DNA of 64,000 bases from Diaphorobacter ruginosibacter (GTDB lineage Bacteria; Pseudomonadota; Gammaproteobacteria; Burkholderiales; Burkholderiaceae_C). Below are positions 1 through 64,000 of the stretch, in pieces. Under the pieces are notes generated by a model that did no database searches, was not told the origin of the DNA, and was given only the letters and a program-made list of their open reading frames with translations. Position 1 is the first letter of the stretch, and the number at the start of each line of letters is the position of its first letter. Location of the stretch: contig NZ_CP060714.1 of assembly GCF_014395975.1 (NCBI RefSeq), positions 4,463,686 to 4,527,685 of the forward strand. Reading direction: 5' to 3'. A program made the position numbers and the translations under genes.

Positions 1-1164
1 CGCATCACCCTGATCGAGCGCGCGGAGCGGCCCGCCGCAGGCGCGAGCGGCGGCAACGGCGCGCAGTTGAGCTATTCGTACGTGCAGCCCCTGGCCGATC
101 CGGGCATCTGGAAGATGCTGCCCAAGCTGCTGCTCGAGAAGGATTCGCCACTCAAGTTCAAGCCGCAGATCGATCCCCGGCAATGGTCCTGGGGCCTGCA
201 GTTCCTGGGCGCCTGCAACCGGCAGACATCGCAGGACAGCACCCGCGAACTGTTGTCGCTGGCCGCGCAAAGCCGCATCGCCTTCGAGGCCGCGCTCGAG
301 CGCGAGGGGCTCGCATGCGAGCACCACACTCCCGGCAAGCTGGTGCTGTATGCCACGCAGCAGGGGCTCGATGGCGCAGCGCAGCAGGTGCGGCTGCAGT
401 CCACCCTGGGCGGCGCGGCGCAGCGCATCGTCGATGCGGCCGAGACCGTGCGGCTGGAGCCAGCCCTCGCCGGCTATGCGAGCCGCATCGCCGGCGCCGT
501 CTACACGCCCAGCGAGAGCGCGGCCGACTGCCGCATGCTGTGCGAACAGCTGTCTGCGTTGCTGGCCGCGCGCGGCGCGGAGCTGCACTATGGGGCGCAG
601 GCGCTGGCCTATGACGTGCAGGGTGGCGCCATCCAGTCGCTGCGCACGTCGGCGGGCAGCCAGATCCGAGCCGACCATTTCGTGCTGGCCAGCGGCTGGG
701 AAAGCGCCAGCCAGGCCCATGCGCTGGGCGTGCGCATCCCGGTCTATCCGCTCAAGGGCTACAGCATCACCGTCGATGCCGCGAACACGCTGGCCACGTC
801 ACCACAGGCCGCGCCCAGCGTGAGCGTGACCGACACCGCGCGCAAGGTGGTGTTCGCACGCCTGGGCGATCGCGTGCGCGTGGCCGGCATGGTGGAAATC
901 GTGGGCCGCGACACCCGCGTGGAGCCGGAGCGCATCACCAGCCTCGCGCAATCCACACGCGAGGTGTTTCCGCAATTGCCGCTGCAGGGCGATCTGCGTC
1001 CCTGGACCGGCATGCGCCCCGCCACGCCCCGCGGCTTGCCGATCACGGGACGCCAGCGCGGCGGTCCGCGCAATCTGTGGTTGCAGACAGGCCATGGGGC
1101 ACTGGGGCTGACGCTCGCATTCGGCTCCGCAGCGGAGCTCGCCAGGCAGATCGGCCGGGCCTGA
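1..1164 (+). CDS. dadA: D-amino acid dehydrogenase-like FAD-dependent oxidoreductase, 5' partial (runs off window start)
   Basis: Frame-1 translation from nt 1 (RITLIERAERPAAGASGGNGAQLSYSY...) through IPVYPLKGYSITV...NLWLQTGHGALGLTLAFGSAAELARQI matches the DadA C-terminal two-thirds. Stop at 1162-1164. Confidence 0.7.
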   Translation, partial: RITLIERAERPAAGASGGNGAQLSYSYVQPLADPGIWKMLPKLLLEKDSPLKFKPQIDPRQWSWGLQFLGACNRQTSQDSTRELLSLAAQSRIAFEAALEREGLACEHHTPGKLVLYATQQGLDGAAQQVRLQSTLGGAAQRIVDAAETVRLEPALAGYASRIAGAVYTPSESAADCRMLCEQLSALLAARGAELHYGAQALAYDVQGGAIQSLRTSAGSQIRADHFVLASGWESASQAHALGVRIPVYPLKGYSITVDAANTLATSPQAAPSVSVTDTARKVVFARLGDRVRVAGMVEIVGRDTRVEPERITSLAQSTREVFPQLPLQGDLRPWTGMRPATPRGLPITGRQRGGPRNLWLQTGHGALGLTLAFGSAAELARQIGRA

Positions 1165-1226
1165 ACGGGCCTCGCCATTCCCGTCCGGGTATCCGGCGGG
1201 TGGCCGACGTGTATTCGCGCCGTGGA

Positions 1227-2129
1227 TCACCCCAGCGCGTCGCGCAGCGCCTTGCGCATCTCCTGCGTCATGGCGCGCGCGAGCACCGAGCCCGGACGCT
1301 GCGCAAGGTGCAGTGCATTGATTCCCACGGTGATGTGCGGCAGCAGCGGCACGACATGCACCTTGTCGAGGTTCGCCGCCAGGGCGGTGCAGCTGTCCAC
1401 GATGGCCGCGCCCAGTCCGTACTCGGCCATCGACAACGCCGCATGGTAGGTCTGCACCGTGACCACCGGCGACAGCCCCACGCCATGCTCGCGGCAGGCC
1501 TGGTGGATGCGGATGCCGAGCGGATCCTTGCCGTCGAGCGCCACCAGGGGCAGGTCGGCGAGGTCGGCCAGCTCCATGCCCTCGGCACGTATGCGAGACG
1601 GCGGCAACAGACCCTTGGGCAGGATGCAGCGCATGTCCACCTCGGCCAGCGATTCATGCTCCAGCGCGGGCTGGCGCACGGAGCTGATGACGAAGCCCAC
1701 ATCGGCCTCCTGCAGCAGCAGCGCCGTCACCACCTGCGGCGTGTGCAGCGCCTGCACATTCACCTGGACCTGCGGGTACTTGCGGCGGAATCCCGCCACC
1801 GCGCGCGGCAGCACCTCATGGCTGAGCGCGAACACGGTCAGCACGTTCAGGCGGTCGTTGACCTGCCCGTGCCGCAGGTTGGCGGCAAGGCGCTGCACCT
1901 CGTCCAGCTGCTCGAACAGCTTCTCGATGTGGGGAAACAACGCCAGCGCCTCGTTTGTCGGCGTGAGGCGCCCGCGTGCGCGCTGGAACAGCGCAAAGCC
2001 CAGCTGCAGCTCGGCGTGCTGCAGCGTGCGGCTGACCGCCGGCTGCGTCACGTTGATGAGCCGCGCGGCCGCGCTCACGCTGCCGGTCTGCATGACCGCG
2101 TTGAAGACTTCGATGTGCCGCAGGCGCAT
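1227..2129 (-). CDS. LysR-family transcriptional regulator
   Basis: N-terminal HTH MRLRHIEVFNAVMQTGSVSAAARLINVTQPAVSRTLQ plus a LysR substrate-binding domain, 300 aa. Confidence 0.85.
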   Translation of the reverse strand: MRLRHIEVFNAVMQTGSVSAAARLINVTQPAVSRTLQHAELQLGFALFQRARGRLTPTNEALALFPHIEKLFEQLDEVQRLAANLRHGQVNDRLNVLTVFALSHEVLPRAVAGFRRKYPQVQVNVQALHTPQVVTALLLQEADVGFVISSVRQPALEHESLAEVDMRCILPKGLLPPSRIRAEGMELADLADLPLVALDGKDPLGIRIHQACREHGVGLSPVVTVQTYHAALSMAEYGLGAAIVDSCTALAANLDKVHVVPLLPHITVGINALHLAQRPGSVLARAMTQEMRKALRDALG

Positions 2130-2146
2130 GGACTATCGCTGCCGCA

Positions 2147-2716
2147 TCATGCGTTGCCATCCGCCCGCGCCATGCGCTCGCTCTTCCAGTACACGTCATC
2201 TCCGCCATCGACGCGGTTGAGCACGCGTGCCAGCACGAAGAGCAGGTCGGACAGGCGATTCAGGTACTGGCGCGGCGCGGGACGCATGTTCTCCGCCTGC
2301 TGCAGCGCCACCACCGCGCGCTCCGCGCGGCGGGCCACCGTGCGGCATACGTGGGCCTGCGATGCGGCGCGCGTTCCTGCGGGCAGGATGAACTCCTGCA
2401 GGCGCGGCAGCTGCGCGTTGTAGTGGGCGAGCGCATTGTCGAGTTGCAGCAGGCCATCGTCCTTGAGCAGCTCGAAGCCCGGGATCGACAGCTCGCCGCC
2501 CAGGTTGAACAGCTGGTGCTGCACATCGACCAGCAGCTCGCGCACGTCGTCCGGCAGGGCCTCGCACAGCAGCAGGCCGATGTGGGAGTTGAGTTCGTCC
2601 ACGTCGCCCATCGCCTGCGGGCGTCCGCTGCTCTTGGAGACGCGCGTGTTGTCCCCGAGGCCGGTGGTGCCATCGTCACCCGTGCGGGTCGCAATCTGTG
2701 TCAATCGGTTACCCAT
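2147..2716 (-). CDS. PduO-type ATP:cob(I)alamin adenosyltransferase
   Basis: MGNRLTQIATRTGDDGTTGLGDNTRVSKS... is the canonical PduO/MMAB N-terminus, 189 aa. Confidence 0.8.
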   Translation of the reverse strand: MGNRLTQIATRTGDDGTTGLGDNTRVSKSSGRPQAMGDVDELNSHIGLLLCEALPDDVRELLVDVQHQLFNLGGELSIPGFELLKDDGLLQLDNALAHYNAQLPRLQEFILPAGTRAASQAHVCRTVARRAERAVVALQQAENMRPAPRQYLNRLSDLLFVLARVLNRVDGGDDVYWKSERMARADGNA

Positions 2717-2874
2717 GGGCTGTCATCTCCTCAATGTCTACGCAAGTTCTCCATTGTGCTTTACATCCCCGCTCCAAATGAGGAGGCCGGCAACAGCGGG
2801 CAAAAGTACTGGAATCAACGTGCCGCATGCGGTGCAATGCATCCATGTTCAACAGCCTTTTGGAGTCCGTGACC

Positions 2875-3159
2875 ATGCATCAGCCGACGCAACGCCGCAC
2901 CCCGATCACATGGTTCGACGCACGCAGCGTCATGCTGTTCGCCGCCTTGACCATCGGCGGGGCAGCAGTCCAGGCCCAGACCATGCAGACGCAGCCCCAG
3001 CCTGTACGCACAGCACAGAGCAGCGTGTCGCCCACATCAGCAACGACATCGACTTCGACCTCGACCGGCAGCACTGCCCGGCCCGCGGACACCCTGGCCG
3101 AGATGAAGAAACAGCGGCGCATGAACCGCGGCAGCGCCGCCCGCAAGAACGGTCAATGA
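2875..3159 (+). CDS. small putative secreted Ser/Thr-rich protein (hypothetical)
   Basis: GGAG RBS then ATG at 2875. RR-containing signal-like N-terminus (QRRTPITWF...LFAALTIGGAAVQAQT) and a low-complexity TSATTSTSTSTGS tail. A rho-independent terminator follows at 3276-3316. Confidence 0.4.
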   Translation: MHQPTQRRTPITWFDARSVMLFAALTIGGAAVQAQTMQTQPQPVRTAQSSVSPTSATTSTSTSTGSTARPADTLAEMKKQRRMNRGSAARKNGQ

Positions 3160-3275
3160 GCAGGGGGGCCCGGCGCCCCACGAGTTCACGGTACTGACGC
3201 ATTGCCGCACCGGTTTGCTTCCCCTCCGGATCGCAGGTTTCAGGTAGAGATGTTGACCTGCGACTCCGGATAAGA

Positions 3276-3316
3276 CCCGTTCACGCTGTACTCCAGGGCG
3301 TGAACGGGTTTTTTGT
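3276..3316 (+). terminator. rho-independent terminator
   Basis: CCCGTTCACGC-loop-GCGTGAACGGG hairpin followed by TTTTTTGTCTTTTG. Confidence 0.6.
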
Positions 3317-3371
3317 CTTTTGTCGTTGGGCCGCTCACAGGCTGCTGCTTTCCCTAAAATGAGTTCATCGC

Positions 3372-3398
3372 AGAACGCCCTATCGTAGAACGCCCTAT
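3372..3398 (+). promoter_or_regulatory. tandem direct repeat AGAACGCCCTAT x2 (15-bp phase) immediately upstream of the FAD-oxidase RBS
   Basis: cAGAACGCCCTATcgtAGAACGCCCTATtcc, ending 14 nt before ATG 3413. Confidence 0.35.
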
Positions 3399-3412
3399 TC
3401 CAGGAGAGACCC

Positions 3413-4837
3413 ATGAACGCCCCTACCGATGCCGCCCACCTGCTGCCCCAAGTACGGCTGCGTCCCGTGCCGCAGGAATTCCTGCAGGCGCTGGAGGCGC
3501 GATTCGGCGCGCAGTACTCCGCCTCGCAGGCCGTGCGCGAACAGCACGGACGCGACGAAGGCTCGCTGCAGGCGCCCGCGCCTTCGGCCGTGGTGTTCGC
3601 GGAAAGCACGCAGGATGTGGCCGACGCTGTCAGGCTCGCCTCGCAATATGAAGTCCCGGTGATTCCCTATGGCGCGGGCTCGTCGCTCGAAGGCCACCTG
3701 CTGGCGATCCAGGGCGGCATCAGCATCGACGTGAGCCGCATGAACCGCATCCTCTCGGTCAATGCGGACGACCTCACCGTCACCGTGCAGCCCGGCATCA
3801 CGCGCAAGCAGCTCAACGAAGCGATCAAGGACACGGGCCTGTTCTTCCCCATCGATCCGGGCGCGGACGCGAGCATCGGCGGCATGTCGTCAACGCGCGC
3901 CAGCGGCACCAACGCCGTGCGCTACGGCACCATGCGCGAGAACGTGCTCGCGCTCGAGGTGGTCACGGCGAGCGGCGAGGTGATCCGCACCGGCACGCGC
4001 GCCAAGAAGAGCGCGGCAGGCTACGACCTCACGCGCCTGCTCGTGGGCAGCGAAGGCACGCTAGGCATCTTCACCGAAGTGACCGTGCGCCTCTATCCCC
4101 TGCCCGAAGCGGTGAGCGCGGCGATCTGCTCGTTCCCCAGCATCGAGGCCGCCGTGCGCACCGTGATCCAGACCATCCAGCTCGGTGTGCCGATCGCGCG
4201 CGTGGAGCTGATCGACGCCAACTCGGTGCGCATGGTCAACGCACACAGCAAGCTCACTCTGCGCGAGGAGCCGCTGCTGCTGATGGAATTCCACGGGTCG
4301 CCCGCAGGCGTTCAGGAGCAGGCCGAGACCGTGCAGGAACTGGCCAAGGAATGGGGCGGCCAATCCTTCGAATGGGCGACCACGCCCGAGGAGCGCACGC
4401 GCCTCTGGACCGCGCGCCACAACGCCTATTTCGCGGCCGTTCAGTCCCGCCCCGGCTGCCGCGCGATCAGCACCGACACCTGCGTGCCGATCAGCCGGCT
4501 GGCCGACGCCCTGCTCGACTCGGTGAAGGAAGCCGACGACAGCGGCATCCCCTACTTCCTGGTCGGCCACGTGGGCGATGGCAATTTCCACTTCGGCTAT
4601 CTCATCGACCCCAACATCCCCGAGGAACGCGTGAAGGCCGAGGCGCTGAACCACAAGCTCGTGGAACGCACCATTCAGCTCGGCGGCACCTGCACGGGCG
4701 AGCATGGCATCGGTGTGCACAAGATGGGCTTCCTGCTCGAGGAGACGGGCGCGGGCGCGGTGGACATGATGCGCACCATCAAGCAGGCGCTGGACCCCAA
4801 GAACATCCTCAACCCGGGCAAGATCTTCGCGCAGTGA
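3413..4837 (+). CDS. FAD-linked oxidase (D-lactate dehydrogenase / GlcD family)
   Basis: 474 aa with an FAD-binding PCMH-type N-domain (VIPYGAGSSLEGH) and C-terminal oxidase domain. GGAGAG RBS. Confidence 0.8.
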   Translation: MNAPTDAAHLLPQVRLRPVPQEFLQALEARFGAQYSASQAVREQHGRDEGSLQAPAPSAVVFAESTQDVADAVRLASQYEVPVIPYGAGSSLEGHLLAIQGGISIDVSRMNRILSVNADDLTVTVQPGITRKQLNEAIKDTGLFFPIDPGADASIGGMSSTRASGTNAVRYGTMRENVLALEVVTASGEVIRTGTRAKKSAAGYDLTRLLVGSEGTLGIFTEVTVRLYPLPEAVSAAICSFPSIEAAVRTVIQTIQLGVPIARVELIDANSVRMVNAHSKLTLREEPLLLMEFHGSPAGVQEQAETVQELAKEWGGQSFEWATTPEERTRLWTARHNAYFAAVQSRPGCRAISTDTCVPISRLADALLDSVKEADDSGIPYFLVGHVGDGNFHFGYLIDPNIPEERVKAEALNHKLVERTIQLGGTCTGEHGIGVHKMGFLLEETGAGAVDMMRTIKQALDPKNILNPGKIFAQ

Positions 4838-4853
4838 CCGGTCGTGCCCAAGC

Positions 4854-4886
4854 GCCCCGCCCCTCGCCTGGGGGCGGGGCTTTTTT
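4854..4886 (+). terminator. rho-independent terminator
   Basis: GCCCCGCCCC-tcgcct-GGGGGCGGGGC then TTTTTTG. Confidence 0.65.
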
Positions 4887-5001
4887 GCCTTTCAACTTGT
4901 GCTGCTGAAGCACAAGTTCTGTTCCGTCTTGACCTCTAGTCTCAAGTCGTCCGCGCGCCCATCATCACATCCCGCATATGGAACGAACGGGATGAACCCT
5001 C

Positions 5002-6309
5002 ATGAAGCACTTTCCCCACCAGGAAGACAACCACCGCCAACCGGCATACGACAGGCCCATTTCGCCCTCGCGCGCGGCCGGCAACCACCACTGGGTCGCC
5101 AGCTGGAGCGCCAGTCCGCAGCCGGTCTGGGGCAGTGACTTCTACTTTCCCACCAATCTGCCTTCCATGCTGCGCGAGCAGACCGTGCGCCAGGTCGCCC
5201 GCTTGAGCCTTGGCGGCGAACGCGTGCGCATCGTGCTCTCCAACGCGCATGGCACGGCCCCCCTGCACATCGGCCGCGCAAGCATCGCGCGCACTGAGCG
5301 CCTTGGCGGCCACGCGGAAGACACCTCTCCGGAGATGCACTGCGTCACCTTCGGCGGTGAAGTGCAGGCCTCGGTGCTGGCCGGAGCCATGCTGGTCAGC
5401 GACCCGGTGGAGCTGCCCGTCGATTCGCTGTCGCAGCTCACGGTAAGCCTCTACCTGCCCCATCCCACGCCCGTGGAGACCTTCCACTGGGACGGGCGAC
5501 AGACCACCTGGATCGTGCCCGGCGACCAGACCGCCCGCGGCACACTCGATACGGCCGCACCGTCGATGAGCACCACGGCGCGGCCACTGCTCACCGGCAT
5601 CCATGTCGAGCGCGGAAGCAGCGCGCGCACCGTCGTTGCACTCGGTGACTCGATCACCGACGGCGCGACCGCGAGCCTCGACCAGGATACGCGCTGGCCC
5701 GACTTCCTCGCAGAGCGCCTCGCACCGCAGGGAGTCGCGGTCGTCAATGCCGGCATCTCCGGCGCGCGCTTGCTCTCCGACTGCATGGGAGTGAATGCGC
5801 TGGCGCGGCTGCAGCGCGACGTTCTGATGCAACCGGGCGTGGAAGCCGTCGTCGTTGCGATCGGCATCAACGACATCGGCTGGCCAGGCACGGCGTTGGC
5901 ACGACATCAAGCGCCACCGTCTCTTGACGCATTGAAGGCAGGCTACCGGCAGCTGGTCACGCAATTGCACGGCCACGGCGTGCGCGTGATCGGTGCCACG
6001 CTCACACCGTTTGAGGGGGCGATGCAGGGCACGCCGCTGGACGACTATTTTCAGCCGGAAAAGGAAGCGCTGCGCGGCCAGCTCAACGACTGGATCCGCC
6101 ATGGCCATCTGTTCGACGCCGTCGTGGATTTCGATGCCGTGCTGCGCGATCCGCTGCATCCCGCGCGCATGCTTGCGGCGCTGGACAGTGGCGACCATCT
6201 GCATCCTGGCGATGCAGGGTCGCTCGCGATGGCCGAGGCCCTGGATCTCGGAGTGCTGCTGCAGAACAGCCAGGCCTGGCTCAATCCACCTTCGCGCCCG
6301 ACGCCTTGA
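5002..6309 (+). CDS. SGNH/GDSL-family hydrolase
   Basis: VVALGDSITDG (GDS(L) block I) and a C-terminal DHLHP block. 435 aa; the exact start is uncertain. Confidence 0.65.
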   Translation: MKHFPHQEDNHRQPAYDRPISPSRAAGNHHWVASWSASPQPVWGSDFYFPTNLPSMLREQTVRQVARLSLGGERVRIVLSNAHGTAPLHIGRASIARTERLGGHAEDTSPEMHCVTFGGEVQASVLAGAMLVSDPVELPVDSLSQLTVSLYLPHPTPVETFHWDGRQTTWIVPGDQTARGTLDTAAPSMSTTARPLLTGIHVERGSSARTVVALGDSITDGATASLDQDTRWPDFLAERLAPQGVAVVNAGISGARLLSDCMGVNALARLQRDVLMQPGVEAVVVAIGINDIGWPGTALARHQAPPSLDALKAGYRQLVTQLHGHGVRVIGATLTPFEGAMQGTPLDDYFQPEKEALRGQLNDWIRHGHLFDAVVDFDAVLRDPLHPARMLAALDSGDHLHPGDAGSLAMAEALDLGVLLQNSQAWLNPPSRPTP

Positions 6310-7285
6310 CCACCGGCGCCCAGTCGGCCACTTCCTTGCGGATGAAGTCGGTGTATTGCTGGGGCGTGTTGTGCTCCGCCACGGCGCCGAGCTTGAGGTA
6401 GGCCTCCTTCACCTCGGGCTTGTCGAATGCGGCATTCACCACCTTGTTGATCTTCTCGATCACGTCCTTGGGCGTGCCCTTGGGCGCGATCAGGCCGAAC
6501 CAGGAGCTCACGTCGAACGGCGCGACGCCGCTCTCCTCCATCGTCGGTATATCGGGAGCGGAAGGCGAGCGCGTCTTCGTCGTCACCGCCAGCGCGCGCA
6601 GCTTGCCGCCCTGCACCTGGGGCCAGGCGGAAGGCATGTTGTCGAACATGAACTGCACCTGTCCGCCGATGAGGTCCGTGAGCGCGGGTGCGCTGCCCTT
6701 GTAGGGCACGTGCTGCGTCTTCAGCCCCGTGCGCACCTTGAACATCTCGCCCGCCATGTGGATCGAGGTGCCGCTGCCCGAGGACGCATAGGCCGCCTTG
6801 TCATTGTTGGCGCGCGCCCACTCGATGAGCTCCTTCACGTTCTTCGCGGGCACGCTGTTGTTGACCACGAGGATGTTGGGCACCTTCGCGCCCAACACCA
6901 CCGCATCGAAATCACGGTTCAGATCGAACTTGGCGTTCGGATACAGCGTCTGGTTGATCGCGCTGGTCACGGCCACGCACAGCAGCGTGTATCCGTCGGC
7001 GGGTGCCGCCATCACCTGATCGGTGGCAATGTTGCTGCCGCCTCCGGGCTTGTTTTCCACAATGAAGGACTGACCGAGCGCCTGCGTCAGCTCCTTGGCC
7101 AGAATGCGCGCGACCACGTCGGTCGTGCCGCCCGCGGAGAACCCCACGATGATGCGCACCGGCTTGTTCGGATAGTCCGGCGCGGCCTGGGCCGGAACGC
7201 CAAAGCCCAACGCCGTCAACAGGCCGCTTCCCGCGATGACCGCGGCGATGCGGCGGCGACCCAGCCCCCGAGAACTCGAATGCAT
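6281..7285 (-). CDS. Bug-family (TctC-like) periplasmic tripartite tricarboxylate transporter binding protein
   Basis: Signal peptide then PDYPNKPVRIIVGFSAGGTTDVVARILAKEL, the Bug family hallmark. Start chosen at MHSSSRGLGRR. Confidence 0.85.
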   Translation of the reverse strand: MHSSSRGLGRRRIAAVIAGSGLLTALGFGVPAQAAPDYPNKPVRIIVGFSAGGTTDVVARILAKELTQALGQSFIVENKPGGGSNIATDQVMAAPADGYTLLCVAVTSAINQTLYPNAKFDLNRDFDAVVLGAKVPNILVVNNSVPAKNVKELIEWARANNDKAAYASSGSGTSIHMAGEMFKVRTGLKTQHVPYKGSAPALTDLIGGQVQFMFDNMPSAWPQVQGGKLRALAVTTKTRSPSAPDIPTMEESGVAPFDVSSWFGLIAPKGTPKDVIEKINKVVNAAFDKPEVKEAYLKLGAVAEHNTPQQYTDFIRKEVADWAPVVKASGAKVD

Positions 7286-7402
7286 TGCTTGTCTCCTTGC
7301 CTTTGTGTTACTTGCCATTGCTATGGCAGTGCACAAGCACTATAGGGGAGACAAAGCGAATGCCGTTTCGGGTTTTTCCCTGCGCGAGCCGGATGCCCGG
7401 AC

Positions 7403-8692
7403 TTACCTGGCCTTGCCTGCGGAGATATCCTGAATCATCCGTGCCGTCAGGTACAGGCGCGGCACGATGGTATTGATATGCACGTACTCGGCGTTGTTCG
7501 AATGCGCGCCGTAGCCCGACAGGCCGAAGCCTTCGATCACGCCCCCCTTGGCCTTGAGCGCGGCGAAGGCGGCGTCGGTGCCACCGCCCGTGGCCTTGTC
7601 CATGACCTTCATGGGCAGCTGCAGTTCCTTTTCATAGATGCCCTGTGCATGCTTGGCGAATGCGCGGCCCGCGTCGTTGGCCTCGAGCGGAGGGCGGCGC
7701 ACCTCGAACTTGAGGTCGACCTTGGCATCCGGCAGCAGCTTGTTCTTGACCTTCTCGTTCATCGTCTGCTCGAGCGCGGTGAAGTCGGCCACCTTGAGCG
7801 CGCGCGCATCGGCCTGGGCCGTGGCTTCCGCGGGAATCACGTTGCGGTTGGTGCCGGACTTGGAGACGGTCCAGTTGAGCTTCAGGCCGCCCTCGGGCTT
7901 GGAGGACAGGTCCTTCATCTGCAGCAGCTGGTGCGACAGCTCGTACAGCGCATTCACGCCGTCTTCCGGCTTCGCGCCCGCATGCGATGCCTTGCCCGTC
8001 ACCTTCAGGTAGGCCGCACCGATGCCGCTGGTGGCCAGGCGCAGGCTGCCGTCGGTGCCACCGCCCTCGAACGAGAACACGGCATCCTGCTCGGCGCCCA
8101 GGCGCGTGATGGTGCTGCGCGCGGCGGGCGAGCTGATTTCCTCGTCGCTGTTCATCAGCACGGTGAGCGTGCCGTAGTCCTCGTAGCCCATCTTCTTGAG
8201 CAGGTCGACCGCGTGGATGATCAGCGCCACGCCCTGCTTGTCGTCCGAGATGCCGAGGCCATAGGCCTTGTCGCCGTCGATGCGGAACGGCTGGTCCTTG
8301 AGCATGCCCTTCAGGTACACCGTATCCATGTGCGCGATCATCATGATGCGGCTGGTGCCCTTGCCCTTGAACTCCGCATGCACCATGGGGCCGATGTGCT
8401 CGGGCGTGTCATCGAGACGGTAGACGTCGCTGGCCTGCAGGACTTCCACCTTGCCTCCGAGCGCGCGCAGCTTGCCCGCGACGTATTCGGCGATCTGCTT
8501 CGTGCCTTCGATGTCCTTGCTGCCGGACTCGATGTGCACCAGGTCCTTGAGTGTGTCGAGGTAGGGTTGCTGCTGCTTCTGTGCGAGCTCCTGGATGTCG
8601 GCCACGGGTGCGGCGCTCGCGAAGGTGGCGAGGGCGGCGAGCGCAAGCGCGGTCAGGCCATGGCGCGTGATGGAGCGATGGGAAGGGTTCAT
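7403..8692 (-). CDS. M20-family peptidase (glutamate carboxypeptidase CPG2-like)
   Basis: 429 aa with a signal peptide, and HMDTV and GGGTD metal-binding motifs typical of M20/CPG2. Confidence 0.85.
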   Translation of the reverse strand: MNPSHRSITRHGLTALALAALATFASAAPVADIQELAQKQQQPYLDTLKDLVHIESGSKDIEGTKQIAEYVAGKLRALGGKVEVLQASDVYRLDDTPEHIGPMVHAEFKGKGTSRIMMIAHMDTVYLKGMLKDQPFRIDGDKAYGLGISDDKQGVALIIHAVDLLKKMGYEDYGTLTVLMNSDEEISSPAARSTITRLGAEQDAVFSFEGGGTDGSLRLATSGIGAAYLKVTGKASHAGAKPEDGVNALYELSHQLLQMKDLSSKPEGGLKLNWTVSKSGTNRNVIPAEATAQADARALKVADFTALEQTMNEKVKNKLLPDAKVDLKFEVRRPPLEANDAGRAFAKHAQGIYEKELQLPMKVMDKATGGGTDAAFAALKAKGGVIEGFGLSGYGAHSNNAEYVHINTIVPRLYLTARMIQDISAGKAR

Positions 8693-9000
8693 TGGTATCT
8701 CCTTGGGGTGGATCGAGGCCTCGTGGGCCGATGGGAACGCTGCAGGACTCCCGCCGCACCGGCGGTTGGCGGTGCGGGCGATGACTGGAGCGCTGGAGGG
8801 TGTCCCTCACGTGTCGCGACGTTTTCCAACGCCGTCGTCGCGACGGATTTTGGCATGAAGGCCTACGTGCAAGGGCCATGCCAGCCGCTATGCTTTGCCC
8901 TGGTTTTCACCCACTATCCAAAGCATGGACCGATGGGGCGGCGCCTGCATCAGACTGCGCGGCCCATGGCTTCCGGCTTTCAACTTTCCGCTCTATCACC

Positions 9001-9429
9001 GTGCGCCTCTGGTCCCTCCATCCCCGATATCTCGACACCAAGGGCCTTGTGGCACTCTGGCGCGAAGCGTTGCTCGCACAGGCCGTGTTGCGCGGTGAAA
9101 CGCGTGGATACCGCAACCATCCACAGCTTGATCGTTTCAAGGACCTGGAGGATCCCGCCGCTGCGCTGGCACGCTATCTGCACGACGTGCACGCCGAAGC
9201 CACGCTGCGCGGCTATCGCTTCGACGGCAGCAAGATCCATGCGGCCGACGAGGACGCACGCATCACCGTGGCCACGGGGCAGATCGCCTATGAATGGGCC
9301 CATCTGCAGAACAAGCTGAGCACGCGCAGCCCGGCGGATTTCGAACGCAACGCCCGGCTCCAGCAGCCCGAGCTGCATTCGATGTTCATGGCGCAGGAGG
9401 GTCCTGTCGCCACCTGGGAACGCCCCTGA
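9001..9429 (+). CDS. pyrimidine dimer DNA glycosylase / endonuclease V family protein (GTG start)
   Basis: (V)RLWSLHPRYLDTKGLVALWREALLAQAVL matches the Pyr_excise family N-terminus. The ATG-started ORF at 8800 adds an unlikely 67-aa extension, so GTG at 9001 is preferred. Confidence 0.6.
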   Translation: MRLWSLHPRYLDTKGLVALWREALLAQAVLRGETRGYRNHPQLDRFKDLEDPAAALARYLHDVHAEATLRGYRFDGSKIHAADEDARITVATGQIAYEWAHLQNKLSTRSPADFERNARLQQPELHSMFMAQEGPVATWERP

Positions 9430-9515
9430 GCCAACAAAAAGGCCCCGCAGCGGCAGTTGCAGGGCCCGGGCCGTGATCGTCACGTGCGGGTCAAACACGC
9501 ATCAGTCGGTGCGCA

Positions 9516-10808
9516 TCACGCGGTGGCGGCCTTGGGGGCCGAGCGCGCCGCCACACCCGCGCCCACGAATCCGGCAGACACCACCGACAGCGCCAGCGCC
9601 GCGGCCGATCCGAAGAAGATGCCGGCGTTCATGTGCCGGTCCAGCATCGCGCCGAACACCGGGGCGGCCAGGCTGAAGCCCAGGTCCAGCCCCGAATAGA
9701 CCGTGCCATAGACGCGGCCCGTGGCACCGGGTGGCGCGGCGCGCTTGATCAGCATGTCGCGCGAAGGGCCGGCGATGCCGATGCCCAGGCCCGCCAGCGC
9801 GGTGATCACGAGCGCGCCCATGCCCGGCAGGATGCCGAGACCGACCAGGGCCAGCAGCGCCGCGGCGGCCAGCAGGCACAGCGAGATGATCTTCTCGAGT
9901 CGCTGCACGCGCGCAACGAGGAAGCCGCCGATCACCATGCCGACGGCGCCGCACAGCATGTAGCCGGTCACGACCAGCGCCGTCATCGACAGGGGTGTGC
10001 CGTACAGGTTGTGCAGCGCCGGGCTGGCGAAGCTCTGGATGGCGCTGAGCGAGCAGGTGCTGAAGAAGAAGAACGAAAAACACAGCCACACCGACGGCAG
10101 CTTGAGGAAGGCCATGGGGTGCTCCGGCTGGGCCACCACTCCCACACCGCCCTTGCTCGCGGCCTGGTTGCCGGACCACGAGCCCTGGCGGTCGTCGAGG
10201 GCGTCCCGGTTCAGCACCATGATGGTGAGGATGACGAACGCGAGGGCTGCGCCGCTCAGGCAGGCCGTGCGCCAGGAGCCCGATGCCGTGGCGATGCCGG
10301 CCATGAATACCGGGGCCGTCGCCCAGCCGAGGTTGCCCGAGATGCCGTGCACCGAGAAACCGTGGCCCAGGCGCTTGGGCGAGACCCGCTTGTTCAGGAT
10401 GGTGAAATCAACGGGATGGAACGGCGCATTGCCCATGCCCGCCAGCAGCGAGGCGAGGATCAGCGAGGGATAGCCGCTCGCCGTGCCCGCGACCAGCCCC
10501 GCGGCGATGAAGCACGACAGGGCATAGAACAGCACGGGACGGGCCCCCACGCGATCGACAACGAAGCCCGAGAGCATCTGCCCCACGCCCGAGACCACGA
10601 AGAACACCGACACCAGCAGGCCGAGTTGCGAGTAGCTGAAGTCGAACTCCGCGATCAGGAACGGGAACAGCGGCGGCAGCAGCATGTGGAAGAAGTGCGA
10701 GGAGCCGTGCGCAAGCCCGATCAGGCCGATGGTGCGCGCGTCCTGCCGAAGGCTGCCCTGCCCGTCCGGGGACGGCGCGGACGAAGGTGTGGATGTTGTC
10801 GTGGTCAT
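9516..10808 (-). CDS. MFS transporter
   Basis: 12 predicted TM segments, MTTTTSTP...GLIGLAHGSSHFFHMLLPPLFP, ATG at 10808. The longer ORF to 11591 is an antisense artifact. Confidence 0.85.
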   Translation of the reverse strand: MTTTTSTPSSAPSPDGQGSLRQDARTIGLIGLAHGSSHFFHMLLPPLFPFLIAEFDFSYSQLGLLVSVFFVVSGVGQMLSGFVVDRVGARPVLFYALSCFIAAGLVAGTASGYPSLILASLLAGMGNAPFHPVDFTILNKRVSPKRLGHGFSVHGISGNLGWATAPVFMAGIATASGSWRTACLSGAALAFVILTIMVLNRDALDDRQGSWSGNQAASKGGVGVVAQPEHPMAFLKLPSVWLCFSFFFFSTCSLSAIQSFASPALHNLYGTPLSMTALVVTGYMLCGAVGMVIGGFLVARVQRLEKIISLCLLAAAALLALVGLGILPGMGALVITALAGLGIGIAGPSRDMLIKRAAPPGATGRVYGTVYSGLDLGFSLAAPVFGAMLDRHMNAGIFFGSAAALALSVVSAGFVGAGVAARSAPKAATA

Positions 10809-10874
10809 GAGGACGATATTAGGGCCAACCGCCCTCGTCCGGGATACGATAGTCTGCCAATCTCTATTGCAAAC

Positions 10875-11753
10875 ATGCCAAGCAGACCCGCCAATACCTC
10901 CATCGGCGCGCGCCGCTCGGTGCGGCGGCTGTCGTATCTGGAATCCGTTGCTCCGCCGCCCTACGTGCCCACGCGCGAGCGGCCCGTGCGGGTGCGCTAT
11001 CGCAAGCTCAGCGCGGACACCCAGATCATGCCGCACGCCCATGCCTGGGCGCAGGTGGCGATCTCGGCCTACGGCGTGCTGCGCCTTGACGTGCCCAAGG
11101 GCACCTACATGGTGCCGCCATCGCGCGCGGTGTGGGTGCCTCCCGGTGTCGAGCATGCGGTGACGATGGTGGAGGACGCGGATCTCCGCACGCTCTACCT
11201 GTACCAGCCGCCCGATCGCTGCGGCCCCGGTGTGGCGCGGCACGAGGAAGAACCGTGGCGCCAGTGCCGCGTGCTCGAGGCCTCCGACCTGCTGCGCGCG
11301 CTGGCGCGCGAGATGCCCACGGAATCGGACGATGAACCCACGCCCTCTGCGGACGCATTGCGGCGCGAGAAGCACCTGAGCGCGCTGATCCTCGATGAGC
11401 TGCGGCGCGCGAACCCCGTCCGGCTCGGCGTCGACCTGCCGCACGACAAGCGGCTGCGCTCGCTCTGCGAGGCGGTGATTGCCGATCCCACGCTGCACGA
11501 GACGCTGGAGGAATGGGCGCGCAACACCGGTGCCAGCCCGCGCACCGTGGCCCGGCTCTTTCGCACCGAACTGGGCAGCACATTCACGCAATGGCGCCAG
11601 CAGGTGGTGCTGGCCAAGGCCCTGTCGATGGCCGCGTCGCGCATGCCCATGGGACAGATCGCGCAGGAGCTGGGCTACAGCCCCAGCGCTTTCAGTGCGA
11701 TGGTGCGCAAATCGGTGGGACAGTCGCCCGCGCGGTTCTTCGGCTCACTGTGA
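10875..11753 (+). CDS. AraC-family transcriptional regulator with N-terminal cupin domain
   Basis: Divergent from the MFS gene with a 66-bp spacer. C-terminal HTH_AraC (TGASPRTVARLFRTELGSTFTQWRQQ). Confidence 0.85.
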   Translation: MPSRPANTSIGARRSVRRLSYLESVAPPPYVPTRERPVRVRYRKLSADTQIMPHAHAWAQVAISAYGVLRLDVPKGTYMVPPSRAVWVPPGVEHAVTMVEDADLRTLYLYQPPDRCGPGVARHEEEPWRQCRVLEASDLLRALAREMPTESDDEPTPSADALRREKHLSALILDELRRANPVRLGVDLPHDKRLRSLCEAVIADPTLHETLEEWARNTGASPRTVARLFRTELGSTFTQWRQQVVLAKALSMAASRMPMGQIAQELGYSPSAFSAMVRKSVGQSPARFFGSL

Positions 11754-11787
11754 TGGCCTGCGGAAGGCGCAGTGCGCTTTCACGCGC

Positions 11788-12291
11788 TCACAGCCTCCGG
11801 GCCAGCCGCTCGAGCTGCTCGGCGCAGATGCCCCAGCCCGTGTGGAAACCCATGTCCTCGTGCGTCTTGCGGTCCTGCTCGTTCCAGTGGCGGGCAATCG
11901 CGGTGTAACGCGTTCCCTGGCCCTCCGGCTCGAAGGTGACGATGGCGGTCATGAAGGGCTTGTCCGACGGCACCCAGCCCGCGCGGTAGGCGTCGGTGAA
12001 CACCAGTCGGCGGCCGGGCACCGCCTCGAGGTACACGCCGTCGTTGGGAATCTCCTGCCCTTCGGGGCTCTGCATGACGATCAGGCAGCGGCCGCCGGGG
12101 CGCACGTCGACCTCGGCGCGCGCCACGCTCCAGGGCGCCGGGACGAACCATTTCACCAGCAGGGCCGGTTCTGTCCAGCAGCGATAGAGCTTGTCGGCCG
12201 GCGCATCGAGCAACCGCGTGAGCACCAGGTCGTTGCTGTGCACGGCAGCGGCCGGAGTGGAGGAGGAGATGGTGGTTGTGGAGTCGGACAT
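11788..12291 (-). CDS. SRPBCC (AHSA1/activator of Hsp90 ATPase-like) family protein
   Basis: MSDSTTT...LTRLLDAPADKLYRCWTEPALLVKWF motif, 167 aa. Confidence 0.75.
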   Translation of the reverse strand: MSDSTTTISSSTPAAAVHSNDLVLTRLLDAPADKLYRCWTEPALLVKWFVPAPWSVARAEVDVRPGGRCLIVMQSPEGQEIPNDGVYLEAVPGRRLVFTDAYRAGWVPSDKPFMTAIVTFEPEGQGTRYTAIARHWNEQDRKTHEDMGFHTGWGICAEQLERLARRL

Positions 12292-12329
12292 GGCTGCGGT
12301 TCCTTGGGTGTCTCTGGGGCGGGCGCCGT

Positions 12330-12683
12330 TCATGGCAGGGAACGGCCGTCGAATTCGCGCACGGGCACGGTATGCAGGTCCAGGCCTTCCACGCAGCGAA
12401 TGTTGACTGCCGCCATGGCCTCGCCCGTCTTCGGATGCCGGGCCTCGCCATACAGGTGAATGCCGCATTCGGGACAGAAATGGTGCCTGATCGCGTGCTT
12501 GTGGAAAGTGTAGACCTTGCTCGCCTCCTCGGGCGTCTTCAGGTGCAACGCGGTGCGCGGCACGAAGGCCAGCAGCGAGCCTCGCCGCTGGCACATGGAG
12601 CAGTTGCAGGCAAGGGCCTCCTTGAGCTCGCCGTCGAATTCGAACACGTTCCTGCCGCAGTGGCAGCTGGCCTGGTATCGCAT
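12330..12683 (-). CDS. GFA (glutathione-dependent formaldehyde-activating / CENP-V) family protein
   Basis: CHCG...CNCSMC...CPECG zinc-binding cysteine pattern, 117 aa. Confidence 0.8.
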   Translation of the reverse strand: MRYQASCHCGRNVFEFDGELKEALACNCSMCQRRGSLLAFVPRTALHLKTPEEASKVYTFHKHAIRHHFCPECGIHLYGEARHPKTGEAMAAVNIRCVEGLDLHTVPVREFDGRSLP

Positions 12684-12757
12684 GTCCTGATATCTCCTTG
12701 AGCCCGCTGAACGGGGCCTTGCAGGTTGGTTTTACATGTCTTCCGAAGCGCGGTGCG

Positions 12758-13201
12758 TCAGCGCGCCACCTGCTCGTCGAACACGTTGATCATCCAGGGC
12801 GTGCCGAAGCGGTCGGTCGTCATGCCGAAGCCGGGCGACCAGAAGGTCTTGGCGAAGGGCATGGCCACCTGGCCGCCCTGCGCGAAGGCATCGAAGATGC
12901 GGCGGCCTTCCTCCACCGTGTCCACGCGGATCGAGATGTACATGCCCTGCGGCGCGTGGTAGCCGGCACCTGCGCAGGCTTCGGGCATCACGTCCGAGCC
13001 CATGAGCTCCTGGTCGCCGAACTTCACGTAGGTGTGCATTACGCCGTTCTTCGCACTCTCGGGCACCGGTGGCATGTCGGGCATGGGCGGCATGTCGCCG
13101 AAGCGCATGACGGGCCCCTGCGTGCCGCCGAGCACCTTGGCGTAGAAAGCCATGGCTTCCGCGCAGTTGCCGTTGAAGTTGAGGTAGGGAATGAATTGCA
13201 T
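12758..13201 (-). CDS. VOC/glyoxalase-family (PhnB-like) protein
   Basis: MQFIPYLNFNGNCAEAMAFYAKVLGG is a PhnB-like N-terminus. GGAGAC RBS before ATG 13201. Confidence 0.75.
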   Translation of the reverse strand: MQFIPYLNFNGNCAEAMAFYAKVLGGTQGPVMRFGDMPPMPDMPPVPESAKNGVMHTYVKFGDQELMGSDVMPEACAGAGYHAPQGMYISIRVDTVEEGRRIFDAFAQGGQVAMPFAKTFWSPGFGMTTDRFGTPWMINVFDEQVAR

Positions 13202-13283
13202 GCGAGTCTCCTGAATGAAAAGTGAAGTGGAAAATGGAGCTGGAAATGATGCGGGGACGAAATGAATGTCCTGTGACCCGGCG

Positions 13284-13637
13284 TCAGGCCACCAGAATGG
13301 TCTGAAAGCCACCGTAGATCAAGCGCTTGCCGTCGAACGGCATGTCCTTGGGCATCTCCGGATCGTCCATCACGGCCTTCATGCCTCGGTCACGCACGGC
13401 CTTGTCAGGCCACACGACCCAGGAGAACACGACCACCTCGTCGCTCTCGCGCTTGACGGCCATGGGCATGGAGGTGAGCTGGCCCTCGGGCACGTCGTCA
13501 CCCCAGCATTCCACGACCGAGATCGCCCCGTGCCTGCGAAACAGCTGCGCGGCTGCCGTGGCCACGGCCAGGTAACGCTCCTTGTCCTGGGTCTTGACGG
13601 GGCAGAGGAACCCGTCGACGTAGTTCTGTAGCTTCAT
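13284..13637 (-). CDS. DUF1428 family protein
   Basis: MKLQNYVDGFLCPVKTQDKERYL is typical of DUF1428. GGAGAC RBS. Confidence 0.7.
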   Translation of the reverse strand: MKLQNYVDGFLCPVKTQDKERYLAVATAAAQLFRRHGAISVVECWGDDVPEGQLTSMPMAVKRESDEVVVFSWVVWPDKAVRDRGMKAVMDDPEMPKDMPFDGKRLIYGGFQTILVA

Positions 13638-13785
13638 GAATCTGTCTCCTTGAAGGTGAAAAACCATCACGCCATCCATGAATGTGGACAACGTTCACTT
13701 ATTTTGCCGATTAAAATGAACACTGTCCACATTTAATTTTCCTGTTTGGTAAGGTTTTGTGATGACTTCCCCTGTCCACCTTTGA

Positions 13786-14427
13786 ATGCCCATGTCAGCC
13801 GATCCTTCCGACCCCAGCGCCCGGCGCACGTACCACCATGGAGACCTGCGCCAGTCGCTGATCGATGCAGGCATCAGGCTTGCGCGTGAGGGCGGGCCGC
13901 AGGCCGTGGTGCTGCGCGAGGCCACGCGGCGCGCGGGCGTGGCGCCGAATGCCGCCTACCGGCATTTCGCGAACCGGGAGGCTCTGTTCGAGGCGGTGCG
14001 TGCGCAGGTGCTCGCCCACATGGCACTGTCGATCGAGACGGAGCTGGCGTCGGCGCGCAGCATGGCGGACCCTGCCGCGCGTGCGCACGCCATGCTGGCC
14101 GCCGTGGGGCGGGCCTACATCGCCTTTGCACAGGCGGAGACGGGGTGGTTCCGCACTGCATTTGCCAGGAACGACGATGCGGCTCTGCCGGAAGGCGGTG
14201 CGCCTGTCGCGGCGGATCCGTTCCAGCTGCTGTGCGAGTCGCTCGACGCCATGGTGCAGGCGGGCGTCCTGCCTGCCGAGCGCAGGCCGATGGCGGAATA
14301 CCTGGCCTGGTCCACGGTGCACGGCATGGCCACGCTGATGATCGACGGCCCCCTGCGCCACAGCCCGGCGGCGCAGCGCACGCAGCTCACGGACCGGCTG
14401 CTGCAGATGGTCGAGAAGGGGCTCTGA
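13786..14427 (+). CDS. TetR/AcrR-family transcriptional regulator
   Basis: N-terminal HTH (VVLREATRRAGVAPNAAYRHFANREAL). Confidence 0.85.
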   Translation: MPMSADPSDPSARRTYHHGDLRQSLIDAGIRLAREGGPQAVVLREATRRAGVAPNAAYRHFANREALFEAVRAQVLAHMALSIETELASARSMADPAARAHAMLAAVGRAYIAFAQAETGWFRTAFARNDDAALPEGGAPVAADPFQLLCESLDAMVQAGVLPAERRPMAEYLAWSTVHGMATLMIDGPLRHSPAAQRTQLTDRLLQMVEKGL

Positions 14428-14516
14428 ACGGGCGTAGAGGCGAACGGCTACGATCGCAGGAACGCCCTCTGCCGCAGAGCATGTGTCCCTTCACCCAACG
14501 GTCGATCCGTCCCGCC

Positions 14517-15146
14517 ATGAACACCGAATCCGAACGCTTCCATACCTATCTTCCGCGCGAGGGCCACGGCCTGCCGCATGACCCGTTCAACGCCATCATC
14601 GGCCCGCGCCCGATCGGCTGGATGTCCACCCGAAGCGCCTCGGGCGTGCTCAATCTCGCGCCCTACAGCTTCTTCAATGCGTTCAACTACACCCCCCCGA
14701 TCGTCGGCTTCTCCAGCCTCGGCCGCAAGGACACGCTGCGCAACATCGAGGAGACCGGCGAATTCGTCTGGAACCTGGCGACCCGGCCACTTGCCGAAGC
14801 CATGAACCAGAGCTGCGCGGCCGTTCCGTTCGACGTGGACGAGTTCGACCTCGCCGGGCTCACGCCGCTCGCATCCCAGGTCGTGACGCCGCCGCGCGTG
14901 GCCGAAAGCCCCGTCACCATGGAATGCCGGTGCACGCAGATCGTGCAGCTGCGGGGGGCCGACGGCGCGGACATACCGAGCTGGCTGGTGCTTGGCGAAG
15001 TGGTGGCCGTGCACATCGAGCGCAGCCTGCTCAAGGACGGCATCTATGACACCGCCGCGGGCCAGCCCATCCTGCGCGGCGGCGGTCCCGCGGACTATTT
15101 CAGCATCGGCGAGGCGCAGCGCTTTCGCATGTTCCGCCCGCGCTGA
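14517..15146 (+). CDS. flavin reductase family protein
   Basis: Flavin_Reduct domain (IGPRPIGWMSTRSASGVLNLAPYSFFNAF), ATG at 14517. Confidence 0.8.
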   Translation: MNTESERFHTYLPREGHGLPHDPFNAIIGPRPIGWMSTRSASGVLNLAPYSFFNAFNYTPPIVGFSSLGRKDTLRNIEETGEFVWNLATRPLAEAMNQSCAAVPFDVDEFDLAGLTPLASQVVTPPRVAESPVTMECRCTQIVQLRGADGADIPSWLVLGEVVAVHIERSLLKDGIYDTAAGQPILRGGGPADYFSIGEAQRFRMFRPR

Positions 15147-15157
15147 ACCGGCCCCGC

Positions 15158-15889
15158 TTATGCGGCTGCGCCCTGCCCCCCGACACCCTCCCGCGGGTGT
15201 CCGGCCCATGCGGTGGAAAGCGGCATGTGCATCCGCACGGTGGCAGCCAGCCCGTCGATGCTCCAGCCCTCGCCCAGCAGAATGCGGCGCGTGTTCAAGT
15301 GATCCAGAAGACGCTCGTCGTCCACCCGCGTGCCGAGGTAGGTGACCGTCTTGTCCTGCAGGTGCACATAGCCCTGCTCGTTGCCCTGCGCCAGGCGGTT
15401 CCATAATGCGTGCGCACCGGGCGACTGGCGCGCGCCCGAGATCAGGCACTGGCCGTTGCCGAGCGCCCAGCGGTAGATGGCCGTGGCCAGGCCCTGGCGC
15501 TGGTATTCGGGGGCGAATTTGGTGTGGGGCGCGCGCAGCACACGATCGGCGCGCCTGTTCAGCTCGACGAGCCGGTTGAACACCGTATAGCCGGCCAGCC
15601 GCCGCATGTGCAGGTCTTCAACGTAGATGTATTGCTCGCCGTCCGCCTCGCGGTAGTGGACGGTAAAGCGCGGATCGCCGAGGAAATCGAGCCGCTCGAT
15701 GCCGTGCATCGAGTCGCCGGGCGTATGGAGGCGGTCATGCAGCGACTGCAGCTCCTGCGCGATGGCGTCGGGGCCGGTGTACACATCGACGCGCAGCTCG
15801 GCAGGGCGCGGCAACGGCATCGGGGCTGCGGCCCGGCCCATGGGCGCAGGCAACCACGACGCCCAGAAAGGCGGCAGGGAAAGAAACAT
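15158..15889 (-). CDS. hypothetical protein, possible GNAT-like fold
   Basis: YQRQGLATAIYRWAL resembles GNAT motif A. No stronger match found; start set at MFLSLPP. Confidence 0.4.
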   Translation of the reverse strand: MFLSLPPFWASWLPAPMGRAAAPMPLPRPAELRVDVYTGPDAIAQELQSLHDRLHTPGDSMHGIERLDFLGDPRFTVHYREADGEQYIYVEDLHMRRLAGYTVFNRLVELNRRADRVLRAPHTKFAPEYQRQGLATAIYRWALGNGQCLISGARQSPGAHALWNRLAQGNEQGYVHLQDKTVTYLGTRVDDERLLDHLNTRRILLGEGWSIDGLAATVRMHMPLSTAWAGHPREGVGGQGAAA

Positions 15890-16080
15890 GAGGAGACGCT
15901 CCGTTGTCAACGGCGGGCATCCTAGGCCAGATCGCTGGCGAAGTCGCCCATGTCGCACTGCTTCAGTGCGACATGGGTAGCGGGCCTGCAGCAACAGGGA
16001 AGTGCATCCACAAATGCAAAAGCGGCCACAGGGGCCGCTTCTTGGGATCACTCCACCTGGACGGTGGGTCGATCGCCGTT

Positions 16081-17121
16081 TCAGCGCGAGAGCGCGTCCA
16101 GCGTCTGCGAGTCCAGTCGGCCCGTGGCCTTCAGGCCCTGGTCCTTCTGGAAGGCACGGATGGCGTTCATCGTCTTCGGACCCATGGAGCCGTCGGCAGA
16201 GCCGATGTTGTAGCCCAGGTCCATCAGGCGCTGCTGTGCTTCACGCGTGGACATGGCCGCGCCGGCACGTGTCTGCGAAGGAGCGGCACCGCCGTCCACG
16301 CCCAGCCGGCCACCGCCGCCCAGGCCCTGGCCCTGCACGGTCTGCGCCTTGTAGTTGCGCAGCGCCACGACCATCTGGTTGTAGGCGTCCATGAAGGCCG
16401 CCGTGATCACCTTGCCTTGGGCCGTGTTCTGATAACCACCCAGGCCGCCGCCCGCCACGCCGCCGAACAGGCCGCCGAAGCCCGCAAAATCGCTCTTGGA
16501 AGCGCTGCCCTCGGAAGCCGCCACCTGCACGCCTGAGCGGTTGTCCACCAGCGTCAGCATGGCGCTGGCCTCGCGGGTCTTCATGCTGCCGCCGATGGCG
16601 GCAATGGCCGCACCGCGTCCGCCGCCGATCAGGCCGCCCAGGGCACCACCGATACCGCCGGCATCGCTGTTGGAGAAGATGATTTCAGGCGAGAGGGCGT
16701 AGTCGGACGCCACCATCTGGCCCTTGCCGAAGTTGCTGCCGCCGCGCATTTCGCCGGAGCCCATCAGCTGGCGCTCACGGTCCATGGCGCGCATGCCTGC
16801 GGCGCTGCGCTCGACAATGATGAAGCAGTTGGATTGCTGCACCAGCAGGCGCAGCAGGTTGGCCGTTGGAGGCAGCTTGTATTCGTTGCGCAGGATCGTG
16901 TACCAGCCCGCATCCTGGTTCTCCACCAGCGACAGCGTGCCCAGCGACTGCGGGCAGCGCTCGAGCTGCGTGCTCTCGTTCGCGGTGTTGGCACCACCGG
17001 CGGCACCCGTCGCCACGGTCTTCGATTCGGCGCTGCCCATCTTCATGTTGGTGGTTTCGCAACCCGTCAGGGCAACAGCAGCACATGCTGCGGCAAGCAG
17101 CGTCAAAACTCTCTTGGACAT
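16081..17121 (-). CDS. CsgG/HfaB-family lipoprotein with C-terminal peptidoglycan-binding domain
   Basis: Lipobox LTGC. The CsgG-like core is TLSLVENQDAGWY...LLRLLVQQSNCFIIVERS...MVASDYALSPEIIFSN. The C-terminal PG_binding_1-like segment is MSTREAQQRLMDLGYNIGSADGSMGPKTMNAIRAFQKDQGL. Confidence 0.75.
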   Translation of the reverse strand: MSKRVLTLLAAACAAVALTGCETTNMKMGSAESKTVATGAAGGANTANESTQLERCPQSLGTLSLVENQDAGWYTILRNEYKLPPTANLLRLLVQQSNCFIIVERSAAGMRAMDRERQLMGSGEMRGGSNFGKGQMVASDYALSPEIIFSNSDAGGIGGALGGLIGGGRGAAIAAIGGSMKTREASAMLTLVDNRSGVQVAASEGSASKSDFAGFGGLFGGVAGGGLGGYQNTAQGKVITAAFMDAYNQMVVALRNYKAQTVQGQGLGGGGRLGVDGGAAPSQTRAGAAMSTREAQQRLMDLGYNIGSADGSMGPKTMNAIRAFQKDQGLKATGRLDSQTLDALSR

Positions 17122-17283
17122 CTAGGAATTCCTCTCGATACACAACCTGTTTGGCCGGCGGTTTCAACACACTGACGTGCTGTTCCTGCTCAAAACGACG
17201 GCGAATAATAGCGTCAGCCTCAAACTTCCGGCAAATGGTTGCAAGTTGTTTCTTTTTTGGTAGTTTTTCCGTATTGAGTTTTA

Positions 17284-18237
17284 TTACTGATTGCCTCTAA
17301 GCCGATCGATCAGCCCGTTGAGCGACTCCAGCGAGCCAAACTGGATCGCCAGCTCCCCCATCTCCTCGGTGCGGCCATTGCGTTTCACGCGCTTCTTCAC
17401 GCGCACCTCGACCTCGGCGGTGAGCAGGTCGGAGAGCTCTTCCTCCACCCGCTTCATGTCGCGCGACTTCTCTTTCTTGGGCTTCTGCGTCTGCAGGCTG
17501 AATTCGGCACCCAGCTTCTTGACCAGCGCCTCGGCCTCGCGCACCGACAGCTTCTTGGCCGCGATCTGGTTGCCGGCCGTGATCTGCGCCGCGCGATCGA
17601 GCGACAGCAGCGCGCGCGCGTGGCCCATGTCGATGTCGCCCGCCATCAGCATGGTCTGCACGGGATCGGCCAGGTTCAGCAGCCGCAGCAGATTGCTTGC
17701 GGCGCTGCGCGAACGTCCGACGGCCTGCGCCGCCTGCTCGTGCGTGAGGCCGAACTCGCGTACCAGCCGCTGCAGGCCCTGCGCCTCCTCCAGCGGGTTC
17801 AGGTCCTCGCGCTGGATGTTCTCGATCAGCGCCATCGCGGCCGCGGCCTCGTTGGGCACTTCGCGCACCAGCACCGGCACTTCGCTCAGGCCGGCCAGGC
17901 GCGATGCGCGGAAGCGCCGCTCGCCCGCGATGATCTCGTACTTGCCGGCGTTCGGGCCGTCCGCGAGCCTGCGCACCAGGATCGGCTGCATGATGCCCTG
18001 CTGCTTGATGCTCTCGGCCAGCTCGTAGAGCGCACCCTCGTCCATGCGCGTGCGCGGCTGGTACATGCCGGGCACCATCTCGGTCAGGGCCAGCTTGCCC
18101 ACGCCCTGCCCCTCCACGGGGCCGCTCTTGGCATTGGCGGCCCGGGACGTCGCCGGGGAGGCCTTGGTGTCGGCCACCTTGGGGCCCAGCAGCGCTTCGA
18201 GACCTCGGCCCAGGCCCTTGGGTTTCTTCGTGACCAT
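17284..18237 (-). CDS. parB: chromosome partitioning protein ParB
   Basis: MVTKKPKGLGRGLEALL, ParB box GERRFRAS, 317 aa. Confidence 0.95.
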   Translation of the reverse strand: MVTKKPKGLGRGLEALLGPKVADTKASPATSRAANAKSGPVEGQGVGKLALTEMVPGMYQPRTRMDEGALYELAESIKQQGIMQPILVRRLADGPNAGKYEIIAGERRFRASRLAGLSEVPVLVREVPNEAAAAMALIENIQREDLNPLEEAQGLQRLVREFGLTHEQAAQAVGRSRSAASNLLRLLNLADPVQTMLMAGDIDMGHARALLSLDRAAQITAGNQIAAKKLSVREAEALVKKLGAEFSLQTQKPKKEKSRDMKRVEEELSDLLTAEVEVRVKKRVKRNGRTEEMGELAIQFGSLESLNGLIDRLRGNQ

Positions 18238-18243
18238 ATCGGT

Positions 18244-18807
18244 TCAATCCTTTGTCGTGGTTCTGAGCGAATCCAGCAGCGCGTGGCCCTCGGGCCAGTC
18301 TCCCAGGCCGGATTCGGCGTTGATGTGTCCGCGCGCGCCCAGGTCGACGAAGCGCGAGCCCCAGGCATCGGCGAGTGCGCGGGCGCGCTCGAAGCTGCAA
18401 TAGGGGTCGTTGCGGCTGCCCACCAGGATGCTCGGGAACGGCAACGAGCGCATGGAGATCGGCGTCCAGCCGCGCAGCGGCCCCGTCAGCTCGGGCCGCT
18501 CCACGTCGCCCGGGGCCACCAACAGGGCACCCTGCACCTTGCCGGATGCATGGCCCGAATGCGCAGCCCACCACGCCGTGAGAATGCACCCCAGGCTGTG
18601 CGCCACCAGGATGACGGGTGCCGGCGCATCGACGACGGTCTCCTCGAGCCGCGCGCTCCAGTCGCCGCGCAGCGGGTGCATCCAGTCATGCTGCTCCACG
18701 CGTTGATAACCGTGCAGGCGCTCCCAGCGGGTCTGCCAGTGCGCCTCGCCCGACCCCTGCCAGCCGGGGAGAACCAGCACCTGCTGCGCGTTCATGGCGT
18801 CCTTCAT
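18244..18807 (-). CDS. alpha/beta serine hydrolase, RBBP9/YdeN-like, inserted between parA and parB
   Basis: MKDAMNAQQVLVLPGWQGSGEAHW...LVAHSLGC (GxSxG). Its ATG overlaps the parA stop (ATGA) and it ends 6 nt before the parB start. Confidence 0.75.
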   Translation of the reverse strand: MKDAMNAQQVLVLPGWQGSGEAHWQTRWERLHGYQRVEQHDWMHPLRGDWSARLEETVVDAPAPVILVAHSLGCILTAWWAAHSGHASGKVQGALLVAPGDVERPELTGPLRGWTPISMRSLPFPSILVGSRNDPYCSFERARALADAWGSRFVDLGARGHINAESGLGDWPEGHALLDSLRTTTKD

Positions 18808-19577
18808 CCCATCTTCTTGATGCGCTTGACCATTTCCTTCGCGAAATCGACGAAGGCCTGGCTGCCCTTGGCGTTCGGGTCGAACACCACGCCGGGCAGG
18901 CCGTAGCTGGGAGCTTCGGCCAGACGCACGTTGCGCGGAATGACGGTGTCGAACACCTTGTCGCCGAAGTGGTCCTTGAGCTGCTCGCTCACCTGGCTCT
19001 GCAGCGTGATGCGCGGGTCGTACATCACGCGCAGCAGGCCGATCACCTGCAGGTCGGGGTTCAGGTTGGCGTGCACCTGCTTGATGGTGTTGACCAGATC
19101 GGTCAGCCCTTCCAGCGCGAAGTATTCGCACTGCATGGGAACGACCACGCCGTTCGCGCTGCACAGGCCGTTGAGCGTGAGCATCGAGAGGCTGGGCGGG
19201 CAGTCGATCAGCACGAAGTCGTAGTCCTTGTCCACGGCGGCAAGGGCCGCCTTGAGGCGCCGCTCACGCTGCTCGAGCGTGACCAGCTCGACTTCGGCAC
19301 CGGCCAGTTCGCGATTGGCGCCAAGCACGTGGTAGCCGCACTGCTCCGAGAAAACGGCGGCCTCCTTGATGCCGGCGGTTTCCAGCAGCACGTCGTACAC
19401 GCTGAGCTCGAGGGAGCGCTTGTCCACGCCCGAGCCCATGGTCGCATTGCCCTGCGGGTCCAGATCGACCATGAGCACGCGTTGCTTGATCCGGGCAAGA
19501 CCTGCCGCGAGGTTCACGGTGGTCGTGGTCTTGCCCACTCCACCCTTCTGATTGGCGATGCAGAAAATCTTGGCCAT
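18804..19577 (-). CDS. parA: chromosome partitioning ATPase ParA (Soj)
   Basis: MAKIFCIANQKGGVGKTTT, deviant Walker A. Confidence 0.95.
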   Translation of the reverse strand: MAKIFCIANQKGGVGKTTTTVNLAAGLARIKQRVLMVDLDPQGNATMGSGVDKRSLELSVYDVLLETAGIKEAAVFSEQCGYHVLGANRELAGAEVELVTLEQRERRLKAALAAVDKDYDFVLIDCPPSLSMLTLNGLCSANGVVVPMQCEYFALEGLTDLVNTIKQVHANLNPDLQVIGLLRVMYDPRITLQSQVSEQLKDHFGDKVFDTVIPRNVRLAEAPSYGLPGVVFDPNAKGSQAFVDFAKEMVKRIKKMG

Positions 19578-19598
19578 GCGATCTTTTCGAAGTGCTTG

Positions 19599-20213
19599 TT
19601 ATTTGGAAATGGCCAGCTTGACGCCGAAGCCGATGAGAAAAGTACCTGCCGTCTTTTCGAGCATGTTCACGATCCGTGGGTTGGCGCGCATGCGCTCGGC
19701 CAGGAAGTGCGTCAGCAGGATCATGATCGTCGAATAGAGCAGGGTCAGGGTCGCCACCGTGGCCGCCATTGCCGCAAAAGTGACAAGGCCGCGGTGTGTC
19801 TGCGGATTGACGAACAACGGAAAGAACGCCATGTAGAACACGATGGCCTTCGGGTTGAACAGCGTGATGATCGCGCCCTGCCGGAAGTAGTGATGCGGCC
19901 TGATGTTGACCACCGGCGCGTCGCCGGGCTTGGCGCGCAGCATGCGCCAGCCAATCCAGGCGAGGTAGGCGGCACCCACCCACTGCACCATGTGGAATGC
20001 TGCGGGATAGGCGGCCATCAGGCCGGCCACGCCACCCACCGCCGCCCACATGAGCATCTGGTCGGCACAGATCACGCCGAATGTGGAGGCAAAGCCGCCG
20101 CGGAAGCCCCCCTTGCTGGTCGACGTGATCAACGCCAGATTCCCGGGGCCGGGAATGCACAGGAACAGGATGATCGCGGCGACGAAAGCGCCGTAGTCCG
20201 AGATGCCAAACAT
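19599..20213 (-). CDS. LysE/RhtB-family amino acid exporter
   Basis: 204 aa, 6 TM, LysE family N-terminus (FLCIPGPGNLAL). Confidence 0.85.
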   Translation of the reverse strand: MFGISDYGAFVAAIILFLCIPGPGNLALITSTSKGGFRGGFASTFGVICADQMLMWAAVGGVAGLMAAYPAAFHMVQWVGAAYLAWIGWRMLRAKPGDAPVVNIRPHHYFRQGAIITLFNPKAIVFYMAFFPLFVNPQTHRGLVTFAAMAATVATLTLLYSTIMILLTHFLAERMRANPRIVNMLEKTAGTFLIGFGVKLAISK

Positions 20214-20265
20214 GGGGATAACCTTCGCGCAGGACGAAAAGACGAGTCCCTAGTTTAAGCCACGC

Positions 20266-20922
20266 TCACGACTTGGGCCTCATCCACACAATGCAACGGT
20301 CTGCATCAAGGCCGGGCACTACCAGTTGTTCCACGTGAAACACCTCCACGTCGGCGCCCAGGGCGGCCTGCTCGTCATCGGTTTGCTTGCCCTTCATGGC
20401 CAGCCATACGGCGTGATCCGCGAGAGCCTGCCGCGACCATGTCGTGAAGTCGATCAGCGACGCGAATGCGCGGCAGCTCACGACATCGAACTTCTGCGTC
20501 AGCGTCTCGACCCGCGCATGGATTCCATGCAGATTGGGAAGGCGCAGGGCCGCCGCTGCCTGGTTGATGAACGCGGCCTTCTTGGCCACCGTATCGACGC
20601 AGCTCACATCCAGGTCCGGGCAGCAGATGGCGAACACCACGCCCGGCAGCCCTCCTCCCGACCCGACGTCCAGCAGTTTCTCGCGCTGGCCTGCGGGCAT
20701 GGCTGCGAGGTGCCGCTGCAGCGGCTTGACCGCAGCCAGGCTGTCCAGCAGATGGTGCGTGAGCATTTCCTGCGGATCACGCACGGATGTGAGGTTGTAG
20801 ACCTTGTTCCACTTCTGCAAGAGCGATTGGAACTCCATCAGCTGCGCGAGTTGGGATTCGCCCAGATCAAGCTCCAGGTCCTGCGCACCCTCGCGCAGTT
20901 GAGTCAACAGTTGCTCGCTCAT
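20266..20922 (-). CDS. rsmG: 16S rRNA (guanine527-N7)-methyltransferase RsmG (GidB)
   Basis: GidB family with SAM motif [12 protein letters not shown]; 4-nt overlap with mnmG. Confidence 0.9.
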
Positions 20923-22892
20923 GCCTCTGCTTCCACGCTCTGTGCCGTCATGTTGGCGAACTCCTTGAAGCCACCCTTCTTCAGGTGCACCATCAGCAGC
21001 GAGATGGCCGCCGGAGTCACCCCGGAAATGCGCGAGGCCTGGCCCAATGTCTCAGGCCGATGTTTCTGCAGCTTCTGGCGCACCTCGAACGATAGAGCGG
21101 CGACCTGCATGTAGTCCAGTTCCGCAGGCAGGCGCAGCTTCTCGAAATGAGCGGCGCGCTCCACCTCGTCCTTCTGCCGATCGATGTAGCCGGAATACTT
21201 GGCGGCGATGTCCACCTGCTCGATCACGGCCTCGCTGAGATCGCCCAGCGTTTCACGTGAAACATCGGGGCTTGCATACTTGCCGCCATTCATCTGCGTC
21301 AGATCCGCATAGCCGACATTGGGCCGGCGCAGCAGTTCGAACAGGTTGTACTCATGGTCGATGGCCTTCCCCAGGACACGCTCAGATTCTTCGGCTGGCA
21401 GGTTGCGCGGATTTACCCAGGTGGATTTCAGGCGCTCTGTTTCACGTGAAACAGCGTCGCGCTTGCGGCTGAATGCATCCCAGCGTGCATCGTCGATCAG
21501 GCCCATGTTGCGCGCAGCCTCGGTCAGGCGCATGTCGGCATTGTCTTCGCGCAGCTGCAGGCGGAATTCGGCGCGGCTGGTGAACATGCGATAGGGTTCG
21601 GTCACGCCCTTGGTGATCAGGTCATCCACCAGCACACCGAGGTAGGCCTCATCGCGGCGTGGCACCCAGGCCTCCTGCTCTCTGCATTGCAGCGCGGCGT
21701 TGATACCGGCGAACATACCCTGCGCCGCGGCCTCTTCGTATCCGGTGGTGCCGTTGATCTGTCCTGCAAAGAACAGGCCATGGATCTGGCGGGTCTCGAA
21801 GCTGCTCTTGAGCGCACGCGGATCGAAGTAGTCGTACTCGATCGCATAGCCGGGGCGCAGGATGTGGGCGTTCTCCAGTCCACGAATGCTGCGCACCAGG
21901 TCGTACTGGATGTCGAACGGCAGGCTGGTGGAAATACCGTTGGGGTAGTACTCGTTCGTGGTCAGGCCTTCGGGCTCCAGGAAAATCTGGTGGCTTTCCT
22001 TGTCCGCGAAACGGTTGATTTTGTCCTCGACGCTAGGACAGTAGCGCGGCCCCACGCCGTCGATCTTGCCGGTGAACATGGGACTGCGGTCGAAGCCCGA
22101 ACGGATGATTTCGTGCGTGCGCGCATTGGTGTGGGTGATCCAGCAGGGCATCTGCGTCGGATGCATGGCCACATGGCCCATGAAGCTGAAAACCGGCAGG
22201 ATGCCTTCGTTCACCCCGCCCGGCATGCCGTCGCCGGGCTGTTCCTCGCACTGGGAGAAATCGATGCTGCGGCCGTCGATGCGTGGCGGCGTGCCGGTCT
22301 TGAGGCGCCCCTGCGGCAGCTGGAGTTCCTTGAGGCGCGACGACAGCGTGACGGCCGGCGGGTCGCCGGCGCGGCCCGCCGCGTAGTTGTCCAGCCCCAC
22401 ATGGATCTTGCCATCGAGGAAGGTCCCCGCCGTCAGCACCACCGTGCGGCCTCGGAACTTGATCCCGACCTGCGTGACGGCACCCACTACCCGGTCACCC
22501 TCCACCATCAGGTCGTCCACCGCCTGCTGGAACAGCCACAGGTTCGGCTGATTCTCCAGTATGTCGCGGATGGCTGCCTTGTACAGAATGCGATCAGCCT
22601 GTGCGCGCGTGGCACGCACGGCGGGACCCTTGGAGCTGTTCAAGATGCGGAACTGGATGCCGCCCTTGTCCGTCGCCAGCGCCATGGCGCCACCCATCGC
22701 GTCCACTTCCTTGACGAGATGACCCTTGCCAATACCGCCGATGCTCGGGTTGCAGCTCATCTGCCCGAGCGTCTCGATGTTGTGCGAGAGCAGCAGGGTC
22801 TTGCAACCCATGCGTGCCGCAGCAAGCGCGGCTTCTGTTCCGGCGTGTCCGCCGCCGACTACGATGACATCAAAATTCTGGGGATACAACAT
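20919..22892 (-). CDS. mnmG: tRNA uridine-5-carboxymethylaminomethyl modification enzyme MnmG (GidA)
   Basis: [29 protein letters not shown], full-length GidA; ATG at 22892. Confidence 0.95.
21249..21264. promoter_or_regulatory. parS-like site (CGTTTCACGTGAAACA, 1 mismatch)
   Basis: 15/16 to the parS consensus TGTTTCACGTGAAACA. Lies inside mnmG and encodes VSRET. Confidence 0.7.
21438..21453. promoter_or_regulatory. parS site (TGTTTCACGTGAAACA, perfect 16-bp palindrome)
   Basis: Exact parS consensus. Inside mnmG, also encoding VSRET. Confidence 0.85.
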
Positions 22893-23124
22893 GAAAGGAG
22901 CGCCTTTCGGGGACGCGCTGGCCCGCAAACTACTACCCGTGCACCTCCGGCCGCGCGCAACCGGAAGCCAGGCCGATACGCTCATGCCGCAGGAACTGCG
23001 CTACATGGCCGGCCTGAAAGAGCCCAGCCTGAATGGGCCGGGAAACCCCTGATTTTCCCACGCTCCGGCCAATCTGTCCCGATGGCCCTCCAAGCAGCCC
23101 CCAGGATCTTCCGGATGGCACTGC

Positions 23125-23140
23125 TGTTTCACGTGAAACG
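23125..23140. promoter_or_regulatory. parS-like site (TGTTTCACGTGAAACG, 1 mismatch)
   Basis: Intergenic, upstream of mnmG. Confidence 0.75.
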
Positions 23141-23293
23141 CCGTCGCGACGCCTCCTCTTTTGGGGTCCATGGGTTGCCTATTTTTTAGTCAATCACCAT
23201 CAATGGCCCGATCCTGCAAACCCGCCCGAGTCGGTATAGCATGTTCGAGGAAGCTTTCATTCCACCGTCTTTCGATTGAAAAAAGGAAACCTC

Positions 23294-23902
23294 ATGAAGC
23301 TCTATTACTCGCCCGGCGCCTGTTCCCTGTCGCCACACATCGTGCTGCAGGAATTGGGCCTGCCCTACACCCCCGTGCTGGCCAGCACCAAGTCGCACAA
23401 GCTGCAGGACGGAACGGACTTCTACACCATCAACCCGCTCGGCTATGTCCCCCTGCTGGAGCTTGACGACGGCAAGCGCCTGCACGAAGGCCCGGCCATC
23501 GTCCAGTACCTGGCCGACCAGGCCCCCGACAAGAAGCTGGCTCCCGCCAACGGCACGTGGGAGCGCTACAAGCTGCAGGAATGGCTGACGTTCATCGGCA
23601 CCGAACTGCACAAGAGCTTCAGCCCGCTGTTCAATCCCGCATCCACCGACGACGTGAAGAATGGTGCGCGCGAGCGCATCACCGGCCGCCTGCAGTTCGT
23701 CGAGAACGAACTGGCCGGCAAGCAATACCTGATGGGCGAGCAGTTCACCGTGGCCGATGCCTACCTGTTCACCGTGACCAACTGGGCCAAGCTGACGGGC
23801 GTGGACCTCTCCGGCTTCCCGAACCTCAACCAGTACCGCGAACGCGTTGGCGCCCGCCCGGCCGTCGTGTCTGCGATGAAGGCCGAAGGCCTGATCAAGT
23901 GA
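23294..23902 (+). CDS. glutathione S-transferase
   Basis: MKLYYSPGACSLSPHIVLQELGLPY is a GST N-terminal thioredoxin-like domain. An alternative ATG at 23276 is possible. Confidence 0.85.
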   Translation: MKLYYSPGACSLSPHIVLQELGLPYTPVLASTKSHKLQDGTDFYTINPLGYVPLLELDDGKRLHEGPAIVQYLADQAPDKKLAPANGTWERYKLQEWLTFIGTELHKSFSPLFNPASTDDVKNGARERITGRLQFVENELAGKQYLMGEQFTVADAYLFTVTNWAKLTGVDLSGFPNLNQYRERVGARPAVVSAMKAEGLIK

Positions 23903-24085
23903 TCCCGCGCAGCATTCGCTGCAGCAGGTTCTAGGTTCCAGAGAGTCCGGCATGTCCGCAAGGGTGTGCCGGATTCTTTGTTTGAACGAACCTTCGTCGC
24001 AGCAAGGGCTTGTACCGTGGGAGTGCACGTCCGGAAGCGGCGGATTAACCTAGCCTCTTCTCGAACCTTGAGCACGAAAGGCACC

Positions 24086-25201
24086 ATGACCTCCGCATTG
24101 TTCTCCCCCATCCAGGTCGGCGATCTGCGCCTTGCCAATCGCATCGCGATGGCGCCACTCACGCGCAACCGCTCCCCCGATGCCATCCCCCAACCCGTCA
24201 CGGCCACCTACTATGAACAGCGGGCCAGTGCAGGCCTGCTGATCACCGAAGCGACGGCCATCGATCCGCAGGCGCAGGGCTATGCCGACGTGCCGGGCCT
24301 GTACTCCAGCGAGCAGCTCGATGGCTGGAAGCGGGTCACCGATGCGGTTCACGCACGCGGCGGCAAGATCGTCACGCAGCTCTGGCATGTGGGCCGCATC
24401 TCGCACAACGACCTGCAGCCGGGCCACCAGGCGCCTGTGGCGGCTTCCGCCATCCAGGCGCGAAGCAAGACCTACCTGATCGACAAGACCAGCGGCAAGG
24501 GCCACTTCGTCCCCACCTCCATGCCGCGGGCCCTCAAGGTGCAGGAGCTTCCCGGCATCGTGCACCACTATGTCCAGGCCGCCCGCAGCGCGGTGCAGAG
24601 CGCCGGCTTCGACGGTGTCGAGATCCACGCAGCCAACGGCTATCTGCTCGAGCAGTTCCTCAAGGACGGCGCCAACCAGCGTACGGACGACTATGGCGGC
24701 TCCATCGAGAACCGCGCGCGGCTGATGCTGGAGGTCACGCGCGCCGTCGTCGATGCCGTGGGCGGCGGCAGGGTCGGCATTCGCCTCTCCCCCGTCACGC
24801 CGGCCAACGACATCGTGGACAGCGCGCCGCAGCCCCTGTTCGAGTATCTGGCGCGGCAGCTCGCACCGCTGGGCCTCGCCTACATTCATGTGATCGAGGG
24901 CGCCACGGGCGGCTCGCGCGAGGTGGAAGGCCGTCCGTTCGACTACCTGAGCTTCAAGGACGCCTACCGCCAGCATGGCGGCAAGGGCGTCTGGATGGTG
25001 AACAACGGCTACGACGGCGCCATGGCCGAGAAGGCGATCGCCAGCGGCCATGCCGACATGGTGGCTTTCGGCAAGCTGTTCATCTCCAACCCGGACCTGG
25101 TGAGGCGCCTGCACGACAAGGCCCCGCTCAACCCCTGGGACCAGTCGACGTTCTACGGCGGCGGCGAGCACGGCTATACCGACTACCCGGCCCTCGGCTG
25201 A
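24086..25201 (+). CDS. Old Yellow Enzyme-family NADH:flavin oxidoreductase (NemA-like)
   Basis: MTSALFSPIQVGDLRLANRIAMAPLTRNR...QLWHVGRISH, 371 aa. Confidence 0.85.
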   Translation: MTSALFSPIQVGDLRLANRIAMAPLTRNRSPDAIPQPVTATYYEQRASAGLLITEATAIDPQAQGYADVPGLYSSEQLDGWKRVTDAVHARGGKIVTQLWHVGRISHNDLQPGHQAPVAASAIQARSKTYLIDKTSGKGHFVPTSMPRALKVQELPGIVHHYVQAARSAVQSAGFDGVEIHAANGYLLEQFLKDGANQRTDDYGGSIENRARLMLEVTRAVVDAVGGGRVGIRLSPVTPANDIVDSAPQPLFEYLARQLAPLGLAYIHVIEGATGGSREVEGRPFDYLSFKDAYRQHGGKGVWMVNNGYDGAMAEKAIASGHADMVAFGKLFISNPDLVRRLHDKAPLNPWDQSTFYGGGEHGYTDYPALG

Positions 25202-25210
25202 GTTCTCCGC

Positions 25211-25240
25211 GCACGGCCCTGCCCGCCTGGGGCCCGGGCC
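25211..25240. terminator. GC-rich hairpin between convergent genes (possible bidirectional terminator)
   Basis: CACGGCCC-N14-GGGCCGTG between the NemA-like stop (25201) and the giant gene stop (25250). No T-tract. Confidence 0.35.
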
Positions 25241-25249
25241 GTGCCGGTC

Positions 25250-28200
25250 TCACTTCCTCGTGTCGATCTCGTCGCGCGCCATCTTGTTGAAGGCGTTGTC
25301 GATCTCGTCGGCCCGCAGCGTGGGCTTGCCGTCGCCATGGCGGCGCAGCGCATCGATCTGCTCCTGCATGCGCGTGGCCACCTGCATGAGCACGCGGTGC
25401 AGGCCCAGCTGCTGGCGCCGCGAATGCTCCAGGTGATCTGCCACGGGCTGCATGGCCGTCTGAACGATGGCCCCCAGAAGCTGCGCAGAGCGCTCTGGCG
25501 CGTCATCTGCGTCCGCCCTACCCTCACCCCCAGGCACGGGCTTTTGAACGCTTGAGAGCGCGTTTCCGATGCGCTGCAGCGATTCATCCGTCGCACGCTG
25601 TGCCGCCTGCAGCTGTCCCAGCAATTCACCCCATTCGCCCTGCGAGCGCTGGGACTGCGCCTGCTGCAATTGCCCGAGCTTGAGCCAGAGCTGCCCCTGC
25701 TTCTCCGACTGCGACAGCTGCTTCTCGGTGCTGCTGTGCTGTGCGCCCGCCAGATCACGCGTCGCGGCCACCAGATCCACCAGCTGCGACGCCACGCGCG
25801 TACCGGCATCGGCCCCCGCACCGCCCATCGCCTTCTGGCGCAGGAACTCGGCCTTGATGTCGCCCCAGCGCGCCGCCTGCTCCGCATCGAGCGCACCGCG
25901 CAGCTCGCGCAGCTTGAGCAGGTTTTCCTCCGCGCCCGTGGTCAGCATCTGCGCCTCGCCCTGGTAGTGGTCGTCGAGCATCTGCTGCATTTCCGCATCG
26001 TTCATCACCGGCGTGATCTTCTCGGCCAGCTTGTTCATGTTGCGGTAGCTGCCCTGCAGCTTGAACGGCGGCTCCTTGCGGTAGTGATCATCCTGGGCCG
26101 CGCTCTGGATGTACTGTTGATTCACGTGAAACACGATCTCGCGCACCTTGAGCATGCGCTGCAGCGTGGCATCGATCTCGCGCAGCTCGGCGGACGAGTA
26201 CTCGTAGCTCAGCGCATTGCCCGACACCTCCTTGCCCTGTGCCTTCTCGATCAGCAGGTACAGGTCCTGCAGGCTGCGCGTCGCCATGGGGGCGAGCACG
26301 GCGTTGGAGGTCATGCTGTTCTCGATGTAGCTCAGCTTGAACACTTCCTCCATCCCGCCCAGCACATCGCCCAGGTTGTAGATATCGGCACGGTTGGCCA
26401 GCATGTCCGGAATCTTGAACACCTCGCCCGACTCTGTGTACGGGTTGCCCGACATGACGATGCAAAAGCGCTTGCCGCGCAGGTCATGGGTCTTGGTCTG
26501 CCCGCGCCACACGCCCTCGATGCGGCGCGTGCCGTCCGAGAGTGAAATGAACTTCTGCAGGAACTCCGGGTGCGTGTGCTGGATGTCGTCGATGTACAGC
26601 ATCACGTTGTTCGCCATCTCGAGCGCGAGGTTGAGCTTCTCGAGCTCCTTGGCGGCGGTGGCGTCGGGTGCCTGTGCGGGATCCAGCGAGCGCACGGAAT
26701 GGCCCAGCGCCGGGCCGTTGATCTTCATGAAGATCAGCCCCAGGCGGCTCGCCACGTACTCCATCAGCGTCGTCTTGCCGTAGCCCGGCGGCGAGATCAT
26801 CATCAGCAGGCCCATCTGGTCGGTACGCCGGGTCTCGCCCACCGCGCCGATCTGCTTGGCCAGGTTGTCGCCGATCACCGGCAGGTAGCTCTCGTTGATG
26901 AGCTTGTTGCGCACGAACGAGGTGAGCGGCCTGGCCTTGAACTCCTCCACGCGGATGCGCTCGCGGTAGCCCTTGAGCACCTGCTGGCGCAGCTGTTGAT
27001 AACGTTCGAACTCCGGCACGAAGATGCGGAAGTGGTGCGCCGCGCGCATGCCCAGGTCATCGATCTGCAGCGCCATGCGGCCGCCGTCGATGCGCGGGTG
27101 CTGGCCCAGCAGGCCCGTGACTTCGGCACGCAGGTCCACCGTGCTCACGGTGTTCGGCAGATGGCTTGCGCAGGTCAGCCAGGCCGCCGCCTCGCCGCAG
27201 TAGGCCAGCAGCGCATCGCCCTCTGCCGTCTTGAGCGCCCGGCACGCCGTCTGCAGCCAATGCAGCGCGCTGCGCCAGCGCTCCGACAGCGGCGCGACGT
27301 GATGGCCGTTGCTGCGCTGGTGGCGTGTGTCGCCCTGCCAGTACTGCAGCATCTCGTCCCATTGCTGCGGGTTCTGCGCATCGCTCCTGAGCACGCCCTG
27401 CAGTGCCGCAACCGCCGACTGGCCGTAGCTCGAGAAATGAAAGCGCAGCGCCTTCTGTGCGAGCTCCGCCTGCAGGTAGTTGGCGGCCGAACGGATGAGG
27501 CCGTCGATGTCGCCGTGCGCCGACAGGCCATGGAACAGTTCGAGCAGGCCGCCCTCCTCCGCAAAGGTCCGCAGTTGCACACCGATGTCGGCCTGCAGCG
27601 ACTGCAGTTCCGTCTCGCTTGCGAACAGCGCCTGCATGGACTGTGCGTGCTGCGCACGGCGCGGCCACTGTGCGATCGCGCCGGCCAGTTGCGGCTGCTG
27701 GATGCGCTCGTGCTCGCTCCAGAACAGCACGGCCAGCGCGCGTGCATCGGGGCCGAAACGCAGCACGCCGGCCGCGTCGCGCAGCGGCAGCAGCGTCTGC
27801 AGGATGAGCGCCGCATCATGGTCGTGGATGCCGCGCTCGTAGCCTTCGCGGTAGCGGGGCGCGGCAAACTCGCGCACCGCCTGGGTGAGCGCGGCGTGGT
27901 CGAGCGCCAGTTGCCGCAACCGCACCTCATCCCAGCCATCGGCGCGATTGCGCGCGGCCAGCAGCAGGCTGAGGGCAAGGTATTCGCCACGGTAGAACTG
28001 CGGCGACTCCGCCGGCGTCGACACATCCCAATAGGCCTGCAACTGCGCAAGCTCGGGGTTGTCCACCGCCTCGAAATACTCGGTGCCCACCAGATGCAGG
28101 AACAGCTCCCGCCCCTCCGCACCCCGCGGTAGCAGCGTGAGCTCCAGGTCCTGGTTGCCCACGCTGAACTTGTGGCGCCCGAGCTTGATGACGTTGCCGC

Positions 28201-30802
28201 CGCCATCGAACAGGTCCGTGCGGTCCTGCAGCGAACGGAAGGCCTGGTCGCGCAGCGTCTTCACGCGGGTCTCGATATCGTCCGCCTTCACGGGGTCGAA
28301 CAGCTCCGTGCGCAGCCGCTCGGCCAGTTCCTTGAGCTTGTTGATCAGCGGATCGCCCGCGAAGAAGGCATGCAGCGCCTCGTTCGAGGCCAGCTTTTCC
28401 GTGCGCTTGGGCAGGCTCTGCACGATGCGCAGCGCCGCGTCCAGCACGCCCTGCGCTCGGCGCTGGCGCTCGTCCTGCAGCGACTGGCGGCGGGCCTCGA
28501 AGGTCTCGAGCAGTTCCTCGCGCTTGGCGACGATGTCGGAGAGAAACTGCTCGTGCTCCCCGAACTGGCCTTCGATCTCCTCGAGCTGGACCAGCAGCCG
28601 CGCAAGCTGCTCATCGCACTTCTCCGGCGTCTGCGCAAGTCCCAGCGCATTGACGATGCTCTGCGAAAACAGCGCCAGCTGCGCCGCGAACTGCGCCACC
28701 TGCTCCGAGCTTCCAAGGCTGCTGCGGCGCTGCTCGGCGCGCGCACGCACCTGATTCAGGCGCGAATAGATCACCGAGATGCGGTCCACCACCTGCGTGC
28801 GCTGCGTGGCATCGTCGATCTTCAGTCCGCCCATCAATTCGGAGAGCATGTCGAGCGCAGCGGAGATGCGCGTCATCTCGGCCAGCGGCTCCTTGAGCAG
28901 CAGCACCGTGGCCGCCGCCTGCGCCTGCTGGTCGAGCGCCTGCAGTTCATCCACGTAGGGCTGCAGCGCCGCATCCGTGGCGACGAATGCCGCCGTGCGC
29001 TGCGACACATCGCCCTGCGCCTCGTTCACGGAAGCCACCATGGCATCGATGGCGGCCGTGTCCACATAGCGCAGCTCGCGCGTGGACATGAGCTGGCCGC
29101 GCAGCCTGGCCAGCTCATCGAGCGCGGTGACATGCTCGTCCACCGTCGCCCAGTCGCTGGTGCGCAGGTGCTTGAGCAGGCCTGCATGCTGCGTGGACAC
29201 GGCGCTCATCGCGCGCGTCGACGCCTGCCGGATGCTCTCGACCTTCTCGTATTCGTCGATCACCGCATCGCCCGTGGCGGCAATGCCGTGCAGCACCTCG
29301 TTCATCTGCGCGAGCTGCTGCGTGTTGATCCATTGATGGCGCTCGAACAGGCGGCGCGTGGTATCGATCAGGCGTTCATAGCGTGCCAGCGACACCTCGG
29401 GCGCGGCGATTTCCTTGCGCACGCTGTAGATGTCGGAGATGCCGCTGACCAGCTCCGCATTGCCGATGCGGCCGAGGAAGGTGTCCTTCTGCGGCTGGCT
29501 GGCGGCATAGTCCTCGGAGGCGAACGGCGTGCGCCAGATCTGCATGGGGTGCACGCGCGTGGCCTCGTCGCTGTCGGCCGCGAAGATCACGATCCGGCCG
29601 TCCTCGAGCCTCGCGTAGCCGTGGCAGACGATGGGCGGCTGCAGCGCGCGCTCGATCAGGTTGTACTTGAACAGCGCCATGCGTCCGCTGCCCGGCTCGT
29701 AGAAGATGTACAGCACGTCCTCGCCGTTGGGCGAGCGGATGCTGCGCCGGAAGCGCATGCCCTGCATGTCCTGCTCGAACCTCCGGTGCTCGCCGCTTTG
29801 CAGGTAGTAGCCGCCCGGAAAGATGATGCCGTGGTCGTCGGGCAGCTGGATGCAGGCACCCGCGATCGCGTCCATGCGCAAGACCTGCTGCGACAGCGTG
29901 TTGTAGATGAGGTAGCGCCACTGCTCCTCGCGGTACGGCAGGATCTTCAGCAGCACCATGCTGCCGACCTGCGCATACTCGAACACCGCATCGTCGAGCG
30001 ACTGGTTGGCCTCCTGCACCGGCTCGCTGTAGATGCCGAGGCCGTCGTTGGTGTTGTTCTCCACCTTCACGGTGAGCGTGCCGCCCAGCGTCTCGACGAA
30101 CACCTTGTCGAGGATGTTCATGTGCGCATGGCGGCCCTGGACGATCTGCTCGCGTCCCGCGCGCTGCCATTCGAAGTCGTAGGCCGATGGCGGCAGGATG
30201 TCGCGTTCGCCGCGGTTGTCTATGTACCTGACCGCCTTGCCGTCCGGCGAGATCGACCAGCGGAACACGCGCACGTCGGTGATGCGCTCGCCGATCTGGA
30301 AACTTGCGAGCAGCTTGCTGTCGCGCACGACGAGCTGCATGAGCCGCGTGTTCTTGTAATAGGCATAGAGCTCCTGGAAGTCCTGCACGAAGCTCTGGAT
30401 GCCCAGGAAACTGTCCTTGAGGTCGACCGGTGCCACGTCATAGCCGTGCTCGCCCTCCTCGAGCCGGTAGAGCGCAAACACATCCTCCACGCGCGTGGTC
30501 TGCTTGAGCCCCATGAAGACGTTGTAGCCGAACAGCAGGTATTCGCCCACCTGCGTGATGTCGCGGCCCACGCAGTTGTTCTCGGTGCGCACCCGCATGC
30601 GGCCCAGCACCTCCATCTGGCTGCGGCCGAACTCCTCAAGACGTTCCTCGTTGAGCTGGCGCACCAGCGATTCGAGCTGCTCGCCCTGCGCGGCCAGGCG
30701 CCTGGCCAGCACTTCATACGATCCACCGCTGGCAACGGCCTGATCGACGACGGAGGCGGGTTGTTGTTCGGTTGGATGAGGCGATTCGGACATCTTGATC
30801 AC
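25250..30802 (-). CDS. giant (1850 aa) multidomain protein with an embedded MoxR/dynein-type (AAA_5-like) AAA+ ATPase domain
   Basis: Uninterrupted 5.55-kb ORF. Walker A is MMISPPGYGKTTLMEYV (nt about 26776-26802, residue about 1335). Walker B is VMLYIDDIQH. The MoxR-like sensor region is FCIVMSGNPYTESGEVFKIPDMLANRADIYNLG. N-terminal about 470 aa is beta-rich. Long alpha-helical/coiled-coil stretches flank the ATPase; no TM helices. Start is GTG 30802 or ATG 30793. Confidence 0.85.
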   Translation of the reverse strand: MIKMSESPHPTEQQPASVVDQAVASGGSYEVLARRLAAQGEQLESLVRQLNEERLEEFGRSQMEVLGRMRVRTENNCVGRDITQVGEYLLFGYNVFMGLKQTTRVEDVFALYRLEEGEHGYDVAPVDLKDSFLGIQSFVQDFQELYAYYKNTRLMQLVVRDSKLLASFQIGERITDVRVFRWSISPDGKAVRYIDNRGERDILPPSAYDFEWQRAGREQIVQGRHAHMNILDKVFVETLGGTLTVKVENNTNDGLGIYSEPVQEANQSLDDAVFEYAQVGSMVLLKILPYREEQWRYLIYNTLSQQVLRMDAIAGACIQLPDDHGIIFPGGYYLQSGEHRRFEQDMQGMRFRRSIRSPNGEDVLYIFYEPGSGRMALFKYNLIERALQPPIVCHGYARLEDGRIVIFAADSDEATRVHPMQIWRTPFASEDYAASQPQKDTFLGRIGNAELVSGISDIYSVRKEIAAPEVSLARYERLIDTTRRLFERHQWINTQQLAQMNEVLHGIAATGDAVIDEYEKVESIRQASTRAMSAVSTQHAGLLKHLRTSDWATVDEHVTALDELARLRGQLMSTRELRYVDTAAIDAMVASVNEAQGDVSQRTAAFVATDAALQPYVDELQALDQQAQAAATVLLLKEPLAEMTRISAALDMLSELMGGLKIDDATQRTQVVDRISVIYSRLNQVRARAEQRRSSLGSSEQVAQFAAQLALFSQSIVNALGLAQTPEKCDEQLARLLVQLEEIEGQFGEHEQFLSDIVAKREELLETFEARRQSLQDERQRRAQGVLDAALRIVQSLPKRTEKLASNEALHAFFAGDPLINKLKELAERLRTELFDPVKADDIETRVKTLRDQAFRSLQDRTDLFDGGGNVIKLGRHKFSVGNQDLELTLLPRGAEGRELFLHLVGTEYFEAVDNPELAQLQAYWDVSTPAESPQFYRGEYLALSLLLAARNRADGWDEVRLRQLALDHAALTQAVREFAAPRYREGYERGIHDHDAALILQTLLPLRDAAGVLRFGPDARALAVLFWSEHERIQQPQLAGAIAQWPRRAQHAQSMQALFASETELQSLQADIGVQLRTFAEEGGLLELFHGLSAHGDIDGLIRSAANYLQAELAQKALRFHFSSYGQSAVAALQGVLRSDAQNPQQWDEMLQYWQGDTRHQRSNGHHVAPLSERWRSALHWLQTACRALKTAEGDALLAYCGEAAAWLTCASHLPNTVSTVDLRAEVTGLLGQHPRIDGGRMALQIDDLGMRAAHHFRIFVPEFERYQQLRQQVLKGYRERIRVEEFKARPLTSFVRNKLINESYLPVIGDNLAKQIGAVGETRRTDQMGLLMMISPPGYGKTTLMEYVASRLGLIFMKINGPALGHSVRSLDPAQAPDATAAKELEKLNLALEMANNVMLYIDDIQHTHPEFLQKFISLSDGTRRIEGVWRGQTKTHDLRGKRFCIVMSGNPYTESGEVFKIPDMLANRADIYNLGDVLGGMEEVFKLSYIENSMTSNAVLAPMATRSLQDLYLLIEKAQGKEVSGNALSYEYSSAELREIDATLQRMLKVREIVFHVNQQYIQSAAQDDHYRKEPPFKLQGSYRNMNKLAEKITPVMNDAEMQQMLDDHYQGEAQMLTTGAEENLLKLRELRGALDAEQAARWGDIKAEFLRQKAMGGAGADAGTRVASQLVDLVAATRDLAGAQHSSTEKQLSQSEKQGQLWLKLGQLQQAQSQRSQGEWGELLGQLQAAQRATDESLQRIGNALSSVQKPVPGGEGRADADDAPERSAQLLGAIVQTAMQPVADHLEHSRRQQLGLHRVLMQVATRMQEQIDALRRHGDGKPTLRADEIDNAFNKMARDEIDTRK
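26117..26132. promoter_or_regulatory. parS-like site (TGATTCACGTGAAACA, 1 mismatch)
   Basis: Inside the giant AAA+ gene. Confidence 0.6.
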
Positions 30803-30958
30803 GCGCTTTCACTGGTGGCTCGCGCTCCCGCCAGCGGGAGAGAAAGGAAGGTGAGGGTCGTTGGGGATCGGGGGCAGCGTGATTTCCAATGCTGCCGATG
30901 CCTTCACCCCGGCCCTCTCCCGCACGCGGGAGAGGGAGCCTGAAGGCCGATTTCAGCC

Positions 30959-33043
30959 TCAGGCAGCAGGCGGCTGCTTGCCGTTGTCGGAGCCGCTGCC
31001 GGAGCCGCTGTTGCCCAGCAGCGCGCCCACACCGCCCTTGCTGTTCAGGAACTTGTTCAGCAGCTCCTGCACGATCGGGCTCTTGCCGGACACGCCCTCG
31101 ATCGCCTTGCCCACGGAGAGCGCCTTGGCGAAGTTGTCGAAGAACGCACCCTCGCCGCCCACGATGTCGATGTTGGCCTTGCTGAGCGCCGAGGACAGCA
31201 CCTCGGCCTGCTCCTTGGCCACGGTCTTGTTGGCATCGATGGCCGCGAGTGCCTGCTCGAAATTCTTCTCGAGCTGCATGCGGAACTCCTCGTGCGAGCG
31301 CGCCTGATCCGACAGGCCGCCGAGCGCCGTGAACTTCTCGGTCAGGCCCTTGGCTTCCGCGAACAGCTTGTCGCGCAGCACATCGGCTTCGGACTGGCCC
31401 ACCTCGCGTGTGACCGTGGCCCTGGTCGCACCCACCTGCGCCTCGCCGCGCGCCTGTGCAAGCAGACGCTCTTCGAGCACCTTGGCGTCGGCCAGGCCCT
31501 GCTTCTCGTTGGCATCGGCCGTGGCCTCGATCACGCGGGCATGCGCAAGACCCTTTTCCTGGTCGCCCTTGGCCTCGGCAATGAGGCGCTCGGCGATCAC
31601 CTTGGCCTGTGCCAGGCCTTCCTTCTCGATCGCGGCAGCGGTGACCTCGCGCACCTTCGCGTCGGCCAGGCCGGGCGCCGCACGCTCCACCTCGATGGCC
31701 TCGGCCATCTTCTTCTTGGCCTCGGCGGTCTTGCCGGCGGCCTCGAGCTCGGCCTGCGCGAGCGTGGTGACTTCCACCGCCTTGTGGCGCGACGCGGTCT
31801 CGTCGGCCTCGGCCTTCTTCACCTGGCGCACCAGGTCTTCCTGCGCCTGCGCCTCGGCGGTCAGCACCGTGACCTGCTTCATGCGCTCGGCCTCGGAAAC
31901 CACGCGCACTTCCTTGATGCGTTCCTCTTCCTGCGCCACGGTCTTTTCCACCGCCACGCGCTCGCGGACCACGTTGGCAATGTTGGCCTTCTCGACCTCG
32001 ATGGCCTTTTCCTTCTCGATGCGCTGCAGCTCCACCTCACGCTCGCGCGAGACGATCTCGAGCTCCTTGGCACGCGTGACCTTCTCGATCTCGATGACCA
32101 CCGCGCGCTCGCGGTTCTGCTGCGCCACGGCCACCTCGCGGGCCTTGTTCTCCTCGCGGATGTCCAGTTGCTCCTGCGTCTGGATGCGGGCCTGCTCGGC
32201 CTTCAGGCGCTCTTCCTCCTGCACCTTCTGGGTCTCGGCCTGCTCCCGCGCCTGGATGGTCGCGATCTCGCGCTTCTGCCGCGCTTCCGCATCGGCCTGC
32301 TGCCGAGCCAGGGCCAGCATGGCTTCCTTGGTTTCCACGTTCTTCTTGGTGATCGCGAGATCGGCGTTGCGCTCCAGTTCGTTGGTCACGATGTTCTGGT
32401 TGGCGGTCAGTTCGGTGATCTTGCGGATGCCCTCGGCGTCGAGGATGTTGTTGGGATCGAGCGAGGACTTCGGTGTCTGTTCGAGGTAGTCGATCGCCAC
32501 GTCCTCGAGCACGTAGCCGTTCAGGTCGTTGCCGATCACGTGGATGATCTGGTCGCGGAAATCCTGGCGGTTCTCGAACAGCTTCACGAACTCGATCTGC
32601 TTGCCGACGGTCTTGAGCGCCTCGGAGAACTTGGCGTTGAACAGCTCGTTCACGGCCCCCTTGTCGGAGGCGCGGTCCACGCCGATGGACTTGGCCACCT
32701 TGAGCACGTCTTCGGCCGTCTCGTTGACGCGCAGGTAGAAGGCCACTGTGATGTCCGCACGCATGTTGTCCTTGCAGATCAGTCCTTCCTTGCCGCGCCG
32801 GTCGATCTCCAGCGTGATCAGCGAGATCTGCATGAACTCCTTCTTGTGGATCACGGGCAGCACCAGGCCGCCGGTGAACTTCACCTTGGGCTGCGACGTG
32901 GTGTCGTTGATGATCAGCGCCGTGCCCTGCGGCACCTTGATGTAGAAGGCCTTGACCATGGCCAACATGGCAAAGATCAGCACGACGATGACCGCAACGG
33001 CCACGCCGAGAACGATGTACCACTCGGAGAAGTTCAAGCTCAT
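30959..33043 (-). CDS. flotillin-family (SPFH/Band 7, YqiK-like) membrane protein
   Basis: N-terminal TM helix, SPFH domain, then a long EA/EQ-rich coiled coil (AEAEARQKREIATIQAREQAE...), 694 aa. Confidence 0.9.
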   Translation of the reverse strand: MSLNFSEWYIVLGVAVAVIVVLIFAMLAMVKAFYIKVPQGTALIINDTTSQPKVKFTGGLVLPVIHKKEFMQISLITLEIDRRGKEGLICKDNMRADITVAFYLRVNETAEDVLKVAKSIGVDRASDKGAVNELFNAKFSEALKTVGKQIEFVKLFENRQDFRDQIIHVIGNDLNGYVLEDVAIDYLEQTPKSSLDPNNILDAEGIRKITELTANQNIVTNELERNADLAITKKNVETKEAMLALARQQADAEARQKREIATIQAREQAETQKVQEEERLKAEQARIQTQEQLDIREENKAREVAVAQQNRERAVVIEIEKVTRAKELEIVSREREVELQRIEKEKAIEVEKANIANVVRERVAVEKTVAQEEERIKEVRVVSEAERMKQVTVLTAEAQAQEDLVRQVKKAEADETASRHKAVEVTTLAQAELEAAGKTAEAKKKMAEAIEVERAAPGLADAKVREVTAAAIEKEGLAQAKVIAERLIAEAKGDQEKGLAHARVIEATADANEKQGLADAKVLEERLLAQARGEAQVGATRATVTREVGQSEADVLRDKLFAEAKGLTEKFTALGGLSDQARSHEEFRMQLEKNFEQALAAIDANKTVAKEQAEVLSSALSKANIDIVGGEGAFFDNFAKALSVGKAIEGVSGKSPIVQELLNKFLNSKGGVGALLGNSGSGSGSDNGKQPPAA

Positions 33044-33105
33044 GGTTTCAGTTCCTCACAGAGAAAATCACAAAAGAAAAACGGGAAAAAATCAGGGTCG
33101 GCCGA

Positions 33106-33777
33106 TCAGCGCAGCGGCAGATCCAGGCCTTCGAATTCGGCCTTGCTCACCACGCGCCAGGCGTTGTGTTCCGGCATGCGCTCGATGAGCACGACCTCGG
33201 TGCCACGCGGCAGTTCGCGGTCGGGCGAGCGCATCTGCACGTTGAGTCCGCCGCCGCCGTCCTCGACGCTGCCGTAGCCCTGGCTCGCGTTGACCACGGC
33301 GCTGCGCACCAACCCCGTGCGGCCCAGGACGACCTTGGCCTCCTCGGGAGGCGCCACCATGGCGATCGCCTTGCGCAACGGCCGCAGCACGATGACGGTG
33401 GCAACGAAGCCCAGCACCGATGCGGCCGCGAACAGCCCGGTGCCGGTGACGATGTTCAGGAGCGTCCAGCCCTCGGGCATGGGCACGAGGTGCGCCAGAG
33501 CGTAGCTGATGAGCCAGGAGAGCAGGAACAGCACGGTCAGGATCACCGTGAGCGGAATGCCACCCAGCCCCACCTTGAGCAGCAGCCCGGCGAGCGCACC
33601 GATGGAATCCTCGGCACCGTGCCCATGGTGGCTGCCGTCGAACAGCACCCAATGGTCCATGGAGTCCACTTCCACCAGCCCGAAAATGGCGATCACCCAG
33701 TACAGCAGCATGCACAGCAGCAGCATGCCGAAAATGAATGTCGGGAATCCCAGCGCGTAATGCAAGAACGCCGTCAT
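33106..33777 (-). CDS. YqiJ/NfeD-like inner-membrane protein (DUF1449-type: N-terminal TM helices and C-terminal OB-fold)
   Basis: Same architecture as E. coli YqiJ. The C-terminal beta domain is GTEVVLIERMPEHNAWRVV. GAAGGAGGG RBS. Sits immediately upstream of flotillin, as in yqiJK. Confidence 0.75.
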   Translation of the reverse strand: MTAFLHYALGFPTFIFGMLLLCMLLYWVIAIFGLVEVDSMDHWVLFDGSHHGHGAEDSIGALAGLLLKVGLGGIPLTVILTVLFLLSWLISYALAHLVPMPEGWTLLNIVTGTGLFAAASVLGFVATVIVLRPLRKAIAMVAPPEEAKVVLGRTGLVRSAVVNASQGYGSVEDGGGGLNVQMRSPDRELPRGTEVVLIERMPEHNAWRVVSKAEFEGLDLPLR

Positions 33778-33955
33778 ACAGACCCTCCTTCGATGGATGA
33801 TGTTGTTGTGTTGCGCTGCCCGATCAGGCGGGGGCCTGTCGGGGCAGCTCTTCGATCCTTGAGGAACTTCTTATTGATCTTTCTGGATGGACTCGCCTGC
33901 ACCGCCGCGCAGGGGCGGCGCCCAGGCTGGGGTTCGGGCGCGGCCCGGGCCCCGG

Positions 33956-34663
33956 TCAGGCACTCTTGCCGGCCGAGGCCTTCTGCGCTTTCAGGCGCTC
34001 CAGCACCGACTGCGCATTGCCCTGTTGTGGCGTGATGCCCGCAGCCCGCAGTTTCGCATCCAGGGCGTCCTCGCTGCCTTCGCGCGCAAGTTCGGCCGCG
34101 CTTTGCAGGCGCGCGCCGCGCTCGGCCTGCTTCTGCTTGATGCGTTCGAGCGAATCCAGCGCGTTCTGCACCCGCGACTGCGAGCCGGTATAGCGCCCCG
34201 CAACGGTGGCCTGGGCGCGCTGCACGCTCTCGGTGGCCTTCACCGTGTCGGCCTGCTGCTTGAGGCGCTTGATGTTGGTGGTGGCCGCCTGGATCGCATG
34301 GCGCAGCTCGTCCACGCTCTGCGTGTAGGCCGCAAGCTGCGACTCCTCCTCGGCCTGCTGGGCCTCGAGCAGCGAGACCTTGCCCGCCACTTCCAGCGCC
34401 AGCGTCTCGTCATTCGTCTCGAGCGCCTTGAGCGCGTAGCCCTCGTATTCACCGATCTTGAGCTGCGTGGCCTGCAGCCTGGAGGCAGCAAGCTTCTGCT
34501 TGGCCATGATCTCGGCCAGCGCTTCCTTGGACTTGTTCAGGTCGTTGTCCGCGTCGCGGATTTCCTGGTCGAGGATGCGCAGCGCCTGACTGTCGGTGAC
34601 GGCCTCGCCCGCTTCGTGTGCGGCACCGCGCAGCGCGGTCACCAGCTTGTTCCAGACTGCCAT
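33956..34663 (-). CDS. PspA/IM30-family protein (YjfJ-like; ESCRT-III superfamily)
   Basis: MAVWNKLVTALRGAAHEAGEAVTDSQALRILDQEIRDADNDL... follows the PspA/Vipp1 helical pattern, 235 aa. AAGGAG RBS. Confidence 0.85.
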   Translation of the reverse strand: MAVWNKLVTALRGAAHEAGEAVTDSQALRILDQEIRDADNDLNKSKEALAEIMAKQKLAASRLQATQLKIGEYEGYALKALETNDETLALEVAGKVSLLEAQQAEEESQLAAYTQSVDELRHAIQAATTNIKRLKQQADTVKATESVQRAQATVAGRYTGSQSRVQNALDSLERIKQKQAERGARLQSAAELAREGSEDALDAKLRAAGITPQQGNAQSVLERLKAQKASAGKSA

Positions 34664-34710
34664 GATGAACTCCTTGTGCTGTGGGTTGTCGTTGCGTTGC
34701 CCGAACCGCT

Positions 34711-35364
34711 TCAGGCCTGCTGGGCGCGCGGCAGATAGCCGGCGAGCGCCTCGGTCACCTGGATCACGCTGTCGGCCAGCGCCAGGATTTCGCAGATGAT
34801 GTCGTCGCTGCTGCTCGTGGCGCGCATGGCCGAGAACATCACGTAGCCTTCGCCTTCCGAGCCCAGCGGCTCGAGCGCGAGCGTCGCATGGGGAAAGAGC
34901 TTCTGCAGGCGCAGGATCTGCTCGTTGAGGCCGGCGCGGTCGGCGACGTCCGCCGCCGACCAGAGGAACGCCTCCACGACGAGCTGGTCGCCCGAGAGCG
35001 CAAGGTGCACGGGCAGGTCACCGAAATCCGGCAGCGTGACCAGCAGGCTCGCGTCGGCGCCTTCCAGCACCTCGACCTGCAGGCGGCCGCCTTCGGCCAG
35101 CGCGGAGCGTTGCAGGTCTTCTGCAAGGCTGTGAATGTTCCAGTACGGATGTGTGCTCGATTCCATGTCACCCTCCTTGTGGTCAAAAGCCAAAGACTCG
35201 GGATGCGCCCCGGGCAGGCGCATCAACCTCTCCAGCCGCTGCAGGGCTTGCCCGTACTGCGGCAGGATCCACACCTCTTTCTTCACCAGCCCCTGCTCGC
35301 GCAGCCGCTGACGGTGCAAACGCTGGTAATGTGCCGAGGTTTTCGGTTCCAGTTTCGGTTCCAT
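34711..35364 (-). CDS. DUF2170 (YjfI-like) protein; the ORF has an in-frame 66-codon N-terminal extension (alternative strong internal start at 35166)
   Basis: SLLVTLPDFGDLPVHLALSGDQLVVEAFL aligns with E. coli YjfI. AAGGAGGGTGAC-ATG at 35166 would give the canonical 151-aa product. The upstream 198 nt is in frame and codon-biased. Confidence 0.6.
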   Translation of the reverse strand: MEPKLEPKTSAHYQRLHRQRLREQGLVKKEVWILPQYGQALQRLERLMRLPGAHPESLAFDHKEGDMESSTHPYWNIHSLAEDLQRSALAEGGRLQVEVLEGADASLLVTLPDFGDLPVHLALSGDQLVVEAFLWSAADVADRAGLNEQILRLQKLFPHATLALEPLGSEGEGYVMFSAMRATSSSDDIICEILALADSVIQVTEALAGYLPRAQQA

Positions 35365-35382
35365 GCGTCTACTCTAACTTCA

Positions 35383-35405
35383 TTACATGTGATGTGTACA
35401 TGTAA
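35383..35405. promoter_or_regulatory. palindromic candidate operator TTACATGTgatgtgTACATGTAA
   Basis: Two ACATGT palindromes in inverted arrangement, sited between the ATG at 35364 (minus) and the cobB ATG at 35428. Confidence 0.4.
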
Positions 35406-35427
35406 TGTGTGTCAATATGAAACTCCA

Positions 35428-36837
35428 ATGAAATCAGAGGCTTGCTGCCCCGCCCTGCTGATTGCCGCTCCTGCCTCGGGCCAGGGGAAGACCACGGTGA
35501 CCTCGGCCCTGGCCCACCTGCTCGCCGCGCGCGGCAAGCGGGTGCGGGTGTTCAAGTGCGGTCCGGACTTCCTGGATCCGACCTGGCTGGCCCTGGCCAG
35601 CGGCCAGCCTGTGGACAACCTCGACCTCGCCATGTGCGGACGCTCCGACATCGAGCAGCGCCTGGCGCAGGCGGCCGCCGACAGCGACGTGATCCTCGTC
35701 GAGGCCGTGATGGGGCTCTTCGATGGCACGCGCAGCGCGGCGGACATCGCGGCGCTGTGGAACCTGCCCGTGCTCCTGGTGATCGACGCCTCGGCGATGG
35801 CCGAAACCTTCGGGGCCCTGGCCTTCGGCCTTGCCAACTACCGGCCGGGCCTGCGGATCGCGGGCGTGCTGGCCAATCGTGTCGCAAGCGAGCGGCATGC
35901 GCAGATGCTGCGGCGCTCCGTGACGCCCGATGTGCGCTGGCTCGGCCACCTGCCGCGACAGAACGCCTCCGGCCAGAAGCCCATGCCCTCGCGCCACCTG
36001 GGACTGCTGCCCGCCGACGAATTGCATGATGCACAGGACCGCCTGGCCGAACTGGCACAGAGCCTCGGGCAGTCGGATCTGGGGCAGCTTCCATGGGAGG
36101 ATTGGCTCGCGCACTGGCAGGTGCAGTTTCCGGCACCGGCAACCGGCAGTGCAGGTGATGCCGCCGCGACCGAAAACGGGCTGCTTTCCGGTCGCACCAT
36201 CGCGATAGCGCGCGACGCGGCATTCAGCTTCATCTACCCCGCCAACCTCGCGTTCCTGCAGGCGCAAGGCGCCCGGTTGGCCTTCTTCTCGCCGCTGGCA
36301 GGCGACCCGCTGCCCGCCTGCGATGCGCTCTGGCTGCCCGGCGGCTATCCGGAGCTGCACACCGAGGCGCTGGGTCGCAGGCAGGATCTCGCGGTACAGA
36401 TTGGCGCGCACTGGCAGGCAGGCAAGCCCATCTGGGCCGAATGCGGGGGCATGCTGGCGCTCATGCGGGAGCTCCACTGGCCCGCCCGGGAACTGCGGGC
36501 TCCGCTGCTGGGCGTCATACCCGGCGAGGTGACACAGCACCAGCGCCTGCAGGGACTGGGCATGCAGGGCTGGCAAAGCCCCTGGGGACTGCTGCGCGGG
36601 CATGGTTTCCATCACTCCAGCTGCGAAACCAGCCTGCCCGTGCTGGGCCATACGCAGCGCCTGATCGACGAACACGAGCTCGATGCGCAATCGCGCCTCG
36701 AACCCGTCTATTCACAGGGCTCGCTGCGCGCGAGCTATTTCCACGCGTGGTTCCCCTCGAACCCACGCGCGGCGGCCGGCCTGTTCACCGCGCCCGATCC
36801 GACGACGAGCCCTCTTCCCGGATCCGCCAGCGCTTGA
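35428..36837 (+). CDS. cobB: cobyrinate a,c-diamide synthase (CobB/CbiA)
   Basis: [32 protein letters not shown]..., an ATP-binding N-domain, and a C-terminal GATase1 domain. Confidence 0.85.
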
Positions 36838-39055
36838 GCAGCAGTGCATTGGTCATCACGCTGACCGAGCTCAACGCCATCGCGGCGCCCGCCACCACCG
36901 GGCTCAGGAAGCCCAGGGCCGCCAGGGGAATGCCGGCCACGTTGTACGCAAACGCCCAGAACAGGTTCTGGCGGATCTTGCGCACCGTGCGATGCGAGAT
37001 GTCGAGCGCCGCCGCGACGAGCTTGGGATCGCCGCGCATCAGCGTGATACCGGCCGCATGCATCGCCACGTCCGTGCCATTGCCCATGGCCATGCCCACG
37101 TCTGCCGCAGCGAGCGCGGGCGCGTCGTTCACGCCATCCCCCACCATCGCGACCACATGGCCGCCCTGCTGGAGCTGCTTCACCGCGGCCGCCTTGTCTC
37201 CCGGCAGCACCTCGGCCATGACCTCGCCCCGATCGGGGTCGAGCCCCAGGCGCCGCGCCATGGCATAGGCGGCCCCCTTGTTGTCGCCCGAAATCATCAC
37301 GCAGCGCACACCCTGGGCCTTGAGCTCGGCCAGCGCCTCCATCGCTCCGGGCTTGGGTTCGTCGCCAAACGCCAGCAGGGAGATCGCCACCAGCCCACTC
37401 GTGCGTCGCTCGGCGACCGCGGACACCGTGGCACCCTTTTCCTGCAGATCGGTCGCCTGGGCCGCCAATGCCCCCAGGTCGACATTCAGCTCCTGCATCC
37501 AGCGCAGGCTGCCGATCAGGTAGCTCCTTCCCGCCACCTCGCCTTCCGTGCCGCGGCCGGGCACGGCGCGCACGCCATCGGGCTCGGGAATCGCCACGCC
37601 ACGCTCCTTGGCAGCCGCCACCACGGCTCGCGCCAGCGGGTGCTCGCTGCCGCTCTGCACACTCGCCACCGCGGCAAGGACGGCGGACTGATCGGCCAAC
37701 TCAGCGGCCGATGGTTCCACGTGAAACGCGATCAGCCTGGGCTGGCCCACGGTCAGCGTGCCTGTCTTGTCGAAAGCCACGGTATCGACACGGTGGGCCA
37801 GCTCCAGCGCCTCGGCGTCCTTGATCAGAATGCCGTTCTTCGCGGCCACGCCGGTGCCGGCCATGATCGCCGCGGGGGTCGCCAGGCCCAGCGCACAGGG
37901 ACAGGCGATCACCAGCACCGCCACCGCATGGATCAGAGCGGCCTCCACGCCGGCGCCGTAGGCCATCCAGCCAAGGAAGGTGAGCAAGGCGATCACCAGC
38001 ACCACGGGCACGAAGATGGCCGACACCTTGTCCACGGTGCGCTGGATCGGGGCCTTGGCCGCCTGCGCATCCTCCACCAGGCGGATGATCCGCGCCAGCA
38101 CGGTCTCCGAGCCCACGGCCGAGACCTGCATCACGATGCGGCCGTCGCCGTTGATCGAGCCCCCCGTGAGCTGTGACCCGGCCTCGCGCACCACCGGCAG
38201 CGGCTCGCCGGTCAGCATCGATTCATCGACCTGCGTATGACCCTCGACGACCACTCCGTCCACCGGCACGCGCTCGCCGGGGCGCACCACCAGCTTGTCG
38301 CCCGCCATCACCTCGGCGATCGGCACGTCCACTTCACCGTCGCGCCCCATCAGGTGGGCCACATCGGGCCGCAGCGCATGCAGCGCGCGGATGGCCGCCG
38401 TGGTCTGCCGCTTGGCCCGGGCCTCCAGCCACTTGCCCAGCAGCACCAGCGTGATCACCACCGCCGAGGCCTCGAAGTACAGGTGCGGCGTGTGGCCCGG
38501 ATGCGCGGTGAGCCACAGCCACAAGGACAGCCCGAAGCCCGCGCTGGTGCCGATCGCCACCAGCAGGTCCATGTTGCCCGACAGCGCCCGGGCCGCATGC
38601 CAGCCCGCCTTGTAGAAGCGCGCACCCAGGATGAACTGCACGGGCGCGGCCAGCAGGAACTGCGCCCAGGCTGGCAGCATCCAGTGCTGGCCGAACAGGT
38701 CGCCGAACATCGGCAGCACCAGCGGCGCGGACAACAGCAGGCCGATCGCGACCGGCATGAAGCCCGCCCAGGGCGACTTCGATTCCTCGCTCGCTTCCTG
38801 CTCCGCCACGGAGCGCGGCTCGTAGCCCGCATTGCGCACCGCGCGGCGCAGGATCGCATCGATATCGGCCTGCGTCGCTGCATCGCCGAGCGTGATGTGT
38901 GCACGCTCGGTGGCCAGGTTCACCGTGGCGTCCTGCACGCCTGGAACCTTGCGCAGCGCACGCTCGACGCGCCCCACGCAGCTCGCGCAGGTCATGCCGC
39001 CGATGCCGAGATCGACTACCGAAACAGGAGTTGGGGTGGTTGCAGTGTTGTTCAT
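36785..39055 (-). CDS. copA: copper-translocating P-type ATPase CopA
   Basis: GMTCASC HMA motif, CPC, DKTGT, and GDGVNDAP. Start set at ATG 39055 because the MerR-type promoter occupies the upstream candidate starts. Confidence 0.9.
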
Positions 39056-39072
39056 GGATTGGAAGTTAAGGT

Positions 39073-39093
39073 TTGACATGATGTGAAGGTCAA
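39073..39093 (-). promoter_or_regulatory. MerR/CueR-type operator-promoter for copA
   Basis: Read on the minus strand: TTGACC -35, dyad TTGAC-N11-GTCAA, 19-bp spacer, TTAACT -10. Confidence 0.65.
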
Positions 39094-39186
39094 GCCCTTT
39101 CTGCCCTTTCTTTTCATTTTTTTGCGTTGTCCCATGTGTGGACGCACCGGCGTCGTCATAGCCGGCACGTTCATCCCATGAACCGC

Positions 39187-39207
39187 TTGACTCTGACATG
39201 GTGTCAA
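39187..39207 (+). promoter_or_regulatory. MerR/CueR-type operator-promoter for copZ-cueR
   Basis: TTGACtctgacatggtGTCAA dyad, identical half-sites to the copA operator, about 80 nt upstream of copZ. Confidence 0.6.
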
Positions 39208-39286
39208 GGTACACCATGGCATCGGTTCATTTCGATCCATTGAATTCCTCGAATTCATTCCATTCACCGCTCACAAGGAGAAACCC

Positions 39287-39484
39287 ATGAAATACACATT
39301 CCAGGTTCAAGGCATGACCTGCGGCCATTGCGAACGCGCCGTGGTGCATGCAGTGCGTGAAGTCGATGCCGATGCGCTCGTCAAGGTCGACCTGCCCACC
39401 GGCCAGGTCACCGTGGAGAGCGACAAGTCGCGCGATGCGCTGGCCAACGCCATTCAGGAAGAAGGCTACAAAGTCGCGGCATGA
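39287..39484 (+). CDS. copZ: copper chaperone CopZ (HMA domain)
   Basis: MKYTFQVQGMTCGHCERAV, 65 aa. AAGGAG RBS. Confidence 0.85.
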   Translation: MKYTFQVQGMTCGHCERAVVHAVREVDADALVKVDLPTGQVTVESDKSRDALANAIQEEGYKVAA

Positions 39485-39969
39485 CCACCACGTCCGCCCC
39501 GAGATCCCCCGCCGTCCGGACACCGCCCGTGCGCTGGCCCGTGGCGATCGGCGTGGCGGCCGAACGCGCCGGTGTCTCGGCGCGCATGGTGCGCCACTAT
39601 GAGTCGCTCGGCCTGCTGCCGGGCGTCTCGCGCACCGACAGCGGCTATCGGCAATACAACGAGGCCGACGTGCACACGCTGCGCTTCATACGCCGCTCGC
39701 GTGATCTCGGTTTCTCGATGGAGGAAATCGCCACGCTGCTCGGCCTGTGGAAAGACAAGGAGCGCGCAAGCGCGGAGGTCAAGAAAGTGGCCCAGGCCCA
39801 TATCCTCAACCTGTCCGAACGCATTGTGGCGATGCAGGACATCCAGCGCAGCCTGCAGACACTGGTGCATTGCTGCCATGGCGACGAGCGGCCGGACTGT
39901 CCGATCCTCGAAGAGCTGGCCAGCGAACAAATCGCGCATCCGCGGAGCCATTCCGAGCCTGCGCCCTGA
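39481..39969 (+). CDS. cueR: Cu(I)-responsive MerR-family regulator CueR
   Basis: MerR HTH (GVSARMVRHYESLGLL) and C-terminal metal loop CCHGDERPDCPI. ATGA overlap with copZ. Confidence 0.9.
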   Translation: MTTTSAPRSPAVRTPPVRWPVAIGVAAERAGVSARMVRHYESLGLLPGVSRTDSGYRQYNEADVHTLRFIRRSRDLGFSMEEIATLLGLWKDKERASAEVKKVAQAHILNLSERIVAMQDIQRSLQTLVHCCHGDERPDCPILEELASEQIAHPRSHSEPAP

Positions 39970-40162
39970 GCGCGCCACCCGAGCCGGCCGGACCGCCTCA
40001 GATCCGGCAAAGGAAAAACACAAGGAAAAAGAAAAGGGAGCACCGCAGAGAAACGGGCTCCCTTTTTTTCCTGGCCGGCCCGCCCGGCAGCGCTCGGGCA
40101 GGCAGTTATCCACCGGAAGGACGTCCTGCTTAAAAAACAGGCAAAACCACTGGCGCCGGCAT

Positions 40163-40468
40163 TCAGGCTGCCGAAGGTGCCGGCTTGATGAAGGCCTCGA
40201 CCTTGCCCTTGAGCGTGATGAGCAGCGGGCGCCCCTTGCGGTCCAGCGTCTTGCCCGCGGGAACCTTGATCCAGCCCTCGCTCACACAGTACTCCTCCAC
40301 GTCGAAGCGCTCCTTGCCGTTGAAGGTGATGCCGATGTCGTGCTCGAAGAACTCCGGCTTGTGGTGCGGGCTGCGGGGGTCGATGGACAGGCGATCGGGC
40401 AATGCGGGCTGGTTGTTCGCGGTATCGGTCACGGTTTTCTGATCTCTTGGTTCTGGGAAAGGCGCCAT
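40163..40468 (-). CDS. DUF3297 family protein
   Basis: 101 aa conserved hypothetical (PDRLSIDPRSPHHKPEFFEHDIGITFNGKER). Confidence 0.6.
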   Translation of the reverse strand: MAPFPEPRDQKTVTDTANNQPALPDRLSIDPRSPHHKPEFFEHDIGITFNGKERFDVEEYCVSEGWIKVPAGKTLDRKGRPLLITLKGKVEAFIKPAPSAA

Positions 40469-40599
40469 TGTCCCGCAAACATCCTGTCAGCCACTACCTG
40501 TACCCCACCAACCCGCTCCAGAGACGCTGGCCCGATCAGTTATGCAAGCTCGCTGCTCCATTGTGGCCAATGGCTTTTTCAACACCTCTCATGCTTCTA

Positions 40600-41030
40600 T
40601 TTTTATAGCAATAAATCAGTTATTCACGTGGTTTATATCACTATTTCATGAAAAATTGACGATTGTGGATAACTTTGAGGATCAATGACTGACAACCCAC
40701 CAGTTATTCACAGGCCGCCGAATTCCGTCCGATTTATCCCCATTCGACGTGCACCAGCAGCCGGGTCGGCTCCACATGCTTGCGATTCCTGCAAACCATT
40801 GAAGAAAAAAGAAAAAAACAGCTTATCCACAGGTGAGTTGCTTACTTATTACTACTAACATTCTTCAATAACACCTTTAAAGAACAACCACAGGAAAACC
40901 TTGGAGACGCCGCGCCCGGAAAAAACGGAAGGGATGCAGGAGTTCAGGGAAAAATACACAGTTATCCCTGGAAAATGCGCAGTTCCTGTGGATAACCTTG
41001 AATAACTCTGGATAACTTCTGCCCGCAACA
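40600..41030. other. DnaA-box cluster with AT-rich tract (candidate oriC or DnaA-regulatory locus)
   Basis: Perfect boxes at 40663-40671 (TGTGGATAA), 40704-40712 (TTATTCACA), 40822-40830 (TTATCCACA) and 40988-40996 (TGTGGATAA), plus several 8/9 boxes. Local AT-rich sequence at 40590-40660 and 40800-40870. Confidence 0.5.
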
Positions 41031-41051
41031 AAAAAAGCCGCTTTGGCAAAG
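41019..41051 (-). terminator. rho-independent terminator for the 41165-42418 gene
   Basis: Minus strand: GCCGCTTTGGC-TTT-GCCAAAGCGGC followed by TTTTTTTGTT. Confidence 0.7.
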
Positions 41052-41164
41052 CCAAAGCGGCGGTACGAAGCAGGCATCAGAGAGAAGGTGCGGCCGGATT
41101 TGCTTGGGCCCAACCCCACCCTGGCGCCTCTTCAAGGCACCTTACAAGCCCCTGGAGCGTTTTT

Positions 41165-42418
41165 TCAGCGCAGCATGAGGTAGCCCACCCCGATAGCCGC
41201 CACGAGCCCCACAGCGTCCGCAATCAGTGCACAGGCCAGGGCATGGCGTGCGTGGCGTACGCCCACGCTGCCGAAATACACCGCCAGCACGTAGAACGTC
41301 GTCTCCGTCGATCCCTGCACGATGGCGGCGAGGCGGCCCGCAAACGAATCCACGCCATAGGTCTGCAGCACGTCGATCATCAGTCCGCGCGCACCCGCGC
41401 CTGAGAGAACCTTCATCAGGCCCACCGGCAGGGCCGGCAGGAAATCGGTATCCAGCCCCGCCCCGCTCACTAGTGCACCGATGGCGGCCAGCACCGCGTT
41501 CATGCAGCCTGAGGCACGGAATACGCCGATCGCCACCAGGATCGCGATCAGGTACGGAACGATCTGAATCGCCACGCCGAAACCTTCCTTGGCTCCATCG
41601 ATGAAGGCGTCGTACACATTCACCCTTTTCCAGGCCCCCACCACGATGAACAGCATCACGATGCCGAGAATGACTCCGGCGCCGACGGCTCCGGTGATGC
41701 GCGCAGCCTGTTCGGCGGGCAATCGCGCGAGGGCCGTGACCAGCGCCGCCATCAGGCCGCCAAGCACCAGCACCGGCACCAGCAGCTTCGCGCGCCACAG
41801 GGGCAGGCGCTGGCAGACTGCAACGGCCATCACACCCGCGAGCAGCGAGATGAAGGTGACGATGAGCGTGGGCAGGAAGATGTCGGCCGCATTGAAGCCC
41901 GCGCCCAGGCCCTGCTTGAGCGCCACGCTCTGCCGGATGGCGATCACCGAGGTGGGAATCAGCGTGAGGCCTGCCGTGTTCATCACCACGAACATGATCT
42001 GCGCGTTGCTCGCGGTATCGGGCCGCTCGGTGTTGAGCGACTGCAGCTCACGCATGGCCTTGAGTCCGAGCGGAGTGGCCGCGTTGTCCAGGCCGAGCAG
42101 GTTGGCCGAGATGTTCATGGTCATCGCCCCCTGGGCCGGATGGCCGTCGGGTACGCCGGGAAACAGCCGCGTGAGCAGCGGGCTGGCGACGCGCGCGAGC
42201 AGCTCGATCATGCCGGCCTTCTCGCCCACGCGCATCAGCCCGAGCCACAGGCACATGATGCCGGCGAGGCCCAGCGAAATCTCGAAGCCCGAACGCGCAC
42301 CGTCGAACATTGCGGTGAGCAATGCCTGAAAGATGCCGTCGTCGCCCGTGAACCACCGCCAGAGTGCGGTGACGAAGGCTGCAATGAAGAAGCCGATCCA
42401 GACCCAGTTGAGTGCCAT
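41165..42418 (-). CDS. nucleoside-recognition (GATE) domain membrane protein, SpmA/SpmB-like fusion
   Basis: MALNWVWIGFFIAAF..., two Gate domains, about 417 aa. The upstream part of the ORF to 43048 is antisense to the response regulator. Confidence 0.8.
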   Translation of the reverse strand: MALNWVWIGFFIAAFVTALWRWFTGDDGIFQALLTAMFDGARSGFEISLGLAGIMCLWLGLMRVGEKAGMIELLARVASPLLTRLFPGVPDGHPAQGAMTMNISANLLGLDNAATPLGLKAMRELQSLNTERPDTASNAQIMFVVMNTAGLTLIPTSVIAIRQSVALKQGLGAGFNAADIFLPTLIVTFISLLAGVMAVAVCQRLPLWRAKLLVPVLVLGGLMAALVTALARLPAEQAARITGAVGAGVILGIVMLFIVVGAWKRVNVYDAFIDGAKEGFGVAIQIVPYLIAILVAIGVFRASGCMNAVLAAIGALVSGAGLDTDFLPALPVGLMKVLSGAGARGLMIDVLQTYGVDSFAGRLAAIVQGSTETTFYVLAVYFGSVGVRHARHALACALIADAVGLVAAIGVGYLMLR

Positions 42419-42482
42419 CCCCGGATGGTAGCGGCTCGGGCACGGCGAACGGGACGGCGAGCCGTGGCAGACTCGGGGCACC

Positions 42483-43121
42483 ATGACCGATCCCACGCTG
42501 CTCGTTGCCGACGACCATCCGCTGTTCCGCGCGGCGCTGATCCAGGTGCTGCACGAACGCTTTCCGCAGTTCCGTGCGCTCGAGGCCGCGAGCGCGCAGA
42601 CCCTGGGCACGGCGCTGAAGGAGCACCCGGAAATCGAACTGGTGCTGCTCGACCTGGCCATGCCCGGCGCCCGCGGCTTTTCCTCGCTGCTGCACGTGCG
42701 CGGCGAGTACCCTGAAATCCCCGTGGTGGTGATCTCGTCCAATGAACACCCGCGCGTGATCCGTCGCGCGCAGCAGTTCGGCGCGGCGGGCTTCATCCCG
42801 AAGTCCGCGTCGGCCCATGACATGGGCGCGGCGATCCAGGAAGTGCTCGATGGCGAGCTGTCTTTCCCGCACACCGATGCCGAGAGTTCGCAGGCCGATG
42901 CCGAACTGGCGGCACGCCTCGCGCAGCTCACGCCGCAGCAGTTCCGCGTGCTCATGTGCCTGGCGGACGGCCTGCTCAACAAGCAGATCGGGCACGAGCT
43001 CGGCCTGGCCGAAAACACCGTGAAGGTGCACGTCACCGCGATCCTCAAGAAACTTGAGTGCTACAGCCGCACACAGGCCGCCGTGCTGGTCAAGAGCCTG
43101 GAGCCCGAGAGCGGCATCTGA
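42483..43121 (+). CDS. NarL/FixJ-family (LuxR HTH) response regulator
   Basis: REC domain (LLVADDHPLFR...D) and C-terminal LuxR HTH (LTPQQFRVLMCLADGLLNKQIGHELGLAENTVKVH). Confidence 0.9.
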   Translation: MTDPTLLVADDHPLFRAALIQVLHERFPQFRALEAASAQTLGTALKEHPEIELVLLDLAMPGARGFSSLLHVRGEYPEIPVVVISSNEHPRVIRRAQQFGAAGFIPKSASAHDMGAAIQEVLDGELSFPHTDAESSQADAELAARLAQLTPQQFRVLMCLADGLLNKQIGHELGLAENTVKVHVTAILKKLECYSRTQAAVLVKSLEPESGI

Positions 43122-43173
43122 AACCGGTCAACCCGCTCCGGGACGCATCCGTGCCCGGTGGGCCGGCCCGCTC

Positions 43174-44051
43174 TCAACCGAGCTGATCGACCAGCAGGTC
43201 CCGTACTTCGCGCAGCACGCGGTCCTCACCACGCCTGCCGGGCAGCATCTGGAAGCTGGCCACCCCGAGCGCCGGCAGCCGCGCCGCGCGTGCGGCAACG
43301 ATATCCACACCCTCGCACGCGGCGGACTCGTTCAGGCAGGCAAACCCCAGGCCCGCCGCGAGCGCGGACTGCATGCCCGCCACACCCGAGGCCACGTGCA
43401 CCACGTCGAACGGCAGCTTGCGCTGCACGAGCGCCTTCTCGGCCAATGCGCGAAGCGTGCAGCCTTCGTTCAGCGTGACGAGCGGCAGCGGTGCGCCCCG
43501 TGCCGGCAGCTTGCCCGGTGCGGCCATCCATCGCAGGGGTTCCGTGCGCAGCGGGTGCGATCGCGCCGTCTTCTTGCCGTCCACGCGCATGGTGATGGCG
43601 ATGTCGAGTTGCCCAGCCGCATGCTCGGCCTCCACCAGGCGGCTTTTTCCCATGCTCACGCGCAGGCGCACGCCGGGGTGCTGCGTGGATAGCTTCGCGA
43701 GCAGTTGCGTGAGCTCGTTGGGCCGGAAGTAGTCGGTGATGCCCAGCCGCAGCTCGCCCGTGAGCGGCGTGCCATGCAGGTCGCGCCAGACCTCGTCGCT
43801 CAGCGCCAGCAGCCTGCGCGCATGCGCGAGCAGCAGCTGCCCTGCCGGCGTGGGCACCACGCCCGACTTGCTGCGCACCAGCAGCAGCTGTCCCGCGCGG
43901 TCCTCGAGCTTGCGCAGCTGTTCGCTGGCCGCCGATTGCGACAGGAACACCTGCGCGGCGCCGGCCGTCACGCTTCCGGCGTCCACCACATGCACGAAGG
44001 TCCTGAGTTGCTCGATGTCGAAGGCTTGCATGAATGCACAGTCTGCCCAGA
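43174..44051 (-). CDS. LysR-family transcriptional regulator
   Basis: MQAFDIEQLRTFVHVVDAGSVTAGAAQVFLSQSAASEQLRKLE. Confidence 0.85.
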
Positions 44052-44195
44052 GATTTATGAACGGATTCTCACCTGGGAAACCCACAGTTTATCCAGCGGG
44101 TTTTCCGATGGATATTAACTGATATTCCCGTTTTACCGATGAATGAAGATTGTCCAGAATGCATCCACGTACTTATCAACACAGGAGTGCACAAC

Positions 44196-44594
44196 ATGCC
44201 CCACATCGTTCTTCATCTCTCGGGCCCCGTGGATCATGGGCTGGCCAGGCGCAGTGTGGACAAGGTGATCGATCTCACCTGCCGGGTGCTCGACAAGCGG
44301 CCCGAAGTCATCTCCATACAGGTGTTGTTCACACCCAGTGAACAGTGGTTCATCGCCGGCAAGACCCTGGCCGAGACGGGACGCAGCGCGTTTCACCTGG
44401 ACATCAGCGTGACGGACGAAACCAACACCAAGGCGGAGAAGGCGCGGTTCATCCGCGAGCTGTTCGATGCGATGAAGGAGCTGCGCCCGGATCTGCACGA
44501 GGTGAGCTATGCCTACGTGATCGACGCCCGGGCCGCCGCCTACGGGTATGGCGGCAGGACGCAGGAGTACCGGCACCAGCAGGCCGGCGTGTGA
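44196..44594 (+). CDS. tautomerase-superfamily protein (Pro1 N-terminus)
   Basis: AGGAG RBS then MPHIVLHLSGPVD; the tautomerase fold uses an N-terminal Pro. Confidence 0.65.
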   Translation: MPHIVLHLSGPVDHGLARRSVDKVIDLTCRVLDKRPEVISIQVLFTPSEQWFIAGKTLAETGRSAFHLDISVTDETNTKAEKARFIRELFDAMKELRPDLHEVSYAYVIDARAAAYGYGGRTQEYRHQQAGV

Positions 44595-44628
44595 TGCGTG
44601 CGGGGCTTCCCCCGGTTCGGAACGTCGT

Positions 44629-47286
44629 TCAGCGGCTGTCGGTTTCGCGCAGGCGCAGCAGGGTCTGGCTCAGGAGCGCGCGCAGCGCCGACGGCCGCAC
44701 GGGCTTGAACAGCATGGCCCAGCCGCGTTCGGCCGCATGGCGACGCAGGGCGATATCGCGCTCGGCGGTCACCAGGATCACTTGCGGCGACTGGCCCCAG
44801 ATCCCCGCGAGCTCCCCGAACAGGTCGGGGCCGTGGAACTCGCCCATGCGCACGTCGAGCAGCACGAGCTGCGGTGCATTCCCGGCGCGGGCGAACTGCA
44901 GCGCGCCCTGCGGACCGCCGGCGTAGGGCACGTCGCACCCCCAGCGCTGCAGCAGCGCTCCGGTCGCGGCACAGCTGGGGGCGTCATCGTCGATGTACCA
45001 GGCGCTCAGTCCGCGCAGGGGCGCATCGCTGCGCGGCTCCGACGCCATGGCAGAGGCCTCGGCGGGAACCGTGGAGGCCGGCTGCCTGGAAAGCGGCACG
45101 CTCACCCAGAACACGCTGCCCCTGCCGAGCTCGGAGCGCAGCCCGATCTCGTGCCCGAGCAGCTTGCCCAGGCGTTCCACGATCGCGAGGCCCAGGCCCG
45201 CGCCGCGGTCCTGGTCGTGCCCTTCGTTCAGGCGCCTGAACTCCTCGAAGATCTCGCGCTGCAGGCTTTCGGGAATGCCGGGCCCCTGGTCGTGGATCTC
45301 GATGCGCAACTGGTCGCCGCGCCGCCTGCATCCGATCAGCACCCGCCCCGTGGGCGTATAGCGGATCGCGTTGGAGAGCAGGTTCTGCAGGATGCGGCGC
45401 AGCAGCGCCTCGTCGCTGCGCACCACATGGCGGGACTTCACGGCCGAGAGCTTCAGCCCGCGGCTCTCCGCGATGATGCCGAAGTTGTGCTGCATCACCT
45501 GCAGCAGCGGGCCGAGTGCAAAGTCGCGCACGTGCACGTCGAGCTGGCCCGATTCCATGCGCGAGATGTCGAGCAGGCTGTTGAGGATGCCGTCCTGCGC
45601 GGCCAGCGCGCCCTCGATGCTATCGGCCACATGCCGCCCCGCATCGTCGTGCAGGTGGCTGCGCAGCAGCGAGCTGAACATGCGCGCCGCATTCAGCGGC
45701 TGCAGCAGGTCGTGCACGGCGGCGGCCACGAAGCGCGTCTTGTAGCGGTTGGCCGCCTCCGCCTCGCGCCGGGCGGCGTCCAGGTCCCGGGTGCGCTCGG
45801 AGATGCGCTGCTCCAGCGTGTCGGCCAGGGAGCGCAGTTCGCGCGCCGCGTTCTTGTAGCTGGTGATGTCGGCATAGCTGGTCACGAAGCCGCCGTCGGG
45901 CATGGGGTTGCCGCGAATCTCCAGCACCGTGCCGTCGCTCTTCGCGCTTTCATGCAGGTGCGAGGTTCCCTCGCGCAGATGCGCGAGGCGCCGCCGGATC
46001 GCGTCCTCCCCCGGATTGGCTCCGAGCAGGCCGCGCCTGGCGTTGTGGCGGATGAGGGCCTCGATGGGTGCGCCCACGCGCATGAGTTCGGGTGGAAACC
46101 TGAAGAGCTGCACGTAGCGGGAGTTCCAGGCCACGAGATTCAGGTCCGCATCGATCACCACCACGCCCTGGGGCAGATGCTGCAGGCTGCGCGAGAGGCC
46201 CGTGTCGGCCTGCTTGGCCGCCTGGAGGATCCCGTCCTGCGCGGTGCGCAGTTCCTGGGCATGCTGGTGCAGCACGGTCTCCAGTTCCTGGCGGCTCTTC
46301 TGGCGCAGGTTGGACAGGCGCTGGCGCTGGCGTACGAAGAGCACCAGCATTGCGAGCGCGAGCCACACACCGCCCGCGGTGACCGAGGCCCAGTAGCTTG
46401 CGATGGTGCTGGCACGCGCGTTGTGCAGCAGATGCAGGTGCCAGTCGGAATCCGGCAGTGCAATGCTTCGCCAGAGCACGGGATCGGCGAGCACCGGATC
46501 GCCGATGCGCGCGACGAAGCCGCCGTCGGCCAGCTGCCGTTCCCTGCGGAACTGCAGCGGCCTGAGCGGCTGGTCGGAGTACTGCCGCGTGGCATCCATC
46601 TCGGCGATGTCCTTCTCCGACAGCGGTGTCAGGTGGCGGTAGCGCCACTCGTCCTGGTTGGCGAGAAAGACCACCTCGTGCGCATCGGAGGCCATCACGA
46701 TGTCCCGTGTCTGCTGCCAGCCGCGTTCGAGCTCGCTGAGCACGATCTTGATGGCGATGAGTCCGGTCACCCGTCCCTGCTCATCGACGATGGAGCGCGA
46801 CAGGAAGTAGCCCGCCTCGCCCGTGGTCATGCCGATGCCGTAGAAGCGGCCGCGCCCCGTGGCCAGCGCCTGGGTCACGTAGGGACGGTAGCTGTAGTCC
46901 TCGCCGACGTTGCTGTGCCTGTCCCGCCAGTTGCTGGCCGCGATCGCGCGGCCCTGCGTATTGACCAGCGTGAGCGTGGAGGAGTCGCTTGCACCGTTGG
47001 CCTCCTCGAGCTTGCGGTTGAGCGCATCCACTTCGCGCGCGTCCAGCGCATGCGTGAGCGCATCGCGCAACTGCGGATCGAGCGCCAGCACTTCGGGCAG
47101 CGTGCGATAGCGGTCGATGCGCTGCGAGAGCTCCTGTGCATAGAGCGCGAGCTGGCGCTCCACCAGATCGCTTTCGTTCTGCAGGGCACGGTGCAGCGCA
47201 AATTGGCTCGCGAGCAGCATGCTTGCGCACATGCCGGCGAGCACCACCAGAACGGTCCACAGGAGTCGGCTGCGCGATGAGGTCAT
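44629..47286 (-). CDS. hybrid sensor histidine kinase/response regulator with periplasmic sensing domain and PAS domain
   Basis: TM-periplasmic domain-TM, PAS, HisKA (AAAVHDLLQPLNA), HATPase (GLGLAIV), and C-terminal REC (LLDVRM). 885 aa. Confidence 0.9.
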   Translation of the reverse strand: MTSSRSRLLWTVLVVLAGMCASMLLASQFALHRALQNESDLVERQLALYAQELSQRIDRYRTLPEVLALDPQLRDALTHALDAREVDALNRKLEEANGASDSSTLTLVNTQGRAIAASNWRDRHSNVGEDYSYRPYVTQALATGRGRFYGIGMTTGEAGYFLSRSIVDEQGRVTGLIAIKIVLSELERGWQQTRDIVMASDAHEVVFLANQDEWRYRHLTPLSEKDIAEMDATRQYSDQPLRPLQFRRERQLADGGFVARIGDPVLADPVLWRSIALPDSDWHLHLLHNARASTIASYWASVTAGGVWLALAMLVLFVRQRQRLSNLRQKSRQELETVLHQHAQELRTAQDGILQAAKQADTGLSRSLQHLPQGVVVIDADLNLVAWNSRYVQLFRFPPELMRVGAPIEALIRHNARRGLLGANPGEDAIRRRLAHLREGTSHLHESAKSDGTVLEIRGNPMPDGGFVTSYADITSYKNAARELRSLADTLEQRISERTRDLDAARREAEAANRYKTRFVAAAVHDLLQPLNAARMFSSLLRSHLHDDAGRHVADSIEGALAAQDGILNSLLDISRMESGQLDVHVRDFALGPLLQVMQHNFGIIAESRGLKLSAVKSRHVVRSDEALLRRILQNLLSNAIRYTPTGRVLIGCRRRGDQLRIEIHDQGPGIPESLQREIFEEFRRLNEGHDQDRGAGLGLAIVERLGKLLGHEIGLRSELGRGSVFWVSVPLSRQPASTVPAEASAMASEPRSDAPLRGLSAWYIDDDAPSCAATGALLQRWGCDVPYAGGPQGALQFARAGNAPQLVLLDVRMGEFHGPDLFGELAGIWGQSPQVILVTAERDIALRRHAAERGWAMLFKPVRPSALRALLSQTLLRLRETDSR

Positions 47287-47525
47287 GGTGCAAGTGTGCT
47301 AAGTGGTTACCCTAGGTTTCGCGGGGGTCTCCCCTCTGGAGCCCGCATCGACTAATACCAATAGGTTATCGCCAGCGCGCGCCTGCAGCCGTACAAACCG
47401 ACACATACGCTTGTCCGGCTTCCATGCGCGTGCCCTGCGGCGGGAATTTTCCCGTTGTAGCACCCCGCTCCCCGGTCCGATGGGCGTAAGCACCCCACAC
47501 CTTATCGAGACCACGGAGAACCCGC

Positions 47526-48860
47526 ATGCAAGCCATTCCGCAAACCGCCGCCGCGCCGGTGCACCTGCCGTTCTATCGGCAGCTGTATTTCCAGGTGGTG
47601 TCCGCCATCGTGATCGGCGTGCTGCTCGGCTATTTCGAGCCGCAGTACGCGCAGCAGTTCAAGCCGCTTGGCGACGCGTTCGTGAAGCTGGTGAAGATGA
47701 TCATCGCGCCGGTGATCTTCCTCACCATCGTGACCGGTATAGCCGGCATGACCCACCTGCGCACCGTGGGCCGCGTGTTCGCCAAGACCATGGTCTACTT
47801 CCTGTTCTTCTCCACGCTGGCGCTGATCGTGGGCATGATCGTCGCGCACGTGATCCAGCCCGGCGCGGGCATGCACATCAACGTGGCCGATCTCGACCAG
47901 TCCGCCGTGCAGGGCTATGTGTCGAAGTCGCACGAGATGACCCTCACCGGCTTCCTCATGGACGTCATCCCCAAGACCCTGGTGAGCCCCTTCGTGGGCG
48001 ACAACATCCTGCAGGTGCTGTTCATCGCCGTGCTGTTCGGCATTGCGCTGGCAATGTCCGGCGACCACGGCAAGCCCGTGCTGAACTTCCTCGAGGCGCT
48101 GACGATTCCCGTGTTCAAGCTCGTGAACATCCTGATGAAGGCCGCCCCGCTCGGTGCGTTCGGCGCCATGGCCTTCACGATCGGCAAGTTCGGCCTGTCC
48201 TCGCTGGTCAACCTGGCCTGGCTGGTCGGCACCTTCTACATCACCTCACTGCTGTTCGTGGTGGTGATCCTGGGCTTCGTGGCACGCCTGTGCGGCTTCT
48301 CGGTGCTCAAGCTGGCCAGGTATCTCAAGGCCGAGCTGCTGCTGGTGCTGGGCACGTCATCTTCCGAATCGGCACTGCCCTCGCTGATGCACAAGATGGA
48401 AAAGGCCGGCTGCAGCAAGTCGGTCGTGGGCCTGGTGGTTCCCACCGGCTATTCGTTCAACCTGGACGGCACCAACATCTACATGACGCTGGCCGCGCTG
48501 TTCATCGCGCAGGCGACCGATACGCACCTCACGCTGGGTCACCAGATCATGCTGCTGCTGGTGGCCATGCTCAGCTCCAAGGGTGCCGCCGGCGTGACGG
48601 GCGCGGGCTTCATCACCCTGGCCGCCACGCTGGCCGTGGTGCCCGAAGTGCCCGTGGCCGGCATGGCGCTGATCCTTGGTGTGGACCGCTTCATGAGCGA
48701 ATGCCGTTCGCTCACCAACTTCATGGGCAATGCCGTCGCCACCGTGGTCGTTTCGCGCTGGGAAAAGGCGCTGGACTACGACAAGCTCGACGCCGCGCTG
48801 TCGGGCGAGGAGCTGCCGGACGCCCTGCCGGTGCCGCAGGCTGCGACACGCCAGGCCTGA
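47526..48860 (+). CDS. dctA: C4-dicarboxylate transporter DctA (DAACS family)
   Basis: [18 protein letters not shown]...SSSESALP, 444 aa. Confidence 0.9.
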
Positions 48861-48907
48861 ACTGAATACGCATGTCTCCGGGCCGTTCACTCGGTCCCGT
48901 TCAGATC

Positions 48908-48940
48908 CCGCCAGGGCCTCGGCCCGGCGGGATTTTTTTC
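48908..48940 (+). terminator. rho-independent terminator after dctA
   Basis: CCCGCCagGGCC-tcg-GCCCgGCGGG then ATTTTTTTC, abutting the rdgC stop. Confidence 0.6.
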
Positions 48941-48941
48941 G

Positions 48942-49961
48942 TCAGAACGGTGGGTCCTCGTCGTCTTCGTCGTCGGCGCCCTGCGCGGCCATGGCGGCGG
49001 CCGATGGATCCACCGCTGCGGGCTTTCTGTCGGTATCGGGGCGCGGGGTGGCCACCGTGCCGCCGCCCAGTTCGGTGCGGCCCTCGCCACCCAGCGCCTC
49101 CACCAGGTCGGGCAGCAGCTTGGTGAGTTCACCTGTGGCGATCGCCACGTCGGCGTCGAAGCCGGCGTCGTCCTGCTTCTGGCCTTCGAAGACCGTGTCG
49201 AGGAAGGAGATCTTCTTGATCTGCAGGCTCTCGGTGAGCACGAACGAGACACGATCATCCCAGCTCATCGCGAGCTTGGTCGGCATCTTGCCCTGGTCGA
49301 TGTGTTCGCGGATCTCGTCGATGTCGAGCGGATGGCGCGAGTAACGCACCACGGCCTTGGCCTCGTCGGCGCTCTTGAGCTCGCATTCGCGGTCGATCGA
49401 GAAGCCCACGGGCGGCTCCTGTTCCTTGAGCCAGTGCGCCATCGCCGCCTGTGGCGACTCCTGCGTGTCGAGCAGCGCCACGGCAAAGCCGGGCAGCGCA
49501 TCCACCAGCATGGTCACGACCTCGTCGGCCCTGCCCTGGCTGCCGGTGTCGAGCACCAGCAGGTGCGCCTCCGGATCGATCCACACCCACATCGATCCCT
49601 GCTTGGTGAACGCCATCGGCAGCAGGTCGAGCTTGGCTTCTTCCTTGAGCTCCTTGCTTTCCTTCTTGCCCGGCTTGCGGCCGGTCTCCTGCTCGATGCG
49701 GGCGGCCTTTTCCTTGACCTTGCGCGCGAGCACCGATCCCGGCAGCACCTTGGATTCGGTCATGAAGCGCAGAATCCACTGCCCGCCGACCGACTCGGCC
49801 ATCGCGCCATGCTCCTCGCCGCGCGGCGGCACCCAGCCCACCGATTTCTCCTGCGTGGCGCCGCATTCCTCGAAAAGCGATGGGGCCAGCGCTTCCTCCA
49901 CTTGCGTCAAATCCATCTGCCACGATTCGGCGATGCGATACACGATCATGTTCTTGAACAC
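48942..49961 (-). CDS. rdgC: recombination-associated protein RdgC (GTG start; acidic C-terminal tail)
   Basis: (V)FKNMIVYRIAESW matches the RdgC N-terminus. GAAGGA RBS 11 nt upstream of GTG 49961. About 35-aa DDEDDEDPPF acidic tail. Confidence 0.8.
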   Translation of the reverse strand: MFKNMIVYRIAESWQMDLTQVEEALAPSLFEECGATQEKSVGWVPPRGEEHGAMAESVGGQWILRFMTESKVLPGSVLARKVKEKAARIEQETGRKPGKKESKELKEEAKLDLLPMAFTKQGSMWVWIDPEAHLLVLDTGSQGRADEVVTMLVDALPGFAVALLDTQESPQAAMAHWLKEQEPPVGFSIDRECELKSADEAKAVVRYSRHPLDIDEIREHIDQGKMPTKLAMSWDDRVSFVLTESLQIKKISFLDTVFEGQKQDDAGFDADVAIATGELTKLLPDLVEALGGEGRTELGGGTVATPRPDTDRKPAAVDPSAAAMAAQGADDEDDEDPPF

Positions 49962-50353
49962 GCTAACTATCCGTCCTTCACTTTGAAAAAACGCGGGTGG
50001 CCACCGCGGAGGCCGCCCGCCGAAATCCAGTTCCAAGCATCCATTGTCAGGGCAACCGTCCCATGGGCGCCTTGCCTTGAAAGAGCCCGGCTGCTATTCA
50101 TAAGGAAGCAATCATCCATTGATTGCCAATGAAAGCCGCTGAATTCGAGTTATCCGCAGGCCGCCTTCGTGAACGAAACCAGCGTTCCGGCCATCCGGGA
50201 AATTCGTAGAACTTTACACAGATTGAAGTTTGGAACATGGCCGCGATACATGCCGCGACCACACTTGCATCCAAGCGCCGCAGGATCTCCCCCGGTGCCC
50301 TGTCTCCTCCTGCTCTGTTCCAACGGGAAGTTCTCAAGAAAGGAAAACTCACC

Positions 50354-50977
50354 ATGGCTCGCTTTTCTACACGCTCTTTCGCTGCAACCGCTCTGGCTGC
50401 AGCCATGTTCGCCGCAGCCGCCGTTCCGGCAATGGCCCAGACCGCTCCTGCTCCGGCGGCACCCGTCGCTTCGGCCGACGCCAAGCCGGCTCCCCGTCAC
50501 CATGAGCGTGGCCCGCGCATGACGCCCGAACAGCGCCAGGAGCGCATGGCCAAGCACGCCGAGGCCTTCAAGCAGAAGCTGAAGATCACTGCCGACCAGG
50601 AACCCGCATGGAATGCCTTCCAGGAAGCCATGCATCCCAAGAACCGGCCGGATCACGCACGCCTTGACCGCAAGGACATGGATAAGCTGACGACACCCGA
50701 GCGCATCGACCGCATGCGTGCCCTGCACGCCCAGCGCTCGGCGGAAATGGACCGCCGCGGCGAGGCCGTCAAGACCTTCTACGCAGCGCTCAAGCCCGAA
50801 CAGCAGAAGACCTTCGACCAGGAAAGCGCCCGCATGATGCATCGCTTCGGCCCTGGCGACCACAAGGGTGAGCGGGACGGCAAGCGAGGCCCGCGTGGGG
50901 AGCACGGGCATCGCCACCATGGCAAGCAGGCTCCCGCCGACGCGGCAGCTCCGGCAGCGCCCGTGCAGCCGCAGTAA
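50354..50977 (+). CDS. Spy/CpxP/ZraP-family periplasmic protein (LTxxQ motifs)
   Basis: AAGGAAA RBS, a signal peptide, and LTXXQ-like repeats (ITADQEPAWNAF, LTTPERIDRM, LKPEQQKTF). His-rich C-terminus. Confidence 0.7.
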   Translation: MARFSTRSFAATALAAAMFAAAAVPAMAQTAPAPAAPVASADAKPAPRHHERGPRMTPEQRQERMAKHAEAFKQKLKITADQEPAWNAFQEAMHPKNRPDHARLDRKDMDKLTTPERIDRMRALHAQRSAEMDRRGEAVKTFYAALKPEQQKTFDQESARMMHRFGPGDHKGERDGKRGPRGEHGHRHHGKQAPADAAAPAAPVQPQ

Positions 50978-51208
50978 TCCACAGCCCCACACTGCCCGAA
51001 GCCCGCGCTCGCGGGCTTTTTTCATCGCCGGGCTGTCCCCAGATGAAAAGCGCCCCTTTGAGGAGCAGTGGCCGCATGCAGTGGACAAGCATGGGGAACC
51101 ATCTTGCATTTCTCCGGCCCGCAGACAAGCCACAGTGATCGGCTGCAATGCGGCAAAGGCCTACATCGGACAAAGATGTCCGAACTTTAAAGTGGTAACA
51201 CGGCGTCA

Positions 51209-51862
51209 ATGAGCGACGCCTTGGAAACCATCATGTTCAATACCCTTCATCGGTCCCCGAGCGGGGACTTCGCACCACGGCAACGCCCGTGGGCGCGACA
51301 CACATTCGCCATCTTCACCCTTGCACTGACTGCGTCCGCAACTTCGGCGATTGCACAGACATCTGTGGATAACTCTGGTGATCTCTCGCGTGCCAAGTCC
51401 ATCTACGTACAGGGAAGCTGGGCCGAGCACGGCACCGACGCCGCCACCGTCGGCGTTACCCTGCCCTGGAAAGAGTGGAAAGCTGACCTCTGGGGCGGCC
51501 AGGTGCGGGGCCATTGGGATCTTTATGTGTCCCGCCTGTCCTTCGATGGGCGGCGCAGCTATGACAGCACCTGGATGTTTGGCGTCAAGCCCGTGTGGCG
51601 CTGGCGCCCGGACGCGGGGCGCTCTCCCTGGTTCGCAGAGGCCGGCGTCGGGCTGACCTACATGACCGACCGCTACATCACCGTCCACAAGGAATTCAGC
51701 ACCTCGTTCAATTTCGCCACTCATCTGGGTGTGGGCTACAGCTTCGGCGAGCAGCGCCAGCATGAGGTGCAACTGCGCGTGGAGCATGTCTCGAATGCGG
51801 GCATCAAGGAACCCAATCCCGGCGAAAACTTCGTGCAGATCCGATACGGCTACCACTTCTGA
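51209..51862 (+). CDS. PagL-like lipid A 3-O-deacylase / acyloxyacyl hydrolase family outer-membrane protein
   Basis: Signal peptide, beta-barrel-like alternation, and a C-terminal HVSNAG (H-x-S-N catalytic motif). Confidence 0.65.
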   Translation: MSDALETIMFNTLHRSPSGDFAPRQRPWARHTFAIFTLALTASATSAIAQTSVDNSGDLSRAKSIYVQGSWAEHGTDAATVGVTLPWKEWKADLWGGQVRGHWDLYVSRLSFDGRRSYDSTWMFGVKPVWRWRPDAGRSPWFAEAGVGLTYMTDRYITVHKEFSTSFNFATHLGVGYSFGEQRQHEVQLRVEHVSNAGIKEPNPGENFVQIRYGYHF

Positions 51863-51878
51863 CCAGGTTGATCACTTG

Positions 51879-52260
51879 TTATCCACAGCTAAAACCCGCA
51901 TTCAGAGCGGATGTGGATAAACTTGTACAGAATTTTCAGAGCAACTTCGATTTATCCACAGCAAAGTGGAAAACTTCGAAGTTGTTCCCATTTCAGGTAC
52001 AGCGGCAAGATAGCTCGAAGCACATGGTTTGATTTTTTCCAAATGATTGAGAACAATGGAGAAAATCAATTTATCCACAGGCTGTTCGGTCCTCTACTAC
52101 TAACAACATATATAAATAACACTATTCAAGAACAACTTTGCTAGTGCTGTGCCTCATATGGGCGCGCCTTTGAATTTCACATTGCGGTAAATCATCGTTA
52201 TTTGATGAATAAATAAGCAAGTTTCACCGCTTCCTTGCCCGGCGTTTCTTTTTCTTCTTC
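51879..52260. other. DnaA-box cluster plus AT-rich DUE-like tract (strong oriC candidate)
   Basis: Four perfect boxes within 200 bp: 51879-51887, 51913-51921 (inverted), 51953-51961 and 52071-52079. They are followed by about 170 bp of AT-rich sequence (52090-52260: ctactactaacaacatatataaataacactattc...). Confidence 0.6.
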
Positions 52261-52267
52261 TTTTTGA

Positions 52268-53014
52268 ATGACCTCCACCCGACCCGTCGCACTCATTACC
52301 GGTTCCACCAGCGGGATCGGCGCCGCTATCGCCCGTTGCCTGTCGCGCGACGGATTTTTGGTGGTGCTTCATTCGCGAAGCAGTGTGGAAACCGGCAGGG
52401 CGATGGCCCTGGAACTGTCCCCTGCCCTTTACATCCAGGCCGATCTCGCAGACGAGGAGGAACGCCGGAATCTTGTAGAGCAAACCGTTGCCGCATGCGG
52501 CCGAATCGATCTGCTTGTGAATAACGCGGGCATAAGTCAGGTGATCCCGCACGGCGACCTTCTGGCGGCCACGCCCGAGGTCTGGCAACAACTGCACGAG
52601 GTGAACGTGGTCGCGCCTTTCCGGTTGATTGCACATGCCGAAGCCGCATTGCGCGCGTCTGCCCGGCTGAGCGGCAGGCCTGCTTGCGTGATCAACATCA
52701 GCTCGCATGCCGGTGTGCGCCCCAAGGGCGCGTCCATCCCCTATGCGGCAGGCAAGGCCGCGCTCAACCACATGACACGCCTGCTCGCACTGAGCCTTTC
52801 ACCGGAAATCCGCGTGAACGCCGTTGCACCGGGGCTGGTGGAAACGCCCCTGACGGAAAGCTGGACCGCTGCGCGGGAACTGTGGAACACCAAGTCTCCC
52901 ATGCGGCGCGGAGCACAGCCCGAGGACATCGCGCAGGTGGTGGCGATGCTGGCTGCGTCGGACTATCTGACCGGTGAAGTGGTGCTGTCGGATGGCGGGT
53001 TGAATCTGACCTGA
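52268..53014 (+). CDS. SDR-family oxidoreductase
   Basis: TGSTSGIGAAIA Rossmann motif and the YAAGK catalytic motif. Confidence 0.9.
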   Translation: MTSTRPVALITGSTSGIGAAIARCLSRDGFLVVLHSRSSVETGRAMALELSPALYIQADLADEEERRNLVEQTVAACGRIDLLVNNAGISQVIPHGDLLAATPEVWQQLHEVNVVAPFRLIAHAEAALRASARLSGRPACVINISSHAGVRPKGASIPYAAGKAALNHMTRLLALSLSPEIRVNAVAPGLVETPLTESWTAARELWNTKSPMRRGAQPEDIAQVVAMLAASDYLTGEVVLSDGGLNLT

Positions 53015-53083
53015 CGCCGACGGGGATGCCAGAACACAACGGTCAGCGAGTTATCCACAAGCCGCCCGTCTGGCGGAGGCAGC

Positions 53084-53413
53084 TCAGTTCGCAGGAATGT
53101 CGAGGCCTGGAAGGCGCACCGGGCCCAGGCCCAGCCAGTTGCCGAAGCGATCGCGGGTGCGCATGTAAAACGACGGATATCCCTCACTGACATCCCTGTG
53201 GAACGGGTGGATGGTGATGTCCGCACTTCCCTTCCAGCTCTGTTGCAGATCGGGCATGTCGAGCAACGCGCAGCGCATGGAATAAGGGTCTTGGCGCGGG
53301 ATGTCCTGGTAGCACTGAACGGTGCCGTCCTCGTTCATCGCAAACCGTCCATTCACCCGCATCAGCCTGACCCAGCCTGTGATCGCCGAGCGTTCGGTCA
53401 CGAGGGACGACAT
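53084..53413 (-). CDS. hypothetical protein (109 aa) translationally coupled to the IclR gene
   Basis: The ATG overlaps the IclR stop (ATGTGATG). No recognisable motif. Confidence 0.45.
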   Translation of the reverse strand: MSSLVTERSAITGWVRLMRVNGRFAMNEDGTVQCYQDIPRQDPYSMRCALLDMPDLQQSWKGSADITIHPFHRDVSEGYPSFYMRTRDRFGNWLGLGPVRLPGLDIPAN

Positions 53414-54171
53414 CACATCTGCATCGCAATGGCAAGTTGCTCCTTCAGCAACTGCGCCATCTCCTTCTTGCGTTCGGGCGGCAGGCGCGGCGCGATCGCG
53501 CCGAAGCTGATGGCGGCCTGGGTGCTGGCCGATGCGGTGAAGGTGCAGCCGACGCCCGACACGCCGACGGTCAGCGTGTCGGTGATGTCCGCGTAGCCCA
53601 TGCTGCGTGTGCGCTTGACGGCCTGGATCAGGCGCTCGCGCGTGAAATTCGCCTGTGCGAATTCCTCCGTGTGGCGGTCGAAGATGCGCTCGACCTCGGT
53701 ATCGCCCAGCTGCGCCATCAGCGCGAGTCCGCCCGCGCCCAGGCCCAGCAGGCGGCGCCCGCCGACGTCGGTGGTGAACACCTTCACGGGAAAGTGCCCT
53801 TCCTCGCGGTGCAGGCACAGGCAGTAGTCGCCCTGGCGGATCACCAGGAACACGGTGTCGCCCGACATGCGCGCGAGCTTCTGCATGAGCGGACGGCACG
53901 AATCCACCAGGGGCACGCGGCGCATCGAGGCGAAGCCGAGCTGCATGGCGTCGATGCCCAGCCGGTAGGCCTTCGTCTCGGGGTCGCGTTCGGCGAACTG
54001 TTCCTCCGCCAGGCATGACAGCAGCCGGTGCGCGGTCGAACGCTCCAGGCCCGAGGCCGCCATCACCTCGGTCAGCGTGATGCCGTGCTCATGGTGCTCG
54101 GCCAGCATGCGCAGCAGGCCCAGCGAACGGCGCAGGCTCTGTGCGCCGGCGGTTCCGGATGTTTTGTCCAT
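53413..54171 (-). CDS. IclR-family transcriptional regulator
   Basis: HTH_IclR (LRMLAEHHEHGITLTEVMAASGLERSTAHRLL) and a C-terminal IclR effector domain. Confidence 0.85.
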   Translation of the reverse strand: MDKTSGTAGAQSLRRSLGLLRMLAEHHEHGITLTEVMAASGLERSTAHRLLSCLAEEQFAERDPETKAYRLGIDAMQLGFASMRRVPLVDSCRPLMQKLARMSGDTVFLVIRQGDYCLCLHREEGHFPVKVFTTDVGGRRLLGLGAGGLALMAQLGDTEVERIFDRHTEEFAQANFTRERLIQAVKRTRSMGYADITDTLTVGVSGVGCTFTASASTQAAISFGAIAPRLPPERKKEMAQLLKEQLAIAMQM

Positions 54172-54268
54172 ATTGTGGGAAAAGAGTGAATATTTGTTTG
54201 AGATATAGGAAACCCGAAGTCTAGACTGAATGTCATCCCGCAGATAGACGATGTTTAGGAGACAAGGC

Positions 54269-55066
54269 ATGGCGTACGAAACGCTCGAAATCGAAAACCA
54301 CGGCGCGGTGCGCCGCATCCTGCTGGCCCGCGAGGCGCAGCGCAATGCACAGAGCCAGCAGTTGCTGGACGAGTTGATGGCCGCCTTCGACGAGGCGCGT
54401 GTGGATAACTCCGTGAACGTGGTGATTGTGGGCGGCAAGGGTGCGCATTTCTCGGCGGGCCACGACCTGAAGCAGGCCCAGGCCGAGCGCGCGAACTTCA
54501 CCGTGGAGGAGCGCTGGGCCTATGAGGAACTGCGCTACTTCGACTACTCGCTCAAGATCCGGGACTTTCCCAAGCCCACCATCGCGCAGGTGCAGGGCGC
54601 CTGTGTGGCGGGCGGTTTCATGATCGCCAACATGTGCGACCTGGTGGTCGCGGGCGACAGCGCGTTCTTCTCCGACCCCGTCGGTCACACGCTCGGCGCG
54701 GCGGCCACCGAAGTGCTGATCCACCCCTGGGTGATGGGTGCGCGCAAGGCCAAGGAAATGCTCTTCACGGGTGGCAAGCTGAGCGCTCAGGAAGCGTGCG
54801 ACATCGGCATGGTCAACCGCGTGGTGCCGGATGCGGAACTGGCCGACGCCGCGCTCGCGATGGCGCAGCAGATCGCCAAGGCGCCCCCCTTCGGGCTCCG
54901 GCTCATCAAGCGCTCGATCAATCGCTCGCTCGACACGCAGGGCCTGCGCGCGTCGCTCGAGGCGCATTTCGACACGCACCAGCTTTCGCACCTGAGCGAA
55001 GGTTTTCTCACGGCGCGCGACCGCGGACTGGCGAGCGCAATCCAGAAGAACGCAGGAAAGGCCTGA
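54269..55066 (+). CDS. enoyl-CoA hydratase/isomerase family protein
   Basis: AGGAGA RBS. Crotonase fold with VVIVGGKGAHFSAGHDL. Confidence 0.85.
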   Translation: MAYETLEIENHGAVRRILLAREAQRNAQSQQLLDELMAAFDEARVDNSVNVVIVGGKGAHFSAGHDLKQAQAERANFTVEERWAYEELRYFDYSLKIRDFPKPTIAQVQGACVAGGFMIANMCDLVVAGDSAFFSDPVGHTLGAAATEVLIHPWVMGARKAKEMLFTGGKLSAQEACDIGMVNRVVPDAELADAALAMAQQIAKAPPFGLRLIKRSINRSLDTQGLRASLEAHFDTHQLSHLSEGFLTARDRGLASAIQKNAGKA

Positions 55067-55069
55067 ACC

Positions 55070-57196
55070 ATGCGCTCTCCCGTGAAGCACTCCACGCACC
55101 GCCTCGAGCCGCTGCTCAACCCCGCATCGATCGCCATCGTCGGCGCCAGCAACAACGCCGCGCGCATCGGCGGCATGCCCATCGCGCATCTCACCAAGTT
55201 TGGCTACCAGGGGCGCATCTATCCGATCAATCCGAAATATGAGCAAGTGTTCGGCCTGCGCTGCCATGCCGATATCGAATCGCTGCCCGAAGCGCCGGAC
55301 CTGGTGGTGCTCGCCATCGCGGCAGCCGATGTGCTCGCGATGCTCCGGCGCTGCGCGGCCAGGGGCGTGCGCGCGGTGATCGTCTACGCGGCGGGATTCG
55401 CCGAGGAAGGCGCCAGGGGGGCCGCCTTGCAGGCCGAACTCGAGGCCTACGTGGCGACGACCGACCTGGTGGTCGCCGGACCCAACGCGATGGGGTTTGC
55501 GAACCTGAACACGCAGGCACACACCAATTTCGCCTCGGTTTTCAACACCGCGCCCATGCAACCGGGCCGGGGCAGCGTCAGCCTGCTCACGCAGAGCGGC
55601 AACGTGTGCGCCGCGGTGTATGCGATCGCGCGCCGCCTGGGGGTGGACTTCAGCCACTTCATCAACACCGGCAACGAGGCGTGCGTGGATTTCGCGCAGT
55701 ACCTCGAATACCTCGCGCAGGACGATGCGACCGACGTGGCGCTGGGCTACATCGAAGAGCTGCGCGACGGCGAGCGCTTCATGCAGGCCGCCGAACGCTT
55801 CTCGCGCCAGGGCAAGCTGCTCGTGCTCTACAAGGCGGGGGAAACCGACAAGGGGTCGGAGGCCGTGCGCTCGCACACCTCGGCGCTTGCGGGCGACCAG
55901 GCCGTGTACCAGGCCGCGTTTCGCCAGCTCGACATCATCCAGAGCAACGATTTCGTGCAGATGGCGCAGCTCGCGCACCTCGCGGGCTACCGCCACAAGA
56001 GCGCAGGCAGGCGCGTGGCGATCATCACGATCTCGGGCGCGCTGGGCGCGATCCTGGCCGACAAGTTCATCGCGCTTGGGCTCGACGTCCCCACGCTGCC
56101 GCAGGCGCTCCAGGACACGCTGCGCAGCGGCATTCCCGACTACGGCATGGTGAGCAATCCGGTCGATGTGACCGGCAACGTGGTGAACGATCCGGGCTTC
56201 GTGCGCACCGCGATGGAGGCGCTCGCGCAGTCCGACGCGGTGGACGCGGTCGTCATCTACGCGCCGGGCTACATGCTCGACCGCATGGCGGACGACCTGT
56301 GCGCCGTGTCGCAGAAGTTCGCCAGGCTCTTCGTCGCCATCGACACCGGCGCGGCCAGGACACGCGAGCAACTGCGCGCGGGCGGCGTGCCTGTGTTCGA
56401 GGACATCGGCGTGGCGGTCTCCGCGCTGTCGCCCTTCCTGCTGTGGCAGGAGCGCCGCCGAAACAACCGCTGGCTCGACCTGCGCGGCGAAGCCCCGCCG
56501 GAGCGCACGGCGCTGCCGCCCAGCCTTGACGAATACAGCACCAAGCAGTTGCTGGTGCGGCATGGCATGCCCGCAGGTGCCGAGCGCGTGGCCACCACGG
56601 CAGACGAGGCGGCCGCGGCGGCCGAGGCGATCGGCTACCCGGTCGTGCTCAAGGTGCTGTCCGCCGACATTGCGCACAAGACGGAGGCCGGCGGTGTGCG
56701 ACTGCGCCTGCAGGACGCCGACGAGGTGCGCAAGGCCTTCACCGAAGTGCTGGCCAGTGTGCGCCGCCATGCGCCTCAGGCACGCATCGACGGCGCACTG
56801 GTCTGCCGGATGGAGTCGGGCGTGGCCGAGCTCATCGTCGGAGCGACGCGTGATCCCGTGTTCGGCATGACGCTGACCGTGGGGCTGGGCGGCGTGCTCA
56901 CCGAGCTCTACAAGGACGTGAGCCACCGCGTGCTGCCGGTGGATGCATCGATGGCGCGCGAGATGCTGGGTGAGCTGAAGGCCTTCCCGCTGCTCACCGG
57001 CTATCGGGGCCGCGCGCCCGGCGACGTGGATGCCGCATGTGCGGCCATCGCGGGCTTTTCGCGCGCGGTGCTCGCGCTGCAGGAACAGGCGGACGAGGTG
57101 GAGGTGAACCCTCTGCTCGTCAGGGAGCGAGGCCACGGGGTCTGCATGCTCGATGCGCTGGTGCTGCCCGCGAAGGCGAGCCCGCACAACCACTGA
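55070..57196 (+). CDS. NDP-forming acyl-CoA synthetase (CoA-binding and ATP-grasp domains; acetate--CoA ligase [ADP-forming] family)
   Basis: SIAIVGASNN...GYQGRIYPINP CoA-binding domain, succinyl-CoA-synthetase-like flavodoxin domain, and a C-terminal ATP-grasp. 708 aa. Confidence 0.85.
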   Translation: MRSPVKHSTHRLEPLLNPASIAIVGASNNAARIGGMPIAHLTKFGYQGRIYPINPKYEQVFGLRCHADIESLPEAPDLVVLAIAAADVLAMLRRCAARGVRAVIVYAAGFAEEGARGAALQAELEAYVATTDLVVAGPNAMGFANLNTQAHTNFASVFNTAPMQPGRGSVSLLTQSGNVCAAVYAIARRLGVDFSHFINTGNEACVDFAQYLEYLAQDDATDVALGYIEELRDGERFMQAAERFSRQGKLLVLYKAGETDKGSEAVRSHTSALAGDQAVYQAAFRQLDIIQSNDFVQMAQLAHLAGYRHKSAGRRVAIITISGALGAILADKFIALGLDVPTLPQALQDTLRSGIPDYGMVSNPVDVTGNVVNDPGFVRTAMEALAQSDAVDAVVIYAPGYMLDRMADDLCAVSQKFARLFVAIDTGAARTREQLRAGGVPVFEDIGVAVSALSPFLLWQERRRNNRWLDLRGEAPPERTALPPSLDEYSTKQLLVRHGMPAGAERVATTADEAAAAAEAIGYPVVLKVLSADIAHKTEAGGVRLRLQDADEVRKAFTEVLASVRRHAPQARIDGALVCRMESGVAELIVGATRDPVFGMTLTVGLGGVLTELYKDVSHRVLPVDASMAREMLGELKAFPLLTGYRGRAPGDVDAACAAIAGFSRAVLALQEQADEVEVNPLLVRERGHGVCMLDALVLPAKASPHNH

Positions 57197-57243
57197 TTTT
57201 TCCGACCTCACTATCCACAGCAAACCAAGAGGAGACAAGTACC

Positions 57244-58212
57244 ATGAAGCTCAAGCACATCCTGGCCACCATGGCCGTCGCAGTCGCCGCCGTGTGCGGC
57301 AGCGCCCAGGCGCAGAACTATCCGACCAAGCCGGTGACCATCGTCGTGCCCTTCTCGCCCGGCGGCGCCACCGACATCATGGCCCGCGCGCTGTCCGAGC
57401 GCATGAGCACCAAGCTCGGCCAGCCGGTGATCGTGGAGAACAAGCCCGGGGCCGGCACGGTGATCGCATCGGACTATGTGGCGCGCGCCAACCCCGATGG
57501 CCACACGCTGCTGCTCGCCGCGTCGTCGCTCGGCATCGCACCGTCGCTGTACAAGAAGGTGAACTACGATCCGGTGAAGGACTTCACGCCGGTCTCGCTG
57601 GTGGCATCGGTCGTCCATGTGCTGGAGGTGCATCCCAGCGTGCCGGCCCACAACGTGGCCGAGCTGGTGGCCTGGCTCAAGGCGAACCCTGCCAAGGGCA
57701 GCTACGGCTCCGTGGGCGCGGGCACGTCGACGCACCTGGAGTCCGAGCTCTTCAAGACCATGTCCGGTGCCAACATGGAGCACGTGCCCTACAAGGGCAG
57801 CGCCCCCGCCCTGATGGACCTCGTGGGCGGCAACATCAACGTGATGTTCGATGCCTATGCTTCGTCCAAGCCGTTCATCAACGACAAGAAGGTGCGCCTG
57901 CTCGCCGTCACGACGGCCAAGCGCTCCAGGCTGCTGCCCGATACGCCGACCGTGGCCGAGTCCGGCCTGCCGGGCTACGAGGCCATGCCGTGGCTCGGCT
58001 TCGTGGCGCCCGCGGGCACGCCGGCGCCCGTGGTGAACAAGCTCTACGCCACGCTGCAGGAGATCCTCAAGGAGCAGCCGATCCAGGAGAAGTTCGATGC
58101 GCTGGGGCTGGAGATCATCGGCAACAAGCCGGACGAGTTCGCGGCCTTCCTGAAGAACGACATCGTGAAGTGGACGAAGGTCGTGAAGGATTCCGGCGCG
58201 AAGGCGGACTGA
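57244..58212 (+). CDS. Bug-family (TctC-like) periplasmic binding protein
   Basis: AGGAGA RBS, a signal peptide, and QNYPTKPVTIVVPFSPGGATDIMAR. Confidence 0.85.
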   Translation: MKLKHILATMAVAVAAVCGSAQAQNYPTKPVTIVVPFSPGGATDIMARALSERMSTKLGQPVIVENKPGAGTVIASDYVARANPDGHTLLLAASSLGIAPSLYKKVNYDPVKDFTPVSLVASVVHVLEVHPSVPAHNVAELVAWLKANPAKGSYGSVGAGTSTHLESELFKTMSGANMEHVPYKGSAPALMDLVGGNINVMFDAYASSKPFINDKKVRLLAVTTAKRSRLLPDTPTVAESGLPGYEAMPWLGFVAPAGTPAPVVNKLYATLQEILKEQPIQEKFDALGLEIIGNKPDEFAAFLKNDIVKWTKVVKDSGAKAD

Positions 58213-58299
58213 TCGCCACCGTTTTTTTTCAGCCATCCGCCCTCTCCTGCAAACCGGGAGGGGCGTGAAACCAATAGACATTCGAAAGACCGCAGCACC

Positions 58300-59490
58300 A
58301 TGCAAGTGGGCTATTCACCCGAAGACGAAGCGTTCCGCATCACCCTGCGCGACTGGTTTGAAACCCACTTCCCCCGATTCAAGGCTGCGTGGCCTGCCGA
58401 ACCCGACCCCAACGACTTCGAGTGGCGCCGCGCCTGGGAGGACTACGTCTGCGCGGCGGGCTGGTCCGGCCTCGGCTGGCCCGCGCAGTATGGCGGCCGG
58501 AACTGGCCGCTTACGCGGCAGGCGATCTTTCACGAGGAGCAGGCGCGCATCGGCGCACCGCTGGGCGTGAACATCATCGGGCACGGCATCCTCGGCCCCA
58601 CGCTGATCCACTTTGCAAGCGAGGCGCAGAAGCAGCGCTTCCTGCCGGGCATCCTGAGCAACCGCGAGATCTGGTGCCAGGGCTACTCCGAGCCGGGCGC
58701 GGGCTCCGACCTGGCATCGCTCGCAACGCGTGCCGAACGCCGGGACGACCACTACCTGCTGAACGGCCACAAGGTGTGGACGTCGTTCGCGCACATTGCC
58801 GACTATTGCTTCGTGCTCGCGCGCACCGATGCCTCGCTGCCGCGCCACAAGGGCATCAGTTTTCTGCTGGTCGACATGAAGCTGCCGGGCGTGCGCGTGG
58901 AGCCGATTCGCCAGATCACCGGCGAGTCCGATTTCAACGAAGTGTTCTTCGAGGACGTGAAGGTGCCGTTCGATGCGCTGGTCGGCGAGGAGAACGGCGG
59001 CTGGCGCCTGGCGATGGCGGCGGCCAGCTTCGAGCGCGGCACCTACTTCATCCCGCGCCAGGTGCGCTTCGCACAGGAGGTGCGGGCACTTGGCAGGCTG
59101 GCCGCGGACACCCCGGGCGAGAGCGGCCTGACGCGGCTCGACGACCCGCACCTGCGCCGCGATATCGCGCGGCTGGCGATCGACAGCCATGTGCTCCGGC
59201 TCAAGACCTTTCGCGCTCTCACGCATGCGCTGCGCGGGGGCCCGCCCGGCCCCGAGGGATCGGCCACCAAGCTGCACTGGAGCGAGTCGCACCAGAAGCT
59301 GATGGCGCTGGCGGAGGAGGTCCTGGGCGAACGCGCGCTCGCAGGCCCCGGTCCCGACGCGGACGACCGCGAAGCCGCGGGCTGGACGCGGGACTACCTG
59401 TGGACGCGCGCCGAAACGATCCTCGCGGGAACCTCCGAGGTTCAACGGAACATTCTTGCCGAGCAGATGCTGCAACTCCCCAAGGGCTGA
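58300..59490 (+). CDS. acyl-CoA dehydrogenase family protein
   Basis: ACAD N, middle and C-terminal domains (CQGYSEPGAGSDLASL). Confidence 0.85.
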   Translation: MQVGYSPEDEAFRITLRDWFETHFPRFKAAWPAEPDPNDFEWRRAWEDYVCAAGWSGLGWPAQYGGRNWPLTRQAIFHEEQARIGAPLGVNIIGHGILGPTLIHFASEAQKQRFLPGILSNREIWCQGYSEPGAGSDLASLATRAERRDDHYLLNGHKVWTSFAHIADYCFVLARTDASLPRHKGISFLLVDMKLPGVRVEPIRQITGESDFNEVFFEDVKVPFDALVGEENGGWRLAMAAASFERGTYFIPRQVRFAQEVRALGRLAADTPGESGLTRLDDPHLRRDIARLAIDSHVLRLKTFRALTHALRGGPPGPEGSATKLHWSESHQKLMALAEEVLGERALAGPGPDADDREAAGWTRDYLWTRAETILAGTSEVQRNILAEQMLQLPKG

Positions 59491-59500
59491 ACGGACAACC

Positions 59501-60553
59501 ATGGACTTCGCACTCAACGACGAGCAGCAGATGCTGCAGGAATCAGCCCGGCGCTTCTTTGCCGACCACCACCCGCTGGCGCGCGCGCGCAAGGCATTGC
59601 CCTTTTCCGCGCCCGAGCAGCAGCGGCTCTGGGCCGACATGGCCGGCATGGGCTGGATGGCCCTCCTCGCCCCGGAATCGATGGACGGATTGGGGCTGGG
59701 GCTCACCGAGGCCTGCCTCGTGGCCGAGGCCGCGGGCGGACAGCTGCTGAACCTGCCCTGGGCGAGCAGCGCGGTGCTGGTGCCGCTCTGGGTCAAGGCG
59801 GCAGGAAAAAACGCGCCAGAGGCCCTTCAATCGCTTCTGAGCGGCATTCTGGCGGGGGAGCGTGCCGTCCACTGCGTCGATGCGGGCGACCGGCTCTGGA
59901 ATTTCGCCGCGCAATGCACCGACACGGTCGTGGTTCGCGGGCTGAACGATGCATCGCAGCCGCTGCAGGTGGCGATCGTGCCGGCGGCACCGGCACCGGC
60001 CCCGGCCCCTGCCCCTGCCGCGGGACTGGACCCGACACTGCGCCAGGAACTCCCGCCGCGGGCGGCGAACGCCCTCGACTGGCTGGACCTGGGAGCCATC
60101 GACGAGAAGGACAGGGAGCACGCCCGCAGCGCCTGGCGGCTCATGCAATGTGCGGAACTCGTGGGTGTCGCGCAGGCCGCGCTGCTGCTGGGCGCGGGCT
60201 ACGCCGCGGAGCGGGTGCAGTTCGGCAAGCCCATCGGCAGCTACCAGGCCATCAAGCACCAGCTGGCGAATGCGTGGATGGCGGTGGACAACGCCCGCCT
60301 GGCGCTGTGGTACGCGACGGCGGCGCTCGACGGCGGCCTGCCCGATGCGTCCTTTGCATGCGCTGCCGCCGAGTTCACGGCCATCGAGGGGGCGCAGCTC
60401 ACCACACGCACGGTGATCCAGGTGCATGGCGGCATGGGCTTCACATGGGAGCACGATGCCCACCTGTTCCTCAAGCGGGCGCAGTTGCTGGCGATTCGCC
60501 TGGGCGGTGCCTCGGGAGCGCTGTCGCGCGTGGAGGCGCTTGCGCTCGCCTGA
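59501..60553 (+). CDS. acyl-CoA dehydrogenase family protein (second, shorter paralogue)
   Basis: MDFALNDEQQMLQESARRFFADHHP...QVHGGMGFTWEHDAHLF; starts 10 nt after the upstream ACAD. Confidence 0.8.
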   Translation: MDFALNDEQQMLQESARRFFADHHPLARARKALPFSAPEQQRLWADMAGMGWMALLAPESMDGLGLGLTEACLVAEAAGGQLLNLPWASSAVLVPLWVKAAGKNAPEALQSLLSGILAGERAVHCVDAGDRLWNFAAQCTDTVVVRGLNDASQPLQVAIVPAAPAPAPAPAPAAGLDPTLRQELPPRAANALDWLDLGAIDEKDREHARSAWRLMQCAELVGVAQAALLLGAGYAAERVQFGKPIGSYQAIKHQLANAWMAVDNARLALWYATAALDGGLPDASFACAAAEFTAIEGAQLTTRTVIQVHGGMGFTWEHDAHLFLKRAQLLAIRLGGASGALSRVEALALA

Positions 60554-60589
60554 AGGAGGGGTGCCCGCTCTCAGAGCGGGTCCAGGCCC

Positions 60590-61705
60590 TCAGGCACGCG
60601 GTGCGGTCTCGCGGCGCGTGCGCACGGCCGCTGCCAGCTGCTCCAGCACGGGAACCGTCTGGTCGAAGCTGATGCAGGCATCGGTCACCGACACGCCGTG
60701 CCTGAGCTCCTGCCCTTCCACGATGTCCTGGCGCCCTTCCTCGAGGTGGCTCTCGATCATCACGCCCGTGATGCGCCGGTCGCCAGCGGCCACCTGCCGT
60801 GCGACGTCTTCGGCCACGACGATCTGGCGCGCGTGCTGCTTGCTGCTGTTGGCGTGCGAGAGGTCGATCATCACCTGCTCGCGCAGGCCCGATTTCTTCA
60901 GCAGTTCGCAGGCTGCGTTCACGTCCTCGGCGCTGTAGTTGGGCTGCTTGCCGCCGCGCAGGATCACGTGGCAGTCATCGTTGCCGCGGGTCTCGAAAAT
61001 GGCGGACTGGCCCATCTTGGTCATGCCCATGAAGGCGTGAGACGCCTGCGCGGCCAGGATCGCATCGGAGGCCACCTTCACGCCGCCATCGGTGCCGTTC
61101 TTGAAGCCCACCGGGCACGACAGGCCGCTGGCGAGCTGGCGGTGGCTCTGGCTTTCGGTCGTGCGGGCACCGATGGCACCCCAGCTGACCAGGTCGCTGA
61201 TGAACTGCGGCGACAGCAGATCGAGGAATTCCGTGGCCACGGGCAGGCCCAGTTCAAGAATGTCCAGCAGCAGCGCGCGCGCCATCTGCACGCCATCGTT
61301 GATGGCGAAGCTGTCGTCCATGCGCGGATCGTTGATGTAGCCCTTCCATCCCACCGTGGTGCGGGGCTTCTCGAAGTACACGCGCATCACGATGAGCAGC
61401 TCGCCCGACAGGGCCTCGGCCTGCTTCCTGAGCTTGCATGCGTATTCGATAGCCTGGTCATGGTCGTGAATCGAGCACGGGCCCACCACCACTACCAGGC
61501 GGTCGTCCTGTCCGTGCAGCACCTTCGAGATGGCGGCGCGGCTGGACTCCACCAGGTCCGATGCATCCTGGGGCGTGGGCAGCCACTCCTGCAGCAGCGC
61601 GGGCGTGATCAGCGGGCGTACGGCCTTGATGCGCAGATCGTCGATGCGCGTGGTGTCGTGGGTGGATGCCTGGGGCTTGTGGGTGGGGGTGATGTTCTGG
61701 GTCAT
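60590..61705 (-). CDS. class I (AroG/AroF-type) 3-deoxy-7-phosphoheptulonate synthase
   Basis: Full-length DAHP synthase I-alpha, including the metal-binding Cys in LVVVVGPCSIHD. Confidence 0.9.
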   Translation of the reverse strand: MTQNITPTHKPQASTHDTTRIDDLRIKAVRPLITPALLQEWLPTPQDASDLVESSRAAISKVLHGQDDRLVVVVGPCSIHDHDQAIEYACKLRKQAEALSGELLIVMRVYFEKPRTTVGWKGYINDPRMDDSFAINDGVQMARALLLDILELGLPVATEFLDLLSPQFISDLVSWGAIGARTTESQSHRQLASGLSCPVGFKNGTDGGVKVASDAILAAQASHAFMGMTKMGQSAIFETRGNDDCHVILRGGKQPNYSAEDVNAACELLKKSGLREQVMIDLSHANSSKQHARQIVVAEDVARQVAAGDRRITGVMIESHLEEGRQDIVEGQELRHGVSVTDACISFDQTVPVLEQLAAAVRTRRETAPRA

Positions 61706-61797
61706 GGTGCGCCATTGTCCCGCAATGGCGGCGGCCCCGTGTTTCGGGGCTTGGTGCTTGCAGAGGGGCGCGCGGCGGCGGGAGCCACGCCGCGGGG

Positions 61798-62292
61798 TCA
61801 GAACCGCCGGAAGGACATGCGCTGCCGGGACCAGTACTTCGACTGCAGCGAGTCGAGCCGCACCGTTCCGCCCGTCGACGGCGCATGGACAAAGCGCCCG
61901 TTGCCCACATAGATGCCGGCATGCGTGGGCCGCGAGCCGCCGAACAGCACCAGGTCTCCGGTGCGCAGGTCATCCTCGGAGATGGACTTGCCGAACTCGT
62001 CGAGCTGGGAGACCGTGCGTGGCGGGGCCACGCCCGCCGTGTTCTGGTACACGTAGCCGATGAGCCCGCTGCAGTCGAAGCCGCCGGCCGGGGTGTTGCC
62101 GCCATAGCGGTATGGCGTGCCGACGAGGCCCATGGCATGGATGGCGATGTCGTCGGCCTGTGCCTCGGAGAGGCGCGAAACGCCCTGCCCCCAGGTGCCG
62201 GAGGAGGACGTGCGTGACGTGGTGGGGGCCGAGCCGCATGCGGCAAGCAGCACGGCGACGGCCAGTGTCAGGCAGGTTTGAAGTGCTCGCAT
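61798..62292 (-). CDS. NlpC/P60 (C40) family cell-wall peptidase lipoprotein
   Basis: Lipobox LLAACGS and a catalytic Cys in GFDCSGLIGYVY with H further downstream. Confidence 0.8.
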   Translation of the reverse strand: MRALQTCLTLAVAVLLAACGSAPTTSRTSSSGTWGQGVSRLSEAQADDIAIHAMGLVGTPYRYGGNTPAGGFDCSGLIGYVYQNTAGVAPPRTVSQLDEFGKSISEDDLRTGDLVLFGGSRPTHAGIYVGNGRFVHAPSTGGTVRLDSLQSKYWSRQRMSFRRF

Positions 62293-62417
62293 GGAGGCCA
62301 AGGGTAACAGCAGCGGGCTCGTGGCCCAAGTGTTTCCCTTACTGCGCGCGGGCTTGTGGTCCGGCGCTTGCTCCTGCTCGCCTGCCCTGTGGGGCAGGGA
62401 ACATCCAGCCAGGCGGA

Positions 62418-64000
62418 TCAGGCTGCCGTGGTATCGGCCGTTGATTCTTCTTGCCCCACGCGCCGCGCATGGAGGCGGTTCGCCACGCTCACCACCGCCT
62501 GCACCGAGGCCGTCATGATGTTGGCGCTCATGCCCGCGCCGAAGGTGGAACCCGCCACGCCTTCCATCGCCGCCTCGATGATCGCCAGCGCCTGTGCATT
62601 CGCACCGCTGCCCGTGGCGCGTTCCTCGTAGTGGTCCACTCGCAGCGGCAGGCCGAGCGCGTCCACGGTCGCGGCGATCGGGCCGTTGCCCTCGCCCTGG
62701 AGCGTCTGGCGCACGCCGTTGATGGTCACGTCGAGCTCGATGCTGTGGCCGTCGTGCGTCACGTGATGCGCATGGCACACGATGGCCTCGGCCGTGTCCG
62801 GCGTGGCGAGGTAGGTCGCGTCGAACAGCTTCCAGAGCGCATCGCCGGTCATCTCGGTTTCGCTGGCGTCGGTCTGGCGCTGTACCACCGCGCTGAACTC
62901 CACCTGCATGCGGCGCGGCATCACCACGCCATGCTCGCGCTCCATGAGGAAGGAGATGCCGCCCTTGCCCGACTGGCTGTTCACGCGGATCACGCTGTCA
63001 TACGTGCGGCCCAGGTCCGCGGGGTCGATGGGGAGGTAGGGCACTTCCCAGACGCCGTTCGGATCCTGCGCGGCGAAGCCCTTCTTGATCGCATCCTGGT
63101 GGGAGCCGGAGAACGCGGTGAACACCAGGTCGCCCGCGTACGGGTGGCGCGGGTGAATCGGCAGCGAGGTGCACTCCTCCGCGATGCGCGCCACGCCGGT
63201 GATGTCGGAGAAGTCGAGCTCGGGATCGACGCCCTGGGTGTACATGTTGAGCGCAACGGTCACGACGTCCACGTTGCCGCAGCGTTCGCCATTGCCGAAG
63301 AGGCACCCTTCCACGCGGTCCGCGCCGGCCATCATCGCGAACTCGGCGGCCGCCACGCCCGTGCCGCGATCGTTGTGCGGATGCACGGAGAGCACGATGT
63401 GCTCGCGCGGAACGAGATGGCGATGCATCCACTCGATCTGGTCCGCGAACACGTTCGGCGTCGCGTTCTCCACCGTGGTCGGGAGGTTGATGATGATCTT
63501 GCGATCCGGGCCCACGCCCCAGGCCTCGATGGCGGTCTGGCAGGCCGCGAGCGAGACCTCGAGTTCGGCGCTGCTGAAGGTCTCGGGCGAGTACTGCAAG
63601 GTCCACTCCGTCTCGGGATGCGCATCGGAGCGCATCTTGAAGTGCGACACATGGTGCTTCACGAGCTGCATCACCTGCGGAACGTCCATGTTGAAGACGA
63701 TCTTGCGCCACGCGGGCGCCACTGCGTTGTAGATGTGGACGATGGCGCGCCTGGCACCCTTCACCGCCTCCACCGTGCGGTCGATCAGGTCCTCGCGCGA
63801 CTGTGTCATCACCATGATGGTCACGTCGTCGGGAATCAGGTCCTCGTCGATGAGGCGGCGCACGAAGTCGAAGTCGGTCTGCGAGGCTGCGGGAAAACCT
63901 ACCTCGATCTGCTTGAAGCCGATGCGCACGAGCTCCTTGTAGAGCTGCATCTTGCGCTCGCCGTTCATGGGCTCGAACAACGCCTGGTTGCCATCGCGCA
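62418..64000 (-). CDS. leuA: 2-isopropylmalate synthase, long-form LeuA, 5' partial (N-terminus beyond window end)
   Basis: HMGL-like catalytic domain (VHPHNDRGTGVAAAE) and a C-terminal LeuA regulatory domain. The ORF remains open at 64000. Confidence 0.9.
   Translation of the reverse strand, partial: RDGNQALFEPMNGERKMQLYKELVRIGFKQIEVGFPAASQTDFDFVRRLIDEDLIPDDVTIMVMTQSREDLIDRTVEAVKGARRAIVHIYNAVAPAWRKIVFNMDVPQVMQLVKHHVSHFKMRSDAHPETEWTLQYSPETFSSAELEVSLAACQTAIEAWGVGPDRKIIINLPTTVENATPNVFADQIEWMHRHLVPREHIVLSVHPHNDRGTGVAAAEFAMMAGADRVEGCLFGNGERCGNVDVVTVALNMYTQGVDPELDFSDITGVARIAEECTSLPIHPRHPYAGDLVFTAFSGSHQDAIKKGFAAQDPNGVWEVPYLPIDPADLGRTYDSVIRVNSQSGKGGISFLMEREHGVVMPRRMQVEFSAVVQRQTDASETEMTGDALWKLFDATYLATPDTAEAIVCHAHHVTHDGHSIELDVTINGVRQTLQGEGNGPIAATVDALGLPLRVDHYEERATGSGANAQALAIIEAAMEGVAGSTFGAGMSANIMTASVQAVVSVANRLHARRVGQEESTADTTAA

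Follow-up and report, generated by a model that had tools for sequence, protein, structure and literature searches.

The 64-kb stretch of DNA analysed here (the window), from a betaproteobacterial genome of the Comamonadaceae close to Diaphorobacter, contains five co-directional open reading frames on the minus strand. In order from the upstream end, these are:

34711-35364, minus strand: gene A, a DUF2170 protein of 217 aa
33956-34663, minus strand: gene B, PspA/IM30, 235 aa
33106-33777, minus strand: gene C, a YqiJ/short-NfeD-like protein of 223 aa
30959-33043, minus strand: gene D, a YqiK-type flotillin of 694 aa
25250-30802, minus strand: gene E, a giant AAA+ protein of 1850 aa from GTG 30802

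The spacers between them, when recomputed, measure 47, 178, 62 and 156 bp, as in a first-pass annotation of this DNA. The start of gene E is more likely ATG 30793 (MSESPHP..., 1847 aa, spacer of 165 bp), since this is where a 99%-identical database twin begins. The annotation also credited each gene with its own ribosome-binding site. Shine-Dalgarno sequences do lie upstream of the starts of gene B (AAGGAG), gene C (GAAGGAGG) and gene D (GAGGAA), but none is visible before genes A and E. The operon is flanked by a divergent CobB-like gene on one side and a convergent Old-Yellow-Enzyme (OYE) gene on the other. Its surroundings in the window are of a housekeeping type (mnmG, GST, OYE, cobB-like, copper ATPase) with even GC content, and neither a tRNA nor an integrase gene was found around it. 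Minus-strand open reading frames just downstream are antisense artefacts and not operon members. No canonical terminator was found inside the five-gene operon in the window sequence, and the five genes form a genuine, conserved unit.

Profile searches, BLASTP and a family HMM agree with all five gene identities first proposed. Gene A matches DUF2170 in Pfam (E 7e-41), with the domain, a CesT/Tir-like chaperone, at residues 75-211, and also matches PDB 8Q8O, a 'DUF2170 family protein' (E 4e-32). Against the NCBIfam BacA model of Pseudomonas it reaches 237 bits, short of the 300 bits set as the species-level equivalog cutoff. The N-terminus of gene A forms a basic, conserved domain (about residues 1-52), of which no description was found in the literature. 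E. coli YjfI shares the DUF2170 domain but is 133 aa long and lacks this basic N-terminal domain. Gene B matches Pfam PspA_IM30 over its full length (residues 3-228, E 6e-47), E. coli YjfJ (36% identity, E 4e-34) and solved Vipp1/PspA structures (E 1e-5). Judged by these matches, it is a PspA/IM30 (ESCRT-III-like) protein of the YjfJ/BacB type.

The gene C product has hydrophobic helices and, C-terminal to them, a soluble domain. It has no Pfam or NCBIfam match, including to the NfeD and DUF1449 profiles. Its BLASTP similarity to E. coli YqiJ is weak. An HMM built from a 72-sequence gene C family scores 26 bits against YqiJ (E 2e-10, as a single comparison), with a colinear alignment over positions 17-199 of 213. 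In gene D, an N-terminal transmembrane helix is combined with an SPFH-like region and a long coiled coil rich in Glu and Ala. The protein aligns with E. coli YqiK by BLASTP over 455 residues from residue 8 (E 5e-39, 28% identity), colinear from the transmembrane helix on. Pfam Band_7 gave no match at E<=10 for gene D or its Pseudomonas orthologue, and precomputed Pfam annotation is empty for 120 gene D homologues, which carry database names such as 'flotillin family protein' or YqiK. Since the N-terminal transmembrane helix is followed by lysines, the bulk of the flotillin is probably cytoplasmic.

Gene E matches Pfam DUF3686 (E 1e-200) and DUF7902, with a weak match to AAA, and can be divided into the following parts by residue:

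16-58: helix
about 64-424: beta-propeller (DUF3686)
442-862: long helices, including DUF7902
873-913: small beta domain, after which the protein is helical to about 1290
about 1320-1480: single AAA+ module, followed by a lid, conserved C-terminal helices to about 1655 and a variable tail

The protein is cytoplasmic, with no transmembrane segment and no protease domain. Full-length family members range from 1590 to 2036 aa and down to about 25% identity, and their AAA+ motifs show no variation. Its Walker B motif carries DD in place of DE, so ATP hydrolysis may be slow or regulatory. The first-pass annotation termed this ATPase MoxR-type, a label that could not be established, as the AAA+ module has no assignable clade. 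MoxR systems typically have a VWA-domain partner encoded nearby, and no VWA domain was found in the five products or the flanking genes. The best structural matches to a model of the module are Lon, Clp and NorQ, not Vps4, and sequence similarity to p97/Cdc48 is confined to 35 residues around Walker A. A beta-hairpin is predicted ahead of the sensor-1 strand (strands 397-402 and 405-410 in C-terminal-half numbering, about residues 1427-1440 in the window protein). In the model, a test of moderate strength, this hairpin sits between helix alpha-3 and the sensor-1 strand. As modelled, the module belongs demonstrably to neither the MoxR nor the classical (Vps4) clade.

The conservation of the operon was assessed in 70 related loci with enough flanking sequence. 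Gene C directly adjoins the flotillin gene on its upstream side in every one of them, and both precede the giant gene on the same strand (70/70). No locus among the 70 has the ATPase without flotillin. The DUF2170-PspA dyad is also present in 47/70 loci, while the remaining 23 carry C-D-E alone behind unrelated upstream neighbours. The locus of P. paraeruginosa, for example, holds A-B-C-D-E in the same order, with near-full-length tblastn identities of 49/57/35/74/59%. The arrangement is far beyond chance, and the earlier description of one conserved unit is borne out by this synteny. The operon comprises two modules, namely a never-split C-D-E triad and an optional upstream A-B dyad with its own promoter region. 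The annotation had proposed asking whether homologues of the giant gene co-occur with flotillin or PspA; flotillin lies beside it throughout, but PspA in only 47/70 loci. The constant partner of the ATPase is therefore flotillin/NfeD, not PspA. The operon is widely conserved, and its neighbours are lineage-typical rather than island-like.

Two of the spacers are long and structured:

33778-33955, minus strand: PspA-to-YqiJ-like spacer of 178 nt, with GC-rich hairpins right after the pspA stop codon
30803-30958, minus strand: flotillin-to-ATPase spacer of 156 nt, strongly folded, with two hairpins

The first (MFE -74.9 kcal/mol) contains no T-run and is thus not a canonical terminator. The accessory A-B dyad and the core C-D-E triad meet here. 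The second (MFE -74.6 kcal/mol) has no Rfam match and carries CTCCCGC-N2/3-GCGGGAG hairpins at 30825-30840 and 30917-30932, two matches against 0.01 expected. This spacer may modulate how strongly the distal ATPase gene is expressed, and the two spacers could attenuate co-transcription in the window organism.

Gene A and the divergent cobB-like gene are separated by a spacer of 63 bp with the following elements:

35383-35392 and 35396-35405, no strand assigned: two copies of the palindromic 10-mer TYACATGTRA, a candidate operator
35371-35376, minus strand: candidate -10 hexamer TAGAGT (element 35365-35376), followed by 6 nt and the gene A ATG

The two palindromes are two of only three TYACATGTRA matches in the 64 kb. 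Among related loci with the dyad, two or more sites precede gene A in 44/47, at a density of 7.1 per kb, compared with 0.026 per kb elsewhere. None occurs upstream of gene C in the 23 loci without A-B. The palindrome pair is tied to the PspA dyad, being conserved only where the dyad is present, and it co-varies with the N-terminal domain of gene A. This domain is a candidate autorepressor. No description of the palindromes was found in the literature, and the E. coli yjfI promoter, unlike that of gene A, lacks them. Most related loci are arranged alike (site 2, about 5 nt, TAnnnT, 5-8 nt, ATGGAA), and the gene A promoter is σ70-like and probably gives a leaderless or near-leaderless mRNA. A sigma-54 TGGCAC-N5-TTGC-like element is absent from the 63-bp spacer, and none is conserved across loci. 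The sigma-54 (-24/-12) promoter published for P. aeruginosa bacA was proposed from sequence inspection only, and the conserved operator pair and candidate autorepressor domain argue against it.

The first-pass annotation regarded this gene set as not described as a unit. However, the operon class was published by Ravi et al. (bioRxiv 2020; mSystems 2024) as CesT/Tir(DUF2170)-PspA with band-7/flotillin, YqiJ/YuaF and a novel propeller-AAA+ ATPase, in which a PLD gene is optional and an abbreviated form without PspA is more widespread (PMC11237479). The window has exactly this domain set, and nothing essential differs. The 47/70 full and 23/70 abbreviated loci put numbers to their statement on the two forms. 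The promoter palindromes and the N-terminal domain of the DUF2170 protein do not feature in that paper.

The cluster also matches a named system, the 'biofilm-associated cluster' or bac operon of P. aeruginosa (PA3732-PA3727 / PA14_16140-16200), which shares the five proteins, their order and their orientation with the window, as well as the palindrome pair before gene A. Palindrome spacing is 13 bp in the window compared with 21-24 bp in gammaproteobacteria. The bac operon, in a gammaproteobacterial rather than a betaproteobacterial host, has a sixth gene, bacF (PLD/HKD), which the window operon lacks; no bacF homologue was found anywhere in the 64-kb window. Across related loci, bacF follows the ATPase gene in 21/80 cases, and the P. 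paraeruginosa BacF is PLDc_2. In PA14, bacABCDEF is co-transcribed by RT-PCR, and BacB-F levels rise 6- to 13-fold in a bacA mutant (PMC10948618). As this mutant is a transposon insertion, read-through could explain the increase. PA3728-PA3732 were co-induced in all phage-infected samples and termed 'phage shock proteins' (PMC12041424). The flotillin of the bac operon, PaFlo3 (BacD), is the counterpart of gene D; its partner is a 'short NfeD', and its deletion in PA14 has a mild phenotype, with about 20% less biofilm (PMC13086221). In contrast, and as first noted, yjfIJ and yqiJK of E. coli occupy two distinct loci, neither with a propeller-AAA+ gene; yjfIJ(KLMC) is a polyamine-type operon. 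By these sequence comparisons, the window operon is an unexceptional member of a system already known and characterised in part, the counterpart of bacABCDE (PA3732-PA3728). The discovery claim fails, since computational as well as experimental work had already presented these genes as a unit.

The best explanation as a whole, to which we assign a probability of roughly 60%, is a bac-type operon with a flotillin-scaffold membrane-stress mechanism. The flotillin would probably build an SPFH scaffold on the inner membrane, at its cytoplasmic side, with the YqiJ/NfeD-like protein as its presumed membrane partner. The beta-propeller and the long helical region of the giant protein probably serve to dock it there. 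The single AAA+ module of this protein, presumably forming a ring, would then build up, reshape or take apart the scaffold, or pull clients out of it. Where present, PspA, an ESCRT-III-type polymer, would be recruited to stabilise or reseal the stressed membrane. The DUF2170 protein would restrain PspA via its chaperone-like domain and probably also repress the operon, with its basic N-domain on the palindromes. Envelope stress would turn the module on, including, in Pseudomonas, phage infection and surface or biofilm growth. The ATP-driven membrane remodelling suggested at the outset is a reasonable reading in this respect.

A more specific version can be offered only tentatively. The giant protein would be a dedicated ATP-driven remodeller of flotillin (SPFH) cages first and of PspA/ESCRT-III second, a non-homologous enzyme in a Vps4 role. 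The DUF2170 protein would then act as a two-domain switch, in which an antitoxin-like DNA-binding N-domain and a PspA-binding chaperone domain link transcription of the operon to how much PspA is free, via the TYACATGTRA operator pair.

Several known systems resemble parts of this scheme. HflK/C-FtsH and the prohibitin-m-AAA protease couple an SPFH membrane scaffold to an AAA+ machine, as gene linkage suggests here. Unlike FtsH-type AAA+ proteins, gene E has no transmembrane segment or protease, but it does have a beta-propeller and a helical part of about 400 residues. The gene D flotillin also has a predicted cytoplasmic rather than periplasmic orientation. E. coli PspA-PspF likewise encodes a PspA-family protein with a partner controlling its own operon, the candidate partner here being gene A. 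However, the window operon has no sigma-54 enhancer-binding protein and no conserved sigma-54 promoter, and its putative regulator, in which a small basic domain is joined to one of chaperone-like type, would act at a sigma-70-like promoter.

The remaining problem is a conserved ATPase of roughly 1,800 residues wired to flotillin in hundreds of bacterial species, against a prevailing view that bacteria are without an ATPase controlling PspA/ESCRT-III dynamics. Flotillin/NfeD as the constant partner of the ATPase, and the operator pair and candidate autorepressor of the PspA dyad, provide sharper targets for testing.

An alternative is that the giant ATPase is a functional Vps4 analogue that disassembles or recycles PspA polymers, with flotillin/NfeD merely a platform. 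As in the ESCRT-III/Vps4 systems of archaea and eukaryotes, an ESCRT-III-family polymer is encoded with an AAA+ ATPase in the window, and PspA and the ATPase share one operon in 47/70 loci. Ravi et al. take PspA-AAA+ associations to suggest ATP-dependent remodelling (PMC11237479), PA3728-PA3732 are co-induced (PMC12041424), and, with no bacterial Vps4 equivalent known according to a 2025 review, the niche is open. Yet 23/70 loci pair the ATPase with flotillin/NfeD in the absence of an adjacent PspA and none lacks flotillin, Pfam finds no MIT-like domain in gene E, and the predicted pre-sensor-1 beta-hairpin, together with Lon, Clp and NorQ as best structures, differs from classical-clade enzymes, which lack this hairpin. 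Unlike Vps4, gene E has an AAA+ module that is not assignable to the classical clade. The Vps4 analogy first drawn is weakened by these observations, and this alternative is unlikely.

It is distinctly doubtful that the system is primarily a biofilm and virulence regulator rather than a membrane-maintenance machine. PA3731 and bacA mutants are defective in biofilm formation, rhamnolipid, swarming and virulence, and NCBIfam labels BacA a 'biofilm formation regulator'. However, the products are structural membrane-associated types (PspA, flotillin, NfeD) and an ATPase, many non-pathogens share the conserved operon, the Comamonadaceae genome of the window among them, and the paFlo3 deletion costs only about 20% of biofilm (PMC13086221). 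Envelope defects could plausibly give rise to the biofilm phenotypes.

An envelope-based anti-phage defence system, also raised by the first-pass annotation, appears very improbable. Large ATPases and the PLD/HKD hydrolase of some versions are common in defence systems, and PA3728-PA3732 are induced in phage-infected P. aeruginosa (PMC12041424), but such induction is expected of a membrane-stress ('phage shock') response anyway, and the PLD gene is absent from the window. PADLOC 2.0 identified no defence system, the sole signals being LmuB/JetC coiled-coil noise for PspA (E 7e-5 and 2e-3), with nothing for the other four proteins (A, C, D and E), and the operon lies in an ordinary core-genome context, conserved and not island-like.

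Finally, that the giant protein is a DNA repair ATPase placed beside membrane genes incidentally is barely credible: Pfam describes DUF3686 as 'ATPase involved in DNA repair', PGAP uses the name 'DNA repair ATPase', weak RuvB P-loop matches occur in gene E and recJ lies two genes downstream in Pseudomonas, but the RuvB similarity is limited to about 45 residues around Walker A, Pfam finds no nuclease, helicase or DNA-binding domain in gene E, no mention of DUF3686 was found in the papers searched, recJ is not nearby in the window, and the flotillin/NfeD adjacency is invariant (70/70). The widespread naming of this family as 'DNA repair ATPase' in databases appears unfounded.

The locus is one more example of an already published and partly characterised system, the bac operon of Pseudomonas aeruginosa. 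According to the ORF listing, its five genes (A to E) and their neighbours are arranged as follows.

Upstream border, divergent, its ATG about 63 bp from the gene A start: CobB/CobQ-like gene
34711-35364, minus strand: gene A, DUF2170 (BacA-like) protein
33956-34663, minus strand: gene B, PspA (YjfJ type)
33106-33777, minus strand: gene C, YqiJ/short-NfeD-like membrane protein
30959-33043, minus strand: gene D, YqiK-type flotillin
25250-30802, minus strand: gene E, giant AAA+ protein
23966-25201, plus strand: Old-Yellow-Enzyme (OYE) oxidoreductase gene, convergent downstream border
23276-23902, plus strand: glutathione S-transferase (GST) gene

The listing matches exactly the five minus-strand genes reported by the first-pass annotation, with gaps of 47, 178, 62 and 156 bp (A-B, B-C, C-D and D-E). 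GC content in the five-gene region (63-68%) equals that of the remainder of the window. Two minus-strand ORFs just downstream of gene E, 24050-25171 (373 aa) and 23186-24028 (280 aa), were considered as a sixth operon gene and rejected as antisense artefacts of the OYE and GST genes; their translations are typical high-GC antisense junk, leaving five genes in the window's operon. Such ORFs are easily mis-called as a sixth operon gene in a high-GC genome. The start of gene E is more likely the ATG at 30793, giving a protein of 1847 aa whose N-terminus (MSESPHP...) matches a 99%-identical database twin. Clear Shine-Dalgarno sequences precede genes B, C and D only, so the earlier statement that every gene has its own ribosome-binding site stands for these three and not for A and E. 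A generic scan of the operon for σ70 promoters and terminators was uninformative, and an Rfam search of the operon gave no match.

All five gene labels proposed earlier are borne out by Pfam, structure or E. coli comparisons, although for genes C and D this required going beyond Pfam. Residues 75-211 of gene A match Pfam DUF2170 (E 7e-41), and a structure comparison links the protein to crystal structure 8Q8O, a 'DUF2170 family protein' (E 4e-32). Its score of 237 bits on the NCBIfam profile for 'biofilm formation regulator BacA' of Pseudomonas falls short of the 300-bit species-level cutoff. Gene B encodes a PspA/IM30 protein (Pfam E 6e-47) with 36% identity to E. coli YjfJ over its full length. 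Genes C and D retrieved nothing in Pfam, NCBIfam or PDB sequence searches, and the Pseudomonas orthologue of gene D likewise lacks a Pfam match; their homology was therefore established by direct or profile comparison with E. coli proteins. Gene D aligns with YqiK (E 5e-39) from an N-terminal transmembrane helix through the SPFH region and into the coiled coil, and its homologues carry the database name 'flotillin family protein'. Gene C matches YqiJ weakly in pairwise alignment, while a 72-sequence family profile is colinear with almost all of YqiJ (26 bits, E 2e-10 as a single comparison).

Through its BacA match, gene A points to the 'biofilm-associated cluster' of P. aeruginosa. PA3732-PA3729 were the genes originally assigned to it (PMC2587700), and RT-PCR across every junction later extended it to bacABCDEF (PA14_16140-16200; PMC10948618). 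In the P. paraeruginosa locus (L017) all five genes recur in unchanged order, with identities to genes A-E of 49, 57, 35, 74 and 59%. Working from comparative genomics, Ravi et al. (mSystems 2024; bioRxiv 2020) described an operon class comprising a CesT/Tir(DUF2170)-PspA dyad and three further genes, including a YqiJ/YuaF membrane protein; they also reported a PLD/HKD hydrolase in some Proteobacteria and abbreviated operons without PspA that are more widespread (PMC11237479). The view that the cluster had not been described as a unit therefore fails, since comparison with named systems returns bacABCDEF, and the locus is very probably a bac-type operon. It differs from the P. aeruginosa operon in lacking bacF. 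Proteins of the bac cluster accumulate in biofilm and surface-attached cells. In a 2026 paper the flotillin is named PaFlo3 and its neighbour 'short NfeD', and deletion of paFlo3 reduced biofilm by only ~20% (PMC13086221). The 'arc' antagonism-resistance clusters (eLife 2022) were also considered and set aside as other loci; there, PA3729 was no more than pull-down background.

To place gene E among its neighbours, one genome per species was scanned. Relatives were found in at least 556 stretches and 80 loci were kept; the 70 of these with 4.6 kb or more of flanking sequence upstream were used for upstream synteny counts. YqiJ-like and flotillin genes lie directly upstream of gene E on the same strand in all 70, and the DUF2170-PspA dyad is also present in 47. 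The other 23 have unrelated housekeeping genes upstream, which group by taxonomy only. A PLD/HKD gene (BacF) follows gene E in 21 of the 80 loci, none of them the window or any Comamonadaceae locus. The Pseudomonas BacF (L017 15246-15953) belongs to the PLD/HKD family (PLDc_2, E 1e-29), which the PA14 paper naming it does not mention (PMC10948618). On these counts, which put numbers to the qualitative modularity statement of Ravi et al., the system is modular: a core triad C-D-E that is never split, an optional A-B dyad and an optional PLD gene. They also make flotillin/NfeD, not PspA, the constant partner of gene E.

In six loci (L007, L008, L068, L069, L071 and L081), 1-3.3 kb of unrelated DNA lies between the flotillin and giant genes, so the triad tolerates insertion at this junction. 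Among the inserts, that of L071 has duplicated Rpn-like genes and that of L081 encodes a 463-aa membrane protein. Three metagenome-assembled loci, L033 and L037 (labelled Longimicrobium) and L068 (Candidatus Adiutrix), encode giant proteins 53-59% identical to gene E. These are as close to gene E as gammaproteobacterial ones, though assigned to non-proteobacterial phyla, which points to contaminated bins or to recent horizontal transfer.

Gene E has Pfam matches to DUF3686 (E 1e-200), DUF7902 and, weakly, AAA. It was modelled with AlphaFold in two halves from 38-sequence alignments, with mean pLDDT of 80 (N half) and 74 (C half). The modelled domains are listed below.

Residues 16-58: N-terminal helix
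Residues 64-424: beta-rich domain
Residues 442-862: long helices, ~400 residues
Residues 873-913: small beta domain, followed by further helices
Residues ~1320-1480: one AAA+ module with helical lid, with conserved helices to ~1655 and then a variable tail

Foldseek returned 91 matches for the N half at E <= 1e-3, every one a beta-propeller, including WD40 proteins, prolyl-oligopeptidase propellers, the clathrin terminal domain and linker, and YncE. Of 8000 scored candidates, 5688 were relatives at E <= 1e-10, the closest among those scored being from a Burkholderiaceae MAG (99%) and Diaphorobacter (89%). The first 697 residues, searched exhaustively, retrieved 278 clusters (50% identity) at E <= 1e-30. 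Their full-length members are uniformly 1590-2036 aa down to ~25% identity, indicating that the giant architecture is a conserved state.

Walker A GYGKT, Walker B YVDD, Asn1453 and Arg1471 are invariant across the family. Walker B (residues 1402-1408, ~26579-26599) reads LYVDDIQH, with a family-invariant Asp-Asp instead of Asp-Glu, and resembles the DnaA-type IDDIQF; this may indicate slow or regulated hydrolysis. The AAA+ module has no assignable clade, because Foldseek gave E ~1e-2 alike for NorQ/CbbQ (MoxR type), RuvB, Clp, Lon and MCM, and a family profile matched solved proteins only across 35 residues around Walker A. The earlier MoxR-type assignment is thus not demonstrable. The earlier interpretation as a whole is supported in part: the gene identities stand, and the claim of novelty does not. 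Most relatives are named 'DNA repair ATPase', the PGAP and UniRef name for the family (homologues P0001-P0120), which was taken from the Pfam DUF3686 description. The RuvB similarity is a P-loop match, and DUF3686 is not mentioned in the literature searched. The analysis found no support for a repair role, and the neighbours that never vary encode membrane proteins; the name is probably a misannotation that has spread between databases.

In the proposed mechanism, flotillin and its NfeD-like partner would probably form a scaffold on the membrane's cytoplasmic side. The giant ATPase would dock on this scaffold through its propeller and helical region and probably remodel the scaffold or its clients. 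PspA would probably stabilise damaged membrane, with BacA presumably chaperoning PspA and setting operon expression. Operon identity and mechanism taken together are given a probability of roughly 0.6; a gene E role centred on flotillin is, by itself, a tentative proposal held at slightly under even odds. The main rival, in which gene E is a PspA-directed analogue of Vps4, is unlikely: the dyad does accompany gene E at many loci, but flotillin/NfeD is the partner that never varies. In addition, a beta-hairpin separates helix alpha-3 from the sensor-1 strand in the gene E model, and classical-clade AAA+ enzymes such as Vps4 have none before that strand, so the predicted fold would speak mildly against a Vps4-like module. 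An anti-phage role, also raised by the first-pass annotation, is highly improbable: although a 2025 transcriptome study counts 'phage shock proteins (PA3728-PA3732)' among the 17 genes that were induced in every infected sample (PMC12041424), such induction by phage is expected of a 'phage shock' membrane-stress response and is not evidence of immunity, PADLOC found nothing in the five products besides coiled-coil noise on PspA, the neighbours are housekeeping genes (mnmG, GST, the OYE oxidoreductase, the cobB-like gene and a copper P-type ATPase), and the window has even GC content and no tRNA. What the flotillin-linked giant ATPase does is a genuine question that earlier papers had already brought to light.

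Within the 63 bp that separate gene A from its divergent neighbour, the palindrome TYACATGTRA occurs twice (35383-35392 and 35396-35405), out of three matches in the whole 64 kb. Among dyad loci, 44 of 47 have two or more sites in the 250 bp preceding gene A, at a density of 7.1 per kb compared with 0.026 per kb elsewhere in the loci (~275-fold). The site is absent upstream of gene C in all 23 C-D-E-only loci and at E. coli yjfI. The palindrome pair is linked to the PspA dyad and is kept across beta- and gammaproteobacteria (e.g. L017 5668-5710), with a spacing of 13 bp in Comamonadaceae and 21-24 bp in gammaproteobacteria.

Most loci share a layout of TTGAnn, 2-3 nt, site 2, ~5 nt, TAnnnT, 5-8 nt and a conserved ATGGAA start; the window reads ...TCACATGTAA-TGAAGT-TAGAGT-AGACGC-ATG. 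On the minus strand at 35362-35376, the -10-like TAGAGT is followed by agacgc-ATG, and L017 5705-5728 has the same layout. This arrangement is consistent with a σ70-type promoter whose spacer carries a repressor site. The closeness of the -10-like element to the start, together with the missing Shine-Dalgarno sequence, points to a leaderless or near-leaderless mRNA, which would in turn explain why gene A has none. No σ54 -24/-12 element is conserved upstream of gene A in the window and related loci, in contrast to the σ54 site published for PA14 bacA, which rests on sequence inspection only. No conserved regulator gene lies upstream of gene A or gene C.

A candidate regulator is BacA itself. 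The N-terminal ~50 residues of the operon's DUF2170 proteins are basic and highly conserved (residues 1-52, 35209-35364 in the window; consensus K.SA.YQR..R.RLR..GLVKKE.W.LPE....L...E...R), a segment that E. coli YjfI lacks. It matches Pfam 'Antitoxin MazE-like' in 17 of 25 members, all sub-threshold (best E 7e-4). Residues 11 and 30 change together with the operator: loci with ACATGT-core sites have Ala11 and Glu30 (38 of 39), and those with the variant sites TTTCATGTAA/TTACATGAAA have Thr11 and Asp30 (5/5), although these five form one clade and so probably reflect a single evolutionary event. This co-variation, together with a 6- to 13-fold rise in BacB-F levels seen on transposon disruption of bacA (PMC10948618), makes the N-domain a candidate DNA-binding autorepressor. 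Alternatively, as the mutant is a transposon insertion, the rise could come from read-through and not from loss of repression. The palindrome, promoter and N-domain observations have no prior report in the literature searched and may deserve separate study.

A profile of the putative repressor segment also retrieves free-standing proteins of 47-70 aa with the same motif. These were considered as members of toxin-antitoxin pairs; their contexts are mobile-element-like or defence-like, with no clear pairs. In loci L083-L086 (gene at ~2230-3174), a free-standing 57-aa homologue ends a run of small genes, and an adjoining integrase and 3028-aa LPD38 'large polyvalent protein' gene indicate a mobile-element setting.

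The 62-nt C-D spacer (33044-33105) is strikingly T-rich (GATTTTTTCCCGTTTTTCTTTTGTGATTTTCTC) for a 66% GC genome. The 156-nt D-E spacer is strongly folded (-74.6 kcal/mol), has no Rfam match and contains two CTCCCGC-N2/3-GCGGGAG hairpins at 30825-30840 and 30917-30932 (two matches against 0.01 expected); it may act in attenuation or processing, or represent a small repeat element.

Follow-up and report, generated by a model that had tools for sequence, protein, structure and literature searches.

The window, the 64,000-nt stretch of Diaphorobacter ruginosibacter DNA analyzed here, contains a five-gene bacA–pspA–yqiJ/nfeD–flotillin operon whose last gene encodes a giant AAA+ protein (Table 1). 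The giant gene occupies a single ORF of 1850 codons counted from the GTG at 30802, has a GC3 of 0.89, in line with real genes of this 65% GC window, and is a genuine gene. Homologs begin at residue M4, which is nearly invariant, and a near-identical homolog (99% identity) is 1847 aa long; for these reasons we moved the start to the ATG at 30793, which is probably the true one and gives a product of 1847 aa. We propose a soluble, cytoplasmic protein of ~205 kDa. No segment reaches transmembrane-level hydrophobicity (highest Kyte–Doolittle 19-residue mean, 1.37), in agreement with an earlier claim that the protein has no transmembrane helix.

Table 1. Features of the operon and of the giant AAA+ protein, in window coordinates
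Feature	Residues	Position	Strand	Basis
Gene for giant AAA+ protein (BacE/PA3728-type "DNA repair ATPase")		25250..30802	-	ORF and translation, GC3, 1847-aa homolog
Pfam DUF3686	43–489	29336..30676	-	long N-terminal helix 16–58, then divergent β-propeller-like domain, strands 64–425
Helical-bundle region	430–865	28208..29515	-	stacked helical bundles predicted; includes DUF7902
Pfam DUF7902	612–694	28721–28969	-	PF25472, E = 2.2e-27
Small β unit	870–913	28064..28195	-	AF2 strands (low to moderate pLDDT) and conservation
Orphan all-α domain	~905–1290	26933..28090	-	compact, pLDDT mostly >90; invariant polar cluster
AAA+ ATPase core	1296–1520	26243..26917	-	motifs in the next three lines
Walker A, SPPGYGKTT	1337–1345	26768–26794	-	translation
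Walker B, DDIQH within LYIDDIQH	1402–1409	26576–26599	-	translation
FCIVMSGNPYTESGEVFKIPDMLANRADIY, sensor 1 (N1453) and putative Arg finger (R1471)	1446–1475	26378–26467	-	
Conserved helical lid and C-terminal region	1521–1690	25733..26242	-	conservation blocks, invariant residues
Gln-rich helical tail	1700–1850	25253..25705	-	14% Gln; AF2 long helices at pLDDT 45–75
Flotillin-like SPFH protein, 694 aa (BacD/PaFlo3 type)		30959..33043	-	Band_7 E = 1.1e-8
YqiJ/short-NfeD-like membrane protein, 223 aa (BacC type)		33106..33777	-	hydrophobic N-terminal segments in translation
PspA/IM30 (ESCRT-III-type) protein, 235 aa (BacB/YjfJ type)		33956..34663	-	PF04012 E = 5.9e-47
BacA/YjfI-like protein, 217 aa		34711..35364	-	PF09938 (DUF2170) E = 6.6e-41, residues 75–211
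Putative promoter and operator		35381..35415	-	TTGACA 35410–35415, then perfect inverted repeat

The flotillin-like protein has a transmembrane segment at its N terminus, a Band_7 domain, and an extended helical stretch rich in Glu and Ala; its Band_7 match emerges only once the coiled-coil part is removed and the first 249 aa are scanned by themselves, the full-length protein giving no Pfam match at E ≤ 1. The YqiJ-like protein also has no Pfam match. The Dysgonomonas protein at the corresponding position matches YqiJ_N, and the Pseudomonas aeruginosa counterpart gene has been called short NfeD (PMC13086221). The BacA-like protein carries an N-terminal extension of ~70 aa and scores 237 bits over residues 6–212 against the NCBIfam BacA model NF050185, whose equivalog cut-off is 300 bits; by this score it is a clear homolog of BacA, not an equivalog. 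Downstream of the giant gene lies a convergent OYE-type reductase gene and no sixth, bacF-like gene. The operon lies next to mnmG–rsmG–parAB and cobB on the core chromosome, with its order kept throughout the Comamonadaceae, and the window's copy is an ordinary chromosomal member of its family.

Linkage between the giant gene and flotillin is very strong. Of 80 close loci, 79 have a flotillin gene immediately or a short way upstream of the giant gene, and every locus among the 80 whose contig reaches far enough upstream keeps the order YqiJ-like, flotillin, giant. Five of six distant loci—in Planctomycetota, Verrucomicrobiota, Sumerlaeia, and, twice, Bacteroidota—likewise place a flotillin ortholog (43–49% identity) directly or closely upstream; in Aureibacter (Bacteroidota) the giant gene is present and no flotillin was found within 8 kb. 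PspA and BacA are dispensable for linkage with the giant gene: Both are missing at Gemmatimonadota/Longimicrobium loci and at several from Lysobacterales and other Gammaproteobacteria. A functional link with flotillin, NfeD, and PspA, put forward in the first-pass annotation, is supported by the upstream genes and by these counts. Downstream genes in other genomes vary, encoding PLD-like (10 loci), rhomboid (12), or zinc-ribbon (3) proteins. In Hymenobacter, whose locus includes PspA, GmrSD and AAA_23 genes come after the giant gene, and the Verrucomicrobium locus has a separate 559-aa AAA gene adjoining its own pspA. As had been remarked earlier, a VWA partner is lacking nearby: None of the likely genes scanned, from ~15.2 to 48.9 kb of the window, encodes a VWA domain.

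The N-terminal region of the giant protein matches PF12458 (DUF3686) with E = 1.3e-200 (667 bits; profile positions 2–447 of 448). AF2 places β strands at residues 64–425, and Foldseek relates this N-domain to 6- and 7-bladed propellers with probability ~1.0 at TM values of just 0.25–0.35. The modeled fold is thus propeller-like and divergent, in keeping with the β-rich, propeller-type N terminus anticipated from the sequence. An hhalign profile self-comparison of the β-domain found no internal repeats. We dropped a "protocoatomer-like" label, for which the top Foldseek matches (IFT-A, Nup, Elp1) had TM values of 0.07–0.15, too weak to retain it.

Between the N-domain and the ATPase, the long coiled coils of the first-pass annotation give way to the stacked bundles and the compact all-α domain of the AF2 model. 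The bundles resemble three-helix-bundle modules of the spectrin/talin/syntaxin-Habc kind. In the small β unit, G875 is invariant and F879 and T907 nearly so. The orphan α-domain carries the motif EGY-x-[RK]-G-[IV]-H-D-x-D-A (residues 986–997; window 27812–27847), and E932, R938, Y988, G991, H993, D996, and H1235 are invariant; a PDB search with its profile returned P-loop-level or spurious matches only. The reading of the AAA+ domain as the sole catalytic element accordingly survives in part: There is one AAA+ module, but residues 932–1235 hold a second conserved polar cluster. Beyond the AAA+ core, matches in a representative-protein search stop at about residue 1690, and within the lid/C-terminal region QGSYR (1583–1587) is invariant and is a possible sensor 2. 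The C terminus is rich in Gln, as claimed, but this tail is conserved only among close relatives; gaps in 60–77% of diverse homologs mark it as lineage specific.

The ATPase motifs are conserved. All three motifs quoted from the initial reading are present at the residues listed in Table 1. Across 72 diverse full-length homologs (30–49% identity), conservation is ≥95% for SPPGYGKTT, DDIQH, GNPYT (sensor 1), P-DML-NR-D (which includes the putative Arg finger, R1471), and QGSYR. Because the catalytic motifs are fully conserved at this level, a refutation based on Walker motifs that vary among homologs is ruled out. The second Walker B position is Asp (DD) rather than the usual catalytic Glu, which might slow hydrolysis or make it switch-like. 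Judged from sequence and predicted strand positions, an aromatic pore-loop motif is missing between β2 and α2, and a threading mechanism of the Vps4/ClpB type is therefore not indicated. AF2 predicts a β-hairpin ahead of sensor 1, at residues 1427–1440.

By profile comparison, the AAA+ module is only loosely akin to MoxR and midasin. The isolated domain scores 27.7 bits against Pfam AAA_5 (cut-off 22; positions 2–128 of 139) and 30.5 bits against AAA (PF00004), the latter over the first half alone (positions 2–72 of 131); against AAA_3, the MoxR model, E = 0.21 and the P-loop alone is matched. The earlier description "MoxR/dynein-like" draws weak support from these scores, with the near-full AAA_5 match in its favor and the P-loop-only AAA_3 match against it. 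PDB sequence and profile searches, with the whole protein and with a 73-sequence family profile, picked up RuvB, NVL, and p97 through similarity at the P-loop level only; the best sequence match of the P-loop region is RuvB (E = 0.0015 over 35 residues), and the PDB holds no solved relative of the family.

Sequence comparison makes the protein a member of the DUF3686/DUF7902 giant AAA+ family (BacE type), which combines these two domains with one AAA+ module and bears the NCBI name "DNA repair ATPase." The family numbers at least 5,688 clusters at 90% identity and ranges over Proteobacteria, Gemmatimonadota, Bacteroidota, Verrucomicrobiota, Planctomycetota, and the Sumerlaeia lineage; members are 1,600–2,000 aa long, and the AAA module sits at about residues 1,100–1,650 in every member compared. 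Both family and operon have been described before, the latter as a CesT/Tir–PspA–flotillin–YqiJ operon by Ravi et al. 2024 (PMC11237479), who also discuss AAA+ partners of PspA. The window's copy adds a member to a little-studied family: A literature search for "DUF3686" returned zero papers, and PA3728 turns up in gene lists only. The first-pass annotation was to be counted as refuted if the flanks proved to be known domains of a well-studied family; they are indeed catalogued, as DUF3686 and DUF7902, and the operon is on record, but little work has been done on the family. The name "DNA repair ATPase" given to its products seems to be a misnomer.

By position, the window operon appears to correspond to P. 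aeruginosa bacABCDEF (PA3732–PA3727) and the giant gene to BacE (PA3728/PA14_16190); PA3728 was placed in the family via the arrangement of genes in other Pseudomonas genomes and its "ATPase" annotation, not by alignment. In that species, bacA–F are transcribed together and co-regulated, and a bacA mutant shows 6- to 13-fold higher levels of BacB to BacF (PMC10948618). PA3728–PA3732 are induced in all samples of phage-infected cells (PMC12041424), and deletion of the flotillin gene paFlo3 lowers biofilm by only ~20% (PMC13086221). The operon influences biofilm, rhamnolipids, and virulence, and the ATPase gene recurs among listed genes mutated in cystic-fibrosis isolates. These biofilm, virulence, and phage-induction data describe the P. 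aeruginosa operon and are not specific to the window's copy.

Upstream of the bacA-like gene, the putative operator is a perfect inverted repeat, CATTACATGT-N7-ACATGTAATG (35381–35407), beside TTGACA. In 56 of 58 loci, the 150 nt preceding the bacA-like gene contain two or more ACATGT boxes, where the background is 0.016 per 160 nt. The intergenic interval 35365–35480 contains no sigma-54 site (TGGCAC-N5-TTGC, ≤2 mismatches), and a sigma-70 consensus scan upstream of the operon returned nothing at its threshold.

We know of no dedicated ATPase for either bacterial flotillins or PspA/ESCRT-III proteins. The giant family is a plausible candidate for the energy source of flotillin/PspA turnover; sequence comparisons suggest this because the family is large, spans at least five phyla plus Sumerlaeia, keeps its catalytic motifs intact, and nearly always has its gene directly downstream of one for a ~700-aa flotillin. 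Our preferred reading, to which we give an even chance, is that the protein is a cytoplasmic ATPase, the BacE-type mechanoenzyme within a conserved module for membrane maintenance, that remodels membrane assemblies of flotillin and possibly PspA; we infer the binding, oligomerization, substrate, and direction of remodeling. The BacD-type flotillin SPFH scaffold and its YqiJ/NfeD partner would recruit the ATPase to the membrane's inner face, where it would dock through its N-terminal helix, divergent β-propeller, and helical bundles. The single AAA+ module would oligomerize, probably into a ring, and ATP hydrolysis would drive assembly, disassembly, or other remodeling of flotillin assemblies and, where PspA is encoded, of its ESCRT-III-type polymer too. 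Such a role would be comparable to that of Vps4 on ESCRT-III, or of HflK/C paired with the AAA+ protease FtsH. Points against this reading include the Aureibacter locus with no flotillin within 8 kb, the missing aromatic pore-loop motif, the Asp in Walker B, and the modest biofilm loss on paFlo3 deletion (PMC13086221).

The invariant H-D-x-D cluster of the orphan α-domain hints at a second activity, which the flotillin-remodeling model does not explain. A bolder version, possible but doubtful, is that the family founds a class of flotillin-dedicated AAA+ motors in which the orphan α-domain (Y-x2-G-x-H-D-x-D, E932, R938, H1235) forms a second catalytic or metal-binding center while the propeller and bundles coat or reshape flotillin/PspA membrane patches. 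If true, this would be an ATP-driven bacterial equivalent of the ESCRT/Vps4 or coat-disassembly systems found in eukaryotes.

Three other explanations were weighed against flotillin remodeling. The ATPase could be a dedicated Vps4-like disassembly enzyme for the PspA polymer, with flotillin a mere membrane platform. The presence of pspA in the window operon, in most proteobacterial loci, and in Hymenobacter fits this account, as do the bundles, if they are likened to MIT-like or Habc modules, and the AAA+ partners of PspA already discussed (PMC11237479). We nevertheless consider it unlikely: Gemmatimonadota, Planctomycetota, Sumerlaeia, and several Lysobacterales loci have flotillin without PspA, the classical Pfam AAA model is matched in its first half only, neither MIT nor Vps4_C was detected in the giant protein, and the Verrucomicrobium pspA has an adjoining AAA gene of its own. 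Another explanation takes the name "DNA repair ATPase" at face value. Here the PF12458 description, the NCBI names, and the RuvB P-loop match are set against NCBIfam RuvB scores of 18 bits (cut-offs 282 and 299) confined to residues 1324–1368, the lack of any detected DNA-binding or nuclease domain in the giant protein, conserved neighbors that are all membrane-associated proteins, and a name that no paper in the literature searched supports; we regard DNA repair as highly improbable.

A conflict or abortive-infection-type system, in which the ATPase senses envelope or phage damage and controls an effector such as a PLD-like hydrolase or rhomboid protease, is in our estimate quite improbable. 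It would account for the variable PLD-like, rhomboid, and zinc-ribbon genes downstream in other genomes, for GmrSD and AAA_23 in Hymenobacter, and for phage induction in P. aeruginosa (PMC12041424). In the window, however, the effector gene is absent, its place downstream being taken by the convergent reductase, and a core-chromosome site with an order kept across Comamonadaceae is unlike mobile defense islands. PADLOC returned only weak coiled-coil matches for the five operon proteins, of PspA to LmuB and JetC; as none is relevant, we do not class the operon as a known defense system.

Among its relatives, the locus is typical in most respects. It shares with the BacE-type family the PF12458, PF25472, and AAA architecture and the length class, and with Pseudomonas, Lysobacter, Comamonas, and Delftia loci the order bacA-like, pspA, yqiJ-like, flotillin, giant; its giant protein differs from other family members in its longer, Gln-rich tail. 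Unlike the P. aeruginosa BAC system, the window has five genes rather than six, with no bacF-like (PLD-like or rhomboid) gene, and a palindromic operator upstream of the bacA-like gene in place of a proposed sigma-54 site.

Comparison with other AAA+ systems yields partial likenesses. In possible likeness to MoxR proteins (RavA, CbbQ, NorQ), AAA_5 is matched above cut-off over almost the whole model and a hairpin is predicted before sensor 1; N-P-x4-G-x3-[IL]-P-x2-L-x-R and G-S-x-R of the giant protein presumably resemble the MoxR sensor-1/Arg-finger and sensor-2 signatures. Unlike MoxR, it is roughly sixfold larger and has ~1,290 residues ahead of the AAA+ module, has no VWA gene nearby in the scanned interval and an AAA_3 match restricted to the P-loop, lacks a predicted helix-2 hairpin insert, and has DD, not DE, in Walker B. 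Midasin and dynein carry six AAA modules per chain, which form an intramolecular ring; the proposed kinship with such machines fails on the single module here, and neither a MIDAS domain nor a microtubule-binding stalk is present. With one module, any ring must be a homo-oligomer.

The closer parallels are functional analogies. As with Vps4 and ESCRT-III, an AAA+ ATPase with helical bundles N-terminal to it is co-encoded with PspA, but by profile coverage (PF00004, 2–72 of 131) it is not a classical-clade AAA protein, MIT and Vps4_C were not detected, and PspA is dispensable for gene linkage. SPFH proteins pair with AAA+ enzymes in HflK/C–FtsH and in prohibitin–m-AAA protease, and the genetic coupling of an SPFH scaffold to an AAA+ enzyme is alike here. 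Unlike in those pairings, the giant ATPase is without a protease domain or transmembrane anchor, and with most of the flotillin predicted to lie in the cytoplasm, the arrangement would not match the periplasmic HflK/C cage.

The gene for the giant ATPase, the AAA+ protein of this operon, closes a run of five co-directional genes, with an OYE reductase gene convergent downstream and cobB divergent upstream. It is one long ORF of 1850 codons counted from GTG, with a GC3 of 0.89, as in other likely genes of this ~65% GC window. The ATG three codons after the GTG (M4) is nearly invariant; because homologues start there and a 99%-identical database protein has 1847 aa, the true start is probably the ATG at 30793. 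The spacer upstream of the gene carries two GC-rich hairpins without a T-run, CCCTCTCCCGC-GTG-CGGGAGAGGG and CTCCCGC-TGG-CGGGAG, which may process or stabilise the RNA or may represent a REP-like repeat.

Features of the operon, the giant ATPase and their surroundings (window positions with strand where given, or residues counted from GTG)
Feature	Position	Basis or detail
mnmG, rsmG, LysE-type exporter, parA, parB	17284-22985	just downstream of operon
Giant ATPase	25250-30802 (-)	BacE type
Spacer, flotillin to giant ATPase	30803-30958 (-)	156 nt
Flotillin-like protein	30959-33043 (-)	694 aa
YqiJ/short-NfeD-like membrane protein	33106-33777 (-)	
PspA/IM30	33956-34663 (-)	
BacA/YjfI-like protein	34711-35364 (-)	DUF2170
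N-terminal extension of BacA-like protein	35155-35364	residues 1-70
Inverted repeat and TTGACA	35381-35415 (-)	
P-type ATPase and MerR-family regulator	36785-39969	HMA + E1-E2 ATPase; divergent
Long helix	residues 16-58	AlphaFold2
DUF3686 (PF12458)	residues 43-489	Pfam, E = 1e-200
~28 strands	residues 64-425	AlphaFold2
Helices of 15-55 residues	residues 430-865	AlphaFold2
DUF7902 (PF25472)	residues 612-694	Pfam, E = 2e-27
Small beta unit	residues 870-913	AlphaFold2
All-alpha domain	residues ~905-1290	AlphaFold2, about 909-1279
Weak AAA/AAA_5/AAA_22/RuvB_N signal	residues 1323-1460	Pfam
Walker A SPPGYGKTT	residues 1337-1345	
AAA+ beta2	residues 1357-1362	AlphaFold2
AAA+ beta3/Walker B	residues 1400-1405	AlphaFold2
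Walker B LYIDDIQH	residues 1402-1409	
AAA+ hairpin	residues 1427-1440	AlphaFold2
AAA+ beta4	residues 1446-1450	AlphaFold2
Third motif, FCIVMSGNPYTESGEVFKIPDMLANRADIY	residues 1446-1475	

Gene order is strongly kept outside this genome. The YqiJ-like, flotillin and giant genes follow one another in 80 related loci wherever the contig extends far enough upstream, and flotillin is present in 79, the exception having just 74 nt of upstream sequence. Five of six distant genomes, those of a planctomycete, a verrucomicrobium, Hymenobacter, Dysgonomonas and a Sumerlaeia MAG, encode a flotillin orthologue (43-49% identity) immediately or a short way upstream; the sixth, Aureibacter, has none within 8 kb of the giant gene. 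Because this linkage persists where the BacA-PspA pair is absent (Gemmatimonadota/Longimicrobium loci, several Lysobacterales and other gammaproteobacterial loci), the conserved core is flotillin plus giant ATPase, with PspA and BacA as accessories. On the downstream side the genes differ between loci, encoding rhomboid, PLD-like, zinc-ribbon or MscK-like proteins. The full-length flotillin-like protein has no Pfam match even at E ≤ 1; Band_7 (E = 1e-8) emerges only from a scan restricted to the N-terminal 249 residues, with the Glu/Ala-rich helical part removed. Records of ~700-aa flotillin orthologues in other phyla likewise lack a Pfam family, and the class is probably under-annotated.

Several loci carry further genes. 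The verrucomicrobial locus has a second pspA and an adjacent 559-aa AAA (PF00004) gene (L083, 1151-3750), divergent from the YqiJ-flotillin-giant genes and a separate PspA-AAA pair of the same neighbourhood. Lineage-specific insertions are a Peptidase_M54 (archaemetzincin-like) gene and a 184-aa ORF between flotillin and ATPase in Dysgonomonas (L085, 4673-5902), and GmrSD_N and AAA_23 genes directly 3' of the giant gene in Hymenobacter (L084, 11094-13801). In the window itself, the copper or heavy-metal P-type ATPase and its neighbouring regulator form a typical CopA/CueR-like pair. The mnmG-rsmG-parAB cluster is origin-proximal and, since it adjoins the operon, the window is core chromosome, probably near oriC.

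This is a large family, with no fewer than 5,688 matching clusters (90% identity) among the best 8,000 candidates scored, the nearest of these being Comamonadaceae (Diaphorobacter, Comamonas, Delftia). When residues 1200-1850 served as query in an exhaustive HMMER search, 941 clusters at 50% identity matched, 395 with E < 1e-30; full-length members span 1,500-2,036 aa and always match around residues 1,100-1,650. A further search, started from a 30%-identical member, recovered this architecture in Bacteroidota, Verrucomicrobiota, Planctomycetota and Sumerlaeia. All three motifs quoted by the first-pass annotation are present in the translation. Across 72 full-length representatives (30-49% identity), S1337-PPGYGKTT, D1405-D-I-Q-H, G1452-N-P-Y-T, P1465-DML-x-NR-x-D and Q1583-GSYR are at least 95% conserved or invariant, so the Walker motifs hold across homologues; the 400 most conserved residues fall in 1300-1500 and 1550-1650. 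The Gln-rich C terminus described earlier is real in this copy (14% Gln in residues 1700-1850) but is not conserved: it aligns to gaps in 60-77% of diverse homologues and is lineage-specific.

Two AlphaFold2 predictions, each from a 75-sequence alignment, cover residues 1-950 (mean pLDDT 82.7) and 900-1850 (80.5). The proposed propeller or sandwich N-domain is borne out as propeller-like: Foldseek matches six- and seven-bladed PDB propellers (paraoxonase, YncE, Ski8, prolyl-oligopeptidase) at probability ~1.0 and E 1e-4 to 1e-6, with TM only 0.25-0.35. Given these low TM values and the absence of internal repeats by profile self-comparison, the N-domain is classed here as a divergent beta-propeller, in agreement with Ravi et al. 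2024 (PMC11237479). The first-pass architecture, right in part, overlooked the compact all-alpha domain, confidently predicted with pLDDT mostly > 90, which has no Pfam match and no sequence relative in the PDB. T907, E932, R938, Y988, G991, H993, D996 and H1235 are invariant there, and E940, D994 and R1021 at least 90% conserved; the motif EGY-x-[RK]-G-[IV]-H-D-x-D-A belongs to this cluster, a possible second active site, metal-binding site or docking surface.

A long helix connects this domain to the AAA+ core, which is followed by a helical lid and long helices of low confidence. The stretch 1456-1481, invariant yet predicted at pLDDT < 50, would be ordered only between subunits. The module is single, as first described; "MoxR/dynein-like" was a fair lead, since AAA_5 scores 27.7 bits over nearly its full length on the isolated domain, but the family is at most a candidate MoxR member, AAA_3 matching at the P-loop only. 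PF00004 aligns over the first half of its model. PDB sequence and profile searches returned nothing beyond P-loop similarity (RuvB, NVL, Rix7, p97). Unlabelled fold-search values were 7.9 for CbbQ, ClpB-NBD2 and midasin, 7.6 for Skd3, NorQ and Lon, 7.4 for dynein, 7.2 for NtrX, 6.8 for Vps4 and 6.5 for RuvB.

The ATPase motifs are intact and the protein is soluble: its 19-residue hydrophobicity maximum (1.37) lies below the transmembrane level in every stretch, in keeping with the earlier call of no TM helix. The genes scanned (~15.2-48.9 kb of the window) encode no VWA partner, also as noted before. As the best-supported reading, we give about an even chance to a soluble AAA+ mechano-enzyme that the flotillin/NfeD scaffold would bind and recruit, whose single AAA+ module would oligomerise, and which would use ATP to remodel flotillin assemblies, and PspA assemblies where present, during envelope stress. 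Two features count against a simple threading mechanism: an aromatic pore loop is absent, and Walker B has an invariant Asp-Asp. A Vps4-like disassemblase specific to PspA is unlikely, and a conflict or abortive-infection module quite unlikely. Most matching clusters are named "DNA repair ATPase" or "AAA family ATPase"; a DNA repair enzyme is very improbable. Other functions take the remaining probability.

The bacA-like gene is preceded by a TTGACA hexamer with a perfect inverted repeat, CATTACATGT-N7-ACATGTAATG, beside it. Two or more ACATGT boxes, often flanking a -35-like hexamer, lie no further than 150 nt upstream of this gene in 56 of 58 loci from beta- and gammaproteobacteria drawn from the 80 (background 0.016 per 160 nt); the arrangement looks like a conserved repressor operator. 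The ~70-residue extension of the BacA-like protein, starting YQRLHRQRLREQGLVKKEVWILP, has a faint MazE-like (PF11455) match and also lies inside the NCBIfam BacA model. This extension could be a DNA-binding part recognising the operator, which would fit the finding that a P. aeruginosa bacA mutant accumulates BacB to BacF 6- to 13-fold (PMC10948618).

Both family and operon have been catalogued before but are functionally untouched; no study in the literature searched tests the giant protein itself. The window copy is an ordinary chromosomal member with no unusual feature beyond its tail, and the observation behind the first-pass annotation is real. The DUF3686/DUF7902 family merits experiments. 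Ravi et al. 2024 describe exactly this operon type, sometimes with a PLD hydrolase and, in abbreviated forms, without PspA (PMC11237479). In P. aeruginosa, bacABCDEF (PA3732-PA3727) is co-transcribed and influences biofilm, rhamnolipids and virulence (PMC10948618); PaFlo3 flotillin is PA14_16180 and the short NfeD PA14_16160 (PMC13086221), and PA3728, listed as "ATPase", is recurrently mutated in cystic-fibrosis isolates (PMC8190622). Every phage-infected sample shows up-regulation of PA3728-PA3732 (PMC12041424). From gene order in six other Pseudomonas/Phytopseudomonas genomes, it follows that BacE would be the DUF3686 protein. A sigma-54 promoter has been proposed for the P. aeruginosa operon, whereas the window operon has no sigma-54 site upstream of its bacA-like gene. 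Midasin and dynein are ruled out as mechanistic comparisons because they have six AAA modules and the giant ATPase has one.

Follow-up and report, generated by a model that had tools for sequence, protein, structure and literature searches.

Chromosomal replication in this Comamonadaceae bacterium probably starts, or mainly fires, within a module of ~245 bp (module B, 51899-52144, + strand) that lies between a pagL-like gene and an SDR gene in the window, as we call the whole 64-kb stretch of DNA that was analysed. This is a prediction from sequence. The same region had been put forward as the best oriC candidate in the original prediction, and the choice is supported by its DnaA boxes, its DnaA-trios, a tract predicted by SIDD analysis to open, the orientation of the SDR gene, a cumulative GC-skew minimum at 52830, and orthologous modules that lie at skew minima in most related contigs. 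Module B would be one member (M1) of a paralogous pair of origin modules kept by the family, the partner of which, module A (M2), would in this lineage have moved to a place 11 kb further left.

Perfect DnaA boxes (TTATCCACA) are strongly concentrated in two parts of the window. There are 10 of them against 0.05 expected from shuffled sequences, an enrichment of ~200-fold, and boxes with no more than one mismatch number 28 where 3.0 would be expected; all 10 perfect boxes are confined to 40.66-41.0 kb or 51.36-54.4 kb. Four of them, at 51879(+), 51912(-), 51952(+) and 52071(+), span 51879-52079 and are all enclosed by the 405-bp spacer between pagL (51209-51862, +) and the SDR gene (52268-53014, +), so the claim of four exact boxes, one inverted, between these two genes is borne out. 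Perfect boxes also occur outside the module at 51364 (inside pagL), 53051 (just past the SDR stop codon), and 54400 (within an enoyl-CoA hydratase ORF, 54251-55066), which brings the count around module B to seven in 3.1 kb. The GC content of the spacer is 0.37-0.43, compared with ~0.66 window-wide. Whether it holds the most AT-rich stretch of the window, as had been claimed, depends on scale: it does at 170 bp (51970-52139, GC 0.359), but at 60-100 bp the interval 40587-40686 is more AT-rich. The LTXXQ, pagL and SDR genes (50.2-53.0 kb) have third-position GC below that of the rest of the window and fail a GC3 > 0.78 filter.

In module B, read from left to right, a group of three to four DnaA boxes precedes an R1-type box, which is followed by a 14-nt spacer, a DnaA-trio run (CTACTACTA), and an AT tract. 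Box 1 (51912-51920) is a perfect box on the minus strand that reads TGTGGATAA on the plus strand and is kept in the A, B and M1 classes of module copies; box 2 (51952-51960, +) is perfect here and has at most one mismatch in all classes; and box 3 (51982-51990, +) is a relaxed box, TTGTTCCCA, that serves as a class signature of B and M1. Box 4 (52071-52079, +) is the perfect R1-type box and faces the trios. An IHF-like motif (CAAATGATTGAGA, 52040-52052, +), a consensus match only, with one mismatch to YAANNNNTTGATW, is found 18 nt upstream of box 4. The additional perfect box at 51879-51887 (+) is species-specific, and the orthologue in Comamonadaceae bacterium UBA2121 (L020) is without it. 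Besides box 4, the boxes at 51879, 51912 and 51952 together with the relaxed box at 51982 form the kind of box array that Weigel lists among the components of a proteobacterial origin (Weigel 2025, bioRxiv 10.1101/2025.08.05.668638).

Under the rule for the basal unwinding system (BUS), three or more DnaA-trios (3'-NAN-5') lie no further than 16 bp from a DnaA box (Pelliciari et al. 2021, PMC8287927). In module B, box 4 is followed by a 14-nt spacer (52080-52093) and then by three perfect GAT trios (CTA CTA CTA, 52094-52102, +; bottom strand 3'-GAT GAT GAT-5'). The R1-type box of module A (40823-40831, +) is likewise followed by a 14-nt spacer and by TTA TTA CTA CTA (40846-40857, +), equivalent to AAT AAT GAT GAT, and the same box-spacer-trio arrangement is kept in 51 copies of the module. 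For the adjoining DNA, we calculated stress-induced opening with our own SIDD code (copolymer energetics, with an exact sum over up to three open runs), which recovered the 13-mer region of Escherichia coli oriC as a control. Within a 2.5-kb domain around module B, the only destabilised site is 52096-52139 (P(open) 0.65-0.78 at sigma -0.055 to -0.06), the predicted DNA unwinding element (DUE), at a distance of 16 bp from the box at 52071-52079. Of the 170-bp AT tract first proposed as the unwinding element, only ~44 bp (52096-52139) are both conserved and predicted to unwind; 52145-52260 is not conserved. In the framework of Weigel (2025), module B has both a predicted destabilised DUE and an R1-type box about two helical turns away that faces it. 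For seven loci in which the two modules stand in tandem, the predicted sites are found only at the trio-side tracts of M1 and M2.

Both modules belong to a family that can be recognised across related genomes. A profile built with nhmmer from 20 module copies finds exactly two matches in the window, module A with 152 bits and module B with 149 bits (E 3e-44), and it finds two same-strand matches in essentially every related Comamonadaceae locus with enough sequence. The related loci (n=58) were gathered by a metagenome search anchored on rdgC, which lies between A and B; they are partly redundant, many are close kin, their taxonomy is inferred from similarity, and they represent only ~6-10 independent lineages. 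In the alignment of 51 copies, which includes module B, the near-invariant positions are box 1, CTGGG, box 2, TTGT, CACA..TT, box 4, and CTCTACTACTAC..CTAT followed by ATA-rich DNA, while the DNA between these motifs has diverged to ~50% identity with spacer length kept. Nine loci with rdgC relatives (68-79% identity; L054-L056, L058, L059, L061, L064, L065, L077) have no module in the fetched flanks, so linkage between the origin and rdgC is not universal.

A simple pattern, TTATCCACAGG-N(8-24)-TACTACTAAC, matches Diaphorobacter caeni, Comamonas sp. BIGb0124, a Variovorax MAG, and UBA2121, the last with orthologues of both A and B on one contig. The same pattern also has six matches in unrelated phyla, and five of the six lie within 8 kb of dnaA, in two Corynebacterium genomes, Streptococcus porci, a Eubacterium MAG, and an Anaerolineales MAG (L014, L015, L017, L018, L021). 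Because these five matches lie near dnaA in unrelated genomes, the combination of box and trios marks real origins elsewhere, and they serve as a positive control. In the rdgC-anchored relatives, a regular expression requiring TTATCCACAGG has no match, owing to variation at the GG and at the third base of the box.

Two layouts of the pair are found, and their outer flanks are syntenic. The tandem layout runs DUF3297(-), Gate(-), rdgC(-), pagL(+), M1, a spacer of 0.25-0.4 kb, M2, and a gene for a protein of 1500-1690 aa (-). The split layout runs DUF3297(-), A, Gate(-) ... rdgC(-), pagL(+), B, with the modules separated by 3.0-11.0 kb, the largest distance being that in the window. The genes between the modules include those for phosphatidylserine decarboxylase and a pseudouridine synthase in Comamonas, and for an NtrC-like activator and an RpoN-like sigma factor in Variovorax. 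Genes that flank the modules vary by genus as well (SDR, the 1500-1690-aa gene, an ABC transporter). The 1500-1690-aa gene, with the N-terminus ...YAILDTPPED..., stands to the right of M2 in L024, L034, L037, L046, L051, L057 and L078, and no homologue of it was found in the 64-kb window. An 8.3-kb block from the SDR gene to ACAD2 (52.2-60.55 kb) occupies the place where tandem-type relatives have M2 and the large gene, which shows gene content beside the origin to be variable.

The box 3 signature and an upstream palindrome lead us to equate B with M1 and A with M2: A and M2 have in common the third box TT(A/G)TCCCC and the palindrome AGCGCTT-N6-AAGCGCT. Orthology is not cleanly resolved when the copies are clustered by UPGMA. 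Recent gene conversion between A and B can be rejected, given that orthologues in the closest relative (A-A 0.71/0.82, B-B 0.58/0.76) are more alike than paralogues within a genome (0.55/0.61). The trios and the AT tract are the only parts in which lineage-specific variants appear to be shared by the copies in one genome. The inverted repeat AGCGCTT-N6-AAGCGCT, preceded by GCTAT..AGCT, is located ~45-60 bp ahead of box 1 of the second module, in the M1-M2 spacer of L034 and L050 and upstream of A in L043, and is degenerate in the window (~40600-40640); it may be a protein-binding site.

Module A (40658-40896, +), between the DUF3297 gene (-) and the Gate-domain gene (-), aligns pairwise with module B over ~240 bp in the same orientation, 11 kb to its left. 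The elements that the two have in common are, in order, a reverse box, a forward box ~30 bp on, a relaxed box in third place, the motif CACATG-TT, an ATTGA/A-rich stretch, another forward box with GG after it, the 14-nt spacer, TACTACTAAC, and AATAACAC..AAGAACAAC. The boxes of A are at 40664(-), 40704(+, TTATTCACA), 40734(+, TTATCCCCA) and 40823(+), and additional reverse boxes follow to the right (40987-41015, -; a perfect one at 40987 and TTATCCAGA at 41007), which are kept in D. caeni (L012) and UBA2121 (L016). The boxes at 40664, 40704 and 40734, with those at 40987 and 41007, also amount to an array in the sense of Weigel (2025), and the whole AT-rich box cluster of this region spans 40.56-41.06 kb. 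Region A differs in where it is predicted to open: the trio-side tract is weak (P 0.14), and an AT tract to the left of the module (40593-40663, SIDD P 0.71-0.98) dominates as its easiest-melting site. That tract is probably the promoter region of the DUF3297 gene, and it is lineage-specific, more distant A-class orthologues not being AT-rich there. Box 1 has on average 0.33 mismatches to the consensus in the A class and 3.1 in M2 of tandem pairs; such closeness to the consensus in copies that have been split from M1 suggests selection for autonomous recruitment of DnaA. An IHF-like motif with at most one mismatch is present in eight of nine A-class copies and in module B of the window, and it is well placed in the A class. 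Judged from their sequence, the consensus box 1 and the well-placed IHF-like motif of A-class copies argue that A is still functional. Module B was originally ranked as the strongest candidate. That ranking holds on skew and gene orientation and not on the number of boxes: the paralogue A matches it in profile score, has trios as well, and has more boxes on its flanks.

The cumulative GC-skew minimum of the window falls at 52830, by module B, although it could be a local one, as the window exposes 64 kb of the replicon. Taken on this window skew, B lies within the 0-20 kb from the cumulative minimum that Weigel (2025) gives for origins. Among related loci that extend 4 kb or more to either side of the modules (n=15; skew is noisy in 20-kb loci), the minimum is at the module pair in 11 and 4.6-7.4 kb beyond the modules in four. 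It is within ~350 bp of the pagL-side module (M1/B) in most loci and just past M2 in L057. In split genomes, it is found at B and not at A (+102 bp in L026 and L027, and 52830 in the window). In nearly all loci, GC skew changes from negative on the left side of the modules to zero or positive on the right side, even beside the 5-kb (-) gene. If A were the origin, the coding-strand skew of genes between A and B would be expected to shift by ~0.07 relative to genomes in which both modules lie to their right; the values are 0.034 versus 0.052 for Gate and 0.056 versus 0.041 for rdgC, and this lack of a shift favours B. A fit of GC3 skew in the window that separates replication from coding effects has a flat likelihood from 39 to 57 kb and does not separate A from B, and its best fit, at 58-60 kb, is driven by one gene. 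Counts of a KOPS-like motif, GGGNAGGG (putative for this family), are 8+/29- to the left of the modules, 10+/15- between them, and 14+/13- to the right; the motif is thus biased in orientation on the left but not on the right, and is not decisive.

Gene orientation distinguishes the two modules as well. Weigel's rule is that transcription of the DUE-side gene runs away from the origin (Weigel 2025). The SDR gene (+) points away from B in this manner, whereas at A the Gate gene (-) points into the unwinding side. The rule is also broken at M2 of tandem relatives, where the 1500-1690-aa (-) gene points towards the modules.

The original prediction had placed a parS cluster and rsmG-mnmG-parAB about 30 kb away, and they are indeed 26-35 kb from module B: mnmG, rsmG, a lysE-family gene, parA and parB are on the minus strand at 17.3-23.0 kb, and five parS sites (TGTTTCACGTGAAACA, at most one mismatch; 0.07 expected) lie at 20327-26133, in and around rsmG and mnmG. 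These sites and genes are co-oriented with a leftward fork. A sixth parS-like site, with three mismatches, occurs at 37713, and the LysE-family exporter gene (19599-20213, -), between rsmG and parA, breaks the usual mnmG-rsmG-parA-parB run. Consistent with what had been noted for the window, tblastn with an E. coli DnaA query found no dnaA there or in any of the related loci; the same search found dnaA in the unrelated control loci. At 25250-30802 (-) lies the gene for a protein of 1850 aa in which DUF3686 ('ATPase involved in DNA repair') occurs together with DUF7902 and AAA domains, and the next two ORFs (30959-33777, -; 694 and 223 aa) have no Pfam match; together the three may be a defence or repair system. 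The gap between the dicarboxylate symporter gene and rdgC has a weak Rfam match to Betaproteobacteria_toxic_sRNA (48873-48940, +; 23 bits against a gathering score of 50, E 0.5) that is probably due to chance.

From the motifs, their conservation, the pairing of the modules, and the position of the skew switch, we infer DnaA binding, unwinding and firing at module B along the following lines. DnaA would bind the high-affinity boxes 1, 2 and 4, and ATP-DnaA would oligomerise from the R1-type box 4 (52071-52079) over the 14-nt spacer onto the trios (3'-GAT GAT GAT-5', 52094-52102). The AT tract at 52096-52139 would then be melted by DnaA and the helicase loaded there. The leftward fork would copy pagL, rdgC and eventually mnmG-parAB, and the rightward fork would enter the SDR gene. 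Module A probably still binds DnaA, to judge by its boxes, without being the main replication start, and its role may be that of a second origin, of a helper, or of a DnaA-regulatory site.

That both modules fire, comparably or under different conditions, as is reported for oriC1 and oriC2 of Pseudomonas aeruginosa, is in our view a minority possibility. It would account for the nearly equal profile scores, for the R1-type box, 14-nt spacer, trios and AT tract kept in both modules, for the retention of both copies in every informative lineage, for the consensus box 1 kept by copies split from M1, and for the trio and AT-tract variants common to the copies of one genome, and it has a precedent in P. 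aeruginosa. It sits less well with a skew minimum at B and left-replichore skew in the segment between the modules, and with the weakly destabilised trio-side tract of A and the transcription of Gate into its unwinding side; B has all of the sequence features listed for an oriC, whereas A departs from the flanking-gene rule and its trio-side DUE is weak. A somewhat better, though still tentative, case can be made for the broader statement that Comamonadaceae carry, as an ancestral pair, paralogous origin modules that are each complete, that both take part in initiation (as two separate origins or as one double origin working cooperatively), and that can be parted by 0.25-11 kb of unrelated genes. 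We regard it as improbable that A is the real origin and B a secondary DnaA-binding site. Region A does have more boxes (three perfect and four near-perfect, on both sides of the AT tract), the most AT-rich 60-100-bp tract of the window, its strongest SIDD site beside the reverse box 1 with DUF3297 pointing away, and the IHF-like site conserved in its class. Against this, the skew minima and gene skews indicate B, distant A-class orthologues do not share the left AT tract, and M2, the equivalent of A in tandem genomes, has a degenerate box 1.

It is similarly improbable that neither module is an origin, and that both are instead DnaA-titrating or regulatory sites (datA- or DARS-like) or DnaA-controlled promoters, with oriC beside dnaA outside the window. 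The lack of dnaA in the window and in all related loci would fit such an arrangement, as would the IHF-like motifs, and the oriCII region of P. aeruginosa also regulates gidAB-parAB transcription. Titration or promoter roles, however, do not need the conserved trios and unwinding tract, scans of modules A and B found no sigma-70-like promoter, and the variation of flanking genes by genus argues against a promoter specific to one gene. The skew switch coincides with the modules, and a switch ~90 kb from dnaA, beside three perfect boxes, is also known from the related Cupriavidus metallidurans. Finally, if the spacer were AT-rich by chance, or were a mobile element, plasmid-derived oriV or non-coding RNA, the low GC would be explained and nothing else. 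Box enrichment of ~200-fold and two syntenic copies per genome contradict all of these; modules A and B have no similarity to any of 72,556 plasmids and no Rfam match, and this group of explanations is practically refuted, so that we give it almost no weight. Initiation mainly at module B remains our preferred reading.

An origin in itself is ordinary. What is unusual is that a family keeps two alignable copies of a whole origin module, unwinding machinery included, and that natural genomes supply both tandem and split versions of the pair. According to a review-type source, P. aeruginosa is the only experimentally supported two-origin bacterial chromosome. The paired arrangement has so far been reported mainly for Pseudomonas and relatives, and the conserved twin-module architecture is an addition to this. 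Should both copies prove active, Comamonadaceae would serve as a natural system in which to study why two origins are kept in one bacterium, how close to each other they have to be, and whether the two copies divide the roles of origin and regulator between them. If both modules initiate, the family would count as the second lineage with dual origins, one that is independent of Pseudomonas and Halomonadaceae, and as the first whose origins are demonstrably duplicates. In practical terms, oriC, which in Comamonadaceae is not beside dnaA, can be found with the module profile in genomes and metagenome bins of the family, and this location can be used for rotating genomes to a common start, for estimating growth rates from sequencing coverage, and for building vectors.

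In the literature searched, we found no description of a Comamonadaceae oriC or of paired origin modules; the comparisons below are with other systems. The datA and DARS loci combine a box cluster with an essential IHF site and do not require an unwinding element; most A-class copies and module B of the window have an IHF-like motif, but trios and an AT tract are conserved in both copies. In the bipartite origins of Bacillus subtilis and Helicobacter pylori, the two sub-regions flank dnaA, are not paralogues, and have an unwinding element in only one of them. Two box clusters are found here as well, but dnaA does not lie between them, and trios and an AT tract are present in each module. Closer in its parts is the proteobacterial oriC of E. 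coli, Pseudomonas and Halomonadaceae, which consists of a DUE, trios, R1 box, IHF site, and box array (Weigel 2025). Read on its minus strand, B has the elements in this same order; in both cases the gene next to the DUE points away, and E. coli oriC is likewise not beside dnaA. Differences are that the neighbours here are pagL and SDR, near rdgC, instead of mnmG or rpmH, that B has no GATC clusters or 13-mer repeats, and that its IHF match is weak. With the BUS of B. subtilis and other phyla (PMC6669920, PMC8287927), module B shares a box, a distance of at most 16 bp, at least three trios of the commonest type (3'-GAT-5'), and AT-rich DNA; the proximal box is single here and a tandem pair there, and unwinding is predicted here.

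Among Burkholderiales, chromosome CHR1 of C. metallidurans CH34 has its skew switch ~90 kb from dnaA, directly preceded by ~213 nt with three perfect boxes (PMC2864759), and on chromosome c1 of Burkholderia cenocepacia the position of the origin is uncertain between two DnaA-box clusters (PMC4948915). Neither report describes a repeated module, trios, or pairing. The nearest precedent is the dual origin, in which two complete origin-like regions lie kilobases apart: oriC1 and oriC2 of P. aeruginosa are separated by ~5 kb, and predicted pairs in Halomonadaceae, which with those of Pseudomonadaceae extend the comparison, by 20-30 kb. In the P. aeruginosa type, oriC1 is by rpmH/dnaA and oriC2 by mnmG, whereas here mnmG is 18-29 kb off and dnaA is absent. 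The Comamonadaceae pair belongs to Betaproteobacteria and occupies other loci, and its copies are paralogues alignable over their full length that stand head-to-tail in a single spacer in most relatives. Common to the dual-origin lineages and to the Comamonadaceae pair (0.25-11 kb apart) is an ancestral configuration in which one copy has possibly been downgraded.
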